Source: Hylemonella sp.
GTDB lineage: Bacteria > Pseudomonadota > Gammaproteobacteria > Burkholderiales > Burkholderiaceae_C
Length of the DNA stretch: 64,000 nucleotides
Assembly (NCBI GenBank): GCA_030680575.1
Contig: JAUXVI010000029.1
Location: 63,867-127,866, forward strand
Reading direction: 5' to 3'
The position numbers and the translations under genes are program-made. The notes beneath the pieces were generated by a model that worked only from the letters and a program-made list of their open reading frames with translations, had not been told where the DNA came from and made no database searches. The stretch's first letter is position 1. Each line of letters begins with the position of its first letter. Below, piece by piece: positions 1 to 64,000 of the stretch.

Positions 1-1
1 C

Positions 2-163
2 TTCTACCGCCCGACCTCGCCCAAGGCGCAGGCCAAGTACGCCAAGCAACTGCCCAAACTCAACCTGTTCACCATTGACGAAGCCTTTGGTGGCTGGGAC
101 AAGGCGGGCAAGGACCACTTTGCCGATGGGGGTGTGTTCGATCAGATCTACACCAAGAAGTAA
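2..163 (+). CDS. Sulfate/thiosulfate ABC transporter periplasmic binding protein, C-terminal fragment (5' end lies outside the window)
   Basis: The open frame from position 2 ends at TAA 161-163. Its tail (...FTIDEAFGGWDKAGKDHFADGGVFDQIYTKK) parallels the C-terminus of the complete Sbp-like protein at 11453-12451 (...[31 protein letters not shown]). Confidence 0.7.
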   Translation, partial: FYRPTSPKAQAKYAKQLPKLNLFTIDEAFGGWDKAGKDHFADGGVFDQIYTKK

Positions 164-214
164 GCCGGCCAGCGCCACACAGCGACAACACACAGACCAT
201 CAGGGAGAAAAAAC

Positions 215-802
215 ATGTCGGTACTTCTGATCGCAGGCAGCCCGTCCGAGCGCTCCCGCTCGGCGGCTTTGCTCAATCGCGTGGGGCAGCAACTGACACG
301 CCGCGGCGCCCAGGTCGAAAGCCTGTCGATCCGCGACCTGTCGCCGCAGGCGCTGCTGCAGGCCGATTTCAACCATCCGTCGGTGGTGGCGGCCACCCGG
401 CAGGTCGAGAATGCGCAGGCCATTGTGGTGGCCACGCCGGTCTACAAGGCGGCCTACAGCGGCGTACTCAAGGTGTTGCTCGATTTGCTGCCGCAGACGG
501 CGCTCAAGGGCAAGACGGTGCTGCCGCTGGCCACCGGCGGCAGCCCGCACCATATGCTGGCGCTTGACTATGCGCTGCGCCCGGTGTTGCAGTCGCTCGG
601 TGCGCGCCACATCCTGCCGGGTGTTTATGCCACCGATGCCCAGGTCACGCTCACGCCAGAGGAGGCCTACGTGATCCAGCCGGACATCGAGGCCCGGCTC
701 GACGAGGCCGCCGCCACGCTGGTGACCGAGGGCCTGCGCCTGCCCCACGCGACCGAAGGCTTCGAGCCGATCGCCTTCTCGCGGGTGCGATGTAGCGTCT
801 GA
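215..802 (+). CDS. ssuE: NAD(P)H-dependent FMN reductase SsuE
   Basis: 195 aa. The N-terminus LLIAGSPSERSRSAAL and the segment VVATPVYKAAYSGVLK are typical of SsuE/NADPH-FMN reductases. It is the first gene of an ssu-type operon. Confidence 0.85.
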   Translation: MSVLLIAGSPSERSRSAALLNRVGQQLTRRGAQVESLSIRDLSPQALLQADFNHPSVVAATRQVENAQAIVVATPVYKAAYSGVLKVLLDLLPQTALKGKTVLPLATGGSPHHMLALDYALRPVLQSLGARHILPGVYATDAQVTLTPEEAYVIQPDIEARLDEAAATLVTEGLRLPHATEGFEPIAFSRVRCSV

Positions 803-923
803 CGTTGTTGCCGGGGTCCTTTTCGGATCACGGCGTTCCTCTTTTTTCATTCCCCATTTTTTGAATCTCCGCGCGGCGGGGCCGGGACGGCTTTGGCCTG
901 CGCACAGCAACAAGGACATCGAC

Positions 924-1955
924 ATGACACAAATCACGACAGACAGCATCGAGAGCGCAGTGGCGCCACGCCACTGGTGGCGCGCCGTGCGCACCAGCGC
1001 CATCGCTGCGGTGGTGCTGATGGCTGCGGCACTGGTCTTCAACTTCCTGCTCCTGCTGCCGGTGGCACAGGCCCAGACCAAGGCGGGCGGCGAACTGCGC
1101 ATCGGCTACCAGAAGTCGGCCAGCCTGTTCGTGCTGCAAAAGGCGCAGGGCACGCTGGAAAAACGCCTGGCACCGCTGGGGGTGGGCCTGAAGTGGGTGG
1201 AGTTCCCGGCCGGCCCGCAACTGCTCGAAGGCCTGAACGTCGGCTCGGTCGATGTCGGTTTTGTCGGCGAGGCGCCGCCCATCTTTGCGCAGGCCGCGGG
1301 TGCCAAGTTTGTCTACATCGGCAACGACCCGGCCGCGCCGGAAGCGGAAGCCCTGCTGGTGCAAAAGAGCTCGCCCATCAAGACGGTGGCCGAACTCAAG
1401 GGCAAGAAGGTGGCCTTGAACAAGGGCTCCAACGTGCACTACCTGCTGGTCAAGCTGCTGGAAAAGCACGGCCTGAAGTACGCCGACATCCAGCCCGTGT
1501 TCCTGCCGCCGGCCGACGCCCGTGCCGCTTTCGAGAAGGGTGCGGTCGATGCCTGGGCCATCTGGGATCCCTTCTTCGCCGCAGCCGAGAAGCAGACCGG
1601 TGCCCGCATCCTGGCCGATGGTCGTGGCGTGGTGAACAACTATGCCTACTACCTGGCCGAGCGCTCCTATGTGGAAAAGCATCCCGAAGTGATCCAGGCC
1701 CTGTTCGACGACGTGGTGGCGCAGGGCAAGTGGCTCAAAGCCAACCTCAAGCAGGCCGCGGCCATCATCGCGCCGCTGCAGGGGCTCGATGCCGATGTGG
1801 TGGCACTCAACCTGCGCCGCTACGGCTACGGCGTGACACACCTGACGGATGCCGTCATTGCCGAGCAGCAGAAGATTGCCGACACCTTCTATGAACTCAA
1901 GCTGATCCCGAAGCCGATCGTCGTGCGCGAAGCGGCCTGGAAGCCGGCGCGCTGA
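924..1955 (+). CDS. ssuA: Aliphatic sulfonate ABC transporter substrate-binding protein (SsuA family), copy 1
   Basis: The NMT1/SsuA-like sequence includes LRIGYQKS...[36 protein letters not shown]. It has a hydrophobic signal/anchor. I chose the ATG at 924, internal to track ORF 861-1955; the exact start is uncertain. Confidence 0.8.
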   Translation: MTQITTDSIESAVAPRHWWRAVRTSAIAAVVLMAAALVFNFLLLLPVAQAQTKAGGELRIGYQKSASLFVLQKAQGTLEKRLAPLGVGLKWVEFPAGPQLLEGLNVGSVDVGFVGEAPPIFAQAAGAKFVYIGNDPAAPEAEALLVQKSSPIKTVAELKGKKVALNKGSNVHYLLVKLLEKHGLKYADIQPVFLPPADARAAFEKGAVDAWAIWDPFFAAAEKQTGARILADGRGVVNNYAYYLAERSYVEKHPEVIQALFDDVVAQGKWLKANLKQAAAIIAPLQGLDADVVALNLRRYGYGVTHLTDAVIAEQQKIADTFYELKLIPKPIVVREAAWKPAR

Positions 1956-1974
1956 AGCAGGGAAGGAGCGCATC

Positions 1975-2967
1975 ATGAGCAATTCACCTTCCTTTTTGCG
2001 CCGCCGCCTGCTGCAGATCCTGAGTCTGACGGCCATCAACTGGGGCTTGATCAACCGCGCGGCCCAGGCGCAGACGCCGGTCACCAGAGCGCCGGAGCAG
2101 TTGCGCATCGGCTACCAGAAGTCTGCCGTCAACCTCGTCATCCTCAAGCAGCAGGGTGTGCTGGAAAAACGCTTCCCGACCACCCGGGTCAGCTGGATCG
2201 AATTCCCGGCCGGCCCGCAGTTGCTGGAGGCGCTGTCGGTCGGTAGCCTGGAGTTCGGCTTGACGGGCGATTCGCCGCCGGTGTTCGCCCAGGCTGCCGG
2301 CAAGGACCTGCTCTACGTCGGCGCCGAGCCGCCCAAGCCCGACAGCTCGGCCATCCTGGTGCTGAAGGATTCGCCGGTGAAGAAGCTGGCCGACCTCAAA
2401 GGCCGCAAGATCGCCTTGCAAAAAGGCTCCAGCGCCCACTACCTGTTGGTGCGTGCGGTGGAGAAGGCGGGCCTGCAGTGGGGCGACATTCAGCCGGTCT
2501 ACCTGGCGCCGGCCGATGCGCGTGCCGCCTTCGAGCGCAAGAGCGTCGATGCCTGGGCCATCTGGGACCCGTATTACGCCGCCACCGAGCTGGTCATCCA
2601 GCCGCGTGTGCTGGCCACCGGGCGCGACCTGTCCAGCAACAACTCGTTCTACCTGGCCTCGCGCGCCTTTGCCACCCAGCATGCGCCCGCCGTGGCCGTG
2701 CTGTTCGAGGAGTTGACGCGTGCCGATCGCCAAGCGCAGGAGAACCGCAAGGAAGTGATCAAGCTGATCGCCAACTTCAGCGGCCTGGATGCCGGTGTGG
2801 TCAGCCTGTTCCTGCAGCGCCGGCCGAAGTCGCCGGTGGGGCCGCTGAGCCCGCAGACCGTGGCCGACCAGCAGTGCGTGGCCGATGCCTTCCTGCAACT
2901 CGGCCTGATTCCCAAGAGCGTCAAGGTGGCCGAGATTGTCTGGCAACCGTCGGCACGCCACGCCTGA
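1975..2967 (+). CDS. Aliphatic sulfonate ABC transporter substrate-binding protein (SsuA family), copy 2, with a twin-arginine-like signal
   Basis: It is a paralog of the preceding gene and shares the same LRIGYQKS...[14 protein letters not shown]...[12 protein letters not shown] blocks. The N-terminus [11 protein letters not shown]...AQAQ resembles a Tat signal peptide. Confidence 0.8.
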
Positions 2968-3001
2968 ACCCATGAGCACCCAACGACAAGGAGAAATTGA
3001 C

Positions 3002-4150
3002 ATGAACGTTTTCTGGTTCCTTCCCATCCATGGTGATGGCCACTACCTCGGCACTGCACACGGCGCACGCGCGGTCGACCAGGGTTATCTGCAGCAGATC
3101 GCGCAGGCGGCCGAACGCCTGGGCTACGGCGGTGTGCTGATTCCCACCGGCCGTTCCTGCGAAGACCCGTGGACCGTGGCCTCCAGCCTGATTCCGGTGA
3201 CGCAGCGCCTGAAGTTCCTGGTGGCGTTGCGGCCCAGCACGATTTCGCCCACCGTGGCGGCACGGCAGGCCGCCACCTTCGACCGCCTGAGCGGCGGCCG
3301 GCTGCTGGTGAACGTGGTGGCCGGCGGTGACGCCGGTGACCTGGAAGCCGATGGTACGTTCCTGAGCCACGACGAGCGCTACGAGCATGCGGCCGAGTTT
3401 CTGCACATCTGGCGCCGCCTGTTGGCCGGCGAGAAGGTCGACTTCGAAGGCAAGCACCTCAAGGTCAAGGGCGCCCGGCAGCTGTTCCCGGCCATCCAGA
3501 AGCCGCACCCGCCGCTGTACTTCGGTGGTTCGTCCGATGCCGCGCACGACCTGGCTGCCGAGCAGGTGGAGCTGTACCTCACCTGGGGTGAGCCGCCGGC
3601 CGAGGTGGCCAAGAAGTTCGACGACATCCGCAAGCGCGCTGCCAAGCAGGGCCGCAAGGTGAAGTTCGGCGTGCGTCTGCATGTGATTCCGCGCGAAACC
3701 AACGACCAGGCCTGGGCCGCGGCGGACGAGCTCATCAAGTACCTCGACGACGAGACCATCGCCAAGGCGCAGAACACCTTTGCCGGCATGGACTCGGAAG
3801 GCCAGCGCCGCATGCGCGCGCTGCACGGCGGGAACCGCGCCAAGCTGGAAATCAGCCCCAACCTGTGGGCTGGCGTTGGCCTGGTGCGCGGCGGTGCCGG
3901 CACGGCCCTGGTGGGGGATGGCGAGACCATTGCCCGCCGCCTGAAGGAGTACCAGGAAATCGGCGCCGACACCTTCGTGCTGTCGGGCTACCCGCATCTG
4001 GAAGAGGCCTACCGTTTTGCCGAACTGGTGTTCCCGCACATCGGGGTGCAGGCACCGGCCACGCTGCAGGGCGGCAACCAGATCAGCCCCTTTGGCGAGA
4101 TCGTCGCCAATGCGCACAAGCCTGAAGGGCTGCGCGTGGCGCAAAGCTGA
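3002..4150 (+). CDS. ssuD: FMNH2-dependent alkanesulfonate monooxygenase SsuD
   Basis: The N-terminus [17 protein letters not shown]... is the canonical SsuD start. It belongs to the luciferase-like monooxygenase family. The ATG at 3002 follows a GGAGA Shine-Dalgarno sequence. Confidence 0.9.
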
Positions 4151-4161
4151 AAGGGCGCCGT

Positions 4162-5064
4162 ATGACACACACCACACATGAGTTGGCTGCGGTGGCCGAC
4201 ACCACGGTGGAGGCGCCGGGTTTCGGCTTTCTGGCACAGCCGTCACTGCAGCCGCTGCAAGGGGGCAGCGGTCACCAGCTGGCGGCCAGTGCGCAGGCTT
4301 TCTTGCGCGGCGTTGCGTTGCGGTTGGTGCCTTGGCTGCTGCCGGTGGCGCTGCTGGTGCTGTGGCAGGCATTCTCTGCCCAAGGCTGGCTCTCGACGCG
4401 GGTGCTGCCGGCGCCGCTGGAGGTGGTGAAGGCCGCCTGGGCGCTGACGCTGTCGGGTGAGCTGTGGACCCATGTGCAGATCAGCGCCTGGCGCGCCTTG
4501 ACGGGGCTGGCCATTGGCGGCGGCCTGGGGCTGGTACTGGGTTTGCTCACTGGCTCGTTCCACTGGGCCGACACGCTGCTGGACTCCACCATCCAGATGG
4601 TGCGCAACATACCGGCGCTGGCGCTGATTCCGCTGGTCATTTTGTGGTTCGGCATCGACGAGAGCGCCAAGCTGTTCCTGATTGCGGTGTCGGTGTTCTT
4701 TCCGATTTACCTGAACACCTCGCACGGCATTCGCAATGTCGACCCGGGCCTGATCGAGATGGCGCGCACCTATGGCCTGAACCGCTGGCAGCTGTACCGC
4801 GAGGTCATCCTGCCCGGGGCGCTGTCGTCGATCCTGGTCGGTCTGCGTTTTTCGCTCGGCCTGATGTGGGTGATCCTGATCGTGGCCGAAACCATCTCGG
4901 CCCAGGCGGGCATCGGCTACCTGACCATGAATGCCCGTGAATTCCTGCAGACCGATGTGGTGCTGGTCGGCATCCTGCTGTACGCGCTGCTGGGCAAGCT
5001 GGCGGACATGTTTGCCAAGGGACTGGAAGGCTACTGGTTGCGTTGGCATCCCGGGTATCAGTGA
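4162..5064 (+). CDS. ssuC: Aliphatic sulfonate ABC transporter permease SsuC
   Basis: It is a multi-pass membrane protein with a BPD-transporter (EAA-loop region) signature, ...[29 protein letters not shown]. Its position in the ssu operon supports the call. Confidence 0.85.
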
Positions 5065-5104
5065 TGAAGACACCCCCGACTCTCGCCCACTGCGTGTGGC
5101 TCGC

Positions 5105-5159
5105 ATCCCCCCTCGAGGGGGCGCTCCCAGCGGCCCGGCAAAGCCGGTTCCGCGGGAGC
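5105..5159 (+). repeat. Structured intergenic repeat, copy A (tandem hairpins CCCCC-N4-GGGGG and CCCGGC-AAA-GCCGG)
   Basis: The core tcccccctcgagggggcgctcccagcggcccggcaaagccggttccgcgggagc recurs at 12476-12530 (same strand) and 32373-32430 (opposite strand). Confidence 0.8.
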
Positions 5160-5218
5160 TTGCGAAGGGGCTTTGCTGCGCTTGCCGGCGAAAACCAATA
5201 TTGATCAAGGAGTATTGC

Positions 5219-6022
5219 GTGAGTATCGATACTGTGAATGGCGTGCGGCTGGAGATCAGCGGTTTGTCAAAAAGCTACGGTTCGCGGCAGGTGCTGCGCC
5301 AAGCCGAGTTGGTGATCGAACCGGGCGAGTTTGTCGCCATCGTCGGGCGCAGCGGCTGCGGCAAGAGCACGCTGTTGCGGCTGGTGGCCGGGCTGGAGTC
5401 CGCCAGCGAAGGCCAGGTGCGCCTTGACGGACAGACCGTCAACGGCTTGAGCGACGACACCCGCATCATGTTCCAGGACTCGCGCCTGCTGCCCTGGAAG
5501 CGCGTGGTCGACAACGTGGCCTTGGGCTTGCCGAAGGCAAAGCGGCAGCATGCAGCAGAAGTACTGGCCCAGGTCGGTCTGGCTGAGCGCCAGGCTGACT
5601 GGCCGGCCAAGCTCTCCGGCGGGCAGCGCCAACGGGTGTCGCTGGCGCGTGCACTGGTGCACAACCCACGCCTGCTGCTGCTCGACGAACCGCTGGGCGC
5701 GCTCGATGCGCTGACCCGCATCGAGATGCACCAGTTGATCGAAGGCCTGTGGCGGCGCAACGGTTTCACGGCCTTGCTCGTCACGCACGACGTGCAGGAG
5801 GCGGTGGCGCTGGCCGACCGCGTGATCCTGATCGAGGACGGCCGCATTGCGCTGGACGAGCGCATTACCCTGGCACGGCCGCGCGAGCGTGGCGATGCTG
5901 CCTTTGCCGCCATCGAGAACCGCATCCTGCACCGCGTGCTGCAGCAGCCTGAGCGTGCCGTCGAACCCGGCGACGCTTCCTGGCCCGGCCTGCCGGCGCA
6001 TGGTCTGCGCTGGGCCATCTAG
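5219..6022 (+). CDS. ssuB: Aliphatic sulfonate ABC transporter ATP-binding protein SsuB
   Basis: Motifs present: Walker [10 protein letters not shown], signature LSGGQRQRV and Walker B LLLLDEP. I chose the GTG at 5219, preceded by AAGGAG. The upstream part of track ORF 4931-6022 translates the intergenic repeat and is not coding. Confidence 0.85.
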
Positions 6023-6288
6023 GGCCTGCTCACACTATTTTTGCAAGATGCGTTGCGGATCAAAAAGGCCATGCGGTAGGCGCGAAACGCAGCCGGAGTC
6101 TTCCTCCGGCAAGGCTTCGCAACGCCGCGCATGGCCTTTTTGGCCGCAACCCGAAGGGAACGGGGTTAAAACCGCGCCACTCGTTGTTGCACTCCTAGCC
6201 CAGACGGCCAGTCTGGGCGTCGTCGCGCGCCTAGATTGGCGCGGTTTTCACCCCGTTCGCACTTGCAAAAATAGTGTGAACAGGCCCT
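6021..6288. repeat. Nested-palindrome element (MITE-like or structured RNA) with 27-bp terminal inverted repeats
   Basis: The left end agggcctgctcacactatttttgcaag (6021-6047) pairs with the right end cttgcaaaaatagtgtgaacaggccct (6262-6288) with one mismatch. Inside are two further long imperfect hairpins (about 6050-6150 and about 6152-6259), each capped by a small GC hairpin. Confidence 0.75.
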
Positions 6289-6319
6289 AATTTTCAACGG
6301 ACTTATCAAGGAGAAACCC

Positions 6320-6535
6320 ATGTCCATTCAAGCTATCAACGTCCGCAACCAGTTTCGCGGCAAGGTCAAGGAAATCATTCGCGGCGACGTGCTGTCGGAA
6401 GTCGATGTCGAGACACCGTGGGGCATCGTGACCTCGGTCATCACCACACGTTCGGTCAACGACCTGGCGCTCAAGCCCGGCAGCGAGGTGGTGGCGCTGA
6501 TCAAGGCGACCGAGGTGTCGATCGCGAAGATCTGA
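6320..6535 (+). CDS. ssuF: TOBE-domain molybdopterin-binding-like protein (SsuF-type)
   Basis: 71 aa, MSIQAINVRNQFRGKV..., with a Mop/TOBE fold signature. It occupies the last position of the ssu operon, as in the Pseudomonas ssuEADCBF arrangement. Confidence 0.75.
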   Translation: MSIQAINVRNQFRGKVKEIIRGDVLSEVDVETPWGIVTSVITTRSVNDLALKPGSEVVALIKATEVSIAKI

Positions 6536-6938
6536 AGCTTGTTTCCAGGCCTGCTTCCTCGCAAGCAGGCCGCCATCAGCCATCGTGCGGTTCAATTGTT
6601 GGGCGTCGAACGATATTTAGAACCGCTGGTTATATGCATGTGAAAAAACGGTAGTTCCATCTGGCGGAGATTCCTTTCAGAATCTGCCCAATGAATTTGA
6701 AAAACAAAGAGGCCAGAGTGATCGAGCCAAGCGGCCTCGAGTTTCTTGTCGATAAATCGCCCGTCCATGTGCAGACAGGCAAGGTGCGATGTCACGCCTG
6801 ATATCCTCCACGCCGCCAACCTTTCGGGTCACAATTTCCCTCTTCGCTGTTTTCAAGCCATTGATTTGGCAAGGCATATCCCTGTCTTGTCCCGGTCGGG
6901 CTTGCCGCATGCGGCGCCGGTTGGCCTGATCAGAACAG

Positions 6939-7997
6939 ATGAATCGACTACCCACCATGATTGAATTGCAAAAAATATTCCAGACCTACCAAGGCCCCGA
7001 GGGGCCGGTGGAAGCGCTGCGTGGCGTGGATCTGCACGTTGCGCGTGGCGAGATCTTTGGCGTCATCGGCCGCAGTGGTGCTGGCAAAAGCTCGCTGGTC
7101 CGCACCATCAACCTGCTCAACCGGCCGGTGGCGGGCCAGGTCCGGGTGGATGGGGTCGAGCTGACGACGCTGGACGAGCCGGCCCTGCGCAAGGCACGCC
7201 AGGGCATTGGCATGATCTTTCAGCATTTCAACCTGCTGTCGTCGCGCACCGTGTTTGACAACGTGGCGCTGCCGCTGGAATTGGCCGGCCTGTCGCGCAC
7301 CGAGATCCGGGCGCGGGTGGCGCCGCTGCTGGAACTGGTGGGCCTGTCGGGGCTGCAGGACCGCTATCCGGCGCAGATCAGCGGCGGGCAGAAGCAACGC
7401 GTCGGCATTGCCCGTGCGCTGGCCAGCCGGCCGCAGGTGCTGTTGTCGGACGAGGCCACGTCGGCGCTCGACCCCGAGACCACGCGCGCCATCCTGGCCT
7501 TGCTGCGTGACATCAACCGCGAGCTGGGCCTGACCATCGTGCTGATCACGCACGAGATGCAGGTCATCAAGCAGGTGGCCGACCAGGTGGCGGTGATCGA
7601 CGCCGGCCGGATCGTGGAGCAGGGCAAGACCTTGCAGGTGTTCAGCCGCCCGCAGCATGAGACCACGCGCAGCCTGATTGACGATGTCGTGCCCCAGGCC
7701 TTGCCCCCCAGCGTGCTGGCGCGGGTGCGCGGCCTGTTGGGCGGTGTGCCGGCGGCGCAGGGTGTGCTGCTGCGCCTGATCTTCGCTGGCGACGAGTCGG
7801 ACCGGCCCTTGTTGTCGGATGTGATTCGTCGTTATGACGTCGACCTCAACATCGTGCATGGCCACGTAGAAGAGGTGCAGGGGCATCCGTTCGGATCGCT
7901 GGCCGTCCTGGCCCGCGGTACACAAGACAAGCTGGCCGCTGCCATTGCGCACCTGCGCGATGCCGGCGTGCAGGTACAGGAGCTATCCCATGTTTGA
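6939..7997 (+). CDS. metN: Methionine ABC transporter ATP-binding protein MetN
   Basis: Motifs present: Walker [10 protein letters not shown], signature [15 protein letters not shown] and Walker [14 protein letters not shown]-terminal NIL/ACT-like domain is present. An alternative start at 6957 (MIELQKIF) is equally plausible. Confidence 0.85.
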
Positions 7998-8655
7998 GAG
8001 ATTTACCGCAGAACTGCTGGCGTTGTTTGCCAGCTCGCTCTGGGAAACCGTGCTGATGGTCGGCATTTCGGGTGCCTTTGCGGCGGTCATCGGTATTCCC
8101 CTGGGCGTGTACTTGCGCCTGACCGATCGCGGCGGCGTGCTGGAGAGCCGCGTGGCCAACCGGGTCGTCGGCGGCGTTGTGAATGCCGTGCGCTCCACGC
8201 CGTTCATCATCCTGCTGGTGGCCGTGATTCCGCTCACGCGTTTGATCACCGGTTCCTCCATCGGCACCGCGGCGGCCGTGGTGCCGCTCACGCTGGCGGC
8301 CGGGCCTTTTCTGGCGCGACTGGTGGAGGCTTCGCTGCGCGAGGTGGACCCGGGCCTGGTCGAAGCGGCGCAGGCCATGGGCGCCAGCACGCGGCAGATT
8401 GTTTTCAAGGTGCTGTTGCCGGAAGCCTTGCCCAGCATCGTGGCTGGCCTGACGGTCACGTTCGTCAGCCTGACGGGGTATTCGGCCATGGCCGGTGCGG
8501 TCGGTGGTGGTGGCCTGGGTGACCTGGGCATCCGTTATGGCTACCAGCGCTTCCTGCCGGAGGTCATGCTGGCCGTGGTCGTGATCCTGATCCTGTTAGT
8601 CCAGACCGTGCAAAGCCTGGGCGACAGCCTGGTGCACCGGCTGCGCCACAAATAA
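7990..8655 (+). CDS. metI: Methionine ABC transporter permease MetI
   Basis: It is a five-TM permease. The ATG at 7990 overlaps the metN stop (ATGTTTGA), indicating translational coupling. The permease has MetI-like length. Confidence 0.85.
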
Positions 8656-8710
8656 GGCCCTTTTTCAGATTCATCTGTTGTTCTCTGGTTGTTCTATTCA
8701 AGGAGTTTTC

Positions 8711-9505
8711 ATGAACAAGCGTTTTGCCCTTCAATCGGTTGCCGCCCTGACGCTGGCCGCCTTCTTCGTTCCCGCCCTGGCGCAGGACAAGCCGATCAAG
8801 GTTGGCGTCACGGCCGGCCCGCATGCCCAGATCTTTGCGGAAGTGAAGAAGCTGGCCGAAAAGCAGGGGCTCAAGATCCAGGTGGTCGAGTTCAGCGACT
8901 ACATCCAGCCGAATGCCGCGCTGGCCGCCGGTGACCTGGACGCCAACAGCTATCAGCACAAGCCTTTTCTGGACCAGCAGGTGAAAGACCGCGGCTACAA
9001 GATCGTGGCGGTCGGCAACACCGTGAATTTCCCGATCGGCATCTACTCCAAGAAGGTCAAAAGCCTGGCCGAGTTGAAAGACGGCGCCAAGTTCGGCATT
9101 CCCAACGATCCGACCAATGGCGGCCGTGTGCTGCTGGTGCTGCAAGACCAGGGCCTGATCAAACTCCGGGCGGATGCTGGCCTCAAGGCCACGCCGCTGG
9201 ACGTGGTGGAAAACCGCAAGAAGCTCAAGTTTGTCGAGCTCGAAGCGGCGCAATTGGCTCGCTCGCTCGATGACCTGGACGCCGCCGGTGTCAATACCAA
9301 TTACGCGCTGCCCGCCGGCCTGCACCCGGGCAAGGATGCCATTGCGCAAGAAAACGCCAAGAGCCCCTATGTCAACCTGATCGCCGTGCGCGAGCAGGAC
9401 AAGTCCAAACCCTGGGTGGCCCAACTGCTCAAGGTGTACCAGTCTGAAGACATTCGCAAGTTTGTGCAGACCGAGTTCAAGGGCGCGGTGGTCACCGGCT
9501 TCTGA
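8711..9505 (+). CDS. metQ: Methionine-binding lipoprotein MetQ (NlpA family)
   Basis: It has a signal peptide followed by the NlpA-family sequence KVGVTAGPHAQIFAEVKKLAEKQGLKIQVVEFSDYIQPNAALAAGDLDANSYQHKPFLD. A GGAG sequence lies upstream of the ATG at 8711. Confidence 0.85.
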   Translation: MNKRFALQSVAALTLAAFFVPALAQDKPIKVGVTAGPHAQIFAEVKKLAEKQGLKIQVVEFSDYIQPNAALAAGDLDANSYQHKPFLDQQVKDRGYKIVAVGNTVNFPIGIYSKKVKSLAELKDGAKFGIPNDPTNGGRVLLVLQDQGLIKLRADAGLKATPLDVVENRKKLKFVELEAAQLARSLDDLDAAGVNTNYALPAGLHPGKDAIAQENAKSPYVNLIAVREQDKSKPWVAQLLKVYQSEDIRKFVQTEFKGAVVTGF

Positions 9506-9608
9506 TGGTCGACATGATGTCTGCGGCCATGCCCTGGGTTCGGTCCACGCAAGCCACCGCAGCTTGCGGCCGCGTCCAGGGCGTGTCCGCAGCGCTCACA
9601 CGTATGCC

Positions 9609-9971
9609 ATGACGCCGCCGTTCCCTGCTGGTGAACGGCTCGACGTGGTCTGCCTGTGCGCGCTCTGGTGCGGCGTTTGCCGCACCTACCAGCCGCTGTT
9701 TGAATCGCTGCAAGTCCAGTTCGAGGGTGCGGCGCGTTTTGCCTGGCTCGACATCGAGGAAGAGAGCGAACTGCTCGGCGAAATCGAAGTCGAAAATTTC
9801 CCTACGCTGCTCCTGCTGCAAGGCAGTACCCCGCTGTTTTTCGGGCCACTCACACCCCAGGCTGGCATGCTGACCCAACTGGTGCAAACCGGGCTGGCAG
9901 GCCGGCTCGATCCGCTCGCCCACGCGGCTGTGCGTGCCTTGGCCTCGCTTGTGCAAAGCCATCTGGGCTGA
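9609..9971 (+). CDS. Thioredoxin-fold protein with a WCGVC motif
   Basis: 120 aa. It carries a CxxC active-site-like motif, LWCGVCRTY, and a downstream FPTLLLL cis-Pro-loop-like segment. Codon usage matches the neighbouring genes. Confidence 0.6.
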   Translation: MTPPFPAGERLDVVCLCALWCGVCRTYQPLFESLQVQFEGAARFAWLDIEEESELLGEIEVENFPTLLLLQGSTPLFFGPLTPQAGMLTQLVQTGLAGRLDPLAHAAVRALASLVQSHLG

Positions 9972-10072
9972 TTGCTTCATCTGTTTTTTCGTATTAGCTA
10001 ACTACTACATATTCGTTTGAGTTTTGTTGCTCTGCTTTGACAATGACTTTCATTGTTCATCAGGAGCTTGAC

Positions 10073-10714
10073 ATGACGACACTCAGACTCGGCGACACCG
10101 CCCCCGATTTCACGCAAGATTCCACCGCCGGCCCCATTCAATTTCACCAATGGGCAGGTAACTCCTGGGTGGTGCTGTTTTCCCATCCGGCCGATTTCAC
10201 GCCGGTGTGCACCACGGAACTGGGCAAGACCGCAGCGCTGGCCAGCGAGTTTGCCAAGCGCGGCGTCAAGCCGATCGCGGTAAGCGTCGATCCGCTCGAC
10301 TCCCATGCCAAGTGGGTGAACGACATCAACGAGACGCAGGCCACCACGGTCAACTTCCCCATCCTGGCCGATGCCGACAAGAAAGTGGCCGGGCTGTACG
10401 ACATGATCCACCCGAACGCCTCGACCACCGCCACGGTGCGCAGCGTGTTCATCATCGACCCGAAGAAGGTGATTCGCACCACCTTCACCTACCCGGCAAG
10501 CACCGGCCGCAACTTCGACGAGATCCTGCGCGTCATCGATTCGCTGCAGCTGACCGACAGCCACAAGGTCGCTACCCCCGCCAACTGGAAAGACGGCGAT
10601 GACGTGGTCATCGTGCCTAGCCTGCAGGACCCGGCCGAGCTGGCGCAGCGTTTCCCCAAAGGCTTCAAGGCGGTGCGCCCCTACCTGCGCCTGACGCCGC
10701 AGCCCAACAAATAA
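10073..10714 (+). CDS. lsfA: 1-Cys peroxiredoxin (Prx6/LsfA-like)
   Basis: The sequence LGDTAPDF...WVVLFSHPADFTPVCTTELG is the canonical 1-Cys Prx peroxidatic-Cys motif. The protein is 213 aa. Confidence 0.85.
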   Translation: MTTLRLGDTAPDFTQDSTAGPIQFHQWAGNSWVVLFSHPADFTPVCTTELGKTAALASEFAKRGVKPIAVSVDPLDSHAKWVNDINETQATTVNFPILADADKKVAGLYDMIHPNASTTATVRSVFIIDPKKVIRTTFTYPASTGRNFDEILRVIDSLQLTDSHKVATPANWKDGDDVVIVPSLQDPAELAQRFPKGFKAVRPYLRLTPQPNK

Positions 10715-10735
10715 GCGCAAGCGGCGGTACCTCCA

Positions 10736-11341
10736 ATGGCAAGCGATCTGCGCATCCTCATCGTCCCCGGCTGGCGCGACTCCGGCCCGGGCCACTGGCA
10801 AAGCCTGTGGGCCGAGCGTTATGCGCGCACCGTGCGGGTCCAGCAGGACAACTGGCTGACACCGGCGCGGGCCGCTTGGGTCGAGACCCTCAGCCGCACC
10901 ATCCTGGCCCAGCCGGGCCCGGTGGTGGTGGCGCACAGCCTGGGCTGCATTGCCGTCACGCATCTGCCGCCCGAAGTTGCATCACGCATCCAGGGTGCCC
11001 TGCTGGTGGCACCGGCCGATCCCGAGCGGCGCGCGGTACTGGCGGATTTCGCACCGGCGCCGTGCCAGAAGCTGCCGTACCGCAGCATTCTGGTGGCCAG
11101 CAGCAACGACCCGTTCTGCCCGATCCGGCTGTCGGGTGCCTACGCGCGCAACTGGGGCAGCGAATTCGTGCGCGTGCCGGATGCCGGCCACATCAACGTC
11201 GACTCCGGCCACGGCGAATGGCCGCTGGGCGTGGCACTGCTGCAGTCGCTGGTGGGCGAGGGTGGGCTGGCCACCGCAGCCAGTGCCGCAAGCAACGCCA
11301 CATCCCTGTCGGGGCCAAGCGTGTCTCTGCACCCCGCCTGA
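10736..11341 (+). CDS. Alpha/beta serine hydrolase of the YdeN/RBBP9 type
   Basis: It has ILIVPGWRDSGPGHWQ, a nucleophile elbow AHSLGC, and downstream SSNDPFCP and DAGHIN segments that fit a Ser-Asp-His triad. Confidence 0.65.
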   Translation: MASDLRILIVPGWRDSGPGHWQSLWAERYARTVRVQQDNWLTPARAAWVETLSRTILAQPGPVVVAHSLGCIAVTHLPPEVASRIQGALLVAPADPERRAVLADFAPAPCQKLPYRSILVASSNDPFCPIRLSGAYARNWGSEFVRVPDAGHINVDSGHGEWPLGVALLQSLVGEGGLATAASAASNATSLSGPSVSLHPA

Positions 11342-11452
11342 GTTCCGCGCTTAGTCACGTTGGTTATTTACTAAGTACAAAACAGTAGTTTGGGTTTGGC
11401 GGCTCGCTCCGGACAATACCTTCCTACGTTGAAACAAACGACTTCACGCACC

Positions 11453-12451
11453 ATGAAATTCAAGCAAATAACCACTCTTTCCCTTGCTGTTATTGCGCTG
11501 ACAGCTAGCAATTTTGTAGCATCTCAGACGTTGCTGAACGCGTCCTACGACGTGGCGCGCGAGTTCTACAAGGACTACAACGCCGCCTTCACGGCCCAAT
11601 ACAAGAAGACCAGCGGCAAGGACGTCAAGATCGACCAGGCGCACGGCGGCTCCAGCGCCCAGGCGCGTGCCGTGGCCGACGGCCTGGACGCCGACGTGGT
11701 GACCATGAACACCACCACCGACATCGAGTTCCTGGCCGGCCGTGGCCTGGTGGCGGCCGACTGGGCCAAGCGCTTCCCCAACAATGCCTCGCCCACCACC
11801 TCCACCATGCTGTTCCTGGTACGCCAGGGCAACCCGAAAAACATCAAGGATTGGGACGATCTGGTCAAACCCGGCGTGCAGGTGATCGTGGTCAACCCCA
11901 AGACCGGCGGCAACGGCCGCATGGCCTACCTGGCGGCCTGGGGTTCGGTGCGCAAGAAGGGCGGCACCGACGCGCAGGCGGCCGAGTTCGTGGGCAAGCT
12001 GTTCAAGAACGTGCCGGTGCTGGCCAAAGGCGGGCGCGACGCCACCACCATCTTCCTGCAGCGCAACATCGGTGACGTGCTGATCACCTTCGAATCTGAA
12101 GTGGTGTCGGTGGACCGCGAGTTCGGCGCCGGCAAGGTGGATGCGATTCACCCGTCCAGCAGCCTCGTGACCGAGAACCCGGTGGCGGTGATTGAGCGCA
12201 CGGTGGTCAAGAAGGGCACGGGCGACCTGGCCCGGGCCTACCTGAACTACCTCTATTCGGACGAAGCACAGGAAATTGCCGCCAAGCACGCGCTGCGTCC
12301 GCGCAACCCGGCCATCCTGAAGAAATACGCCGGCACCTTCAAGCCGATCCAGTTCTTCACGGTGCAGGACTACTTTGGCAGCCTCGGTGAAGCGCAGAAA
12401 GTGCACTTCAACGACGGCGGCCAGTTCGACAAGCTCTACACGGTGAAATGA
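11453..12451 (+). CDS. sbp: Sulfate/thiosulfate ABC transporter periplasmic binding protein (Sbp/CysP)
   Basis: It has a signal peptide followed by [17 protein letters not shown]...[19 protein letters not shown], typical of Sbp/CysP. It lies immediately upstream of cysTWA. Confidence 0.85.
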
Positions 12452-12475
12452 CCCACCCCCGAAACGCCTTCGGCG

Positions 12476-12530
12476 TCTCCCCCTCAAGGGGGCGCCTCCA
12501 GCGGCCCGGCAAAGCCGGTTCCGCGGTGGC
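12476..12530 (+). repeat. Structured intergenic repeat, copy B
   Basis: The sequence tctccccctcaagggggcgcctccagcggcccggcaaagccggttccgcggtggc aligns with copy A at 5105-5159. It lies between sbp and cysT. Confidence 0.8.
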
Positions 12531-12545
12531 TCACGAAAAGAAACC

Positions 12546-13427
12546 ATGAGTACTGCAATTTCTTCGCTGCCGCTGTCGGCGGACGCGGTGCCCCAGAAGC
12601 GTGCCCCGCGGCGTGTGCTGCCCGGCTTCAACCTGACGCTGGGCTACACCGTGCTGTACCTGAGCCTGATTGTGCTCATCCCCTTGTCGGCGTTGTTCTT
12701 CAAGACCTTCACGCTGTCCTTCGAGCAGTTCTGGGCCGCGGTCAGCTCGCCGCGCGTGCTGGCGTCCTACCGCTTGACCTTCGGCGCCTCCTTCCTGGCA
12801 GCGCTGGTCAATGTGGTGGCCGGTCTGCTGGTGGCCTGGGTGCTGGTGCGCTACTCCTTTCCGGGCAAGAGACTGGTCGATGCGCTGGTGGACCTGCCGT
12901 TTGCCTTGCCGACCGCCGTGGCCGGCATTTCATTGACGGCCTTGCTCGCCGGCAACGGCTGGGTTGGCCAGTACCTGGAGCCGCACGGCATCCAGCTGGC
13001 ATTCAAGCCGGCCGGCGTGGTGATTGCACTCATCTTCATCGGCCTGCCGTTCGTGGTGCGCACGGTGCAGCCGGTGCTGGAAGACGCCGAGAAGGAGCTG
13101 GAAGAGGCCGCCACCTGCCTCGGTGCCACACGCTGGCAGACCTTCACCCGGGTGATCTTTCCGTCCATCGCGCCGGCTTTGCTGACCGGCTTTGCCATGG
13201 CCTTTGCCCGTGCCATCGGCGAATACGGCTCGGTGATCTTCATCGCCGGCAACATGCCCATGGTGTCGGAGATCACGCCGCTCATCATCATCGGCAAGCT
13301 GGAGCAGTACGACTACGCCGGCGCCACCGCCGTGGCCCTGGTGATGCTGGTCTTTTCCTTCGTCCTTCTCTTACTGATCAACGCCCTGCAAGCCTGGCAG
13401 CGTAAACGTTCGGGAGCACCGGCATGA
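12546..13427 (+). CDS. cysT: Sulfate ABC transporter permease CysT
   Basis: It is a six-TM BPD-type permease. Its order sbp-cysT-cysW-cysA supports the call, and its stop overlaps the cysW start. Confidence 0.85.
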
Positions 13428-14332
13428 GTCAACAAAACAAACGGACTGCCAGAGCCGGTACCACCGAGCCGGGCTGGGTGCGCTGGACGCTCATCGGTCT
13501 CGCCTTGGGTTTCATGCTGCTGTTCCTGGTGCTGCCGCTGGCGGCCGTGTTCACCGAGGCACTGCGCAAGGGTTGGGACGCCTACTGGGAAGCACTGAAG
13601 GAGCCCGACGCCTGGGCCGCCATCCGCCTGACGGTGATCACCGCCGCCATTGCTGTGCCGCTGAACCTGGTGTTCGGTGTCGCGGCAGCCTGGGCCATTG
13701 CCAAGTACGAGTTCCGCGGCAAGGCTTTTCTGACCACGCTGGTCGATCTGCCGTTCTCGGTCTCGCCCGTGGTGTCGGGGCTGATCTACGTGCTGATTTT
13801 CGGCGCCCAGGGTTGGTTCGGCCCCTGGCTGGCTGAGCACGACATCAAGATCATCTTTGCGGTGCCCGGCATCGTGCTGGCCACGGTGTTCGTGACCTTT
13901 CCCTTCATCGCCCGCGAGCTGATCCCGCTGATGCAGGCACAGGGCAATGAGGAGGAGCAGGCCGCCATCGTGCTGGGCGCCACCGGCTGGCAGACCTTCT
14001 GGTACGTGACGCTGCCCAACATCAAGTGGGGCCTGATCTACGGCGTCATCCTGTGCAATGCGCGTGCCATGGGCGAGTTCGGCGCGGTGTCGGTGGTCTC
14101 GGGCCACATCCGCGGCCAGACCAACACCATGCCGCTGCATGTGGAAGTGCTCTACAACGAGTACCAGTCGGTGGCCGCCTTTGCCGTGGCCTCGCTGCTG
14201 GCGCTGTTGGCGCTGGTCACCCTGGTCATCAAGTCCATCGTCGAGTGGCGGCACGAGCGCGAGCTCAAGGCCGCTGCCGAACTGCCGCCGGAGCGGCCAT
14301 CCCTTCTTGCGTCCGCCGTGCCGGCCCGCTGA
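13424..14332 (+). CDS. cysW: Sulfate ABC transporter permease CysW
   Basis: It is a paralog of CysT, and its ATGA start overlaps the cysT stop. It has typical CysW length. Confidence 0.85.
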
Positions 14333-14341
14333 AAGACAACC

Positions 14342-15463
14342 ATGAGCATCGAAATCCGCAATGTCAGCAAGCAGTTCGGCGACTTTCACGCCCTGCGCGA
14401 TGTCAGCCTGGACATCCAGTCCGGTGAACTGGTGGCACTGCTCGGCCCCTCGGGCTGCGGCAAGACCACGCTGCTGCGCATCATCGCCGGGCTGGAAACG
14501 CCCGACCAAGGCAGCATTCTGTTCAGCGGTGAAGACACTACCGACGTGCATGTGCGCGAGCGCCAGGTTGGCTTCGTGTTCCAGCACTACGCGCTGTTTC
14601 GCCACATGACGGTGTTCGAAAACGTGGCCTTCGGCTTGCGCGTCAAGCCCAAGAGCCAGCGCCCGAGCGAAGCGCAGATCAAAGCCAAGGTGCATGAACT
14701 GCTGAGCCTGGTGCAGCTGGACTGGCTGGCCGATCGTTACCCCTCGCAACTGTCGGGCGGGCAGCGCCAACGCATTGCCCTGGCGCGCGCGCTGGCGGTG
14801 GAGCCCAAGGTGCTGCTGCTGGACGAACCCTTCGGCGCGCTCGACGCCAAGGTGCGCAAGGAATTGCGCCGCTGGCTGCGCCGTCTGCATGATGAATTGA
14901 ACGTGACCAGCATCTTTGTCACGCACGACCAGGAGGAGGCACTGGAAGTGGCCGACCGCGTGGTGCTGATGAACGGCGGCCAGGTCGAGCAGATCGGCTC
15001 GCCGCAGCAGGTGTGGGACCAGCCCGCCAGCCCCTTCGTCTACGGCTTCCTGGGCGACGTCAACCTGTTCCACGGCCGGGTGGAGCAGGGCGAGGTGGTG
15101 ATCGGCTCCGGCCAGCAGGGTGTGCGGCTGGATTCGCCCGAACACCGCGACGCCGAGGATGCCAAGGCTTTTGCCTATGTGCGGCCGCACGACTTCGAGG
15201 TGCAGCGCTACACGCCGGGTACGTTGGCAAATGAGGCCGGACGGCCACGCGGCATCGTGGCCCGCCTCAGCCGCGCCATTGTGGTGGGGCCGATCGCCCG
15301 CTTGGAGCTGATTCCCGAAGACGCCCCCCAAGCCGGGGACCAGGCGGTGATCGAGGCGCAGATTCCGGCGTCACAGTACCGAGAACTCGGGTTGACGGAG
15401 GGTGAAGTGCTGGTGTTGACACCGCGCAAGGCGCGCGTTTTTGTTGAAGCGCCCGTGGTGTGA
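14342..15463 (+). CDS. cysA: Sulfate/thiosulfate import ATP-binding protein CysA
   Basis: Motifs present: Walker [10 protein letters not shown], signature [15 protein letters not shown] and Walker [12 protein letters not shown]. It has a C-terminal TOBE-like regulatory domain. Confidence 0.9.
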
Positions 15464-15517
15464 ACGGGCCCTGGTTCAACCGGTTTTATCGGCAACGAAC
15501 TGAGGGCCAGGCCCCGT

Positions 15518-15994
15518 TCAATAGCGCTGGGCCGTGCCGTTCTCGATCTTCACCCGATCGCCCACCCGGAGGTCGCCACTGGTGCTTTGCATCAAGGTCT
15601 GATACGCGCCGTCGTTCATGCGCACCGTGATCTTGTAGGCATTGCTTGTTTGTTGTTGGTTTCGTTTTTCATATTCGTGACCGGCATAAGCGCCGCCGGC
15701 GGCACCCAGCACGGTGGCAGCGGTCTTGCCATCACCCTGGCCCACCTGGCTGCCCAGGACGCCACCCACCACGCCGCCAATGATGGTGCCGGCGCCAATG
15801 CCGCTGCCGCCGATACCGGTATTGGCTTGTTGGACCAGCTCGATCGACTGCACCACGCCATACCCTGAATAGACGTTGGATTGAGGATAGGACGTTCCTG
15901 AGCCTGAGCTGTTGACAGGGGCGTTTGTGCAGGCACCAAGCGTGAAGAGTGCTGCCAAACCGACGACGGATACGGAAATACGGGTGAGTTTCAT
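15518..15994 (-). CDS. Glycine-zipper outer-membrane lipoprotein (SlyB / 17-kDa antigen-like)
   Basis: I chose the start at MKLTRISV...; the lipobox LGAC is present. The glycine-zipper segment GIGGSGIGAGTIIGGVVGGVLGSQVG is characteristic. The longer track ORF extending to 16231 has no support. Confidence 0.7.
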   Translation of the reverse strand: MKLTRISVSVVGLAALFTLGACTNAPVNSSGSGTSYPQSNVYSGYGVVQSIELVQQANTGIGGSGIGAGTIIGGVVGGVLGSQVGQGDGKTAATVLGAAGGAYAGHEYEKRNQQQTSNAYKITVRMNDGAYQTLMQSTSGDLRVGDRVKIENGTAQRY

Positions 15995-16272
15995 CACAAG
16001 CTCCTGAAAATGGTGATGTGGCACTTTGCTCCCTCTCGAGCAGCTCTTCTGTGCGCTTGCGTACATTCTGTCAGCTCTTTCCAACTGTTCGAGGTTCGTT
16101 GTCGATGCCATTGCTCGGGTACGTCTTGGTTGGGAACCAAATCGCAGGCACGCATTCGAACCCAAGCACAATACTGCAATGACGCGATCTGCGCAACGAT
16201 GCGCAAGTCCAGTTCCCCCAAAGGGCGCCACACGGTTCGTGAGACCCGGCCAGGCCCCTGTGTCTTTAGAGA

Positions 16273-16788
16273 ATGAAAATGATTTTGCTTACCTGGTTTG
16301 ATACCCATCCCCGCCGCGTGTTCGCGGCCATCAGTGCTGTTTGTGTCGCTTTGCTGGCCTTCGGCATGTACCTGCAGCACGTGGTGGGTTTGGAGCCGTG
16401 TCCGATGTGTATCGTGCAACGATACGCTCTCGTTTTGATAGCGCTTGTCGCAGCATTGGCGGGGTCTACGGGCAAAAAAAGCTTGCAAATGACAGGAGCG
16501 CTGCTGTTGGTCGTACTGGCCGGTTGTGGCGCCTTCGTCGCTGCGCGCCAGAGCTGGCTCCAGTGGTACCCGCCCGAGGTAGTGAGCTGCGGCCGCGACC
16601 TCTACGGCATGATCGAAACCTTCCCGCTGCAGCGCGCCATTCCCATGATCTTCAAGGGCAGCGGCGACTGCTCGGCCGTGGACTGGACCTTCCTGGGCGG
16701 CTCCATTGCCAACTGGTCTTTCCTGTGTTTTGTGGTCATCGGCTTGCTGTCGCTGGTGCTCTTCACACGACCGCTTCGCCGGTCTTAA
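16273..16788 (+). CDS. dsbB: Disulfide bond formation protein B
   Basis: It has four TM segments, with a first periplasmic loop CPMC and a second loop containing C...C (VVSCGRD...GSGDCSAVDW). The protein is 171 aa. Confidence 0.8.
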   Translation: MKMILLTWFDTHPRRVFAAISAVCVALLAFGMYLQHVVGLEPCPMCIVQRYALVLIALVAALAGSTGKKSLQMTGALLLVVLAGCGAFVAARQSWLQWYPPEVVSCGRDLYGMIETFPLQRAIPMIFKGSGDCSAVDWTFLGGSIANWSFLCFVVIGLLSLVLFTRPLRRS

Positions 16789-17090
16789 GGCTCAAGCCAG
16801 AGCCCTCATGCTGTCTGCGTGGGGGCAAAGGCAGCGAATCTTTCGAGATCACAACTTTGCCGTGGGGCGATCGGGGCCACCCGTTTCCTGCCCACGCCTC
16901 GAAACCCATGATTTGATGCCAAAAATGGGTGTATTTAGAAGATAAGCGCACTTATTGCTTATATTTTTGGCAAAACTGCTTTGCAGCCTTGTCCCCAGCG
17001 CGACATCTTTTTACAATTCCCTCCGTATGTCTGACTAGTCATAAGCTAGTCACATAGTCTCGTACCTGTTCAAGTGTTAGTCAGATAGTT

Positions 17091-17129
17091 GAATGCGCGC
17101 AGTGTCTTCCGAAGGGGCTGCGCGCATTC
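17091..17129. other. Perfect 12-bp stem hairpin (gaatgcgcgcag / ctgcgcgcattc) in the chemoreceptor upstream region
   Basis: The inverted repeat is read directly from the sequence. No T-run follows it, so it is not a canonical intrinsic terminator. Confidence 0.5.
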
Positions 17130-17217
17130 CTGTATCCAGGGAAGGAAGAAACAGGCCGATATCAGTAAAAACTTATATTGCTGCCGGGTGATCCTCGGCT
17201 AAACATCGGAGAAACTC

Positions 17218-18969
17218 ATGTTTCGTCTTTCTTCCTATACCGTCGCCAAGCGACTGGGGTTGCTGATCGCCAGTGCCATTCTTGGTTTGGCCTTGCTGCT
17301 CGTCTTTTTCATGGTGACCGAACGCAGCATATTGCTCAAAGAGCGGCAAGCCAGTGTCCGGCAAACCGTAGAAATTGCACATGGCCTGATTGTTCATTTT
17401 CACGACCAGGCCACCAAGGGCAAAATGACCGAAGAGGAGGCCAAGCAACGCGCCTTGGACGCCCTCAAGCCCCTGCGCTACAGCGGCGCCGAATATTTCT
17501 GGGTCAATGACATGCATCCCAAGATGGTGATGCACCCGATCCGCCCTGAGCTCGACGGTAAAGACCTCTCCGAAAACAAGGACCCGACGGGCTTGTACCT
17601 GTTCAAGGAGTTCGTCAAAACCGTCAAAACCAGCGGTGCCGGTGATGTTGCCTATATGTGGCCCAAGCCGGGCAGCGACAAGCCGGTGCAAAAGGTTTCC
17701 TACGTCAAGGGCTTTGCACCCTGGGGCTGGATTGTCGGTTCAGGTGTCTACATTGATACGGTCGACTCAGCCATCATGGCGCGCGCCATCCAGTCAGGCC
17801 TCGGGGCACTGGTGCTGGCGGCCCTCTTGCTGGCGATTGGTCTGTTGATCACGCGTAGCATCGTCAAGCAGTTGGGAGGTGAGCCCAGCGATGCCAATGC
17901 CATCACGCACCGCATGGCCCAAGGCGATATGAGCGTCGATATCGCGCTCAAGCCGGGGGATGACAACAGCATCATGCACGGCATCAAGGCCGTGCGCGAC
18001 AACGTGGCCAAGATCGTGGCCCATGTCCGTGAAGGCAGCGAATCCGTAGCCACCGCCTCCAGCGAAATCGCCCAAGGCAACACCGACCTGTCGGCCCGCA
18101 CCGAAAGCCAGGCCAGCGCGCTGGAAGAGACCGCCGCCTCGATGGAAGAGCTCAGCTCCACCGTCAAACAGAACGCCGACAACGCCCGCCAGGCCAACCA
18201 GCTGGCCCAGAGCGCCAGCACCGTGGCCGTCCAGGGCGGTGAAGTGGTGGCCCAGGTCGTCGACACCATGAAGGGCATCAACGACAGTTCACGCAAGATC
18301 AACGACATCATCAGCGTGATCGACGGCATCGCCTTCCAGACCAACATCCTGGCGCTGAACGCGGCGGTGGAAGCCGCCCGTGCCGGCGAACAGGGTCGTG
18401 GTTTTGCCGTGGTGGCCAGTGAAGTGCGTTCCCTGGCCGGCCGCAGTGCCGAAGCCGCCAAGGAAATCAAGACCCTGATCACCGACAGCGTGCAACGCGT
18501 CGAGCAGGGTACCGCTCTGGTCGACCAGGCCGGCACCACCATGAGCGAGGTGGTGAGCAGCATCCGTCGCGTCACCGACATCATGGGCGAGATCAGCGCC
18601 GCCAGCTCCGAGCAGAGCGCCGGTGTGGCCCAGGTGGGTGAAGCCGTGACGCAGATGGACCAGGCCACGCAGCAGAACGCCGCGCTGGTGGAAGAAATGG
18701 CCGCGGCCGCCTCCAGCCTGCGCGCCCAAGCGCAGGACCTGGTGCAGACCGTGGCGGTGTTCAAGCTCAGCGCGCAAGACAGCCAGACGGCCTACCGCAG
18801 TGCCCCGGTTGCGCCGGCTTCGTACAGCGCCGCACCGAAACAGGTGGCTGCAGCCAGCAAATCCCCAGCAACGGCAAAGGCACCTGCCGCCAAGCTCAGT
18901 GCACCGGCACCGAAAGCGGCGCCCAAGGCGGGTGCTTCGGATGATGCGGGCGACTGGGAAACCTTCTAA
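17218..18969 (+). CDS. Methyl-accepting chemotaxis protein with an N-terminal single-Cache-type sensor, HAMP domain and C-terminal DWETF pentapeptide
   Basis: The signalling hairpin [35 protein letters not shown] is highly conserved. The periplasmic segment [15 protein letters not shown]...[11 protein letters not shown] is typical of sCache_2-like sensors. The protein ends ...GDWETF. Confidence 0.9.
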
Positions 18970-18994
18970 GCGCACGTACGACGGCATTTGATCA

Positions 18995-19018
18995 ACGGCA
19001 CCTTCGGGTGCCGTTTTT
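18995..19018 (+). terminator. Rho-independent terminator after the chemoreceptor gene
   Basis: The stem is acggcacc, the loop ttcg, the return stem ggtgccgt, and TTTTT follows. Confidence 0.7.
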
Positions 19019-19076
19019 CATGGGAGCTCGGGCGCAGCGGTATGCTCACGCTCGACACTCAAAACTGGAGCAGCAA

Positions 19077-20015
19077 GTGGGCAAGCAACTCGATACCGCG
19101 GCCAAGGGCGTGTACCTGATCGCCGTGACTCCCTTCACAGAAAGCGGCGCGCTGGACCTGGCGAGCACCGACCGCATGGTGGATTTCTGTCTGGAAAAGG
19201 GTGTGACCGGCCTGACCGTGCTGGGCATCATGGGCGAGGCCACCAAGCTCACCATGGAGGAGTCGCGTACCTTCGTCAAACAGGTGCTGGCCCGCGTGGC
19301 TGGCCGCGTGCCGGTGGTGGTGGGCGCCTCGGCGCCCGGCTTTGCGCCCATGCGCGAGCTCACGCAAAGCGTGATGGATCTTGGCGCCGCCGGTGTGATG
19401 GTGGCGCCACCCTCGACCGTGCGCACCGACGACCAGATCACGGCCTACTTCGACATGGTCAACGAAACCCTGGGCCCGGACGTGCCCTGGGTACTGCAGG
19501 ACCATCCGGTCTCGACCGGTGTGCAGATGTCCACCGGCGTCATCCTGAAGATTTTGAAGAACTCGCCCACCTGCGTCATGCTCAAGCATGAGGACTGCCC
19601 GGGCCTGGCCAAGCTCTCGGCCATTCGAGCCGCCAGCGACAAGGGCGAACTCAAGCGCATTTCCATCCTCACCGGCAACGGCGGCGGCCTGTTCCTGCCG
19701 GAAGAGCTGACGCGCGGCGCCGACGGTGCCATGACCGGCTTCGCCTACCCGGAGATGATGGTGGATGTGTGTGCGGCACACGCGGCTGGCGACATTGAGC
19801 GCGCCCATGACCTGTTCGACGCCTACCTGCCGCTGGCGCGCTATGAACAACAGGCCGGTATCGGGCTGGCTGTGCGCAAGCACATCCTGTGGAAACGCGG
19901 TGTCATTGCTTCCGAGGCGGTGCGCAAGCCGGGGCCGAAGTTGTCGGCGCAGGATGTGGCCGACATTGCGCGTCTGACGGCGCGGCAGACCAAACGTTTG
20001 GCCGAGCTGGGCTGA
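19077..20015 (+). CDS. Dihydrodipicolinate synthase/N-acetylneuraminate lyase family (class I aldolase) protein
   Basis: The sequence GVYLIAVTPFTESGALDL...GLTVLGIMGEATKLT has a DapA-family signature. The GTG at 19077 follows GGAG. The ATG at 19008 is an alternative start. Confidence 0.75.
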   Translation: MGKQLDTAAKGVYLIAVTPFTESGALDLASTDRMVDFCLEKGVTGLTVLGIMGEATKLTMEESRTFVKQVLARVAGRVPVVVGASAPGFAPMRELTQSVMDLGAAGVMVAPPSTVRTDDQITAYFDMVNETLGPDVPWVLQDHPVSTGVQMSTGVILKILKNSPTCVMLKHEDCPGLAKLSAIRAASDKGELKRISILTGNGGGLFLPEELTRGADGAMTGFAYPEMMVDVCAAHAAGDIERAHDLFDAYLPLARYEQQAGIGLAVRKHILWKRGVIASEAVRKPGPKLSAQDVADIARLTARQTKRLAELG

Positions 20016-20026
20016 GGTCGCAGGCC

Positions 20027-20527
20027 ATGGACCTGACGCTGCACAAGGGGTATCTGCCAGGCTGCATCGGCCGCATCACGGAGTTGCATGCGCGTTTCTA
20101 TGCTGTGCACACCGGCTTCGGGGTGTACTTCGAGAGCAAAGTGGCGCGCGAGCTGGCGGCTTTCTGCGAGCGCTACGACGAAACGCGCGATGGCCTGTGG
20201 CTGGCGTTGCTGGATGGCCAGGTGGAAGGTGCCATCGTGATCGATGGTGTGCATGCCGATACAGAGGGTGCCCACCTGCGCTGGTTTATCACTTCGGAGC
20301 GCTTGCGCGGAACGGGCGCCGGCAGCCGCTTGCTGACAGAGGCCATGGCCTTCTGCGATGCGCATGGCTATTGCAAGACCTACCTCTGGACTTTCGACGG
20401 TCTGCAGGCGGCACGCCATCTCTACGAAAAACACGGCTTTGGCCTGGTGCAACAGCAGCCGGGACAGCAATGGGGCAGCGAAGTGTTGGAGCAGCGCTTC
20501 GAGCGCCTGGCTCCAAGCGGCAACTAG
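20027..20527 (+). CDS. GNAT family N-acetyltransferase
   Basis: The acetyl-CoA binding-like segment is RLRGTGAGSRLLTEAM. The C-terminal motif AARHLYEKHGF is typical of GNAT proteins. Confidence 0.7.
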   Translation: MDLTLHKGYLPGCIGRITELHARFYAVHTGFGVYFESKVARELAAFCERYDETRDGLWLALLDGQVEGAIVIDGVHADTEGAHLRWFITSERLRGTGAGSRLLTEAMAFCDAHGYCKTYLWTFDGLQAARHLYEKHGFGLVQQQPGQQWGSEVLEQRFERLAPSGN

Positions 20528-21873
20528 ACCAGCTTCTTCACCAGCACCTGCGACTTGCGGTCCCAGTTGTACTTGCGCTTGCGCGCCTCGGGCAGCCAGT
20601 CGGGGTCGACGTTCTGGAAGCCGCGCTTGAGGAACCAGTGCATGGTGCGGGTGGTGAGCACGAAGATGCTCTCCAGTCCCATGGCGCGGGCGCGCTGCTC
20701 GACGCGCTTCAAGACCTTCTCGCCGTCACCCTGGCCCTGCGAATCGGGTGACACCGTGAGCGCGGCCATCTCGGCCGTCCTGGCCTCAGGGTAGGGGTAG
20801 AGCGCCGCGCAGGCAAAGATCACGCCGTCGTGCTCGATGATGGTGTAGTTACCGATATCGCGCTCGATCTCGGTGCGGCTGCGCTTGACCAGGGTGCCGT
20901 CTTTCTCGAACGGCTCGATCAGCTGCAGGATGCCGCCCACGTCGTCCGGCGTTGCTTCGCGCAACTCCTCCAGCTTTTCGTCCACCACCATGGTGCCGAT
21001 GCCGTCGTGCACATAGACCTCCAGCAGCAGCGAACCGTCCACCGCAAAGGGAATGATGTGGCTGCGCTCCACGCCGGCCTTGCAGGCCTTGACGCAGTGC
21101 TGCAGGTAGAAAGCCGTGTCGGTGGGCAGGGTGGCGTTGGGCAGTGCGGTCAGCAGCTTCTCGGCGGCGGCCAGCGGCAGCTCGGTGTCGATGGGGTTGT
21201 CTTCACTCTCCGGCTCGGTGGCACGGATGCGGATGCCCGGGATTTCGGAGACGAAGATCAACTTGTCGGCCTGCAGCGCAGTGGCCACACTGGTGGCGAC
21301 TTCTTCCATGGTCAGGTTGAAAGCCTCGCCGGTGGGCGAGAAACCAAAGGGCGAGAGCAGCACCATGGCGCCCATGTCCAGCGTGCGGGTGATGCCGGCC
21401 ACGTCCACCTTGCGCACCAGGCCGGAGTGCTGGAAGTCCACGCCGTCGACGATGCCCACCGGGCGCGCCGTGATGAAGTTGCCCGAGATCACACGTACCG
21501 TGGCGCCGGCCATCGGCGTATTGGGCAGGCCCTGGCTGAAGGCGGCTTCGATCTCGTAACGCAGTTGGCCGGCAGCCTCCTGCGCACAGTCCAGCGCAAT
21601 CTCGTCGGTGATGCGCATGCCGTGCGAGTATTTGGGCGCATGGCCCTTGGCCCGGAGCTGCTCGTTCACCTGCGGCCGAAAGCCGTGCACCAGCACGATC
21701 TTCACGCCCATGCTCTGGATCAGCGCCAGGTCCTGCGCAATGAGGTGCAGCTTGCCGGCAGCAATGGCCTCGCCGCACACGCCCACCACGAAGGTCTTGC
21801 CGCGGTGCATGTGGATGTAGGGCGCCACCGAACGGAACCAGGGCACAAAAGTGAAGTTGAAAACGGTGGACAT
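20524..21873 (-). CDS. argA: Amino-acid N-acetyltransferase (N-acetylglutamate synthase) ArgA
   Basis: 449 aa, starting MSTVFNFTFVPWFRSVAPYIHMHRGKTFVV. It has an amino-acid-kinase-fold N-domain plus a C-terminal GNAT domain (QGQGDGEKVL). The longer track ORF extending to 22122 is unsupported. Confidence 0.85.
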   Translation of the reverse strand: MSTVFNFTFVPWFRSVAPYIHMHRGKTFVVGVCGEAIAAGKLHLIAQDLALIQSMGVKIVLVHGFRPQVNEQLRAKGHAPKYSHGMRITDEIALDCAQEAAGQLRYEIEAAFSQGLPNTPMAGATVRVISGNFITARPVGIVDGVDFQHSGLVRKVDVAGITRTLDMGAMVLLSPFGFSPTGEAFNLTMEEVATSVATALQADKLIFVSEIPGIRIRATEPESEDNPIDTELPLAAAEKLLTALPNATLPTDTAFYLQHCVKACKAGVERSHIIPFAVDGSLLLEVYVHDGIGTMVVDEKLEELREATPDDVGGILQLIEPFEKDGTLVKRSRTEIERDIGNYTIIEHDGVIFACAALYPYPEARTAEMAALTVSPDSQGQGDGEKVLKRVEQRARAMGLESIFVLTTRTMHWFLKRGFQNVDPDWLPEARKRKYNWDRKSQVLVKKLV

Positions 21874-21922
21874 GCGCGCTTGAAAGAGAAAAGGGCGAAC
21901 CAGTCTGGTGAGACTGGGATAA

Positions 21923-24900
21923 TTGGCAATTCTCCATGAAGTTAGCGCCTTGAGTCCCGTTCCTCTGAAAATCGAGTTCCCCGAATCGCTGCCGGTGTCG
22001 GCTAAACGCGACGAGATCACGGCCGCGCTGGAAAAGCACCAGGTCATCATCGTCTGCGGCGAAACCGGTTCGGGCAAAACCACGCAGCTGCCCAAGATCG
22101 CCCTGGCCATGGGCCGGGGCAAGCTGAATTACCCGGCCGGAACACGCGCCAAGCTCATTGGCCACACCCAGCCGCGCCGTATTGCCGCCAGCTCGGTGGC
22201 CAAACGCATTGCCGAAGAGCTGCAGACGCCACTGGGCGAGGTAGTGGGTTACAAGGTGCGTTTCCAGGACCGCCTGTCCAAGGACGCCTCGGTCAAGCTG
22301 ATGACCGACGGCATCCTGCTGGCCGAGACGCAGACCGACCCGCTACTGCAGGCCTACGACACCATCATCATCGACGAGGCGCACGAGCGCAGCCTCAACA
22401 TCGACTTCCTGCTCGGTTACCTGCGCCAGATTCTGCCGCGACGGCCGGATTTGAAGATCGTCGTCACCTCGGCCACCATCGATGCTGACCGCTTTGCCCA
22501 GCATTTCGCGAGTTCCAAGGGCCCGGCACCAGTGATCATGGTCTCGGGCCGCACCTTCCCAGTGGAGCAACGCTGGCGTCCGTTTGAGGAGAGTCGCGAA
22601 TTCGATCTGCATGATGCGATTGCCAGTGCGGTGGATGAACTCTGGACCGGACATGCCGCGGGCGACATCCTGGTTTTCCTGCCGGGCGAGCGTGAAATCC
22701 GCGAGGCCGCCGACCATTTGCGCCGCCACCTGAGCCAGCATGCGGTGACGCGCAACGCCGAAGTGCTGCCGCTGTTCGCCCGCCTGAGCCAGGCCGAGCA
22801 GGACCGAATTTTTGACAGCCACAACGGCCGGCGCATCGTGCTGGCGACCAACGTGGCCGAAACCTCGCTCACGGTGCCAGGCATCCGATACGTCATCGAC
22901 GCCGGTACCGCGCGCGTGAAGCGCTACAGTTTCCGTAGCAAGGTGGAGCAGTTGCTGGTCGAGCCGATCAGCCAGGCCGCCGCCAACCAGCGCGCCGGCC
23001 GCTGCGGCCGTGTGGCCAACGGCATCTGCATCCGCCTCTACGACGAAAAGGACTTCGCCGACCGCGCCCGTTTCACCGACCCCGAGATCCTGCGCTCCTC
23101 ACTCGCCGGTGTCATCCTGCGCATGAAGTCACTGCACCTCGGTGTGGTGGAGGACTTCCCTTTCATCGAAGCGCCTTCCGGCCGCGCCATTGCCGACGGC
23201 TACCAACTGCTGGCCGAACTCGGTGCCGTGGACGAGAGCAACGAGCTGACGCCGCTGGGCCAAGAGTTGGCCCGCCTGCCGCTGGACCCGCGTGTCGGCC
23301 GCATGATCCTGGAGGCCAGAAGCCGCCAGGCGCTGGACGAGGTGCTGGTGATTGCCTCGGCCCTGTCGGTGCAGGACGTGCGTGACCGCCCGATGGAGGC
23401 GCAGGCCCAGGCCGACCAGGCGCACGCCAAGTTCGACGACGAGAAGAGCGAGTTCACCGGCTACCTCAAGCTGTGGAAATGGATCCACGACGCCCGGGGC
23501 GACAAGCACGCGCACCCGGCCGGCGCCGCGGGCACGCACAAACTGAGCAACCGCCAGTACGAGCAGTTGCTGCGGCAGAACTTCGTCAACATCCGCCGCG
23601 TGCGCGAATGGCGCGACATCCACAGTCAGTTGCACACGGTGGTGGCTGAACACAAATGGCGCCTCAACACAGTGCCTGCGAGCTACGAGCAGATTCACCT
23701 CTCCATGTTGTCTGGCCTGCTGGGCAACGTCGGCTGCAAGCTGGAGGAAGAAGCCGCTTCGGGCGAATACCTGGGCGCGCGCGGCATCAAGTTCCACCGC
23801 CACCCCGGTGCCCACCTGAGCAAGAAGCCTGGGCGCTGGATCGTGGTGGCCGAGCTGGTGGAAACCACGCGCCTGTTCGGTCGCGGCATCGCCGCCATTG
23901 AACCGCAATGGATCGAGCAGGTGGCTGGCCACATTCTCAAGAAACAGTTGCTTGACCCGCATTGGGAGAAAAAGGCCGCCGAGGTGGTGGCGCTGGAGCG
24001 CGCCACGCTCTACGGCATCGTGGTCTACAGCGGCCGGCGCACCAACTTCGGCCGCGTCGACCCGCGCGCGGCACGTGAGATCTTCATCCGCGAAGCGCTG
24101 GTGGACGGCGAGTGGGAAACCAAGCTGCCTTTCCTGGCCGCCAACCAGAAGCTGGTGCGGCAGGTGGAGGAGCTGGAACACAAGTCGCGCCGGCAGGACG
24201 TGCTGGTGGACGACGAGCTGATCTACGCCTTTTACGACCAGCAGCTGCCGGCCACAGTCTGCAGCGGTTATGAGTGCGAACGCTGGTACCGCGAGGAAAG
24301 CAAAAAGAACCCGCAGCTCCTGCTGCTCACGCGCGAGGAGCTGATGCGGCACGAGGCGGCCGGCATCACCACCAGCGCTTTTCCCAAGACGATTCGCTTG
24401 GGGGGCGTCGACTGCGCGGCCACCTACCTGCACGAGCCGGGTGACCCCAAGGACGGGCTGACCGTGACCGTGCCGCTGTTCGTGCTCAACCAGGTGAACG
24501 AGGAACGCTGCGAGTGGCTGGTGCCCGGCATGCTGAAGGACAAGATCCAGGCGCTGCTGAAAAGCCTGCCGCAAAAGCCGCGCAGCCGTTTCGTGCCGCT
24601 GCCGGAGTCGGCGACACGGCTGACCGAAACCCTGGGCGCGCCAGAGGCCTTCGGCCATGGCGGCCTGACCGATGCCTTGCTGAAGCAGGTGCGCGACATC
24701 ACCAGCCTCGACGTCAAGCGCGCCGACTTCAAGCTCGACATGTTGGCGCCGCACCTGTTCATGAACTTCCGCGTCGTGGACGAACACGGCCGCCAGCTCG
24801 GCACCGGGCGCAATCTGGGCGCCTTGAAGGCCGAGCTCGGTGCCCAGGCGCGCGGCGCCTTCCAGGCCCTGGCCGGCTTGAAGCTGGCCAGTCCGGCCAC

Positions 24901-25852
24901 CCCGGGTTCAGGGCCAAATCAGGCTCCAGCCCAGGTGAATACTGTGCAACGCGCTCCTGAAAAAGGAGCAAAAACCGCGCCCGCGAAGCCCGCCACGCCG
25001 GCCGAGCAGCGCTACATCGCCTGGACCTTCGGCGAACTGCCGGAGCTGATGGAGATCCGCAAGGGCGGCCAGACACTGATCGGCTTCCCGGCGCTGATCG
25101 ACCAGGGCGATGCGGTCAGCATCGAGGTGTTCGACGAGCCCGAGGTGGCCGCAGCCAAACACCGCGCCGGCCTGCGCCGCCTCTTTGCGCTGCAGATCAA
25201 GGACGCGCTCAAGTACCTGGAAAAGAACATCCCCGACCTGCAGAAGATGGCGGTGGCCTACATGGCGCTCGGCACCCTGGAGGAGTTGCGCCAGCAGATC
25301 ATCGACGTGGCACTCGATCGCGCCTTCCTGCTCGACCCCTTGCCGGCCGACGAGTTCGACTTTAAGCGCCGGCTCGACGAAGGACGCGGACGCCTGACGC
25401 TGATCGCCAACGAGGTGGCGCGTCTGGCGGGGGTGATCCTGGCCGAGTACGCGGTGGCGGCACGCAAGATCAAGGACACGAAAAACGCGCCAGAGGCGAC
25501 GGCTGACTGCAGCCAGCAGCTGCAGCGCCTAATGCCAAAACGCTTCATCGCGCTCACGCCCTGGCCGCAGCTGCAGCACTTTGCGCGTTACCTGAAAGCC
25601 ATCACGCTGCGGCTGGAGAAATACCGCGCCGACCCGGCACGCGACGCCAGCCGCCTGACCGAACTGCGACCGCAAGAACAGCGCTATTGGCGCCTGGTGG
25701 CTGAGCGCAAGGGCGTGATGGACGAGCGCCTGCAGGAATTCCGCTGGCTGCTGGAGGAACTGCGCGTGAGCTTCTTCGCCCAGGAACTGCGCACGCCGCA
25801 GCCGGTGAGCATCAAGCGCCTTGACAAAGCTTGGCAGCAGCTGAACAGCTGA
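21923..25852 (+). CDS. hrpA: ATP-dependent RNA helicase HrpA (DEAH-box)
   Basis: It has GETGSGKTTQLPK and DEAHERS motifs and helicase-associated and OB domains. The length of 1309 aa is typical of HrpA. Confidence 0.9.
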   Translation: MAILHEVSALSPVPLKIEFPESLPVSAKRDEITAALEKHQVIIVCGETGSGKTTQLPKIALAMGRGKLNYPAGTRAKLIGHTQPRRIAASSVAKRIAEELQTPLGEVVGYKVRFQDRLSKDASVKLMTDGILLAETQTDPLLQAYDTIIIDEAHERSLNIDFLLGYLRQILPRRPDLKIVVTSATIDADRFAQHFASSKGPAPVIMVSGRTFPVEQRWRPFEESREFDLHDAIASAVDELWTGHAAGDILVFLPGEREIREAADHLRRHLSQHAVTRNAEVLPLFARLSQAEQDRIFDSHNGRRIVLATNVAETSLTVPGIRYVIDAGTARVKRYSFRSKVEQLLVEPISQAAANQRAGRCGRVANGICIRLYDEKDFADRARFTDPEILRSSLAGVILRMKSLHLGVVEDFPFIEAPSGRAIADGYQLLAELGAVDESNELTPLGQELARLPLDPRVGRMILEARSRQALDEVLVIASALSVQDVRDRPMEAQAQADQAHAKFDDEKSEFTGYLKLWKWIHDARGDKHAHPAGAAGTHKLSNRQYEQLLRQNFVNIRRVREWRDIHSQLHTVVAEHKWRLNTVPASYEQIHLSMLSGLLGNVGCKLEEEAASGEYLGARGIKFHRHPGAHLSKKPGRWIVVAELVETTRLFGRGIAAIEPQWIEQVAGHILKKQLLDPHWEKKAAEVVALERATLYGIVVYSGRRTNFGRVDPRAAREIFIREALVDGEWETKLPFLAANQKLVRQVEELEHKSRRQDVLVDDELIYAFYDQQLPATVCSGYECERWYREESKKNPQLLLLTREELMRHEAAGITTSAFPKTIRLGGVDCAATYLHEPGDPKDGLTVTVPLFVLNQVNEERCEWLVPGMLKDKIQALLKSLPQKPRSRFVPLPESATRLTETLGAPEAFGHGGLTDALLKQVRDITSLDVKRADFKLDMLAPHLFMNFRVVDEHGRQLGTGRNLGALKAELGAQARGAFQALAGLKLASPATPGSGPNQAPAQVNTVQRAPEKGAKTAPAKPATPAEQRYIAWTFGELPELMEIRKGGQTLIGFPALIDQGDAVSIEVFDEPEVAAAKHRAGLRRLFALQIKDALKYLEKNIPDLQKMAVAYMALGTLEELRQQIIDVALDRAFLLDPLPADEFDFKRRLDEGRGRLTLIANEVARLAGVILAEYAVAARKIKDTKNAPEATADCSQQLQRLMPKRFIALTPWPQLQHFARYLKAITLRLEKYRADPARDASRLTELRPQEQRYWRLVAERKGVMDERLQEFRWLLEELRVSFFAQELRTPQPVSIKRLDKAWQQLNS

Positions 25853-25913
25853 TGCCAAGCTTTGCAGCGTAGGCTCATATGGCCGCAGGCCATGTGATGC
25901 CGGGGCTACAAGG

Positions 25914-25941
25914 CCTGGGTCGGCCGTCAGGCCGACCCAGG
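25914..25941. terminator. Strong GC hairpin between convergent hrpA and the efflux ATPase gene (possible bidirectional terminator)
   Basis: The sequence cctgggtcggcc-gtca-ggccgacccagg forms a perfect 12-bp stem. No clear U-tract follows. Confidence 0.45.
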
Positions 25942-25986
25942 GCGACAGCCCGGCAGCAGCTCACCAGTTAAGCCGCAATTCTTGCG

Positions 25987-26694
25987 TCACAGGGCGAGAC
26001 CTTCGCCCGCCTCCTCGTAGGTCCGCCCATCCCGGATGTGATAGATGCGCTTGAAGGTCGGGATGATCTTCTCGTCATGCGTGACCACGATGATGGCGGT
26101 GCGGTACTGCTGGGCCATCTGGTTCAGGATGCGCATGACACCCAGCGCGCGTTCGCTGTCCAGCGGCGCCGTGGGCTCGTCGGCCAGGATCACCGGCGGC
26201 TGGTTGGCCAGGGCCCGGGCAATCGCCACGCGCTGCTGTTCACCACCCGAGAGTTGCGAGGGTTCGGCCGCGGCGCGATGCGCCACGTCCAGTGCTTGCA
26301 GCAGCTCGCGGGCACGGGCACGGGCTTTGCCGTTGGGCTGGCCGGCCAGCATGGGCAGCAGGGCCACGTTGTCGGTCACGTCCAGGAAGGGGATCAGGTA
26401 GGGCGCCTGGAAGACAAAACCGATGCTGTCACGCCGCAGCGCACGCAGGTCGCGGAAGGTCCAACCGTTGTCGTAGATGGTCTGGCTGCCCAGCGTCATG
26501 CGCCCGGCCGTGGGCTCGATGATCGCGCCCAGGCACTTGAGCAGGGTGCTCTTGCCCGAGCCGGAGGGGCCGATCAGGCCCACCACCTCGCCCGGCGCCA
26601 CGCTCATGTTCACGTCCTTGAGCGCGTGCACGGCGGCGTCGCCTTCGCCGTAGCGCTTGCTCAGGCCTTCGATGCGGATGCCCAGTTCACTCAT
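25987..26694 (-). CDS. ABC transporter ATP-binding protein (MacB/DevA/LolD-type)
   Basis: Motifs present: Walker [10 protein letters not shown], signature [15 protein letters not shown] and Walker [12 protein letters not shown]. Confidence 0.85.
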
Positions 26695-26703
26695 GATCTG
26701 TCC

Positions 26704-27894
26704 TTAGCCAATCGCAGCGCCGGGGTCGACCCGCAACGCCACGCGGATGGCCAGCGTGCTGGCCAGGGCGCAGATCACCATCACGGCGATCAGGCCGCGC
26801 ACGGCGTCGCCGGTCTCCAGCAGTACGTACTTGGGAAAGAAGGGCGCCCACACGGTGGCCGCCGTCTTGCCCACGATGAAGCCGATCAGGCCCAGGCCCA
26901 GGGCCTGCTGCAGGATCATGCCGGCGATGGTGCGGTTGCGGGTGCCAATGAGCTTGAGCACGGCAATCTCGCGCAGCTTGCCCAGGGTCATGGTGTAGAT
27001 GATGAAGGCCACGATCGCCGCGCTAACGATGGCCAGGATCACCAGGAACATGCCGATCTGCTTGGCCGATGTAGCGATCAGCTTGGCCACCAGGATCTCC
27101 TCCATCTGCTCGCGCGTGTAGGCCTCCAGGTGTTTCCAGCGGCGGATTGGCTCGGCCACCTGTTCCGGGTGGGAGCCGGGCTGGATCTGCACCAGCACTG
27201 CGTTCACGTTGTGGTTGCTGCTTTGCGCGGCCTGTACGGCTTCCAGCAGGCCCGGCACGGCCGGGCGGTTCAGGGCCGGGTTGGCGGCGGTGCGCGCACG
27301 CTCGTTGAGGATGGCCTCGTTGTCTTTCAGAAACTGGGCCTCTTGCGCGTCGGCCAGCGGGATGAAGACCATGGGGTCCCCGCCTGAAGACACCATGCGC
27401 TGCGTCAAGCCGACCACGCGGTAGTCATGGCGGCGGATGCGGATCTGGTCGCCCAGGCGAAAACCCGTCTTCACATCGGCCACGGCTTCGTAATGGTTGC
27501 GCGTGAGCTGCCGCCCAGCCACCAGGTAGCCGGGTTCGCCCGGCTGGCCCGGCACCATGCCCACCACCATGGCGCGCACGTCCTGGCCGTCGCGTCGCAC
27601 CTGCATGGTGAAGTAGGTGACGTTGGCCGCGCGGGCCACGCCCGGCATACCCAGGATGGACCGATAGACGTCGTCGCGCAGGCTGGACGATTCGGCGTAC
27701 GGCCCCTGCGTGTCCTGCTGCACCACCCAGAGTTCGGCGCCGCTGTTGTTGAGCAGGGCGCGCGCGTCGTCCACCATGCCGCGGTAGACACCGGCCATGG
27801 TCAGCGTGACGCCGATCAGCAGGCCCAGGCCGATGCCGGTGAAGACGAACTTGGCCCAGGAGTGCAACACATCCCGGCCGGCCAGGCTGATCAT
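26704..27894 (-). CDS. ABC transporter permease, FtsX/MacB-like (DevC-type)
   Basis: It has an N-terminal TM segment, a large periplasmic domain and a C-terminal FtsX-type 3-TM bundle. It is 4-nt coupled to the adaptor gene. Confidence 0.8.
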   Translation of the reverse strand: MISLAGRDVLHSWAKFVFTGIGLGLLIGVTLTMAGVYRGMVDDARALLNNSGAELWVVQQDTQGPYAESSSLRDDVYRSILGMPGVARAANVTYFTMQVRRDGQDVRAMVVGMVPGQPGEPGYLVAGRQLTRNHYEAVADVKTGFRLGDQIRIRRHDYRVVGLTQRMVSSGGDPMVFIPLADAQEAQFLKDNEAILNERARTAANPALNRPAVPGLLEAVQAAQSSNHNVNAVLVQIQPGSHPEQVAEPIRRWKHLEAYTREQMEEILVAKLIATSAKQIGMFLVILAIVSAAIVAFIIYTMTLGKLREIAVLKLIGTRNRTIAGMILQQALGLGLIGFIVGKTAATVWAPFFPKYVLLETGDAVRGLIAVMVICALASTLAIRVALRVDPGAAIG

Positions 27895-29084
27895 CGCGCG
27901 GGCTCCATGAGTGCCGGCACCACCTTGATGCGGCTGCCGGCACTGATCTCTTTTTCGCTGTAGACAACGACTGTTGCGCCGGGCTGCAGGCCGTCGAGCA
28001 CACGCACCTGCCCATCGAGACTGGTCTCACCCAGACGCAGCGGTGCGAAGCGCAACTGGTCGTCCACCAGCAGCCAGGCACCCGCCTGACCCTGATGACG
28101 GCGAATGGCGGCGTTGGGCAGCACCAGCGAGCGCGGTGTTGCGGGTAGGCGCAAGGTGACCTCGGCCAGTTCGCCAACGGATAGCCCGGCAAACGGCTGT
28201 TCGAAGCCAATCTGCGCAATGCGTTCTTCCGTCACGCTGTCACCCTGCAGCTCCACACGAATGACCTTGCCCGCCAGCGGGCGGTGCGGCTGCGAACGCA
28301 GCACGATTTCGGCAGCCAGTCCCGGCGCCAGCCCGGCCGAACGGCCCTGGTCGAACCGCGCCTTGATCCACAGACTGGCCGGATCGATCAGCTTGAGCAC
28401 GGCTTGGCCGGCCACCACCGTGGAGCCGGGTTCGGCATCGCGCGACAGCACCACGCCGTCTTGCGTGGCCAGCAGGCGCGTATTGCGGCGCTGCTGCTGA
28501 AGGGCGGAGCGTTCGGCCTGGAGCCGGGTCAAATCCTGCGCGGCGGCAGACAGATTGGCCTGGCCAGCTCGCACCTGGGCCTCGGCCGAGAGCAGTTCCT
28601 GCTGACGGCCTTCCACCACGCCGGGGCTGACAAAGTTCTGCTGCCCCAACTCCTGGTAGCGTCGCGCATTGGCCCGGGCTAGCTCACGCCGGGCCTGGGT
28701 ATCGGCCACCTGGGCCTGTGCCGCTTCTTTCATGCTGGCCGCGCGTGCCAGCGAGGCATCGAGCGCCTCAACGCGCTGCTGTAGGTCCACCGGGTCCATC
28801 TCGGCCAGCAACTGCCCGGCCTTCACGCGGTCGCCGCCATCGACCAGTACGTGCAGCACACGGCCGGCACTGGTGGGGCCGATCAGGTAGCTGCGGCGGG
28901 CCTCCACCGTGCCGATTCCGTACAGTGCCGGTTGGATCGAGGCTTCGGTCGCGGTGACGACGGTCACGCGCACCGGTGCCAGCGGCCCGGAGCGTCGGAT
29001 GATGAAGACCAGCGCAGCCAGGAGCAGCAGGCCCATGATGCCCAGCACCAGCAGTCGTGGCGGGAGTGACTTGAGTTTTTTCAT
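27891..29084 (-). CDS. Efflux periplasmic adaptor (HlyD/MFP family)
   Basis: It has an N-terminal anchor, a lipoyl-like segment GRVLHVLVDGGDRVKAGQLLAEMDP, a long coiled-coil and a beta-barrel domain. Confidence 0.8.
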   Translation of the reverse strand: MKKLKSLPPRLLVLGIMGLLLLAALVFIIRRSGPLAPVRVTVVTATEASIQPALYGIGTVEARRSYLIGPTSAGRVLHVLVDGGDRVKAGQLLAEMDPVDLQQRVEALDASLARAASMKEAAQAQVADTQARRELARANARRYQELGQQNFVSPGVVEGRQQELLSAEAQVRAGQANLSAAAQDLTRLQAERSALQQQRRNTRLLATQDGVVLSRDAEPGSTVVAGQAVLKLIDPASLWIKARFDQGRSAGLAPGLAAEIVLRSQPHRPLAGKVIRVELQGDSVTEERIAQIGFEQPFAGLSVGELAEVTLRLPATPRSLVLPNAAIRRHQGQAGAWLLVDDQLRFAPLRLGETSLDGQVRVLDGLQPGATVVVYSEKEISAGSRIKVVPALMEPAR

Positions 29085-29689
29085 ACAGGCGTACGTAGGC
29101 TGCGCAGGTAGAGATCGAACACGCGGGGTGCTTCGGATCGCAGGGTGGAGACATGGCCGCTGAGCATGGACTGCATGACCAAGCCCTGCATGATGCCAAC
29201 GAAGAGGGTCGCCGCCGCCGGCGCATCCAGATCGGGGTCGGACTGCCCCGCCTGGATCGATTGTTTGATGAGGTTCAGCAGCAGCTGGCGATAGCTTTTC
29301 ATCAGCCCGCGCACGCTCTCTTTGAGCGGTGAGTCCGCAGGCTGCTGCAGTTCATGGAAGATCATGCGGGGTACGCCGGGATGGTGCGACACAAAGCCCA
29401 CATGCGCGTCGAACACCTTGCGCATGGCCTGCAGCGGCTCCGGGCTGGTCGCTGCGGCCGTCTGGATTTCGTGCAGCAGGTTCTCACGCACCCACTCCAT
29501 GGTGGCCAGCCAGATCGCCTCCTTGTTCTCAAAATGCTTGAACAGGGCCCCCTGGGTAACGCCGACGGATTGAGCAATGTCCGTGGTGGTGATCAGGGCC
29601 GGGCTCCGTTCCTGGGCCAGGCGCAAGGCTGCCGCGACGATTTCGGCCTGACGTGATGCCGTTGCAAGTCGTGGTGTGGAAGTAGACAT
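29081..29689 (-). CDS. TetR/AcrR family transcriptional regulator
   Basis: The N-terminal HTH is ITTTDIAQSVGVTQGALFKHFENKEAIW. I chose the ATG at 29689. The track uses an upstream TTG at 29719. Confidence 0.8.
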   Translation of the reverse strand: MSTSTPRLATASRQAEIVAAALRLAQERSPALITTTDIAQSVGVTQGALFKHFENKEAIWLATMEWVRENLLHEIQTAAATSPEPLQAMRKVFDAHVGFVSHHPGVPRMIFHELQQPADSPLKESVRGLMKSYRQLLLNLIKQSIQAGQSDPDLDAPAAATLFVGIMQGLVMQSMLSGHVSTLRSEAPRVFDLYLRSLRTPV

Positions 29690-29695
29690 GAGACC

Positions 29696-29717
29696 GGTAA
29701 GTAATAGGATACTTACC
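29696..29717. promoter_or_regulatory. Candidate TetR operator: perfect 8-bp inverted repeat GGTAAGTA-N6-TACTTACC
   Basis: The palindrome is read directly. It lies just upstream of the tetR ATG, in the divergent region shared with the DMT transporter gene. Confidence 0.45.
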
Positions 29718-29768
29718 AAGTATACATGGGTGACACGTCTGCACGCAAGCCAGGACTAAACTGGCCTC

Positions 29769-30713
29769 ATGCACATCCGGGTGTCCACGGACAAATCACA
29801 ACGTAGCCCGTGGGCGCGTCGCCTGGCGCTGACGCGGCACCGCGCCGGCCGGCTGGATCCGGCCGTCCAGGGCCTGCTCTGGACGCTGGTGGCCGGTATC
29901 TGCTTTGTGCTGCTCAACACCCTGTCGCGCTACCTGACGACGCAGATTGACCCCATGCAGTCGCAGTTCCTGCGTTACTTCTGTGGTCTGCTGGTCATGT
30001 TGCCGCTGGTCTGGCGTTTCGGTCTGGCGGCCTACCGGCCGCGGCACATTGGCGGGCAGTTCGTGCGCGGCCTGGTGCATACCGCCGCGTTGGGCCTGTG
30101 GTTCGTCGCACTGCCGCACATCTCGCTGGCCGACATGACGGCACTCGGTTTCACCACACCAATCTTTATCATGCTCGGCGCTTGGCTGTTCCTGCGCGAG
30201 CCGATGCGCTGGGAGCGCTGGTTGGCAGCGCTGGTGGGCTTCGGTGGCGTGTTGATCGTGGTCGGCCCCCAGCTTTCGGGTAGCGGCGGTTATTACAGCC
30301 TGGTGATGCTGGCTTCCTCGCCGGTGTTCGCAGCCTCCTTCCTCATCACCAAGGCGCTGACGCGCTACGAGAAAGCCGGTGTCATCGTGCTGTGGCAATC
30401 GGTCACCGTCACCTTGCTCAGCCTGCCGCTTGCCTTGCTGCACTGGCAGGCACCGACGCTGGCACAGTGGGTGGGCTACCTGGCGTGCGGACTGCTCGGC
30501 AGCAGCGCGCACTATTGCCTGACACGCTCGTACGGCGTCGCTGATATTTCGGCGACCCAATCGTTGAAGTTTCTCGACCTGGTCTGGGCCACGCTGCTGG
30601 GCTGGCTGGTGTTCAGCGATGTGCCTACTGCGACCTCGCTGATCGGCGGCCTCATCATCTCGGGCGCCACGCTCTGGATCGCACGGCGCGAGTCGCGCCG
30701 GTCATCAGCCTGA
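29769..30713 (+). CDS. DMT superfamily (EamA-like) transporter
   Basis: It has ten predicted TM helices in two EamA-type halves. It is divergent from the TetR-efflux operon. Confidence 0.75.
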   Translation: MHIRVSTDKSQRSPWARRLALTRHRAGRLDPAVQGLLWTLVAGICFVLLNTLSRYLTTQIDPMQSQFLRYFCGLLVMLPLVWRFGLAAYRPRHIGGQFVRGLVHTAALGLWFVALPHISLADMTALGFTTPIFIMLGAWLFLREPMRWERWLAALVGFGGVLIVVGPQLSGSGGYYSLVMLASSPVFAASFLITKALTRYEKAGVIVLWQSVTVTLLSLPLALLHWQAPTLAQWVGYLACGLLGSSAHYCLTRSYGVADISATQSLKFLDLVWATLLGWLVFSDVPTATSLIGGLIISGATLWIARRESRRSSA

Positions 30714-30719
30714 CAGCTC

Positions 30720-31181
30720 TCAGAACAGCCAGGGCACAAAGCGCCGCGTCTGCGCGCTGTAGGCGGCGTAGGCGGCATGCTGCTCGCGCATCCAGCGCTC
30801 CTCCAGCGTGGCCTTGACCACCAGTACCGCCAGCAGCACGCACCAGGCCACCCAGGCCAGCAGCAGGCCGGCGGTCCAGGCCAGAGCGGCCGCGCCGAGA
30901 AGGAAGGCGGTGTACATCGGGTGGCGCATCCAGCGGTAGGGGCCTTGCGTGACGAGCACGCCGCCGGTCTTGGGGATGGGGCGGATGTTGAAGTTGCCCA
31001 GGCGGTTGGTGCGCAGCGCCCAAACCGCCAGTAGCACGGCCCCTGCGGCCAGCACCCAGGCCAGCATCGGGATGGCCAGCACCAGCAGGGCGGGCACTGC
31101 CAGTGCGGCAAGTACAGCCAGCAGGCCGAACTGCAGGGCCACCAGCAGCAGGCTCGGGAGCTGGCGCGGGTCTTTTGTCAT
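30720..31181 (-). CDS. Isoprenylcysteine carboxyl methyltransferase (ICMT)/phospholipid methyltransferase-family membrane protein
   Basis: The sequence LVTQGPYRWMRHPMYTAFLL...EERWMREQHAAYAAY is a typical ICMT/PEMT C-terminal signature. Its ATG overlaps the stop of the upstream aminotransferase (ATGA). Confidence 0.65.
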   Translation of the reverse strand: MTKDPRQLPSLLLVALQFGLLAVLAALAVPALLVLAIPMLAWVLAAGAVLLAVWALRTNRLGNFNIRPIPKTGGVLVTQGPYRWMRHPMYTAFLLGAAALAWTAGLLLAWVAWCVLLAVLVVKATLEERWMREQHAAYAAYSAQTRRFVPWLF

Positions 31182-32335
31182 AGCTTGGCTAGGCGGTCCA
31201 GCGCCGTGTGCAATGTCTCGTCCTTCTTGGCAAAGCAGAAGCGCACCACACGCTGGTCGAAGCTGTTGCCGTAGAAGGCCGAGAGCGGAATGGCAGCGAC
31301 GCCGATCTCGCTGGTGAGCCATTGGCAGAACTCGGCCTCGCCCAGATCACTCACAGCCGAGATGTCGACGCACTGGAAGTAGGTGCCTTCGCCCGGCAGC
31401 ATGCGGAACTTGGTGCGCTTGAGGCCTTCGCGGAACAGGTCGCGTTTGCGCTGGTAAAAGGCCGGCAGCTCCAGATAGGGCCTGGGGTCGGCCATGTAGC
31501 TGGCCAGGCCGTACTGCACCGGCGTGTTGACGGTGAAGACGTTGAACTGGTGCACCTTGCGGAACTCGGCCGTCAGCGAGGCGGGCGCGGCGACAAAGCC
31601 GACCTTCCAGCCCGTCACGTGGTAGGTCTTGCCGAAGCTGGAGACGATGAAGGCGCGCGCCGCCAGACCGGGAAAACGTGCCGCGCTTTCGTGCTGCTGG
31701 CCGTCGAACACCATGTGCTCGTACACCTCGTCGGAGATCAGCAGGATGTCGGTCGGGTCCAGCAGGTCCTGCAGCTTGAGCATTTCCGCGCGCGTCCACA
31801 CCGTGCCGCTGGGGTTGTGCGGCGTGTTGGTGATGATGGCGCGCGTTTTCGGCGTGATGGCGGCCGCTATTCTGTCGAAGTCTGGCCGGAAGGTGCCGGG
31901 TGTCAGCGGCACGCGCACCACCACACCGCCGGCCAGCTCGATGTTGGGCACGTAGCTGTCGTAGCAGGGCTCGAGCACGATCACCTCATCGCCCGGGTGC
32001 ACGATGGCCAGGATGGCGGTGAGGATGGCCTGGGTGGCGCCGGCGGTGATGGTGATCTCGCTGGTGGCGTCGTAATCGTGGCCATAGAGCGCACTGATCT
32101 TGGCCGCCACCGCCTCGCGCAGCACCGGTACGCCGGTCATGGGCGGGTACTGGTTCAGGCCCTTTTTCATGGCATCGGTCACGGCGTCGACCAGGCGCGG
32201 GTCGCAGTCGAAGTCGGGGAAACCCTGGCCGAGGTTGACGGCGCCTTTTTCGGCTGCCAGCGCCGACATGACGGTGAAGATGGTGGTGCCGACGTTGGGC
32301 AGGCGGCTTTTGAGTTCAGGTGTTCTTGTATTCAT
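31178..32335 (-). CDS. PLP-dependent aminotransferase, class I (YbdL/methionine-2-oxoacid aminotransferase-like)
   Basis: It has VNLGQGFPDFDCDP...QYPPMTGVP... and SSFGKTYHVTGWKVG, which contains the PLP-lysine motif. Confidence 0.8.
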   Translation of the reverse strand: MNTRTPELKSRLPNVGTTIFTVMSALAAEKGAVNLGQGFPDFDCDPRLVDAVTDAMKKGLNQYPPMTGVPVLREAVAAKISALYGHDYDATSEITITAGATQAILTAILAIVHPGDEVIVLEPCYDSYVPNIELAGGVVVRVPLTPGTFRPDFDRIAAAITPKTRAIITNTPHNPSGTVWTRAEMLKLQDLLDPTDILLISDEVYEHMVFDGQQHESAARFPGLAARAFIVSSFGKTYHVTGWKVGFVAAPASLTAEFRKVHQFNVFTVNTPVQYGLASYMADPRPYLELPAFYQRKRDLFREGLKRTKFRMLPGEGTYFQCVDISAVSDLGEAEFCQWLTSEIGVAAIPLSAFYGNSFDQRVVRFCFAKKDETLHTALDRLAKL

Positions 32336-32372
32336 GTCGAGAGGATACGCAAAGCTTGCAGGGTCTTCCCAG

Positions 32373-32430
32373 GGCTCCTGTGGAACCGGCTTCGCCGGGC
32401 CACTGGGAGCGTCCCCCCTTTGGGGGGAAG
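32373..32430 (-). repeat. Structured intergenic repeat, copy C (reverse-complement orientation, so sense relative to the minus-strand genes)
   Basis: The reverse complement ccttccccccaaaggggggacgctcccagtggcccggcgaagccggttccacaggagcc aligns with copies A and B. Confidence 0.8.
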
Positions 32431-32459
32431 GCGCCTAGCGCCTCAGGGGGGCTTACGGT

Positions 32460-33413
32460 TCACAGTTCGTAATCATTGACGTGGCCGGTCATGGCGCGTG
32501 CCACCAGATCGCGCTTGAGGCGCTCGCTCAGCAACTCGGCGAACTCGAAGACGAAATTGCGCAGGTAGGCGCCGCGCTTGAAAGCCACTCGCGTCACGTT
32601 CTGGCCGAACAGGTGGCCCAGCGGGCGGATCACCAGCTCACCGTCCGCCGCCTGCGCCGGCATGCCGCGCACCGCCATCTCGGCCACGATGCCGATGCCC
32701 ATGCCGAGCTTGACGTAGGTGGTGATCACGTCCGAATCGATGGCTTCCAGCGCAATGCGCGGCTCCAGCTTGCGTTGGGCGAAGGCATGGTCGATGCGGG
32801 TGCGGCCGGTGAAGGTGGGGTGGTAGGTCACCAGCGGCTCGGCCGCGATGTCTTCCAGCGTCAGGCGCTCCTTGGTGGCCAGCGGGTGGCTGGCGGGCAG
32901 CACCAGCATGTGCTGCCACTCGTAGCAGGGCAGGGTGACGAGCTCGGCGTAGTTGGACAGCGATTCGGTCGCAATGCCGATCTCGGCCACCTCGTCGATC
33001 AGCATGCGCGCCACCTGGTCGGGCGTGCCCTGGTGCAGGCTGAGGTTGACCTTGGGGTAGGCCGCGCGCAGCTTGGCCACTGGCTCGGGCAGCACATAAC
33101 GCGCCTGGGTGTGGGTGGTGGCAATGGAGAGCGTGCCGCTGTCCTGCGCGCTGTACTGCTCGCCGATGCGCTTGAGGTTGCCGATCTCGCGCATGATGAG
33201 CTCGATGCTCTTGAGCACGTGCTGCCCCGGCTCGGTGATGCGCTTGAGGCGCTTGCCGTGGCGGGCAAAGATGTCGATGCCGAGTTCTTCTTCCAGCTCG
33301 ATGATGGCCTTGGACACGCCCGGCTGCGAGGTATGCAGCGCCTTGGCCGCCTCGGTCAGGTTCAGGTTGTGGCGCGCCGCCTCCTGAACAAAGCGGAATT
33401 GGTGCAGGTTCAT
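32460..33413 (-). CDS. cysB: LysR-type regulator of the cysteine regulon (CysB/Cbl family)
   Basis: The N-terminus MNLHQFRFVQEAARHNLNLTEAAKALHTSQPGVSKAIIELEEELG closely resembles the CysB N-terminus. The protein is 317 aa. Confidence 0.85.
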   Translation of the reverse strand: MNLHQFRFVQEAARHNLNLTEAAKALHTSQPGVSKAIIELEEELGIDIFARHGKRLKRITEPGQHVLKSIELIMREIGNLKRIGEQYSAQDSGTLSIATTHTQARYVLPEPVAKLRAAYPKVNLSLHQGTPDQVARMLIDEVAEIGIATESLSNYAELVTLPCYEWQHMLVLPASHPLATKERLTLEDIAAEPLVTYHPTFTGRTRIDHAFAQRKLEPRIALEAIDSDVITTYVKLGMGIGIVAEMAVRGMPAQAADGELVIRPLGHLFGQNVTRVAFKRGAYLRNFVFEFAELLSERLKRDLVARAMTGHVNDYEL

Positions 33414-33751
33414 GGTGAATTCCAGCTAAAACTGGCGTTTATTATGCCTTGGGTGTCTAACAAGAGGCGCAAAATAAGCTGACTCGGGTGCTTGGCAGGA
33501 CGTACCGAAGATGAAGCGGTGAGGTGGCTTTGCCAGTTTTCCGCAGTTTATTAATGGACACCACCTCAGCCGTTTGCCAACTCAATGCAAATATTGAACA
33601 AGCACATAGATGCGGCAAGGATAAACAAACGATGAGCATCCAACCTGTTATTTCGCACTTTGCGATCTATATTGAGTTAGGTCGTTGCGACCATTGGGGC
33701 ATCGCAGCCCAACCGTTTGAACTGCCCCTCTTTGACCAAGGAGACATAAAA

Positions 33752-34201
33752 ATGGCTACTTTAGACGCAAGTAACGACGAAATTGAACTCTATCGAGCAA
33801 TGAGTAAGTTGGCTGGGACTTTGTTTCTTGAGTTCAACAAACAACTCGTTGTGGGTGTCCAAAAACTGACGGATGGAGTTGGTGGAAAAGGAGAGGTGCC
33901 TAGCGGCGTTTTGAGCACATTGCTTGACCGCTCCAACATTACTCAGTCTGAGGAGAAAGCGCTCCAAAAATACAGCAAAGAAGAGGTGTATCAAGTGTGG
34001 AAGAAGCACATTGAGTCCATAGACTACTCGATCTCGTTTCGGCCACGCGTCGAAAAGCCAGTTGAGAGTATCAATGTTTTAGCCCTCCCAGGGGAGAAGG
34101 TGACTGTTAACGAGGTTTCAAGTACTGGAGACATTAACATTCGGGCAAGTTGGGAGGTCGAAATCGACCTCGGAATTATTCGCGGGAAAGTTTCATGGTA
34201 G
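33752..34201 (+). CDS. Orphan hypothetical protein in an AT-richer islet
   Basis: The ATG at 33752 is preceded by AAGGAGA with 7-nt spacing. The open frame extends upstream to 33524, so the start is uncertain. I recognise no family motifs. Composition differs clearly from the flanks. Confidence 0.4.
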   Translation: MATLDASNDEIELYRAMSKLAGTLFLEFNKQLVVGVQKLTDGVGGKGEVPSGVLSTLLDRSNITQSEEKALQKYSKEEVYQVWKKHIESIDYSISFRPRVEKPVESINVLALPGEKVTVNEVSSTGDINIRASWEVEIDLGIIRGKVSW

Positions 34202-34859
34202 TACCGGGCTTCTCGCGATACCAAGCCTGCTGCGCCAGCCGCAACATCGGCCAATCCCCCTTGGTATCGCCATAGGCATGCACCTCCGGCTGGTGGTCCG
34301 GTGCCGCGCCGTAGGCCTGCGTCAGCCAGGCCTTGAGCCGCGCCACCTTCTCTTCCCCATGGCAGTTGGCCGTGGCCAAACGACCGGTGTAGCGGCCATC
34401 CACCACTTCCATCTCGGTGCACAACACCGCATCCACGCCCAGGCTGGCGCCGACCAGATGCATGTAGGGGCTGGTGGAGGCGGTGACGAGCACGCAACGG
34501 TGGCCGGCCTGCTGGTGTTGCACCAGTTGCTGCAGGCCCCAGGGGCGCCATTGTTGCGGCAGATATTCGAGCACAAAGGCCTGGGCACAGCGCTCGACGT
34601 CGGCCACTGAGCGGCCGGCCAGGGCAGCGTGCAGCAGCACGGCCTTGGCGCGGTGGTTGCTGACCAGCCGCAGCACATAGGCCACCAGCCAGGGGCTGCA
34701 GATGAACAGAACCCACAGCAGCGTGGGCAGACCCAGCAGGCGGCGCAGGAAGGGCAGCAGGGTGTCGCTGCGGGTGAGCGTGCCGTCGAAGTCGAAGGCG
34801 GCCATCACCGGTCGGACGGCAGCGCGTTCGTCGGCCATCGGGTTCACGGCCTCGGACAT
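34176..34859 (-). CDS. HAD-IB family hydrolase (phosphatase)
   Basis: It has motif I AAFDFDGTLT and a later VLVTASTSP and GDTKGD (motifs II-IV). An alternative start lies at 34838. Its 3' end runs into the AT-rich islet. Confidence 0.65.
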   Translation of the reverse strand: MSEAVNPMADERAAVRPVMAAFDFDGTLTRSDTLLPFLRRLLGLPTLLWVLFICSPWLVAYVLRLVSNHRAKAVLLHAALAGRSVADVERCAQAFVLEYLPQQWRPWGLQQLVQHQQAGHRCVLVTASTSPYMHLVGASLGVDAVLCTEMEVVDGRYTGRLATANCHGEEKVARLKAWLTQAYGAAPDHQPEVHAYGDTKGDWPMLRLAQQAWYREKPGTTMKLSRE

Positions 34860-36391
34860 TGCACCTGCCCGCAGTAACGCACGCAGAACGGGCAGCCCGT
34901 CATGGGCAGCCACTCGGGAATGGCGTAGTAGCGCTGGAAGATCTCGCCCAGCACGCCCTGGCGGTAGGCCTCGAAGTGGAAGTTGCGGCCCTCCACGGCG
35001 TGGAAGGTGACGCCGTTCTGCACAAAGCTCAGCGGCTGCACGCTGTCGAAATACGGGCGGTAGCCGTCCAGCGGCGGCGGCTCGCCGTCCGAGACGATGA
35101 TGCGGACGGTCTTGCCGTCATAGATGGAATAGTCCACCAGCAGGTCGTCCTGCCGGGCGTGGAACTTGCCCGGGCCGAACACCGGCATGTACTGGCCGAG
35201 GGTGTAGCCGTAGGCGGCGGCGGGAGCATAAGCGTCGGCCATCAACACCGAATCCGGCGTGCGCACCTGGGCCAGCAGTTCGGCCGTCTTGAAGCTGCGC
35301 ACCATGCTGTAGTAGCGCGGCTTGCCCTGCCATTGCTCCACATGGGTGAAGCCGATGGCCACCACCGCCAGCACGTGCAGGGCCGTGAACCAGGCCATGC
35401 CTTTGGCGCAGCTTTTAAGGGCCGGCTGCGGCAGCGCGAAAGCCAGCAGCACGAAGACGAAGGGGTAGAAGGCCAGCACCCAGTGCAGGCCCACGGTTTT
35501 CTTCAGCGACAGCACGGCAAAAAACAGCAGCGGTACCACGATCAGCACGGCCACCAAGCGCTGCTGGCGCACGGTGTTGCCCAGCGCCGTCCGGTGCTTG
35601 AAGCCCAGCCACAGCACGGCCGGCGTGAGCAGGTAGGCGAGCATGCCCAGGTAGCTCAGCGGGTGGCTCCAGGCAAAGGAGGCGTCCTGGTTGCGATTGA
35701 TGGCGTTGAACATGATGTTGGCCCAGCCGTGGCCCATGTTCCACCACAGGTTGATCAGCGGCCCGGGCAGGGCGCACAGCACGACCAGGGCCAACGCCTG
35801 CCAGCGTTCACGCCGGTACAAAGCGAAGTACACCAGATAGGCTAGGCCCAGCACCACCGAAAAGTATTTGGAGAGAAAGGCGCAGCCGATGAAGACGCCG
35901 GCGAGGGCGTACAGGCGCCAGGCGCGGCCGTCCAGCGTCTCGCGCCGTTCGGCACGCAAGAGCGCACCGGCCGACAGCAGCGACCAGAAAATCAGCGGCG
36001 TGTCGGTGGTGATGAGGCTGTTGAGCCAGTTGACCGGTGCCAGCCAGAACAGCAACACCGCCCAGGCGGCGCGCTCGCGGCTCAGCGGCTTGAGCGCCCA
36101 CCAGAGCGTGGCACCCACGGCCAGCGGCAACAGCACCACTGGCAGGCGGATGGCCGAGCTGGCCTCGCCGAACAGCGTGCGCATGAGCCAGATCAGCCAG
36201 CCTACCATGGGCGGGTGGTCGTAATAACCCCAGTCGGGGTAAACGCCCCACCAGTAAAAGAAGGCCTCGTCGCCGGTGATGGGCAAGGCGGCGGCGATCC
36301 AGAAACGCAGGGCCAGCGAGGCGATGGCGGTGAAAAGCAGCCAGCGGGTCAGGCGGCCGGGGGCGGCGTCGGTATCAAAAGCAGGAGGCAT
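34844..36391 (-). CDS. GT-C fold, polyprenyl-phosphate-sugar-dependent glycosyltransferase (ArnT/PMT, GT39/GT83-like)
   Basis: About 11-12 TM helices are predicted. The first-loop acidic motif PITGDEAFFYWWG...YYDHPPMVGW is typical of the PMT_2/ArnT family. It has a soluble C-terminal domain. Confidence 0.75.
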   Translation of the reverse strand: MPPAFDTDAAPGRLTRWLLFTAIASLALRFWIAAALPITGDEAFFYWWGVYPDWGYYDHPPMVGWLIWLMRTLFGEASSAIRLPVVLLPLAVGATLWWALKPLSRERAAWAVLLFWLAPVNWLNSLITTDTPLIFWSLLSAGALLRAERRETLDGRAWRLYALAGVFIGCAFLSKYFSVVLGLAYLVYFALYRRERWQALALVVLCALPGPLINLWWNMGHGWANIMFNAINRNQDASFAWSHPLSYLGMLAYLLTPAVLWLGFKHRTALGNTVRQQRLVAVLIVVPLLFFAVLSLKKTVGLHWVLAFYPFVFVLLAFALPQPALKSCAKGMAWFTALHVLAVVAIGFTHVEQWQGKPRYYSMVRSFKTAELLAQVRTPDSVLMADAYAPAAAYGYTLGQYMPVFGPGKFHARQDDLLVDYSIYDGKTVRIIVSDGEPPPLDGYRPYFDSVQPLSFVQNGVTFHAVEGRNFHFEAYRQGVLGEIFQRYYAIPEWLPMTGCPFCVRYCGQVQCPRP

Positions 36392-36396
36392 GGGGG

Positions 36397-37308
36397 CTAG
36401 CGCAGGCTGATGTCTTGGCGGAACGCCGCACTATAAAGCAGGGCCAGCACGCCGATGGCCACCGCCAGCCAGAGTGTCAGCAGGCGCACCAGCACGGTGA
36501 TGCCCACCGCTGTAGCCAAGGGGGCGCCGTGCAGGGCCAGCAGGCCGGTCAGCAAGGCTTCGGTGCCGCCCAGGCCCGCGGGCAGCATGGACAGGGCGCC
36601 GCCAACCATGGCCAGGGCGTAGAAGCCGGCGGCCAGAAAGGGCTCGATCGGCCAGTCGAACAGTGCCTGGCAGACCAGCCAGGTGGCCAGGCCTTGGGCT
36701 ACCCAGGCCAGCAGCGTCAAGCCCAGCCAGCGCCAGGGGCGCGTGGCCAGGCAGTGCCAGGCGGCGTGCAACCAAGGCATGCGGCTGAACAGCCGTTGCC
36801 TGAAGGTGACCAGCAGGCCCAGCACCAGCAGCGCTGCGGCCGCGGCGGCAGTACCGAGTTGCAGCTGCCAGGCCGCAAGGTCCGGCCACTGCAGCAGCCA
36901 CCACAGCCCCGGCAGCGTGAGCAGCAGCAGGCCCAACAGGTCGGCCAGGCGCTCGGCGCCGAAGATGGCCAAGCTGTCGGCAGCGCCCAGCGGCGGGCGA
37001 AGCATCAGGCCGCGCGCGGCTTCACCCACATTGCCGGGGGTGGGCGTGAAGGTGTAGCCGGCCAGATACAGGCGCAGCCCCTGCAGCGGGCCCAGTGGGC
37101 GGCCGTAGTGCGCCATCCACAGGCGCCAGCGCTGGCCGCGCAGCAGGTAGTTCAGCACGCACAGCGCGGCGGCCAGTGCACCGGCGGGTGACCACAGCGC
37201 GGTGAGCCGGGTTGTCGATGCCGCGTTGCCAGTCAGCAGCAGCACCAGGGCATAGGCGGTGGCAGCAGCGCCGAGGGCCAGCAGCAGTTGTTTGAGCGGC
37301 AGCTTCAA
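36397..37308 (-). CDS. UPF0104 / LPG_synthase_TM (MprF flippase-like domain) membrane protein
   Basis: It is an eight-TM protein with an LNYLLRGQRWRLW motif near TM2, as in UPF0104-family members. It is tightly coupled to both neighbours. Confidence 0.55.
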   Translation of the reverse strand: MKLPLKQLLLALGAAATAYALVLLLTGNAASTTRLTALWSPAGALAAALCVLNYLLRGQRWRLWMAHYGRPLGPLQGLRLYLAGYTFTPTPGNVGEAARGLMLRPPLGAADSLAIFGAERLADLLGLLLLTLPGLWWLLQWPDLAAWQLQLGTAAAAAALLVLGLLVTFRQRLFSRMPWLHAAWHCLATRPWRWLGLTLLAWVAQGLATWLVCQALFDWPIEPFLAAGFYALAMVGGALSMLPAGLGGTEALLTGLLALHGAPLATAVGITVLVRLLTLWLAVAIGVLALLYSAAFRQDISLR

Positions 37309-38159
37309 AGCCGCGAGCCCAGAAACAGCAGCAGCCAGGCGGCGCCGGCCAAAAGGATCCAGGGGTCGCGCAGCAGGTCGCGTGCCACGTCCTCACCGCG
37401 GCCGCGGTGGACCTGGTAGGCGTAGCGCAGCAGGCCGAAGATCACCACCGGCACGGTGTAGACCAGCCGCTCGCCGTGCTGCGCCTGCGCTTCCGCGCTG
37501 GTGGCATACAGGCTGTACATGGTGATGGTGGCGGTCATGGTGACGGCCATCAGGGTGTCGAGCAGGGCGGCCGGGTAGTGTTCCAGCACGGCACGCTGCT
37601 GCTCGGGGTTGTGGAAGGTCTCAGCCTTGCGCTTGGAAAAGCCCAGGAACAGGGCGATGAACAGGCCGGTGAGCAGCAGCCAGCGCGAAGGCGGAATGCC
37701 AACGGCCGAGGTGCCGGCCAGCAGGCGCAGCATGAAACCGGTGGCAATGATGGACACGTCCACCACCGGCACGTGCTTGAGGCGCCAGGAGTAGGCCAGA
37801 TTCAAGGCCACGTAAAGCGCCAGCAACAGCAGCAGCACGCGGTTGTTGGCCGCCAGCGCCAGACCAGCTAGCCCCAGCAGGACGGCCAGGGTGAAGGCCG
37901 CAGGCACAGTGACGGCACCGCTGGCCAGCGGCCGGTGGCACTTGTCCGGGTGTAGCGCATCACTGGCGCGATCACGCCAGTCGTTGAGGATGTAGACCAG
38001 ACTGGACATGCAGCAGAAGGCGGCAAAGGCCAGCGCGGCGCGCAGCACCAACGGGCCCTCGTGCCAGGCGTGAGAAAACAGCAGACCGGCGAAGACAAAG
38101 ACGTTTTTCAGCCACTGGTGGGGCCGCATCAGGACGAGCAGGTGACGCAGTTGTTGCAT
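37305..38159 (-). CDS. UbiA-family prenyl-phosphate phosphoribosyltransferase (decaprenyl-phosphate 5-phosphoribosyltransferase-like)
   Basis: It has RPHQWLKNVFVF and the Asp-rich motif NDWRDRASD (NDxxDxxxD). The overall pattern resembles the Rv3806c-type subfamily rather than quinone prenyltransferases. Confidence 0.7.
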   Translation of the reverse strand: MQQLRHLLVLMRPHQWLKNVFVFAGLLFSHAWHEGPLVLRAALAFAAFCCMSSLVYILNDWRDRASDALHPDKCHRPLASGAVTVPAAFTLAVLLGLAGLALAANNRVLLLLLALYVALNLAYSWRLKHVPVVDVSIIATGFMLRLLAGTSAVGIPPSRWLLLTGLFIALFLGFSKRKAETFHNPEQQRAVLEHYPAALLDTLMAVTMTATITMYSLYATSAEAQAQHGERLVYTVPVVIFGLLRYAYQVHRGRGEDVARDLLRDPWILLAGAAWLLLFLGSRL

Positions 38160-38163
38160 GGGT

Positions 38164-38862
38164 TCAGGCCTGCGTGGGCCGCTGCCCGTACTTGTAGAAG
38201 AAGGTCAGCACCGTCCAGACGCCCCAACTGGTCAGCAGCGTGATGGGGAAGGCCCACAACACATCACTGAGCCAGTGCGCCCCGACCGACATGCGGGCCA
38301 CCCCGATCAGCAACCCGCCCGCGACACCGGTGGCCACCCAGCGCCAGCGGCGACGGGGGTCGAGCAGCATGAGCGAAGCGAAGAAAAAACCGCAGGCCAC
38401 ATGGCCGCTGACGAAGGCGCAGTTGTCGGTGCACTGGTTGGCCTGCACCAGTGCCGGTGTGAACTTGCGGTCGCCACCGAACTCGACCACGTCGAAGGGG
38501 CGGGCGCGCAGGTGGTGTTCCTTGACGGCCCAAGTGGCAAAACCGGGGCCCAGCAGCAGTGACAGGCCGACAAAGGCCAAGGCAATGCCAGCCCGGCGCC
38601 AACGGCGCAACAGGCTGACGACGATCCAGCCGGCCAGAAAGACCAGCGCCAGCGAGCGGAAAAGGTCGGGCGTGTATTCGTTGACCAGCTCCACCCACTG
38701 CCACTGCGCGGGGTTGATGGGCGGGGACGGCTGCAGGAAGTAGGCTGCCACGGCGATGTCCAACTGCGGCCAGAGCACCGGCAGCATGGCCACGGCAAAG
38801 GAGGTACCCAGCACGAGCAGAAAAACGGTGCGGGCGCTGAGGGATAGGGATGGTTTGAACAT
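38164..38862 (-). CDS. PAP2 (acid phosphatase/lipid phosphate phosphatase) family membrane protein
   Basis: All three PAP2 motifs are present: KEHHLRARP (Kx6RP), SGH, and RMSVGAHWLSD (Rx5Hx3D). I chose the start at MFKPSLS. The track ORF extending to 39225 overlaps cbiX out of frame. Confidence 0.8.
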   Translation of the reverse strand: MFKPSLSLSARTVFLLVLGTSFAVAMLPVLWPQLDIAVAAYFLQPSPPINPAQWQWVELVNEYTPDLFRSLALVFLAGWIVVSLLRRWRRAGIALAFVGLSLLLGPGFATWAVKEHHLRARPFDVVEFGGDRKFTPALVQANQCTDNCAFVSGHVACGFFFASLMLLDPRRRWRWVATGVAGGLLIGVARMSVGAHWLSDVLWAFPITLLTSWGVWTVLTFFYKYGQRPTQA

Positions 38863-38906
38863 GGGCAATCGCCGCATTGTAAGGAGCGCCAGCGGTGCCC
38901 GCGCGC

Positions 38907-39287
38907 TCAGGCGGCAGAGAGCGCGATGCGGGCAAGCAGGTCGGTCACGCGGGCATCTTCCCCGATGGCACCTTGCAAGTGCCAAGTGACGCCGGGGAAG
39001 CTGGTTTGCAGGTCTGCCACCAAACGCGGCAGGTCTTCGCGCGCGTGTTTGCCGACGCCAAGGAACATCGGCACGATGGTGATGGACTGCACGCCGGATG
39101 CCACCAGTTCGGCGGCGCAGGCTGGCAGGTCGGGTGCTGTCAGCTCCAGGTAGGCGCAGCGCACCAGGGCCTGCGGGTCGAGCTGGCGTGTGCGGGCCGC
39201 CACCGCTTCCATCGGTTGTGACCACAGCGGGTCGCGCGAACCGTGGGCGAACAGGATGATGCCGCGGTGCGGCAAGGTTGAACTCAT
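38907..39287 (-). CDS. cbiX: Small CbiX/SirB-type sirohydrochlorin chelatase
   Basis: 126 aa. The sequence GIILFAHGSRDPLW...VPMFLGVGKHAREDLP is typical of a short CbiX. Confidence 0.7.
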   Translation of the reverse strand: MSSTLPHRGIILFAHGSRDPLWSQPMEAVAARTRQLDPQALVRCAYLELTAPDLPACAAELVASGVQSITIVPMFLGVGKHAREDLPRLVADLQTSFPGVTWHLQGAIGEDARVTDLLARIALSAA

Positions 39288-39292
39288 GCGTC

Positions 39293-40402
39293 TTATCTCC
39301 GCAGCACCAGCCAGCCGAAGGTGCCCAGCGACAGCAGTGAATAGATCATGCCCGGCAGCGCTGCCGTCAGCCACGGCTGCCAGTGACGCAGTTCGCCGAT
39401 GTAGCCAAACACGTTGTTGAGGAAAAAGAAACTGATGCCGGCCATGACGCCGCCGAACACATAAACCGAAATGCCCTCGTTGCGGAAGTGCAGGTAGGCG
39501 AAGGGCAGGGCCAGCACCACCATGACCAGGCAGCTCAGCGGGTAGAACACCTTTTTCCAGAACTCGATTTCGTAGCGCTCGGCCGACTGGTTGTTGGCAT
39601 TGAGGTGGCGGATGTACTGGAACAGGTCGAGCGTGCTCATGCGGTCGGGCCGCAGCACGGCAGCTGACACCATTTCGGAGGTGATCTGGGTCGGCCAGCG
39701 GAAGTTCGCAATCTGGGTGCGTTCGACGCGCGATGCCTCGGTACCACGCGAGGTGAATTCGATGCGCTCGGCCTGCTCCAGCAGCCAGGCTTCGTCGCTC
39801 TCGAACTGTGCCGTAGGGGAACGGGTCATCGACACCAGCAGCCCTTTGTTGTCGAACTCGAAGACGCGCACGCCACGCATACCGCCGTCAGATGCCAGCG
39901 CATTGACGTTGACGGCAAACTGGCCGTAGGGCTGTTTCTCGCGCAGCCAGGCGCCGGTCTGACCGACCGTGATGTTGCCCTGGTAACGCGCCTTGAGCAG
40001 TTGGGAGGTGCGGTCGGCCCAGGGGGCGAGGAAATCACCGATGACAAAGGTCAGCACCACGAACACGGCGCCCACGGTCATCAAGGTGCGCAGGGCACGC
40101 CACGGCTCCAGGCCGCTGGTGCGCAGGATCGTGAACTCCGAGCTTTGCGCCATGCGGGTCATGACGTAGATGGTGCCGATCAGCACCGTGATCGGCAGCA
40201 GCTCGTACAGGTGATTGGGGACCTGCAGCGCCACATAGCTCAGGGCCTGCGGCAACTGGTAACCGGCACCGATGCCCGGGCGGCCGATCGAGGGCAGCTG
40301 ATCGACAAAGTCGAAGAAGGAGAACAGCGCGAGAAAGGCCAGCGTGACGAAGGTCACGGCGGTCAACACTTCGGCGTGCAGGAGGCGACGGATGGTTTTC
40401 AT
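39293..40402 (-). CDS. lptG: LPS export ABC transporter permease LptG
   Basis: It is a YjgP/YjgQ-family six-TM protein with a periplasmic beta-jellyroll. It follows lptF with a 4-nt overlap. Confidence 0.8.
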   Translation of the reverse strand: MKTIRRLLHAEVLTAVTFVTLAFLALFSFFDFVDQLPSIGRPGIGAGYQLPQALSYVALQVPNHLYELLPITVLIGTIYVMTRMAQSSEFTILRTSGLEPWRALRTLMTVGAVFVVLTFVIGDFLAPWADRTSQLLKARYQGNITVGQTGAWLREKQPYGQFAVNVNALASDGGMRGVRVFEFDNKGLLVSMTRSPTAQFESDEAWLLEQAERIEFTSRGTEASRVERTQIANFRWPTQITSEMVSAAVLRPDRMSTLDLFQYIRHLNANNQSAERYEIEFWKKVFYPLSCLVMVVLALPFAYLHFRNEGISVYVFGGVMAGISFFFLNNVFGYIGELRHWQPWLTAALPGMIYSLLSLGTFGWLVLRR

Positions 40403-41511
40403 GCGGTCACCTGGCTCCGGGCTGCGGCTCGTGCCGCCAGCAGCCGTCGCCAACTCCAGTTGTAGTGCCGCATGGTCAACAACAGCATGGAGGCGGCCAG
40501 CACACCGCCATGCAGCAGGATCACGAAGGGGATGAAACCGATCTTGCCGGTGCTGATCCAGGCCTGGCCCAGATTGAGCAGGTTGAGATAGACCTGAAAC
40601 AGCAGCAAGGAAACCACCAGATTGCCGGAGCGACCCAGGCGCGGGTTCACGCGCGAGGTTGCCACCGCCAGGATCATCAGATTCAGCGCCGCCAGGGCAA
40701 AACCCAGGCGCCAGGAGATTTCACCCAGGTGATGCGTCGTCGGTTTGCGAATCAGCTCCAGGGTGGACACGGTGTTGAGAGGGATTTCAGCCTGGCTGCC
40801 CAACTGGTCCTGCGTCACCTGGATGCTGTAGCGCTCGAACTCGCTGAGCTTGAAGTCCGACTTGCCGATGCTGTTTTCCAGGCGCTGGCCGTTGCCCAGG
40901 ACGAGAAAACGTTCGTCGCCGATCAGCTCGATGCGGCCACTGCGCGCTGACGTCACGGTTTCCTTGCCCCGTTCGGTGGTGGCGATGAACACGTTGCTGG
41001 CGGAATGCTCGCTCAGCAGGCTTTTCTCGACGAAAAACACGCGGGTGCCGCCTGCCGACTCTTGGAACTGGCCGGGTTGCACCCGGTCCAGGTCACCGCG
41101 GTTTTCATAGTGGGCACGCATGTCCTCGACCTGCTTATTCGACCACGGCAGCACGAGCAGCGCCAATGTCGCGATGGCCAGCAGGATCGGCCAGGCAAAG
41201 CGCAGCAGGGGGGCCAGCAGGTTCCACAGTCCGACGCCGCTGGAAAACCAGATCACCATTTCACTGTCGCGGTACAGGCGCGACAGGGTGCCGACCGTGG
41301 CCACAAACAGGCCCATGGTCATGATGTTGGGCAGGAAGGACAGCACGTTGTAGCCCATCACCAGCATCACATCGGACGGATTGAAGCTGCCGCGCGAGGC
41401 CGCACCGAGCGTGCGGATCAGCGTCATGGTCATGACCACCGTCACCAGGACGATCAGCGTGGCGCCGAAACTGCGCGCCAGCTCCTTGCGGATGGAGGAA
41501 TGGAATAACAT
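40399..41511 (-). CDS. lptF: LPS export ABC transporter permease LptF
   Basis: It belongs to the YjgP/YjgQ family. It is divergent from pepA, as in E. coli. Confidence 0.8.
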   Translation of the reverse strand: MLFHSSIRKELARSFGATLIVLVTVVMTMTLIRTLGAASRGSFNPSDVMLVMGYNVLSFLPNIMTMGLFVATVGTLSRLYRDSEMVIWFSSGVGLWNLLAPLLRFAWPILLAIATLALLVLPWSNKQVEDMRAHYENRGDLDRVQPGQFQESAGGTRVFFVEKSLLSEHSASNVFIATTERGKETVTSARSGRIELIGDERFLVLGNGQRLENSIGKSDFKLSEFERYSIQVTQDQLGSQAEIPLNTVSTLELIRKPTTHHLGEISWRLGFALAALNLMILAVATSRVNPRLGRSGNLVVSLLLFQVYLNLLNLGQAWISTGKIGFIPFVILLHGGVLAASMLLLTMRHYNWSWRRLLAARAAARSQVTA

Positions 41512-41534
41512 TGGTCGGAAGGAAAACCGCAATT

Positions 41535-43022
41535 ATGAACTTTGAACTCAAGTCCCTGGATCTGGCTGCTGCTGCGGCTTTGACAAGTGATGCGCTGGTG
41601 GTGCTGGTGCCTGCCGGTTTCAAGCCCGGCAAGGATGCCTTGTCGGCCCTGGTGGCCCAAGCGCTCAAGGCCGGCGACCTGGAAAACAAGCCTGGCAAGC
41701 TGCTGCCTTTGTACCGGCCGGCGCAGGCCAAGTCACCCCGGGTGGTGCTGGTCGGTGCCGGTGACGGTTCGGCCAAGCAGGTGCGCCAGGCCGTGGCGGC
41801 TGCGGTTGGCGCCTTGCGTGCCGGCACACCGGCCGTGAAGAAGCTGGTCCTGTGTTTTGCCACCGCGCCCAGCAGCGGTGCGGTGCGTGCCGCAGTGACG
41901 GCCATGGCCGATGCCAGCTACGTCTACACCACCACCAAGTCCAAGTCGGAGGGGCGAACCATCGCCCGCGTGACCGTGGGTGTGCCGCAGGCGCTGGGCA
42001 GCAAGGCTGAGTTTGCGCAAGCCGTAGCGGCCGTGGCCGGTATCGAGATGGCCAAGGAGTGGGCCAATCGCCCTGGCAACCATGCCACCCCCACGCTGCT
42101 GGCGCAGGCCGCGCGCTCCCTGTCGCGCCTGCCCAAGATCAGCTGCCAGGTGCTGGGGCCGCGTGAAGTGGAAAAACTGGGCATGGGGTCTTTCATGGCC
42201 GTGGCCCGAGGCTCTGAGCAACCCCTGCGTTTCATCGTGCTGCAGTACAACGGCGCCGCCAAGGCGCAGGCGCCGACTGTGCTGGTGGGCAAGGGCATTT
42301 CCTTCGACAGCGGCGGCATCTCCATGAAGCCCGCCGCCGAGATGGACGAGATGAAGTTCGACATGGCGGGCGCCGCCAGCGTGCTGGGCGTGTTCCGTGC
42401 CTTGGGTGAACTCATGCCGGCCATCAATGTGGTGGGCCTGATCCCGAGCTGCGAGAACATGCCCGACGGCCGGGCCGTCAAGCCTGGTGATGTGGTGACC
42501 AGCATGAGCGGGCAGACCATCGAGATTCTCAACACCGACGCCGAGGGGCGGCTGATCCTGTGCGATGCGCTGACCTATGCCGAGCGCTTCAAGCCGCGTG
42601 CCGTGGTTGACGTTGCCACGCTCACCGGCGCCTGCATGATCGCCCTGGGCAGCGTGCGCAGCGGCCTGTTTGCCTCCACCGAGGAATTGGCCAACCAACT
42701 GATGGCCGCCGGCGAAGCAGCCCAGGATCTGTGCTGGCGCCTGCCGCTGGATGACGACTATGCCGACGGCCTGAAGACCAACTTTGCCGATGTCGCCAAT
42801 GTGGCGGGACGCGCCGGTGGCGCCATCACGGCCGCCAAGTTCCTGCAGCGTTTTGCCAGCAAGTACCCCTGGGCGCACCTGGACATTGCCGGCTCGGCCT
42901 GGAAGAGCGGTGCAGCCAAGGGCGCGACCGGGCGACCGGTGGGCCTGCTGCTGGACTTCCTGCTGGCCAGCCAGGCCAGCAAGCCTGCGGCGACCAAGAC
43001 CCGCCAGCGCCGCGCCGCCTGA
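41535..43022 (+). CDS. pepA: Leucyl aminopeptidase PepA (M17)
   Basis: The M17 signature NTDAEGRLILCDAL and metal ligands (VGKGISFDSGG) are present. Confidence 0.9.
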   Translation: MNFELKSLDLAAAAALTSDALVVLVPAGFKPGKDALSALVAQALKAGDLENKPGKLLPLYRPAQAKSPRVVLVGAGDGSAKQVRQAVAAAVGALRAGTPAVKKLVLCFATAPSSGAVRAAVTAMADASYVYTTTKSKSEGRTIARVTVGVPQALGSKAEFAQAVAAVAGIEMAKEWANRPGNHATPTLLAQAARSLSRLPKISCQVLGPREVEKLGMGSFMAVARGSEQPLRFIVLQYNGAAKAQAPTVLVGKGISFDSGGISMKPAAEMDEMKFDMAGAASVLGVFRALGELMPAINVVGLIPSCENMPDGRAVKPGDVVTSMSGQTIEILNTDAEGRLILCDALTYAERFKPRAVVDVATLTGACMIALGSVRSGLFASTEELANQLMAAGEAAQDLCWRLPLDDDYADGLKTNFADVANVAGRAGGAITAAKFLQRFASKYPWAHLDIAGSAWKSGAAKGATGRPVGLLLDFLLASQASKPAATKTRQRRAA

Positions 43023-43035
43023 GGGTGTTGAAAAC

Positions 43036-43473
43036 ATGACCGAGGTTGCCTTCCATTTCAACGCCCCCGACAAGCTGGCCTACGCCTGCCGGCTGCTGCG
43101 CAAGGCTATGGGCAGCGGGGCGCGTGTGGTGGTGACGGCGCCGGCCGATGTGCTGGCGCGCCTCAACAGCCTGCTGTGGACCTTCTCCCAGCTCGATTTC
43201 ATCCCGCATGCCACGACCAGCGACCCGGCCCATGTGTTGGCGGCCTCGCCGGTGGTTCTGGCTGAATCTCTGGCCGAGCTGCCGCACCAGCAGGTGCTGC
43301 TTAATCTCGGCGTGCAGGTGCCGGCCGGGTTCGAGCAGTTTGAGCGCTTGATCGAGGTTGTCAGCCTGGACGACGACGATCGCCAGCTGGCGCGTGGCCG
43401 CTGGAAGCACTACACCGAGGGCGGTCACACCATCGTCCGCCATGACCTGGCCCTGAAAGGCGCGAACGGATGA
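43036..43473 (+). CDS. holC: DNA polymerase III chi subunit
   Basis: The N-terminus MTEVAFHFN...ACRLLRKA is chi-like. Its position downstream of pepA matches the E. coli arrangement. Confidence 0.8.
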   Translation: MTEVAFHFNAPDKLAYACRLLRKAMGSGARVVVTAPADVLARLNSLLWTFSQLDFIPHATTSDPAHVLAASPVVLAESLAELPHQQVLLNLGVQVPAGFEQFERLIEVVSLDDDDRQLARGRWKHYTEGGHTIVRHDLALKGANG

Positions 43474-43790
43474 CCACACCGCAAAAGAACCTGCCGCGCT
43501 TTCTTCCGACGCTGACCGAGGTGGTGCGGCCCGTGGCGACCGGTACCGAGACAACACCGTCACCACAGACGACGACCAGTCCCATGCCGGCAGCGGAGGC
43601 GCTTGTCGAGCGGGTCATGCAGCGGCTGACGCCGACGCTGGAAACCAGGCTGCGAGCCGTCGTGACGGCCCTGGTGCAGGAGCAGGTCAGCGCGCTGGAG
43701 CCCTATCTGTGGCAGGAGGTTGACCAGGCTTTGCGACAGCAGGTGGCAGAAGCCGTGGCGCTGGAGCTTGATGCGCTGGCGCGACGCTGA
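43470..43790 (+). CDS. Hypothetical protein, translationally coupled to holC
   Basis: Its ATG overlaps the holC stop (ATGA). The 106-aa protein has a Thr/Pro-rich N-half and a helical Ala/Leu/Gln/Glu-rich C-half. GC3 usage is consistent with coding. Confidence 0.5.
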   Translation: MTTPQKNLPRFLPTLTEVVRPVATGTETTPSPQTTTSPMPAAEALVERVMQRLTPTLETRLRAVVTALVQEQVSALEPYLWQEVDQALRQQVAEAVALELDALARR

Positions 43791-43903
43791 GCCTCCCGAA
43801 ATACCCACAGACTGAAGGTTTGTTGGCCTTGCGTGGGACGAATGCGTTAATGTCTCGCTTGGTCCTATTTCCTGGTTGTCATTCAAATCACTTGGAGGAG
43901 TTC

Positions 43904-45100
43904 ATGCACGTCAAGCACCTTACTTCGGCCCTGACATGGGTCGCCACTGCCGCCCTTCTGACCGCCTGCGGCCAGAAAGAGGAGGCCGCAGCACCCGCTG
44001 CGGCACCAGCGCCGGTAGCGGCTGCCGAGCCGGTGGTCAAGATCGGTCACGTGGCGCCCATGAGTGGTGCCATTGCCCATCTGGGCAAGGACAACGAATA
44101 CGGCGCGCGCATGGCGATCGAGGAACTCAATGCGGCGGGCGTCATGATCGACGGCAAGAAAGTCAAGCTGGAACTGCTGGCCGAGGACGATGCCGCCGAT
44201 CCCAAGCAGGGCACCGCCGTGGCGCAAAAGCTGGCGGATGCCAAGGTCGCCGGCGTGATTGGCCACCTGAATTCGGGCACCACCATCCCGGCCTCCAAGG
44301 TCTACAGCGATGCCGGCATTCCGCAGATTTCGCCATCCGCCACCAACCCGAAGTACACGCGCCAGGGTTTCAAGACCACGTTCCGCGTGGTGGCGGATGA
44401 CGTGCACCTGGGCAGCACCCTCGGCAAATACGCCGTCGACACCCTCAAGGCCAAGAACGTGGCCGTGATCGATGACCGCACCGCTTATGGCCAAGGCGTG
44501 GCTGATGAGTTCAGCAAGGCCGCCGAGGCCGCGGGCGCCAAGATCGTGGCCAAGGAGTTCACCACCGACAAGGCCACTGACTTCAATGCCATCCTGACCA
44601 GCATCAAGGGCAAGAAGCCCGATGTGGTGTTCTTCGGTGGCATGGACGCCGTGGCCGGCCCCATGTTGAAGCAGATGAAGTCGCTGGGCATCAAGGCCAA
44701 GTTCATGGGCGGTGACGGCGCTTGTACGGCCGAGATGCCCAAGCTCGCCGGTGACGCCATCGGTGAAGAGCAGGTGTTCTGCGCCGAGGCGGGCGGCGTC
44801 GAGGGTGAGGCCAAGGTCGGCATGGACGAGTTCCGCGCCAAGTTCAAGGCCAAATTCAACGACGATGTGAAGCTCTACGCGCCCTATGTGTACGACGCGA
44901 CCAAGGTGCTGGTGGCCGCCATGGTCAAGGCCAACTCGGCCGATCCGGCCAAGTACCTGCCGGTGCTGGCGGCTACGACCGACTACAAGGGCGTGACCGG
45001 GCCGATCAGCTTTGACGAGAAGGGCGACATCAAGCACGGCGCCCTGACCCTGTACACCTTCAAGGGTGGAGAACGCACTCAGCTCGCCGTGATCCGCTGA
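43904..45100 (+). CDS. Branched-chain amino acid ABC transporter substrate-binding protein (LivK/LivJ-like), lipoprotein-type signal
   Basis: The lipobox-like LTAC is present, followed by KIGHVAPMSGAIAHLGKDNEYGARMAIEELNA, typical of Peripla_BP_6. GGAGG lies upstream of the ATG. Confidence 0.85.
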   Translation: MHVKHLTSALTWVATAALLTACGQKEEAAAPAAAPAPVAAAEPVVKIGHVAPMSGAIAHLGKDNEYGARMAIEELNAAGVMIDGKKVKLELLAEDDAADPKQGTAVAQKLADAKVAGVIGHLNSGTTIPASKVYSDAGIPQISPSATNPKYTRQGFKTTFRVVADDVHLGSTLGKYAVDTLKAKNVAVIDDRTAYGQGVADEFSKAAEAAGAKIVAKEFTTDKATDFNAILTSIKGKKPDVVFFGGMDAVAGPMLKQMKSLGIKAKFMGGDGACTAEMPKLAGDAIGEEQVFCAEAGGVEGEAKVGMDEFRAKFKAKFNDDVKLYAPYVYDATKVLVAAMVKANSADPAKYLPVLAATTDYKGVTGPISFDEKGDIKHGALTLYTFKGGERTQLAVIR

Positions 45101-45120
45101 TATCCGCTTCGGCTACCAGG

Positions 45121-45146
45121 GAAGGGCCTTCGGGCCCTTCTTTTTT
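45121..45146 (+). terminator. Rho-independent terminator after the LivK-like gene
   Basis: The sequence gaagggcc-ttcg-ggcccttc is followed by TTTTTT. Confidence 0.75.
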
Positions 45147-45205
45147 GCACTTTCTGCATCACTTCCCGGAAAGTCATGCCGACTCGGTTAGAATAGCGGG
45201 CTTCC

Positions 45206-45296
<91 letters not shown>

Positions 45297-45302
45297 AAAT
45301 GC

Positions 45303-45335
45303 AAAGGCCCACGCAGTGCGTGGGCCTTTTCTTTT
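45303..45335 (+). terminator. Rho-independent terminator after tRNA-Ser
   Basis: The hairpin aaaggcccacgc-agt-gcgtgggccttt is followed by a T-rich tract. Confidence 0.7.
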
Positions 45336-45501
45336 GGCGGAGAGGGCGTGTGAGAAACCGCCTCCGGGTTCGCTCTGAAACAGTCCGGAGGACTGTTTCA
45401 GGACGCGCATAGCGCGGGGGCGCAGCCCCGAGAAATTCGCGTGAGACGAATTTCGAGCAATCCCGCCGTTTCCAACAGAAGTGTCTTCGCGTTCAGTCTG
45501 C

Positions 45502-46413
45502 TCAGGCCTTGCCCTGTTTCACCAGTGTCATGGCGGAGGCGATCAACGCCGAGACTTCGCTCATATTGCCCGGCACGATCAGTGTGGTGGTCGAGTCGGC
45601 CGCCACCTTGCCGTAGGCCTCCACGGCTTTTTCCGCCACCTTGAGCTGCACCGCCTGCTCACCGCCAGGCTGTCGAATGGCCGCCGCCACACGTTCGATG
45701 GCCTCGGCATTAGCCAGGGCCACGGCCTTGATGGACTCGGCTTCACCCTGCGCCTGGTTGATGGCGGCCTGTTTTTCGCCTTCGGAGCGGGCGATGAAGG
45801 CTTCGCGCTCGCCGGTGGCGATGTTGATCTGCTCCTGGCGACGGCCTTCGGAGGCGGCAATCAGAGCCCGTTTTTCGCGCTCGGCCGTGATCTGTGCCTG
45901 CATGGCGTGCAGAATTTCCTTCGGCGGTGTCAGGTCCTTGATTTCGTAGCGCAGCACCTTGACGCCCCAGTTGAGCGCGGCCTCGTCAATGGCCTGGACC
46001 ACCTGGGCGTTGATGATGTCGCGTTCCTCGAAGGTCTTGTCGAGTTCGAGCTTGCCGATCACGCTGCGCAGCGAGGTCTGCGCCAGCTGGGTCACCGCCA
46101 CGATGTAGTTGGACGAGCCGTAGCTGGCACGCATCGGATCGGTGACCTGGAAATAAAGAATGCCGTCCACTTGCAACTGCGTGTTGTCACGTGTGATGCA
46201 GACCTGGCTCGGTACGTCGAGCGGGATTTCCTTCAGGCTGTGCTTGTAGGCCACCTTGTCGATAAAAGGCACCAGGAAGTTCAGGCCCGGCGTGAGCGCG
46301 GCGTGGTACTTGCCCAGGCGCTCCACCACCCAGGCGTTCTGCTGTGGCACGACCTTGACCGAGCGGCTGACGAAGATGACGGCAATGATGAGCAGGAGGA
46401 TGGCGATTTCCAT
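45502..46413 (-). CDS. SPFH/band-7 (stomatin-like, QmcA/YbbK-type) membrane protein
   Basis: It has an N-terminal TM segment and the SPFH domain sequence VVPQQNAWVVERLGKYH...LDKTFEERD, followed by a coiled C-terminal region. Confidence 0.85.
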   Translation of the reverse strand: MEIAILLLIIAVIFVSRSVKVVPQQNAWVVERLGKYHAALTPGLNFLVPFIDKVAYKHSLKEIPLDVPSQVCITRDNTQLQVDGILYFQVTDPMRASYGSSNYIVAVTQLAQTSLRSVIGKLELDKTFEERDIINAQVVQAIDEAALNWGVKVLRYEIKDLTPPKEILHAMQAQITAEREKRALIAASEGRRQEQINIATGEREAFIARSEGEKQAAINQAQGEAESIKAVALANAEAIERVAAAIRQPGGEQAVQLKVAEKAVEAYGKVAADSTTTLIVPGNMSEVSALIASAMTLVKQGKA

Positions 46414-46436
46414 GGTGACTTTCTCCGGGTGTCCGG

Positions 46437-46865
46437 TCAGGGTTCGAATTTTTCGATGACGAGCTGGCTGCCACGTACTTCAACGATGCGGTGGGCGCCG
46501 GTGGAGGGCAGGACGCCGGAGCCATGCACGGCCGTCCACTGGGCGCCGCGGTATTTCACGGTCGTCGTACCGTCAGGGTGCCAGGCTTCGACCTGCACGG
46601 TTTCGCCGATGTCGAGGTTGACGTCGTGGTTGGCACTGGCGCGCAGGGTGGAGGATTGGGGCCGCAGCCGGTGCCAGGCCACCACCGCGCCACCACCGAC
46701 CACGGCGGCGACACCGATCTGTGCCGTCAGTGCCAGCCCGGCATGGGCAGACAGCGCGGCGGCGGCCAGACCGATGGCCAGCATCAGCAAGTAGAAGGTG
46801 CCGGTCAGCAGTTCAATGGCGATTACGCAGCCCGTGATCAGCCACCAGACGGTCGATTCAGCCAT
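46437..46865 (-). CDS. NfeD-family membrane protein (stomatin partner)
   Basis: It has two or three TM helices and a C-terminal OB-fold-like segment GETVQVEAW...GAQWTA. It lies directly upstream of the stomatin gene, which is the classic nfeD-stomatin operon arrangement. Confidence 0.75.
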   Translation of the reverse strand: MAESTVWWLITGCVIAIELLTGTFYLLMLAIGLAAAALSAHAGLALTAQIGVAAVVGGGAVVAWHRLRPQSSTLRASANHDVNLDIGETVQVEAWHPDGTTTVKYRGAQWTAVHGSGVLPSTGAHRIVEVRGSQLVIEKFEP

Positions 46866-46996
46866 GGCACTCCTGGTGATGTGTTGCAATTGCCACATTT
46901 TGCGGCAAAAGACTGGCGCGGCTGGGGCGGATCGGCAATAAGTCCGTACACTTCGCGCCTGTTTTTCTTTTTTTCCCGACCGGTTGGAGTGTTTTC

Positions 46997-49261
46997 ATGA
47001 AATTTCGCTTCCCCATCGTCATCATTGACGAAGACTTCCGCTCCGAAAACACCTCGGGTCTGGGAATTCGCGCGCTGGCGCAGGCCATCGAGGCCGAAGG
47101 CTTCGAGGTGCTGGGTGTCACCAGCTACGGTGATTTGAGCCAGTTTGCCCAGCAGCAGAGCCGGGCCAGTGCCTTTATTCTCTCGATCGACGACGAGGAG
47201 TTCACGCCGGGTCCCGATCTGGACCCCGCGGTGCTGAACCTGCGCAAATTCATCGAAGAGGTGCGTTTCAAGAACGCCGATGTGCCGCTCTACATCTACG
47301 GCGAAACCAAGACCTCGCACCATCTGCCCAACGACATCCTGCGCGAGCTGCACGGTTTCATCCACATGTACGAGGACACCCCCGAGTTCATGGCGCGCCA
47401 CATCATCCGCGAAGCCAAGAGCTACCTGGAGGGGCTGCAGCCGCCGTTCTTCAAGGCGCTGCTGGATTACGCCGAGGACGGCTCCTACTCCTGGCACTGC
47501 CCGGGCCATTCGGGCGGGGTGGCCTTCCTGAAAAGCCCGGTGGGCCAGATGTACCACCAGTTCTATGGCGAGAACATGCTGCGCGCCGACGTCTGCAACG
47601 CGGTGGAGGAACTCGGCCAGCTGCTCGACCACAACGGTGCCATCGGCGAGAGTGAACGCAATGCCGCGCGCATCTTCAATGCCGACCATTGCTACTTCGT
47701 CACCAACGGCACCAGCACCTCCAACAAGATGGTGTGGCACCATACGGTGGCCCCCGGTGACGTGGTGGTGGTGGACCGCAACTGCCACAAGTCGATCCTG
47801 CACGCCATCATCATGACCGGGGCGGTGCCGGTCTTCCTCAAGCCCACGCGCAACCATTTCGGCATCATCGGTCCAATCCCGCAAAGCGAGTTCGAACCGT
47901 CGGCCATCCAGGCCAAGATCAAGGCCAACCCGCTGCTCAAGGGCGTGGATGCCAAGAAGGTCAAGCCGCGCATCATGACCTTGACACAATCGACCTACGA
48001 CGGCGTGCTCTACAACACCGAGACCATCAAGGGCATGCTCGACGGTTACGTCGATAACCTGCACTTTGACGAAGCCTGGCTGCCGCACGCCGCGTTCCAC
48101 CCGTTCTATGGCGCCTACCACGCGATGGGCAAAAAGCGGGCACGGCCGAAGGAGTCGGTGGTCTACGCCTCGCAGTCCATCCCCAAGCTGCTGGCCGGCA
48201 TCAGCCAGGCCAGCCACGTGCTGGTGCAGGATTCACAGAACACCAAGCTGGACCATCACCTCTTCAACGAGGCCTACCTGATGCACACCAGCACCAGCCC
48301 GCAGTACAGCATCATTGCCAGCTGCGACGTGGCCGCTGCCATGATGGAGCCGCCTGGCGGCACGGCGCTGGTGGAGGAGAGCATTGCCGAGTCGCTCAAC
48401 TTCCGCCGCGCCATGCGCAAGGTGGAAGCGGAATTTGGCAAGGACTGGTGGTTCAAGGTCTGGGGTCCGGACAAGCTGGTGGCCGAGGGTGTTGGCCGCG
48501 CCGAGGAATGGATCATCCGCAGCACCAAGAGCGCCAGCAAGTGGCACGGTTTCGGTCAGCTCGCCGACGGTTTCAACATGCTGGACCCGATCAAGGCCAC
48601 CATCGTCACCCCAGGCCTGAACATGGACGGCAAGTTCGACAAGACCGGCATCCCGGCCTCGATCGTGACCAAATACCTGGCCGAACACGGTGTGGTGGTG
48701 GAGAAGACCGGCTTGTACAGCTTCTTCATCATGTTCACCATCGGCATCACCAAGGGCCGCTGGAACACGCTGCTGACGGCGCTGCAGCAGTTCAAGGACG
48801 ATTACGACAAGAACCAGCCGATGTGGCGCATCATGCCGGAGTTCTGCCAGAAGCACCCGCGTTATGAGCGCATGGGTCTGCAGGACCTGTGCCAGCACAT
48901 TCACACGCTGTATGCCAAGTACGACATTGCACGCCTGACGACCGAGATGTACCTGAGCGACCTGAAGCCGGCCATGAAGCCGAGCGACGCCTATGCCCAC
49001 ATCGCCCATCGCATGACCGAGCGTGTCGAGATCGACCAGCTGGAAGGCCGCGTTACCGTCGGTCTGGTCACGCCTTACCCGCCCGGCATTCCGCTGCTGA
49101 TCCCGGGCGAGGTGTTCAACAAGAAGATTGTTGACTACCTCAAGTTCTCGCGTGAGTTCAATGCGCAATGCCCGGGCTTCGAAACCGACATCCACGGCTT
49201 GGTGGAGGTGGTCGCCGAAGATGGTAAGAAGCATTACTACGCTGACTGCGTCAAGGCCTGA
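46997..49261 (+). CDS. Large Orn/Lys/Arg decarboxylase (PLP-dependent, fold type I, wing-domain type)
   Basis: 754 aa. It has an N-terminal response-regulator-like wing domain, a major domain with SWHCPGHSGG and the PLP-Lys region SQSIPKLL-type motif, and a C-terminal domain. Confidence 0.85.
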   Translation: MKFRFPIVIIDEDFRSENTSGLGIRALAQAIEAEGFEVLGVTSYGDLSQFAQQQSRASAFILSIDDEEFTPGPDLDPAVLNLRKFIEEVRFKNADVPLYIYGETKTSHHLPNDILRELHGFIHMYEDTPEFMARHIIREAKSYLEGLQPPFFKALLDYAEDGSYSWHCPGHSGGVAFLKSPVGQMYHQFYGENMLRADVCNAVEELGQLLDHNGAIGESERNAARIFNADHCYFVTNGTSTSNKMVWHHTVAPGDVVVVDRNCHKSILHAIIMTGAVPVFLKPTRNHFGIIGPIPQSEFEPSAIQAKIKANPLLKGVDAKKVKPRIMTLTQSTYDGVLYNTETIKGMLDGYVDNLHFDEAWLPHAAFHPFYGAYHAMGKKRARPKESVVYASQSIPKLLAGISQASHVLVQDSQNTKLDHHLFNEAYLMHTSTSPQYSIIASCDVAAAMMEPPGGTALVEESIAESLNFRRAMRKVEAEFGKDWWFKVWGPDKLVAEGVGRAEEWIIRSTKSASKWHGFGQLADGFNMLDPIKATIVTPGLNMDGKFDKTGIPASIVTKYLAEHGVVVEKTGLYSFFIMFTIGITKGRWNTLLTALQQFKDDYDKNQPMWRIMPEFCQKHPRYERMGLQDLCQHIHTLYAKYDIARLTTEMYLSDLKPAMKPSDAYAHIAHRMTERVEIDQLEGRVTVGLVTPYPPGIPLLIPGEVFNKKIVDYLKFSREFNAQCPGFETDIHGLVEVVAEDGKKHYYADCVKA

Positions 49262-49280
49262 GGAACTTCGTCTCCAAGGA

Positions 49281-49307
49281 AAAACGCCCCGTATTGCGGG
49301 GCGTTTT
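49281..49307. terminator. Bidirectional rho-independent terminator between the convergent decarboxylase gene and fabI
   Basis: The hairpin aaaacgccccg-tattg-cggggcgtttt has an A-tract on the left and a T-tract on the right. Confidence 0.75.
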
Positions 49308-49369
49308 GCTATCTAATTCATAGCTGCTTGCGCAGCCATGGCGAGGCGAAAACCGGTTTTTTCTTGAAA

Positions 49370-50167
49370 TCAGGTCTCGACCACGGCCACGGAAGAATGG
49401 CTGAAGCCGCCGTCCACATAACTGATCTCGGCGGTCACGCCAGAAGCCAGGTCGCTCAGCAGAAAAGCTGCCACGTTGCCGACATCCTCAATGGTCACGT
49501 TGCGGCGCAGCGGCGAGCCATTGGCTGCAATGTTGAGCAGCTTGCCGAAATCCTTGATGCCGCTGGCGGCCAGGGTCTTGATCGGGCCGGCGCTGATGCC
49601 GTTGACGCGCATGCTGCGGCCATCCGGCAGGTGGCCGACGGCTTCGGCCAGGTAACGCACCGAGGCTTCCAGGCTGGCCTTGGCCAGGCCCATGGTGTTG
49701 TAGTTCGGGATGGCGCGCATGGCGCCCAGGTAGCTCAGCGTCAGCAGGGCCGATTTGTCGTTGAGGTAAGGCAGGGCTGCCTTGGCCATGGCCGGGAAAC
49801 TGTAGGCGCTGATGTCATGCGCAATACGGAAGTTCTCGCGCGACAGACCGTCCAGGAAGTTGCCCGTGATCGCCTCGCGCGGGGCAAAGCCGATGCTGTG
49901 CACGAAGCCGTCATAGGTGGGCCAGTGGGCCGACAGGTTCTTGAACATGTTCTCGATCTGCGCGTCATCACCGACATCGCAGTCAAAGATCAGCTTGGAA
50001 TTGAACTCGGCGGCAAATTCGGTGATGCGGTCCTTGAAGCGCTCGCCGACGTAGCTGAACGCCAGCTCGGCACCTTCGCGGTGGCAGGCCTGGGCGATGC
50101 CATAAGCGATCGAGCGGTTGCTCAACAAGCCGGTGATCAAAAATTTCTTGCCAGTCAGGAATCCCAT
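49370..50167 (-). CDS. fabI: Enoyl-[acyl-carrier-protein] reductase (NADH) FabI
   Basis: It starts [25 protein letters not shown] and has the catalytic Y...K region [24 protein letters not shown]. Confidence 0.9.
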
Positions 50168-50203
50168 AATTTTCTCGGTAAAAAATCTGTGCAGAATTGT
50201 CGC

Positions 50204-52060
50204 ATGCGGATTTTCTGTTTTCTGGCTTCCCTGATTTCACTGATTGCTGCCGTGCCGGCCTGGGCCGGCCACGCCTATGCCCAGTTTGGTGACATCAAGT
50301 ATCCAGCAGGTTTTCAGCACTTCGACTACGTGAATCCGGCCGCCCCCAAGGGCGGCGACATCACGCTGGTGCCGCCCACGCGCTTGTCCAATTTTGACAA
50401 ATACAACCCCTTCACCCTCAAGGGCAGCGCGCCACCGGGCTTAAGCAGCCTGGTGTTCGAGAGTCTGCTGACCGGCACGCTGGACGAACCAACCACCGCT
50501 TACGGTCTGCTGGCCCAAGACATCACGGTGGCGCCCGACAAGCTGTCAACTGTCTTCACGCTCAACCCGCTGGCCCGTTTCCATAATGGCGAGCCGGTGC
50601 TGGCGGCCGATGTGAAGCACTCATTCGACCAACTGACTTCACAGGCGGCGGCACCGCAGTACCGCACCATCTTCGGCGATATCAAGGGTGTGACGGTGCT
50701 GGGTGAACGGGTGGTGCGCTTCGACTTCCGACGTGTCAATGCCGAGTTGCCGCTGATTGCCGGCAGCCTGCCGGTGTTCAGCCGCAAGTGGGGCATGGAC
50801 AACGGCAAGAGCAAGCCGCTGGACCAGATCGTGACCGATGCGCCCATTGGCAGCGGTCCCTACCGCATCGGCAAGGTCAATTTCGGCAAGGACATCAGCT
50901 ACGAGCGCGATCCGGCGTACTGGGCGCGCGACCTCAATGTGCGCCGAGGCCTGTTCAACTTTGACCGCATCACCTACAAGATCTACAAGGACAACACGGC
51001 CCAGCTGGAAGCCTTCAAGGCCGGCGAGTTCGATTACATCCAGGCCTTCATCGCGCGCGAATGGGCCCGTGCCTACACCGGCAAGGCGTTCGACAAAGGC
51101 ACGCTGATCAAGAAAGAGCTGCAGCACGGCAACGCCGGCGACTTCCAGGGTTTCCTGTTCAATCTGCGGCGTGACAAATTCAAGGACGTGCGGGTGCGTG
51201 AAGCCATCGAGCTGGCGATGGACTTCGAGTGGCTCAACCGCCAGCTGTTCTACAACGCCTACACCCGGGTGCGCGGCTATTTCGTCGGCAGCGACTTCGA
51301 GGCCAAAGGCAAGCCCAGCCCGGAAGAACTGGCGCTGCTGGAGCCGCTGCGCCGCCAGTTGCCCTCCAGGGTGTTCACCGACGACGTGCCGCAGCCACCC
51401 TTTACCAGCTTGGATCCGGCCTCCGGCCATACGTTGCGCGACAACCTGCGCCGCGCACGCGACCTGCTGGCCCAGGCCGGCTGGACCTACCGCGACGGTG
51501 CCCTGCGCAACGCGCAGGGCGATGCCTTTACCATTGAATTCCTCGACAACTCGGGCTCCATGGGCCGGGTGGTGACGCCCTATGCCAGGAACCTGGAGAA
51601 GCTGGGCATCACCGTCAACTACAAGGTGGTCGATTTCGCCATCCTGCAAAAACGGCTGGATGTGTTCGACTTCGAGGTCATCAGCAACCGGCTGATCGGC
51701 AGCGAGGCGCCGGGCACCGAACTGCTGGAGCGTTTCGGCTCGAAGGCCGCCGATACCGAAGGCTCGATGAACATCATCGGCATCAAGAACCCGGCGATCG
51801 ACGCCCTGCTGGATCAGGTGATCTCGGCCCAGACCCGACCCGAACTGGTGGCCCGGCTGCGTGCGCTCGACCGCGTGCTGCGCCACGGCCACTACACCGT
51901 GCCGCACTGGTACGGCAGCGTGCACCGCGTCGCCTGGCGCGCCGGCCGCTTCGAGCAGCCGGCAGTGACGCCGCGTTATTACCAGCCCGAGGGCTGGGTC
52001 ACGTCCGTCTGGTGGGCTTCTCCAGCCAACCGGGCACAAGCGGCCCAAGAAGGGAAATAA
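50204..52060 (+). CDS. yejA: ABC transporter substrate-binding protein, family 5 (YejA-like, peptide/microcin C-type)
   Basis: It has a signal peptide and an SBP_bac_5 architecture of about 618 aa. It is followed by yejB/E/F-type genes. Confidence 0.8.
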
Positions 52061-52063
52061 GCG

Positions 52064-53098
52064 ATGCTGGCCTACATCCTCAAGCGCCTGTTGCTGATGA
52101 TCCCGACCCTGTTCGGCATCCTGCTGCTGACCTTTGTTGTCATCCAGTTCGTGCCGGGCGGGCCGGTGGAACAGATGGTGGCGCAACTGCAGGGGCGCGA
52201 CAGCGGCGGGGAGGGCGCGGCCGCATCGGGCGCCGGCTACCGCGGCCGCCAGGGCGTGGATGCGGCGCGCATTGCCGAAATCCGTGCCTTCTACGGCTTC
52301 GACAAACCGGCCCACGAGCGCTTCTGGCAGATGCTGAAGCAGTACGCGCGCTTTGATCTGGGCAAAAGCTTTTTCTACCCCAAGAGCGTGTGGGAGCTGG
52401 TGAAGGACAAGCTGCCGGTCTCGATCAGCCTCGGCCTGTGGACCTTCTTCTTGAGCTACCTGATCTCGGTGCCGCTGGGCATCGCCAAGGCGGTGCGCGC
52501 CGGCAGCCGCTTCGACACGCTGACTAGCCTGGTCGTGCTGATCGGCTATGCCATTCCGGGTTTCGTGCTCGGCGTGGCCTTGCTGGTGATCTTCGGCGGC
52601 CAGTTGCAGTGGTTTCCGCTGCGCGGCCTGACCTCCAGCAACTGGGAAAGCTTGAGCTGGGGCGCCAAGGTGGTGGACTACCTGTGGCACATCACGCTGC
52701 CGATCACGGCCAGCGTGCTGGGTGCCTTTGCTGTCACCACCATGCTGACCAAGAATGCTTTTCTGGAGGAAATCCGCAAGCAATACGTGCTGACGGCACG
52801 CGCCAAGGGGCTGACCGAGCGGCGCGTGCTGTGGCGGCATGTGATGCGCAATGCGCTGATCCCCATCGTCACCGGCTTTCCGGCCGCCTTCATCGGCGCC
52901 TTCTTCACTGGCTCGCTCCTGATCGAGACCCTGTTCTCGCTCGACGGCCTGGGCTTGCTGTCCTACGAGTCGGTGATGCGGCGCGACTACCCGGTAGTGC
53001 TGGGCACGCTTTACCTGTTCACACTGATCGGCCTGGTGACCAAGCTGATTTCCGACCTCTGTTACGTGTGGGTAGACCCGCGCGTGAAATTTGATTGA
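52064..53098 (+). CDS. yejB: ABC transporter permease YejB-like
   Basis: It is a DppB/OppB-type permease, starting MLAYILKRLLLMIPTLFGILLLTF. Confidence 0.8.
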   Translation: MLAYILKRLLLMIPTLFGILLLTFVVIQFVPGGPVEQMVAQLQGRDSGGEGAAASGAGYRGRQGVDAARIAEIRAFYGFDKPAHERFWQMLKQYARFDLGKSFFYPKSVWELVKDKLPVSISLGLWTFFLSYLISVPLGIAKAVRAGSRFDTLTSLVVLIGYAIPGFVLGVALLVIFGGQLQWFPLRGLTSSNWESLSWGAKVVDYLWHITLPITASVLGAFAVTTMLTKNAFLEEIRKQYVLTARAKGLTERRVLWRHVMRNALIPIVTGFPAAFIGAFFTGSLLIETLFSLDGLGLLSYESVMRRDYPVVLGTLYLFTLIGLVTKLISDLCYVWVDPRVKFD

Positions 53099-54132
53099 TG
53101 AGCCAGATTTCACCATCCCCATCGAAACGCGCCTGGCAGCGCTTCAAGCGTAACCGCCTCGGTTACGTGAGCCTGCTGATCTTCTGTACGCTGTTCGTGC
53201 TCAGCCTGGGGGCCGAGCTGATCTCCAACGACAAGCCGCTGCTGGCGCGCTACAACGGCCAGTGGTATGCGCCGATCCTGAGCAACGTGCCGGAGACCAC
53301 CTTCGGCGGCGATTTCGCGACGCCGACCGACTACCTCGACCCCTTCATCCAGCAGCAGTTCGCCAAACCCGGCAACTGGGCTCTGTACCCACTCAACCCC
53401 TACCACCACAGCACCATCAACTACTTCGCCAAGGAGCCCAACCCGAGCGAACCCTCCGCCGACAATTGGCTGGGCACCGACGACCGCGGGCGCGACGTGG
53501 TGGCGCGGCTGCTCTACGGCTTTCGCATTTCGGTGCTGTTCGCACTGGCGCTGACGGTCATCGGCGTGTTGCTGGGCGTGGTCACCGGGGCGCTGCAGGG
53601 CTTTTTCGGCGGCAAGACCGACCTGCTGTTCCAGCGCTTCATCGAGATCTGGGGCTCCATGCCCGAGCTCTACCTGCTGATCATCTTCTCCGCCATGTTC
53701 GACCCCAGCGTGGCGCTGCTGCTGATCCTGCTCAGCCTGTTCGGCTGGATGGGCCTGTCCGACTACGTGCGCGCTGAGTTCCTGCGCAATCGCCAGCTCG
53801 ACTACGTGCGCGCGGCGCGGGCGCTGGGCCTGTCGAACTGGCAGATCATCTGGCGCCACATCCTGCCCAACAGCCTGACGCCGGTGGTGACCTTCCTGCC
53901 GTTCCGTATGAGCGCGGCCATCCTGGCGCTGACCTCGCTCGACTTTCTCGGTCTGGGCGTGCCGCCTGGCACACCCTCGCTGGGTGAGCTGCTGGCGCAG
54001 GGCAAGAACAACATCGACGCCTGGTGGATTTCGCTTTCCACCTTCGCCGTGCTGGTGGTCACGCTGCTGCTGCTGACCTTCATGGGTGACGCGCTGCGCG
54101 ACGCGCTCGACCCGCGAAAGGCCGAAAAATGA
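53095..54132 (+). CDS. yejE: ABC transporter permease YejE-like
   Basis: It is a DppC/OppC-type permease with an extended N-terminal periplasmic segment. It is 4-nt coupled on both sides. Confidence 0.8.
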   Translation: MMSQISPSPSKRAWQRFKRNRLGYVSLLIFCTLFVLSLGAELISNDKPLLARYNGQWYAPILSNVPETTFGGDFATPTDYLDPFIQQQFAKPGNWALYPLNPYHHSTINYFAKEPNPSEPSADNWLGTDDRGRDVVARLLYGFRISVLFALALTVIGVLLGVVTGALQGFFGGKTDLLFQRFIEIWGSMPELYLLIIFSAMFDPSVALLLILLSLFGWMGLSDYVRAEFLRNRQLDYVRAARALGLSNWQIIWRHILPNSLTPVVTFLPFRMSAAILALTSLDFLGLGVPPGTPSLGELLAQGKNNIDAWWISLSTFAVLVVTLLLLTFMGDALRDALDPRKAEK

Positions 54133-55742
54133 GCCACGCACTGCTGGACGTGAAAAACCTGCGTGTCGCCTTTGGCGGCAAGGAAGTTGTGCATGGTCTC
54201 GATTTCCAGGTCGCCGCGGGGGAAAAAGTGGCGCTGGTCGGGGAGTCCGGCTCGGGCAAGACTGTCACCGCCTTGAGCCTGCTGCGCCTGGTGCAGAACG
54301 CCGACATTTCTGGCGTTGCAAGCTTTTTCGAGCCCCGGCCCTCGTTGAATGTGCGCGACCTGCTATCAATTCAGGAGCGCGAGCTGCGCGGCATCCGTGG
54401 CCGGGACATCGCCATGATCTTCCAGGAACCGATGACGGCGCTTAACCCGCTGTTCACCGTGGGCGAGCAGATTGCCGAGGTGCTGGAGCTCAAGCTGGGG
54501 CTGGCCCGGGCGCAGGCGGTGGCGCAGGCCGTGCAACTGCTGGCCGACACCGGCATTCCGGAGCCCGAGCGGCGCGCCAAGTCCTTCCCGCACCAGTTGA
54601 GTGGCGGCCAGCGCCAGCGCGCCATGATCGCCATGGCCTTGGCCTGCCAGCCGCGGCTGCTGCTGGCCGACGAGCCGACCACGGCGCTGGACGTCACCCT
54701 GCGCGGTCAGATCCTCGACCTGCTCACCGGCCTGCAGCAGAAGAATGGCATGGCCGTGCTGCTGATCACGCACGACCTGAATCTGGTGCGCCGCTTCGCC
54801 GACCGGGTGATCGTGATGGAAAACGGCCATATCGTGGAACAGGGGCGGGTGGCCGAGGTCTTTGCCAACCCGCAGCACAGCTACACCCGGCGTCTGATCG
54901 ACAGCAAGCCGGTGCGCGATGTGCAGGAGGCGCCCGTCGTTGCCGACGCTGCGCCGGTGATGCAGGCCCGTGGCTTGCGCGTGGGCTACCCGACGCCCTT
55001 GCCCGGCTTGCGCGGCTGGTTCCGCCGTGGTGAGTTTGTGGCCGTGCACGATGCGGCCTTCACCATTGCGTCCGGCCGTACCCTGGGTGTGATCGGCGAG
55101 TCCGGCTCGGGCAAGTCGACCCTGGCTTTGGCCACGCTCGGCCTGCTGCCCTTCACCGGTGATCTGCGAGTGGACGGGCAGGCCTGGAGCCGGGAGCCGG
55201 CCCACAACAAGGCATTGCGCCGGGTGGTGCAGGTGGTGTTCCAGGACCCGTTTTCCTCCTTGTCGCCGCGCCTGACGGTTGAGGAGATCGTGGGCGAGGG
55301 CCTGTTCGTCCATGCGCCTGAGCTGTCCAAGGCGGAGCGCCGCCAGCGGGTGCTGCGGGCGCTGGAGGAGGTGGGCCTAGGTGAGGCGCAATACCCAGGC
55401 CTGCTGCAGCGTTATCCGCACGAGTTTTCCGGCGGCCAGCGCCAGCGGCTGGCCATAGCCCGCGCGCTCATCGTCGAGCCGCGCCTGCTGGTGCTGGACG
55501 AGCCGACCAGCGCGCTCGATGTGACGATCCAGAAGCAGGTGCTGCAACTGCTGCAGCGCCTGCAGCGCGAGCGGGGCCTGAGCTACCTGCTGATCACCCA
55601 CGACGTGGACGTGATCCGGGCCATGGCGCATGAGGTCATTGTCATGAAAGACGGCCTCATCGTCGAGTCCGGTGATGTTTCCGCGGTGCTGGATGCGCCC
55701 AGCCATCCGTACACCTGCACGCTGGTGCGTTCTGCTGCCTAA
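54129..55742 (+). CDS. yejF: Dual-cassette ABC ATP-binding protein YejF-like
   Basis: It has two complete nucleotide-binding domains, with Walker A motifs GESGSGKT and GESGSGKST and two signature motifs, LSGGQRQR and FSGGQRQR. Confidence 0.85.
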   Translation: MSHALLDVKNLRVAFGGKEVVHGLDFQVAAGEKVALVGESGSGKTVTALSLLRLVQNADISGVASFFEPRPSLNVRDLLSIQERELRGIRGRDIAMIFQEPMTALNPLFTVGEQIAEVLELKLGLARAQAVAQAVQLLADTGIPEPERRAKSFPHQLSGGQRQRAMIAMALACQPRLLLADEPTTALDVTLRGQILDLLTGLQQKNGMAVLLITHDLNLVRRFADRVIVMENGHIVEQGRVAEVFANPQHSYTRRLIDSKPVRDVQEAPVVADAAPVMQARGLRVGYPTPLPGLRGWFRRGEFVAVHDAAFTIASGRTLGVIGESGSGKSTLALATLGLLPFTGDLRVDGQAWSREPAHNKALRRVVQVVFQDPFSSLSPRLTVEEIVGEGLFVHAPELSKAERRQRVLRALEEVGLGEAQYPGLLQRYPHEFSGGQRQRLAIARALIVEPRLLVLDEPTSALDVTIQKQVLQLLQRLQRERGLSYLLITHDVDVIRAMAHEVIVMKDGLIVESGDVSAVLDAPSHPYTCTLVRSAA

Positions 55743-55803
55743 ATCGCCTTGAAAATCAAGGCGCTAGCCCTGTTTTTCGGCTACAATTCGACAATTCTCG
55801 ACC

Positions 55804-55838
55804 AAACGGGCGGATTACCAACCGCCCGTTTTTTTTGG
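55804..55838 (+). terminator. Rho-independent terminator after yejF
   Basis: The hairpin acgggcgg-attaccaa-ccgcccgt is followed by TTTTTTTT. Confidence 0.7.
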
Positions 55839-55870
55839 TCGAACGGTTTTGATGGGGCAACAGGACACAC

Positions 55871-56440
55871 GTGGCATTACAGGACATCGTCGAACAAACT
55901 GTGACCGGACTCGGTTATGACTTGGTGGAGATCGAACGCTCTGCTGGGGGTTTGCTGCGCGTGACGATCGATTTGCCCTGGGATCCGCAAGCTGCCGAGC
56001 AGTTCGTCAACGTCGAGGACTGCGAGAAAGTCACGCGCCAGTTGCAGTTTGCACTGGAAGTCGATGGCATCGAATACAAGCGGCTGGAAGTGTCCTCGCC
56101 GGGTATCGATCGTCCCCTGCGTCATGAAAAAGATTTCGAGCGTTTTGCCGGCCAGGTGATTGACGTCACGCTCAAGGCGCCGATGGGTGCGGCTGCGGCC
56201 GGCCAGGTCAGTGCCAACCGCAAGAAGTTTCGCGGCACGCTGGAGCGTGCCGAAGGCGGCCAGAGCTGGCAGATCGTCTGGAGCGACGAGCCGCCGGTCA
56301 AGCCGGGACAGAAGGTCAGCAAGAAGCGCCCGCCGGCGCCCGTGCAGGCGCTGGGCTTCACGCTGGATGAGCTGCGTGAGGCGCGTTTGGCACCGATCGT
56401 CAGCTTCAAGGGCCGCGGCGCGGCAGGCACAGAAGATTAA
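55871..56440 (+). CDS. rimP: Ribosome maturation factor RimP
   Basis: It has a GTG start, the sequence [20 protein letters not shown]...[11 protein letters not shown], and the conserved position upstream of nusA. Confidence 0.85.
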
Positions 56441-56550
56441 GAACGTTTTTGCCGGGGCAGGGCCTTGGGCAGGAGCGATGGTTTTGCAATGTGAGTTCGA
56501 GCGGGTGTGGGGCAAGGCTCCGCGCTCATCTGGTTATGGAGGTTAAAGGC

Positions 56551-58047
56551 ATGAATCGCGAATTGTTGATGCTGGTGGAAGCCATTTCACGCGAGAAGAA
56601 CGTTGAGCGTGACTTGGTGTTTGGTGCGGTCGAGGCCGCGCTGGCGCAAGCCACGAAGAAGCTCTACCAGGGCGATGTGGACATCCGTGTCGCCATCGAC
56701 CGTGACACCGGCAACTACGAAACGTTCCGCCGTTGGCACGTCGTCCCCGACGAGGCCGGCCTGCAGCTGCCTGACCAGGAAATCCTGCTGTTCGAAGCCA
56801 AGGAACAGATCCCCGATATCGAGGTGGATGAGTACATCGAGGAATCGGTGGATTCGGTGCCGATCGGCCGCATCGGTGCCATGGCCGCCAAGCAGGTCAT
56901 TCTGCAGAAGATCCGTGACGCTGAGCGCGAAATGCTGCTCAACGATTTCATGTCGCGCGGCGACAAGATCTTCGTCGGTACCGTCAAGCGCATGGACAAG
57001 GGCGACATCATCGTGGAAAGCGGTCGCGTCGAAGGTCGTCTGCGCCGCGGCGAGATGATCCCGAAGGAAAACCTGCGCACCGGCGACCGCGTGCGCGCCA
57101 TGATCATGGAAGTGGACCTGACGTTGCGTGGCGCCCCCATCATCCTGTCACGCTCGGCGCCCGAATTCATGATCGAGCTGTTCCGCCAGGAAGTGCCCGA
57201 GATCGAGCAGGGTCTGCTGGAGATCAAATCCTGCGCCCGTGACGCCGGCTCGCGCGCCAAGATCGCCGTGCTGTCGCACGACAAGCGTGTCGACCCGATC
57301 GGTACCTGCGTCGGTGTGCGCGGTACCCGCGTCAATGCCGTCACCAATGAGCTTGCCGGCGAGCGCGTCGATATCGTGCTATGGAGCGAGGATCCGGCCC
57401 AGTTCGTGATCGGCGCCCTGGCCCCGGCCAACGTGCAGTCCATCGTGGTCGATGAAGAAAAGCACGCCATGGACGTGGTGGTGGACGAGGAAAACCTGGC
57501 GATTGCCATCGGCCGCGGCGGCCAGAACGTGCGCCTGGCCTCTGACCTCACCGGCTGGAAGATCAACATCATGGACGCGGCCGAATCGGCCCAGAAGCAG
57601 GCCGACGAAACCGGCTCGCTGCGCAAGCTGTTCATGGAAAAACTCGATGTGGACGAGGAAATCGCCGACATCCTGATCGCCGAGGGTTTCACCAGCCTGG
57701 AAGAAGTGGCCTATGTGCCGCTGCAGGAAATGCTGGAGATCGAGAGCTTCGACGAAGACACGGTCAACGAGTTGCGTGCCCGCGCCAAGGATGCGCTGCT
57801 GACCATGGAAATTGCCCGCGAGGAAAGCGTCGAGGAAGTGTCGCAGGATCTGCGAGACCTCGAAGGCCTGACGCCCGAGCTGATTGCCAAGCTGGCCGAC
57901 AACGGCGTTCACACCCTCGATGACCTGGCGGATCTCGCCGTGGACGAACTCACTGATATCACTGGCCAGTCTGCGGATGAAGCCAAGGCCCTGATCATGA
58001 AGGCGCGCGAACATTGGTTTACCAATGATGCCGCCTCTCAAGAGTAA
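56551..58047 (+). CDS. nusA: Transcription termination/antitermination factor NusA
   Basis: It starts [34 protein letters not shown] and contains S1, KH1/KH2 and C-terminal acidic repeats. GGAGG lies upstream. Confidence 0.95.
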
Positions 58048-58071
58048 CGGTCATGAAAGGTTACACAACAA

Positions 58072-60948
58072 ATGTCCAGTACGACCGTCGCCGAGTTTGC
58101 AACCGAACTCAAGAAATCCACTGAAACGCTGATCGAGCAGCTCAAGGCTGCCGGGGTGACCAAGGCGTCTGCCGCCGACACGCTGACCGATGCTGACAAG
58201 CACCGTCTGCTGAGCTACCTGCAGGCCAGCCACGGCACAGCTGCGCCTGAACGCAAGAAGATCACCCTCGTCAAGAAGTCAACCACCGAGATCAAGCAGG
58301 CTGATGCCACCGGCAAGGCCCGTACCATCCAGGTGGAAGTGCGCAAGAAGCGCACCTTTGTCCGCCGTGATGATGGCTCCGAGGTCACCGAAGGCGCTGT
58401 TGCCGAACCGGCACCGGAAGTCCAGGTTGAAGCCCCGGCAGGCTCTGCCATTGACAACGCCGAACTCGTCCGGCGCGAGGAAGAGGCTCGCCGTCAGGCC
58501 GAACTGATCCGTCGTCAGGAAGAGGATCTGGCCGAGAAGCGTCGCCAGCGTGAAGATGCTGAAAAACGCGAACGCGAAGCGGAAGAGCGTGCCGCCGCCT
58601 ATGCGGCCGCTGAAGCAGAAAAGAAGAACCAGGCCACCACCAGCAAGACAGATGCGACGGCAGAGGCCGCTGAAGCTGCTGCGGCGCGTGCCGCGGTACA
58701 AGCAGAGGCGCGCGAAAAAGCAGTGGCTGAATCCAAGGCCCGTGCCGAAGAAGAGGCTGCACGCGCACTGGACCTGAATGAGCGCCGCCGCAAGGCCGAA
58801 GCTGAAGCCGCTGCCATTCGTTCCATGATGGCCGCACCAGCCAAGAGCGTGCTGGTGGCCAAGAAGGAAGAACCCAAGACCGCCAAGCCGGCTGAAGCTG
58901 GCAAAGCGGGCATGAAGGGCACCCTGCATAAGCCGGCAACCGGTAGCACCACCCCCAAGGCGGCACCCGCCGCGGGTGCTGGCACAGGCCCCGGTGCAGG
59001 CAAGGAAGTCAAATCGGCCAAGCTGTCAAGCAGCTGGGCTGGCGATCCGGCCAAGAAAAAGGGCATTCCCACCCGTGGCGATTCCAGTGGCGGCGTTGGC
59101 CGCGGCAGCTGGCGCAGCGGTCCCAAAGGTCGTCGTGGCAATGACCGTGATCGTGATGAACAGCACGCACAGGCCGCGCCGGTTGAAGCCCGCGTCATTG
59201 AGGTCCATGTGCCCGAAACCATCACTGTGGCCGAACTGGCCCACAAGATGGCGGTCAAGGCCTCCGAGGTCATCAAGCACCTGATGAAGCTGGGCCAGAT
59301 GGTCACCATCAACCAGCCGCTGGACCAGGACACCGCCATGATCGTGGTGGAGGAAATGGGTCACAAGGCCATCATCGCCGCTCTGGACGATCCGGAAGCC
59401 TTCACCGAAGAAGAAGCATCCGCGCACCATGCCGAGGCGCTACCGCGTGCACCGGTGGTGACCGTCATGGGTCACGTCGACCACGGCAAAACCTCGCTGC
59501 TGGACTACATTCGTCGTGCCAAGGTGGCCTCGGGTGAAGCCGGCGGTATCACGCAGCACATCGGCGCCTACCACGTGGAAACGCCGCGCGGCATGGTGTC
59601 CTTCCTCGACACCCCGGGTCACGAGGCGTTCACCGCCATGCGTGCCCGCGGTGCCCAGGCGACCGACATCGTGATTCTGGTGGTGGCAGCCGACGACGGC
59701 GTCATGCCACAGACCAAGGAAGCCATCAAGCACGCCAAGGCAGCCGGGGTGCCGATCGTGGTGGCGGTCAACAAGATCGACAAGCCTGACGCCAACCCCG
59801 AACGCGTGAAGCAGGAACTGGTGGCCGAGGAAGTGGTGCCCGAGGAATATGGCGGCGATTCGCCCTTCGTGTCCGTGTCGGCCAAGACCGGCCAGGGCAT
59901 CGACGATCTGCTCGAGCAGGTGCTGCTGCAAGCAGAAGTGCTGGAACTGAAGGCGCCTATCGATGCCATGGCCAAGGGCTTGGTGATCGAGGCACGTCTG
60001 GACAAGGGCCGCGGCCCGGTGGCTACCGTGCTGGTGCAATCCGGCACACTCAACACCGGTGATGTGGTGCTGGCAGGCCAGACCTATGGCCGTGTGCGTG
60101 CCATGCTCGACGAGAACGGTCGTCCGGTCAAATCGGCTGGCCCGTCCATTCCTGTCGAGATTCAGGGTCTGACCGAAGTTCCGCAAGCCGGTGACGAATT
60201 CATGGTCATGACCGACGAGCGCCGCGCCCGTGAAATTGCCACCTACCGTGCCGGCAAGTTCCGCAACACCAAACTGGCCAAGCAGCAGGCAGCCAAGCTG
60301 GAGAACATGTTCTCCGATATCTCGGCCGGCGAAGTCAAGACCTTGCCCATCATCGTCAAGGCCGATGTGCAGGGTTCGCAGGAAGCGCTGGCGGCTTCGC
60401 TGCTCAAACTCTCGACCGACGAGGTCAAGGTCCAGATGGTCTACTCGGCTGTCGGCGGCATCAGCGAGTCGGATGTCAACCTGGCCATTGCCTCCAAGGC
60501 CGTGATCATCGGCTTCAACACCCGGGCTGATGCCGGTGCACGCAAGCTGGCCGAAAGCAACGATGTTGACATCCGTTACTACAACATCATTTACGACGCT
60601 GTGGATGAGTTGAAAGCGGCCATGTCCGGCATGCTGGCACCGGAGAAGCGGGAAGAAGTCATCGGTATGGCCGAGATTCGTACCGTCTTCGTGGCCTCCA
60701 AGATCGGCACGGTCGCCGGCTGTATGGTCACCTCCGGCTACGTCACCCGCAGCGCGCATTTCCGTCTGTTGCGCGACAACGTGGTGATCTACACCGGCGA
60801 GCTCGACTCTCTGAAACGCATGAAGGACGATGTGCGCGAAGTGAAAGAAGGCTTCGAGTGCGGTATCAAGCTCAAGAACTACAACGACATCAAGGAAGGT
60901 GATCAGCTGGAGTTCTTCGAGGTCAAGGAAATCGCCCGTACCCTGTAA
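58072..60948 (+). CDS. infB: Translation initiation factor IF-2
   Basis: The G domain has [24 protein letters not shown] and NKID motifs. A long low-complexity Ala/Glu/Lys N-terminal region is present. Confidence 0.95.
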
Positions 60949-60951
60949 ACC

Positions 60952-61326
60952 ATGGCAGCGAAAAAACCGTCAGCTCCGAACCGGAGTTTCAAAGTGGCCG
61001 ATCAGATCCAGCGGGATCTGACGGAGCTGATCGCGCGCGAGTTGAAAGACCCGCGTGTGGGGATGGTGACGATCCAGGCGGTCGAGGTGACGCCGGACTA
61101 TGCGCACGCCAAGGTCTTTTTCAGTCTGCTGGTCGGTGATCCGCGGCAGACCGAAGAGGCGCTGAACCAGGCGGCTGGTTTCCTGCGCAACGGCTTGTTC
61201 AAGCGTCTGCACATTCACACGGTGCCGACGCTGCATTTCCTGTTTGACCGCACCACGGAACGGGCGGCCGACATGAATGCCCTGATCGCCCAGGCCGTGG
61301 CTTCGCGTTCCAAAAACGAGGACTGA
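60952..61326 (+). CDS. rbfA: Ribosome-binding factor A
   Basis: It has [17 protein letters not shown]...[24 protein letters not shown] and the conserved position after infB. Confidence 0.9.
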
Positions 61327-61328
61327 AG

Positions 61329-62279
61329 ATGAACGCGCCGCGCACGAGGGTGCCCAGGCGCCCCGTGCATGGGGTGCTTTTGCTGGACAAGCCGTTGGGC
61401 CTGTCCAGTAATCAGGCCTTGCAGAAGGCCAAGTGGCTGTTGCGCGCGGAAAAGGCCGGCCATACCGGAACGCTTGATCCGCTGGCCACCGGCGTGCTGC
61501 CCTTGTGTTTTGGCGCTGCGACCAAGTTCAGCCAGTTGCATCTGGATGCCGACAAGACCTACGAGACCACGGTCCGCCTGGGTGTACGCACCAGTACCGC
61601 GGATGCCGAGGGTGAGGTGATCGATACCCGTGCGGTCAGCTGCAGTCTGGGCCAGGTCGTCGAGGTGCTGGACCAGTTCATGGGCCCGATCCGCCAGGTG
61701 CCGCCGATGCACAGCGCCCTGAAGAAGGACGGCAAGGCCCTGTATGAATATGCCCGCGAGGGCGAAACCGTGGCGCGCGAGGCGCGCGATGTGGTGATCC
61801 ACGAGCTGGAACTGCTCGAAGCACAGCTTCAGGGCGATGCGCCGAGCCTTCGGCTGCGTGTGAAATGCAGCAAGGGCACTTACATCCGCACCCTGGGTGA
61901 AGACATCGGCGAGGCCTTGGGCTGCGGCGGTCACCTGGTGGTCTTGCGTCGCATCGCCACCGGGCCATTCGACGTGTCGCAGTGCGTCACGCTGGCCCAG
62001 CTGGATGCCATGGAAGAATCCGAGCGCCTGTCGCAATTGAAACCGGTCGATGCGCTGCTGGAAGGTCATGCTGCCGTCACGCTCGACGCCGAGAATGCCG
62101 GACGTTTCCTGAGCGGCTTGCGCCGCCGCGGTTCATGGCCGGATGCTGCGCAGGTCGCCGTGTACGGCGAAGAACCGCATGCCTTGCTGGGCTCGGCCCA
62201 TGTCAGGGCTGGTGAATTGATCCCCGGGCGCCTGTTGAGCCCATTAGAGATACAACAGATTTTGGAGAGTGAAACATGA
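61329..62279 (+). CDS. truB: tRNA pseudouridine(55) synthase TruB
   Basis: It has GVLLLDKPLGLSSNQAL...KAGHTGTLDPLATGVLP with the catalytic Asp motif. Confidence 0.9.
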   Translation: MNAPRTRVPRRPVHGVLLLDKPLGLSSNQALQKAKWLLRAEKAGHTGTLDPLATGVLPLCFGAATKFSQLHLDADKTYETTVRLGVRTSTADAEGEVIDTRAVSCSLGQVVEVLDQFMGPIRQVPPMHSALKKDGKALYEYAREGETVAREARDVVIHELELLEAQLQGDAPSLRLRVKCSKGTYIRTLGEDIGEALGCGGHLVVLRRIATGPFDVSQCVTLAQLDAMEESERLSQLKPVDALLEGHAAVTLDAENAGRFLSGLRRRGSWPDAAQVAVYGEEPHALLGSAHVRAGELIPGRLLSPLEIQQILESET

Positions 62280-64000
62280 GTCAAAAACAGATCCGCAACA
62301 TTGCCATCATTGCCCACGTGGACCATGGCAAGACCACCATGGTCGACCAACTGCTGCGTCAGTCCGGCACTTTCGCCGAGCACGAGAAAGTGGTCGACAC
62401 CGTGATGGACAACAACGCCATTGAAAAAGAACGTGGCATCACGATTCTGGCCAAGAACTGTGCCGTCAGCTGGGAAGGCACCCACATCAACATCGTCGAC
62501 ACCCCCGGACACGCCGACTTCGGCGGTGAAGTGGAACGCGCGCTGTCGATGGTGGATGGTGTGGTGTTGCTGATCGACGCGCAAGAAGGCCCGATGCCCC
62601 AGACCCGCTTTGTGACCAAGAAGGCCTTGGCCCTGGGTCTCAAGCCCATCGTGGTGGTCAACAAGGTCGACAAGCCCGGTGCCAATCCTGACAAGGTCGT
62701 CAACGCTGCTTTCGACCTCTTCGACAAGCTGGGCGCGACCGATGAACAGCTGGACTTCCCGGTGGTCTACGCCTCGGGCATCAACGGTTGGTCTTCGCTG
62801 GAAGAGGGCGCGCCCGGTGAACAGTGGGGCCCCGACATGTCGGCCCTGTTCAACACGGTGCTCAAGCATGTGCCGGCCCAGAAGGGTGACCCTGCCGCAC
62901 CGCTGCAGCTGCAAATTTCAGCGCTCGACTTCTCCACTTTTGTGGGTCGCATCGGTGTAGGCCGCATCAGCCAGGGCACGATCAAGCCCTCCATGGAGGT
63001 GCTGGTGATGGAAGGCCCGGACGGCAAGTCCGTCAAAGGCCGTATCAACCAGGTGCTGACCTTCCAGGGTCTGGATCGCGTTCAGACTGCGGAAGCCGGT
63101 CCGGGTGAAATCGTGCTGATCAACGGCATTGCTGACATCGGCATCGGCGTGACCATCACCGACCCCATCAATCCGGCGCCGCTGCCCATGCTGAAGGTCG
63201 ATGAACCGACCCTGACCATGAACTTCTGCGTCAACACCAGCCCGCTGGCTGGCCGCGAAGGCAAGTTCGTCACCAGCCGCCAGATCTGGGACCGCCTGCA
63301 AAAAGAACTGCAACACAACGTAGCGCTGCGCGTCAAGGAAACCGACGAAGAAGGTATCTTTGAAGTCATGGGCCGCGGCGAACTGCACTTGACCATCCTG
63401 CTGGAAAACATGCGCCGTGAAGGCTACGAACTGGCCGTCTCCAAGCCGCGCGTGGTGTTCCGCGAGATTGATGGTGAGAAATGCGAGCCGATCGAGCTGG
63501 TGACAGCCGATATCGAAGAGCAGCACCAGGGTGGCGTGATGCAGGCCTTGGGCGAGCGCAAGGGTGAACTGGTCAACATGGAGCCGGACGGCCGTGGCCG
63601 CGTGCGCCTGGAGTACCGCATCCCGGCGCGCGGCCTGATCGGTTTTTCCAATGAATTCCTGAACCTGACACGTGGCTCCGGTCTGATCTCCAACATCTTC
63701 GACCGCTACGAACCGCACAAGGGTGAGATTGGCGGCCGTAAGAACGGCGTGCTGATTTCCATGGACGATGGTGAAATCTTCACCTACGCCCTGGGCAAGC
63801 TGGACGACCGCGGCCGCATGTTCGTGAAAGCCAACGACCCGGTGTACGAAGGCATGATCGTCGGCATCCACAGCCGCGACAACGACCTGGTGGTCAATGC
63901 CACGCGTACCAAGCAGCTGACCAACTTCCGCGTTTCCGGCAAGGAAGATGCGATCAAGATCACGCCGCCGATTGAACTTACGCTCGAATACGGCGTGGAA
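62276..64000 (+). CDS. typA: Translational GTPase TypA/BipA (3' end lies outside the window)
   Basis: It has IRNIAIIAHVDHGKTT, DTPGHADFGGEVER and NKVD motifs. The ATG at 62276 overlaps the truB stop, and the frame stays open to the window end. Confidence 0.9.
   Translation, partial: MSQKQIRNIAIIAHVDHGKTTMVDQLLRQSGTFAEHEKVVDTVMDNNAIEKERGITILAKNCAVSWEGTHINIVDTPGHADFGGEVERALSMVDGVVLLIDAQEGPMPQTRFVTKKALALGLKPIVVVNKVDKPGANPDKVVNAAFDLFDKLGATDEQLDFPVVYASGINGWSSLEEGAPGEQWGPDMSALFNTVLKHVPAQKGDPAAPLQLQISALDFSTFVGRIGVGRISQGTIKPSMEVLVMEGPDGKSVKGRINQVLTFQGLDRVQTAEAGPGEIVLINGIADIGIGVTITDPINPAPLPMLKVDEPTLTMNFCVNTSPLAGREGKFVTSRQIWDRLQKELQHNVALRVKETDEEGIFEVMGRGELHLTILLENMRREGYELAVSKPRVVFREIDGEKCEPIELVTADIEEQHQGGVMQALGERKGELVNMEPDGRGRVRLEYRIPARGLIGFSNEFLNLTRGSGLISNIFDRYEPHKGEIGGRKNGVLISMDDGEIFTYALGKLDDRGRMFVKANDPVYEGMIVGIHSRDNDLVVNATRTKQLTNFRVSGKEDAIKITPPIELTLEYGVE

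Follow-up and report, generated by a model that had tools for sequence, protein, structure and literature searches.

A gene cluster of Hylemonella sp. probably encodes a module for periplasmic glycosylation with a pentofuranose, D-ribofuranose by default, in which a lipid-linked donor, a flippase and a GT-C glycosyltransferase would serve an acceptor for which lipid A or the LPS inner core is the likeliest candidate. The conserved unit comprises four genes, for a UbiA-superfamily enzyme, a UPF0104 membrane protein, the GT-C enzyme and a HAD phosphatase; a fifth gene, for a PAP2 phosphatase, is accessory. Most likely the operon is a novel version of a type of pathway that was first reported in 2024, and no new kind of system.

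The gene cluster and its conserved core

The window, by which we mean the whole 64-kb stretch of DNA that was analysed, contains five co-oriented, closely packed ORFs on the minus strand. They encode a PAP2 membrane phosphatase resembling LpxF (38164..38862, 232 aa), a UbiA-superfamily protein assigned as a polyprenyl-phosphate 5-phosphoribosyltransferase of the PPPRS/DPPRS type (37305..38159, 284 aa), a UPF0104/LPG_synthase_TM membrane protein (36397..37308, 303 aa), an ArnT-like GT-C glycosyltransferase (34844..36391, 515 aa) and a HAD-IB phosphatase (34176..34838), which is 220 aa long from the ATG at 34838 and has alternative starts at 34859 and 34913. A gap of 4 nt separates the PAP2 and UbiA genes, the UbiA and UPF0104 genes overlap by TTGA, and gaps of 5 nt follow at the UPF0104/GT-C and GT-C/HAD junctions, the latter becoming an overlap of 16 or 70 nt if one of the other HAD starts is used. 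The original prediction of five tightly packed genes with characteristic motifs is borne out by these coordinates, junctions and residues, and the five families that it named are recovered by HMM matches (PF01569, PF01040, PF03706, PF13231 and, for the HAD protein, PF12710).

Upstream on the same strand (38907..41532) lie a cbiX-like gene (longest ORF 38907-39374; CbiX PF01903), lptG (39293-40453; TIGR04408, 342.7 bits) and lptF (40399-41532; TIGR04407, 354.4 bits). Between these genes and the cluster we found no terminator-like site above chance, and the two groups possibly form a single transcription unit.

Among the 65 informative loci, that is, species-level Comamonadaceae loci with enough downstream sequence, 60 keep the UbiA, UPF0104, GT-C and HAD genes intact and in the same order; since this order recurs so often, the arrangement is not due to chance. 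The HAD gene itself is found in 61 of the 65. By comparison, 24 of 71 related loci carry the PAP2 gene, and the 47 others lack it while retaining the remaining four genes. Thus, of the complete five-gene pathway that had been proposed, the four-gene core stands and PAP2 does not belong to it. Linkage to lptFG occurs in 31 of the 71 related loci, 8 of which lack PAP2. Polaromonas has the four genes as an operon of their own amid unrelated metabolic genes, and the neighbours upstream of it recur in at least 14 species-level genomes. Curvibacter and Hylemonella have the module joined to the lptFG-cbiX unit and have gained an LpxF-like periplasmic PAP2. Conservation is of a housekeeping-like degree, the median identity being 66% for the GT-C protein and 73% for LptF.

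The association extends to very distant lineages. Metagenome loci whose GT-C proteins are 30-40% identical carry a UbiA enzyme in 46 of 80 cases (22 of 33 if only loci with 2.5 kb or more of sequence on each side are counted), within 300 bp of the GT-C gene in 35 of the 46, although these loci are partly non-independent, many having neighbours in common, DAHP synthase and TctAB among them. Conserved gene order and this distant pairing uphold the claim that the UPF0104 and GT-C proteins are genetically coupled to UbiA. Most of the distant loci with both GT-C and UbiA, together with four Burkholderiales loci, have no adjacent HAD or UPF0104 gene, and therefore these two functions either come from genes located elsewhere or are dispensable there. 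The flanks of 3 of the 80 distant GT-C loci contain lptFG, as compared with roughly 0.2 expected, an estimate based on 0.8 Mb sampled and on genomes taken as roughly 4-Mb.

Predicted donor synthesis: the UbiA enzyme, the sugar and the candidate 5-phosphatase

By sequence, the UbiA protein is a polyprenyl-phosphate phosphoribosyltransferase of the Rv3806c type. It scores 253.5 bits against NF008977, the NCBI equivalog for decaprenyl-phosphate phosphoribosyltransferase (cut-off 234), and its residues 9-277 match the M. tuberculosis DPPRS structure (PDB 8J8J) with E=1.1e-35. The motif NDWRDRASD can be read directly in the sequence, and N59, D60, D63, D67, R177 and E180 are invariant among 20 homologs; these correspond to the positions that Kelly et al. 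(PMC11127046) mutated in ORF15. The PRPP-dependent assignment made earlier, as opposed to a quinone or heme enzyme, is therefore sustained by the NF008977 and 8J8J matches. Some sources do label homologs as '4-hydroxybenzoate polyprenyltransferase', and one might suppose that the genes are neighbours with no common function, the UbiA protein being an ordinary quinone, heme or chlorophyll prenyltransferase. However, models for those three classes give no more than 50 bits, their cut-offs being above 200, the next best PDB match after DPPRS is at 1e-4, gene order is kept across genera, and the GT-C/UbiA pairing reaches very distant lineages. This reading is effectively refuted, and we regard it as extremely improbable.

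No DprE1/DprE2-like genes were found in the 64-kb window or in 80 Comamonadaceae loci, in agreement with the original prediction, and ribofuranose is therefore the default sugar. An epimerase may be encoded elsewhere in the genome; among the metagenome GT-C loci carrying UbiA, 19 have a DprE1-like and 18 a DprE2-like gene.

For removal of the 5-phosphate the cluster offers two candidate phosphatases. The HAD protein matches PF12710 (E=8e-44) and the HAD-IB model TIGR01490 (127.7 bits, cut-off 98.3), and its DFDGT motif is read directly; it has no signal peptide and contains a hydrophobic cap segment. Its relatives adjoin the same synthase in two other settings: a full-length match (34% identity, E=7e-36) lies next to UbiA in a faecal contig deposited as phage (L086), and a HAD-IB protein with 26% identity (E=5e-15) lies beside the synthase on a Lactococcus plasmid (L084). 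Its similarity to the HAD domain in a HAD-UbiA fusion protein is weak (E=0.01; NF006088 E=0.002). Because of these full-length relatives, the HAD-IB protein is likelier than PAP2 to be the 5-phosphatase, and we predict that it is a cytoplasmic polyprenyl-P-ribose-5-phosphate 5-phosphatase.

The PAP2 protein matches PF01569 with 57 bits, carries the motifs K114x6RP, S152GH and R190x5Hx3D, and has a predicted topology, by the positive-inside rule, that places these catalytic motifs on the periplasmic side. Its best NCBIfam match is LpxF (NF045633; 93.9 bits, well short of the cut-off of 400, with 8-216 of the 217 positions aligned), as it is for all 25 members of the PAP2 family. The first proposal had instead followed the mycobacterial scheme, with PAP2 in the place of Rv3807c; on this reading PAP2 would remove the 5-phosphate, possibly after flipping, and HAD would have an unrelated or auxiliary role. 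The position of PAP2 directly upstream of UbiA does recall the Corynebacteriales order PAP2-DPPRS, and the Marivivens synthase is also followed by a 'divergent PAP2'. Yet PAP2 is absent from two thirds of the loci that keep the core, the partner conserved across phyla is HAD, and similarity to the Tsukamurella Rv3807c ortholog is confined to motif 3 (E about 0.02), that ortholog having Und-PP phosphatases as its own best match. Moreover, a 29%-identical PAP2 relative sits in an operon with ArnC-like and ArnT-like proteins and no UbiA (L163), where there is no sugar phosphate to remove. We therefore consider the analogy with Rv3807c unlikely; a role for PAP2 at the acceptor, such as the removal of a phosphate from lipid A, is more probable than one at the donor.

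Flippase candidate, predicted transferase and possible acceptor

The UPF0104 protein matches LPG_synthase_TM (PF03706) with 129.5 bits, falls just under the cut-off of TIGR00374 and has about 7-8 hydrophobic segments. In analogous clusters its position is taken by GtrA, SMR/EamA or MATE proteins, and its homologs adjoin HAD-UbiA in distant metagenome loci (L087, L088, L099 and L138). By analogy, it is a candidate flippase for the polyprenyl-P-ribose donor.

The GT-C protein scores 73.5 bits against PMT_2 and 28 bits against PMT, and has no match among NCBIfam models (those for ArnT included) or PDB sequences. The catalytic motif TGDE, at residues 39-42, follows TM1, and the C-terminus forms a periplasmic domain of roughly 150 aa that ends in a Cys-rich motif. 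The AF2 model (pLDDT 82, pTM 0.81) finds ArnT (5EZM/5F15) as its best Foldseek matches, with E about 1e-8 and TM 0.62-0.64 over about 557 columns; Pmt4 (E 5e-4) and the PglB/AglB oligosaccharyltransferases follow as secondary matches. The pairs D41/E42 and R413/D416 are invariant in distant family members (D33/E34/R405/D408 in P0450 numbering). We predict that the enzyme transfers the pentofuranose to its acceptor in the periplasm. Similarity to the ArnT fold does not settle which acceptor is used.

Our hypothesis, modestly supported, names lipid A or the LPS inner core as the likeliest acceptor, as had been suggested from the lptFG neighbourhood. We favour it because of the ArnT-like fold, the recurrent lptFG linkage and the LpxF-like neighbour, and these bring the suggestion some way, though it stays a hypothesis; a literature search found no ribofuranose-bearing LPS or other glycan from Comamonadaceae. 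The same donor could instead feed an O-antigen, capsule or exopolysaccharide side chain, as in Citrobacter youngae. Every experimentally or structurally linked example to date is in fact a polysaccharide side chain, and the Lactococcus example lies within a polysaccharide cluster. In Curvibacter and in Polaromonas, however, the operon lies outside polysaccharide loci, and its GT-C protein shows housekeeping-like conservation across genera, unlike serotype-specific enzymes, and is PMT_2/ArnT-like, whereas ORF12/GT136 is described as EpsG-like and dissimilar to existing GT families. We judge a polysaccharide acceptor rather unlikely. Still less probable, in our estimation, is that the GT-C enzyme is a PMT-like or TfpW-like protein O-glycosyltransferase acting on periplasmic or surface proteins such as pilins. 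Its homologs are named 'glycosyltransferase family 39' in databases, its secondary structural matches include protein glycosyltransferases, and a lipid-linked D-arabinofuranose donor serves pilin in P. aeruginosa; but ArnT is structurally the clearly better match, and no inspected locus has an adjacent pilin or other candidate substrate gene. The PMT and PMT_2 matches do not discriminate, since ArnT-type enzymes belong to these same Pfam families.

Proposed pathway and related systems

With lipid A or the inner core as the preferred acceptor, the module would work as follows. At the cytoplasmic face, the UbiA-type enzyme would transfer ribose-5-phosphate from PRPP to undecaprenyl phosphate; the family of this enzyme is established, and we infer the lipid and the product, undecaprenyl-P-ribofuranose-5-P. 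The cytoplasmic, probably membrane-associated HAD-IB protein would then remove the 5-phosphate to yield undecaprenyl-P-ribofuranose, a role assigned because of the conserved gene pairing and because the HAD domain in ORF15 of C. youngae is proven by experiment. The UPF0104 protein, because of its position and the analogy with MprF, would flip the donor to the periplasmic leaflet. Finally, the GT-C enzyme, whose fold in the model is ArnT-like, would move the sugar onto a conserved acceptor in the envelope, and it would probably invert the configuration, so that an alpha-linkage results.

Experimental precedent for a synthase, a HAD phosphatase, a flippase and a GT-C acting in this manner was provided by Kelly et al. 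(PNAS 2024; PMC11127046), and so the remark that this is no textbook combination is only half true. The scheme as such has been demonstrated; new here are a UPF0104 protein as candidate flippase, a GT-C resembling ArnT, conservation of a housekeeping-like degree, and the link to lptFG and an LpxF-like protein. The logic of ORF15-ORF14-ORF12 in C. youngae O1/O2 is the same: a UbiA-type synthase makes polyprenyl-P-ribose-5-P from PRPP, a HAD-superfamily domain takes off the 5-phosphate, a small membrane protein serves as flippase for the donor and a periplasmic GT-C transfers the pentofuranose, epimerases changing the sugar where they are present (PMC11127046). In C. youngae, however, HAD and UbiA are fused, the flippase is a MATE protein, the GT-C is GT136 (EpsG-like, with a CBM) and the genes lie in an O-antigen locus, whereas here HAD and UbiA are separate genes in a conserved stand-alone or lptFG-linked unit, to which some lineages add an LpxF-like PAP2.

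The mycobacterial decaprenyl-phospho-arabinose pathway (Rv3806c, Rv3807c, DprE1/DprE2 and the Emb/Aft GT-Cs) has a homologous first enzyme (8J8J, E=1e-35) and a lipid-linked donor that is likewise consumed by GT-C enzymes outside the cytoplasm. Unlike that pathway, the cluster has no DprE1/DprE2, its PAP2 is not an Rv3807c ortholog, its GT-C resembles ArnT rather than Emb/Aft, its carrier is presumably undecaprenyl instead of decaprenyl, and it includes a HAD phosphatase and a UPF0104 protein. The L-Ara4N modification of lipid A (ArnC, ArnE/F, ArnT; GT83) shares with it an undecaprenyl-P-pentose donor and linkage to LPS genes, and the structural match to ArnT includes the C-terminal periplasmic domain. 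The ArnT system, by contrast, makes its donor from a UDP-sugar with a GT2 enzyme instead of from PRPP with a UbiA enzyme, uses a flippase of another family, and has a GT-C to which ours shows no detectable similarity in sequence.

In Rhizobium, galacturonosylation of lipid A and core employs the LpxE/LpxF phosphatases, the ArnT-like GT-Cs RgtD and RgtA-C, and the donor synthase RgtE. The LpxF-like PAP2 and the L163 operon suggest this pattern, in which a lipid A phosphatase of the PAP2 type accompanies an ArnT-like GT-C and a synthase for a polyprenyl-P-sugar, although donor sugar and synthase differ and most genomes bearing the module lack PAP2. Lastly, the PF03706 family to which the UPF0104 protein belongs also includes PplT, GpgF and the flippase domain of MprF, and its members recur in glycolipid operons as predicted flippases. 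Their known or proposed substrates are modified phospholipids; if our proposal is true, a polyprenyl-P-sugar would be a new substrate for the family.

The cluster and its conserved core

The cluster (window 34176-38862) is composed of five tightly packed genes, all on the minus strand. Reading along that strand, these encode a PAP2 protein (38164-38862), a UbiA-family enzyme (37305-38159), a UPF0104 protein (36397-37308), a GT-C transferase (34844-36391) and an HAD-IB protein (34176-34838, with longer alternative starts at 34859 and 34913). PAP2 and UbiA are 4 nt apart, UbiA and UPF0104 overlap by TTGA, and 5 nt separate UPF0104 from GT-C; GT-C and HAD are either 5 nt apart or overlap slightly, depending on the start. 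The five reading frames lie exactly where the original prediction had placed them, its family assignments were upheld by Pfam and NCBIfam searches, and the motifs it had listed can be read in the sequence: NDWRDRASD in UbiA; K114x6RP, SGH and Rx5Hx3D in PAP2; DFDGT in HAD; and TGDE after TM1 in the GT-C. The sequence upstream holds cbiX, lptG and lptF on this strand, and pepA and holC in divergent orientation. The window neighbours of the cluster are lptFG/cbiX on one side and a LysR regulator and aminotransferase on the other, and they include no O-antigen or polysaccharide locus. A promoter and terminator scan of window 33-42 kb gave no signal beyond the shuffled expectation, which neither supports nor opposes co-transcription.

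The original prediction had described a complete five-gene pathway. Among species-representative genomes a scan picked up 534 relatives; we took the best 80 of these as loci of about 20 kb and scored their gene content by tblastn with the window proteins. All of these best 80 are Comamonadaceae, namely Curvibacter, Hylemonella, Polaromonas and a few Rubrivivax/Burkholderiales; identity to the window UbiA gene is 99% for the MAG Curvibacter sp. PD_MW3 and 96% for C. delicatus NBRC 14919. UbiA, UPF0104, GT-C and HAD occur in the same order in 60 of the 65 loci that have enough downstream sequence, the exceptions being one locus with GT-C and HAD only and four with GT-C only. PAP2 is present in 24 of the 71 loci with enough upstream sequence. 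There are 31 loci linked to lptG/cbiX, and in eight of these cbiX adjoins UbiA directly, with no PAP2 gene. Polaromonas carries the four genes as a separate operon amid unrelated metabolic genes, with upstream neighbours that are kept in at least 14 species-level genomes. Therefore, the conserved unit is four genes, to which particular lineages have added PAP2 and the lptFG linkage. The idea of a pathway and the co-conservation of its genes, PAP2 excepted, survive this comparison; the five-gene completeness was overstated. Median identities across the loci are 66% for GT-C, 76% for UbiA and 73% for LptF, so that the sequence conservation of the module is housekeeping-like.

In Burkholderiales bacterium PBB1 (locus L067, 8904-11476), UbiA and GT-C stand alone between tgt and queA. 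Three further Burkholderiales loci (L065, L076, L080) are alike, and no HAD or UPF0104 gene lies nearby in any of the four.

Synthesis and transport of the predicted donor

The UbiA-family protein scores 253.5 bits on the NCBIfam model for decaprenyl-phosphate phosphoribosyltransferase (NF008977; equivalog cut-off 234). Against the PDB it matches M. tuberculosis DPPRS (8J8J) over nearly its full length (E=1.1e-35), the next match being chlorophyll synthase at 1e-4. It carries the NDxxDxxxD cytoplasmic-loop motif together with the arginine and glutamate of loop IV on which activity depends. Across 20 homologs there is no variation at residues N59, D60, D63, D67, R177 and E180, whose equivalents were mutated by Kelly et al. 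(2024; PMC11127046) in ORF15 of Citrobacter youngae. We also considered a quinone or heme prenyltransferase and rejected it: models for quinone, heme, chlorophyll and archaeal-lipid enzymes give at most about 50 bits, with cut-offs above 200, and the match to 8J8J is far better. On these scores the protein belongs to the DPPRS/PPPRS family, and it is predicted to transfer ribose-5-phosphate from PRPP to a polyprenyl phosphate. This agrees with the Rv3806c-type enzyme that had been proposed, and it places the protein apart from the quinone and heme enzymes.

Either of two phosphatases in the cluster might remove the 5-phosphate from the product of this enzyme. The PAP2 protein had been proposed for this role, as an analogue of mycobacterial Rv3807c, and its motifs are placed in the periplasm by the positive-inside rule. 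We took a genuine Rv3807c ortholog from the Tsukamurella glf-glfT2-PAP2-DPPRS-aftB locus; its best NCBIfam matches are undecaprenyl-diphosphatases, and its BLASTP similarity to the window PAP2 is confined to the surroundings of PAP2 motif 3 (E ~0.02). The best match of the window PAP2, and of all 24 homologs tested, is instead the model for the lipid A 4'-phosphatase LpxF, in a full-length alignment, and the automatic annotation at JGI names the protein likewise. The window PAP2 scores 93.9 bits on that model, far below the equivalog cut-off of 400; judged by this profile, it is LpxF-like and not an LpxF ortholog. Structure does not decide its substrate: a model compared by Foldseek gave weak, generic PAP2 matches only (YodM, PhoN, LpxE and PgpB; E>=0.016), the periplasmic loop 116-152 is modelled with low confidence, and matches of the PAP2 profile in the PDB are limited to PgpB and acid phosphatases. 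Given the motif-3-only similarity, the LpxF match, and the absence of PAP2 from most module loci, the Rv3807c analogy probably does not hold.

The HAD protein scores 127.7 bits on TIGR01490 (cut-off 98.3) and 88.2 on TIGR01488 (cut-off 45), and its DFDGT and YGDTKGD motifs are present; by these matches it is a member of the HAD-IB phosphatase family. It has no signal peptide and has a hydrophobic cap segment. In the PDB it finds just an uncharacterised HAD protein (3FVV) and a phosphoserine phosphatase. Full-length relatives occur in two distant settings, and in both they directly adjoin the synthase: on the Lactococcus plasmid pLLF27D (26% identity, E=5e-15), in the order 533-aa membrane protein, synthase, HAD-IB, GtrA; and in a faecal contig deposited as phage (L086; 34% identity, E=7e-36), in the order UbiA, HAD, SMR/EamA, NAD-epimerase, DUF6044. 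Experiments on C. youngae ORF15 showed that its HAD domain, which is fused to the synthase, takes off the 5-phosphate (PMC11127046); Kelly et al. observed farnesyl-P-Rib-5-P at m/z 513 and farnesyl-P-Rib at m/z 435. The window protein resembles the HAD domain of a fused HAD-UbiA protein other than ORF15 weakly (E=0.01 and E=0.002), and the assignment of function thus rests on conserved pairing and superfamily rather than on orthology. On this basis HAD is the likely donor 5-phosphatase, with another role for PAP2.

The UPF0104 protein scores 129.5 bits on PF03706 (gathering score 33.4) and has 7-8 hydrophobic segments, with no match in the PDB. Its family, also called 'PplT', is that of the MprF flippase domain, and stand-alone members such as GpgF are predicted glycolipid flippases. 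It is the sole small polytopic protein of the window cluster, which contains no MATE, SMR or GtrA gene. Elsewhere the equivalent slot is filled by a MATE protein in Citrobacter (PMC11127046), by GtrA in Lactococcus, in the low-GC metagenome locus L151 and in nine metagenome loci, and by an SMR/EamA protein in L086. This non-orthologous displacement at one position supports an inferred role for UPF0104 as the donor flippase. UPF0104 also recurs beside HAD-UbiA in loci whose GT-C is about 30-35% identical to that of the window. Against its necessity, the majority of distant GT-C and UbiA pairs and four Burkholderiales loci have neither HAD nor UPF0104 adjacent.

The GT-C family, its probable sugar and its candidate acceptor

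The GT-C matches PMT_2 and PMT in Pfam and no NCBIfam model, including the ArnT equivalog. A sequence search of the PDB gave no match at E<=1, and we therefore turned to a structure model. The AlphaFold2 model (pLDDT 82, pTM 0.81) has as its best Foldseek match the ArnT of Cupriavidus metallidurans (5EZM/5F15; E ~1e-8, TM 0.62-0.64) over about 557 columns that include the C-terminal periplasmic domain. Weaker matches, at E>=6e-5, are AglB, PglB and Pmt4, and none of the 50 matches listed is an Emb or Aft arabinosyltransferase. The model thus suggests a GT-C(A) fold with an ArnT-like periplasmic domain, in a protein that is not ArnT by sequence membership. When 1.84 billion representatives were searched with a profile, 7,444 relatives emerged, of which 301 (about 300 clusters at 50% identity) fall at E<=1e-30, mostly full length. 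Members about 30% identical all retain the Asp-Glu of TGDE and a periplasmic-domain R..D pair. Near the C-terminus (window 34844-34900, residues ~497-513) there is a Cys-rich motif, GCPFCxRYCGQVxCP, that is invariant in close homologs and partly kept (GxCxFxxRYF) across the wider family. This motif lies on the periplasmic side, has low confidence in the model, and could form disulfides or bind metal.

In 80 metagenome loci fetched with distant GT-C members, a UbiA synthase lies in the flanks of 46 (within 300 bp in 35), and in 22 of the 33 loci having at least 2.5 kb on both sides; the loci are partly non-independent, as many share DAHP synthase, cNMP-binding protein and TctAB neighbours. Synthases also have partners of other kinds: BLASTP finds no similarity between the window GT-C and the synthase-adjacent GT-Cs of Legionella adelaidensis (GT39) and Lactococcus (the 533-aa protein), and therefore different GT-C families partner with the synthase. 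The Legionella pair (L083, 7001-9369, on 'plasmid 11' of strain NCTC12735) directly follows mlaFEDCB-bolA/ibaG-murA and a Nif3-like gene, and its GT-C matches the Leptospira LA_3751/3752 family weakly.

The identity of the sugar depends upon DprE1 and DprE2. A DprE1-like gene (FAD_binding_4 and ALO) adjoins GT-C in 19 of the 80 metagenome loci, and a DprE2-like gene (adh_short) in 18; these loci are arabinofuranose versions of the system. The order is GT-C-DprE1-DprE2-HAD-UbiA-UPF0104 in L087, L088, L099 and L138, with an acyltransferase and a 529-aa ORF interleaved in L099. In L151 (4651-9991 of metagenome contig Ga0256837_1002006, from an organism of 29% GC), a compact six-gene cluster, UbiA-GtrA-DprE1-DprE2-GT-C-HAD, has GT-C and HAD families as in the window and represents, outside Actinobacteria, a complete candidate system for D-arabinofuranose glycosylation. 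Using phmmer with two DprE1-like and two DprE2-like queries, we found no DprE1-like gene in the 80 Comamonadaceae loci and neither kind in the 64-kb window, as had been claimed for the latter, and no epimerase lies within about 8 kb of the cluster. Ribofuranose is therefore the default sugar of the module, on the basis of the window and the ~20-kb loci, and this part of the original prediction stands, unlike the PAP2 role, which was probably wrong.

The lipid A/core of LPS is the favoured candidate for the acceptor. In the model, ArnT is the closest fold to the GT-C; the operon lies outside polysaccharide loci and evolves like a core gene; and in Curvibacter and Hylemonella the module follows lptF-lptG-cbiX. 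Moreover, three distant GT-C loci that differ in GC content have lptFG in their flanks (L097, L113 and L150, the last in the order lptF-lptG-GT-C), where about 0.2 cases are expected by chance, an estimate from 0.8 Mb sampled and a genome size of roughly 4 Mb. The accessory PAP2 is LpxF-like, and a 29%-identical relative that also matches LpxF best is found in metagenome contig ERZ724505 NODE-38 (L163, 13695-17190), in an operon of ArnC-like GT2, ArnT-like PMT_2 GT-C and LpxF-like PAP2. Since that operon has no UbiA and hence no sugar phosphate to remove, it points to an acceptor-side role for PAP2. This operon, which appears to be a lipid A remodelling module in its own right, has a second GT-C about 4 kb away that belongs to the family of the window GT-C. 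Against LPS, a fold does not fix the acceptor, and most module-positive genomes are without PAP2. The searchable literature reports no ribofuranose-bearing glycan from Comamonadaceae, and among papers on lipid A with ribofuranose, on Curvibacter or Polaromonas LPS structures, and on UbiA with GT-C in Gram-negatives, the module is not described.

In its fullest form, which we put forward tentatively and consider more apt to fail than to hold, the proposal is that Comamonadaceae and other lineages with this GT-C family place D-ribofuranose on lipid A or the inner LPS core, a modification with no earlier description, by an ArnT-like GT-C using an undecaprenyl-P-ribofuranose donor. The LpxF-like PAP2 would first strip a lipid A phosphate in Curvibacter and Hylemonella, and UPF0104 would be the first member of the MprF-flippase family acting on a polyprenyl-phosphate sugar. 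If so, an anionic lipid A phosphate would be swapped for a neutral pentose in these two genera, a suggested new route of LPS charge remodelling that would be relevant to antimicrobial-peptide resistance and host recognition. If the general model of the module holds, the PRPP-derived pentofuranose pathway would be more than a serotype-diversifying O-antigen add-on. It would also serve as an envelope modification that is inherited vertically and conserved in housekeeping fashion across a large group of freshwater and soil Betaproteobacteria, among them Curvibacter, a genus of Hydra symbionts. A donor could then be predicted for the large, uncharacterised family of ArnT-like GT-Cs (~300 clusters), and UPF0104 proteins, an orphan family, would have a definite class of substrates to test.

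The cluster had been described as not a textbook system. As to concept that is no longer so, the overall pathway logic having been shown experimentally for C. youngae O antigens in 2024 (PMC11127046); what is new is the uncharacterised GT-C family, the UPF0104 flippase candidate and a possible LPS modification, and the supplement of Kelly et al. makes no mention of Comamonadaceae. In the window HAD and UbiA are split, whereas in Citrobacter they are fused in ORF15; the flippase candidate is UPF0104 rather than MATE; and the context is conserved and non-polysaccharide, with lptFG and an LpxF-like protein, rather than an O-antigen locus. Published descriptions call Citrobacter ORF12, a GT136 enzyme, EpsG-like and dissimilar to existing GT families, and the GT136 GT-Cs of those systems usually have a C-terminal CBM. 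Judged by that description, the PMT_2/ArnT-like window GT-C is probably of a different family. As for ArnT (GT83), it shares the GT-C fold in the model and not sequence membership. Unlike the mycobacterial pathway, the window is without DprE1/E2, a Rv3807c-type PAP2 and Emb/Aft-type GT-Cs.

Other features of the neighbourhood

The gene wedged between lptG and the cluster encodes a CbiX-like small chelatase (38907-39374) and is kept there in 31 of 31 lptFG-linked relatives. Its longest reading frame runs about 80 nt into the 3' end of lptG, and it has no apparent tie to the glycosylation genes.

A low-GC island (33414-34200; ~0.53 versus ~0.65 around it) separates the HAD gene from the LysR gene. 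Its plus-strand ORF (33524-34201), whose likely true start is the ATG at 33753 with AAGGAG just before it, is convergent with the HAD gene and overlaps its 3' end by 26 nt. Pfam, NCBIfam and PHROGs give no match for this ORF, and none of the 80 related loci has a homolog; in them the same site is variable and holds 0.7-7 kb of differing content.

Farther downstream of the cluster (25987-31322), Pfam matches alone indicate an efflux unit of MacB-like permease, HlyD-family adaptor and TetR regulator, together with a plus-strand EamA transporter and a PEMT/ICMT-like membrane methyltransferase beside a class I/II aminotransferase.
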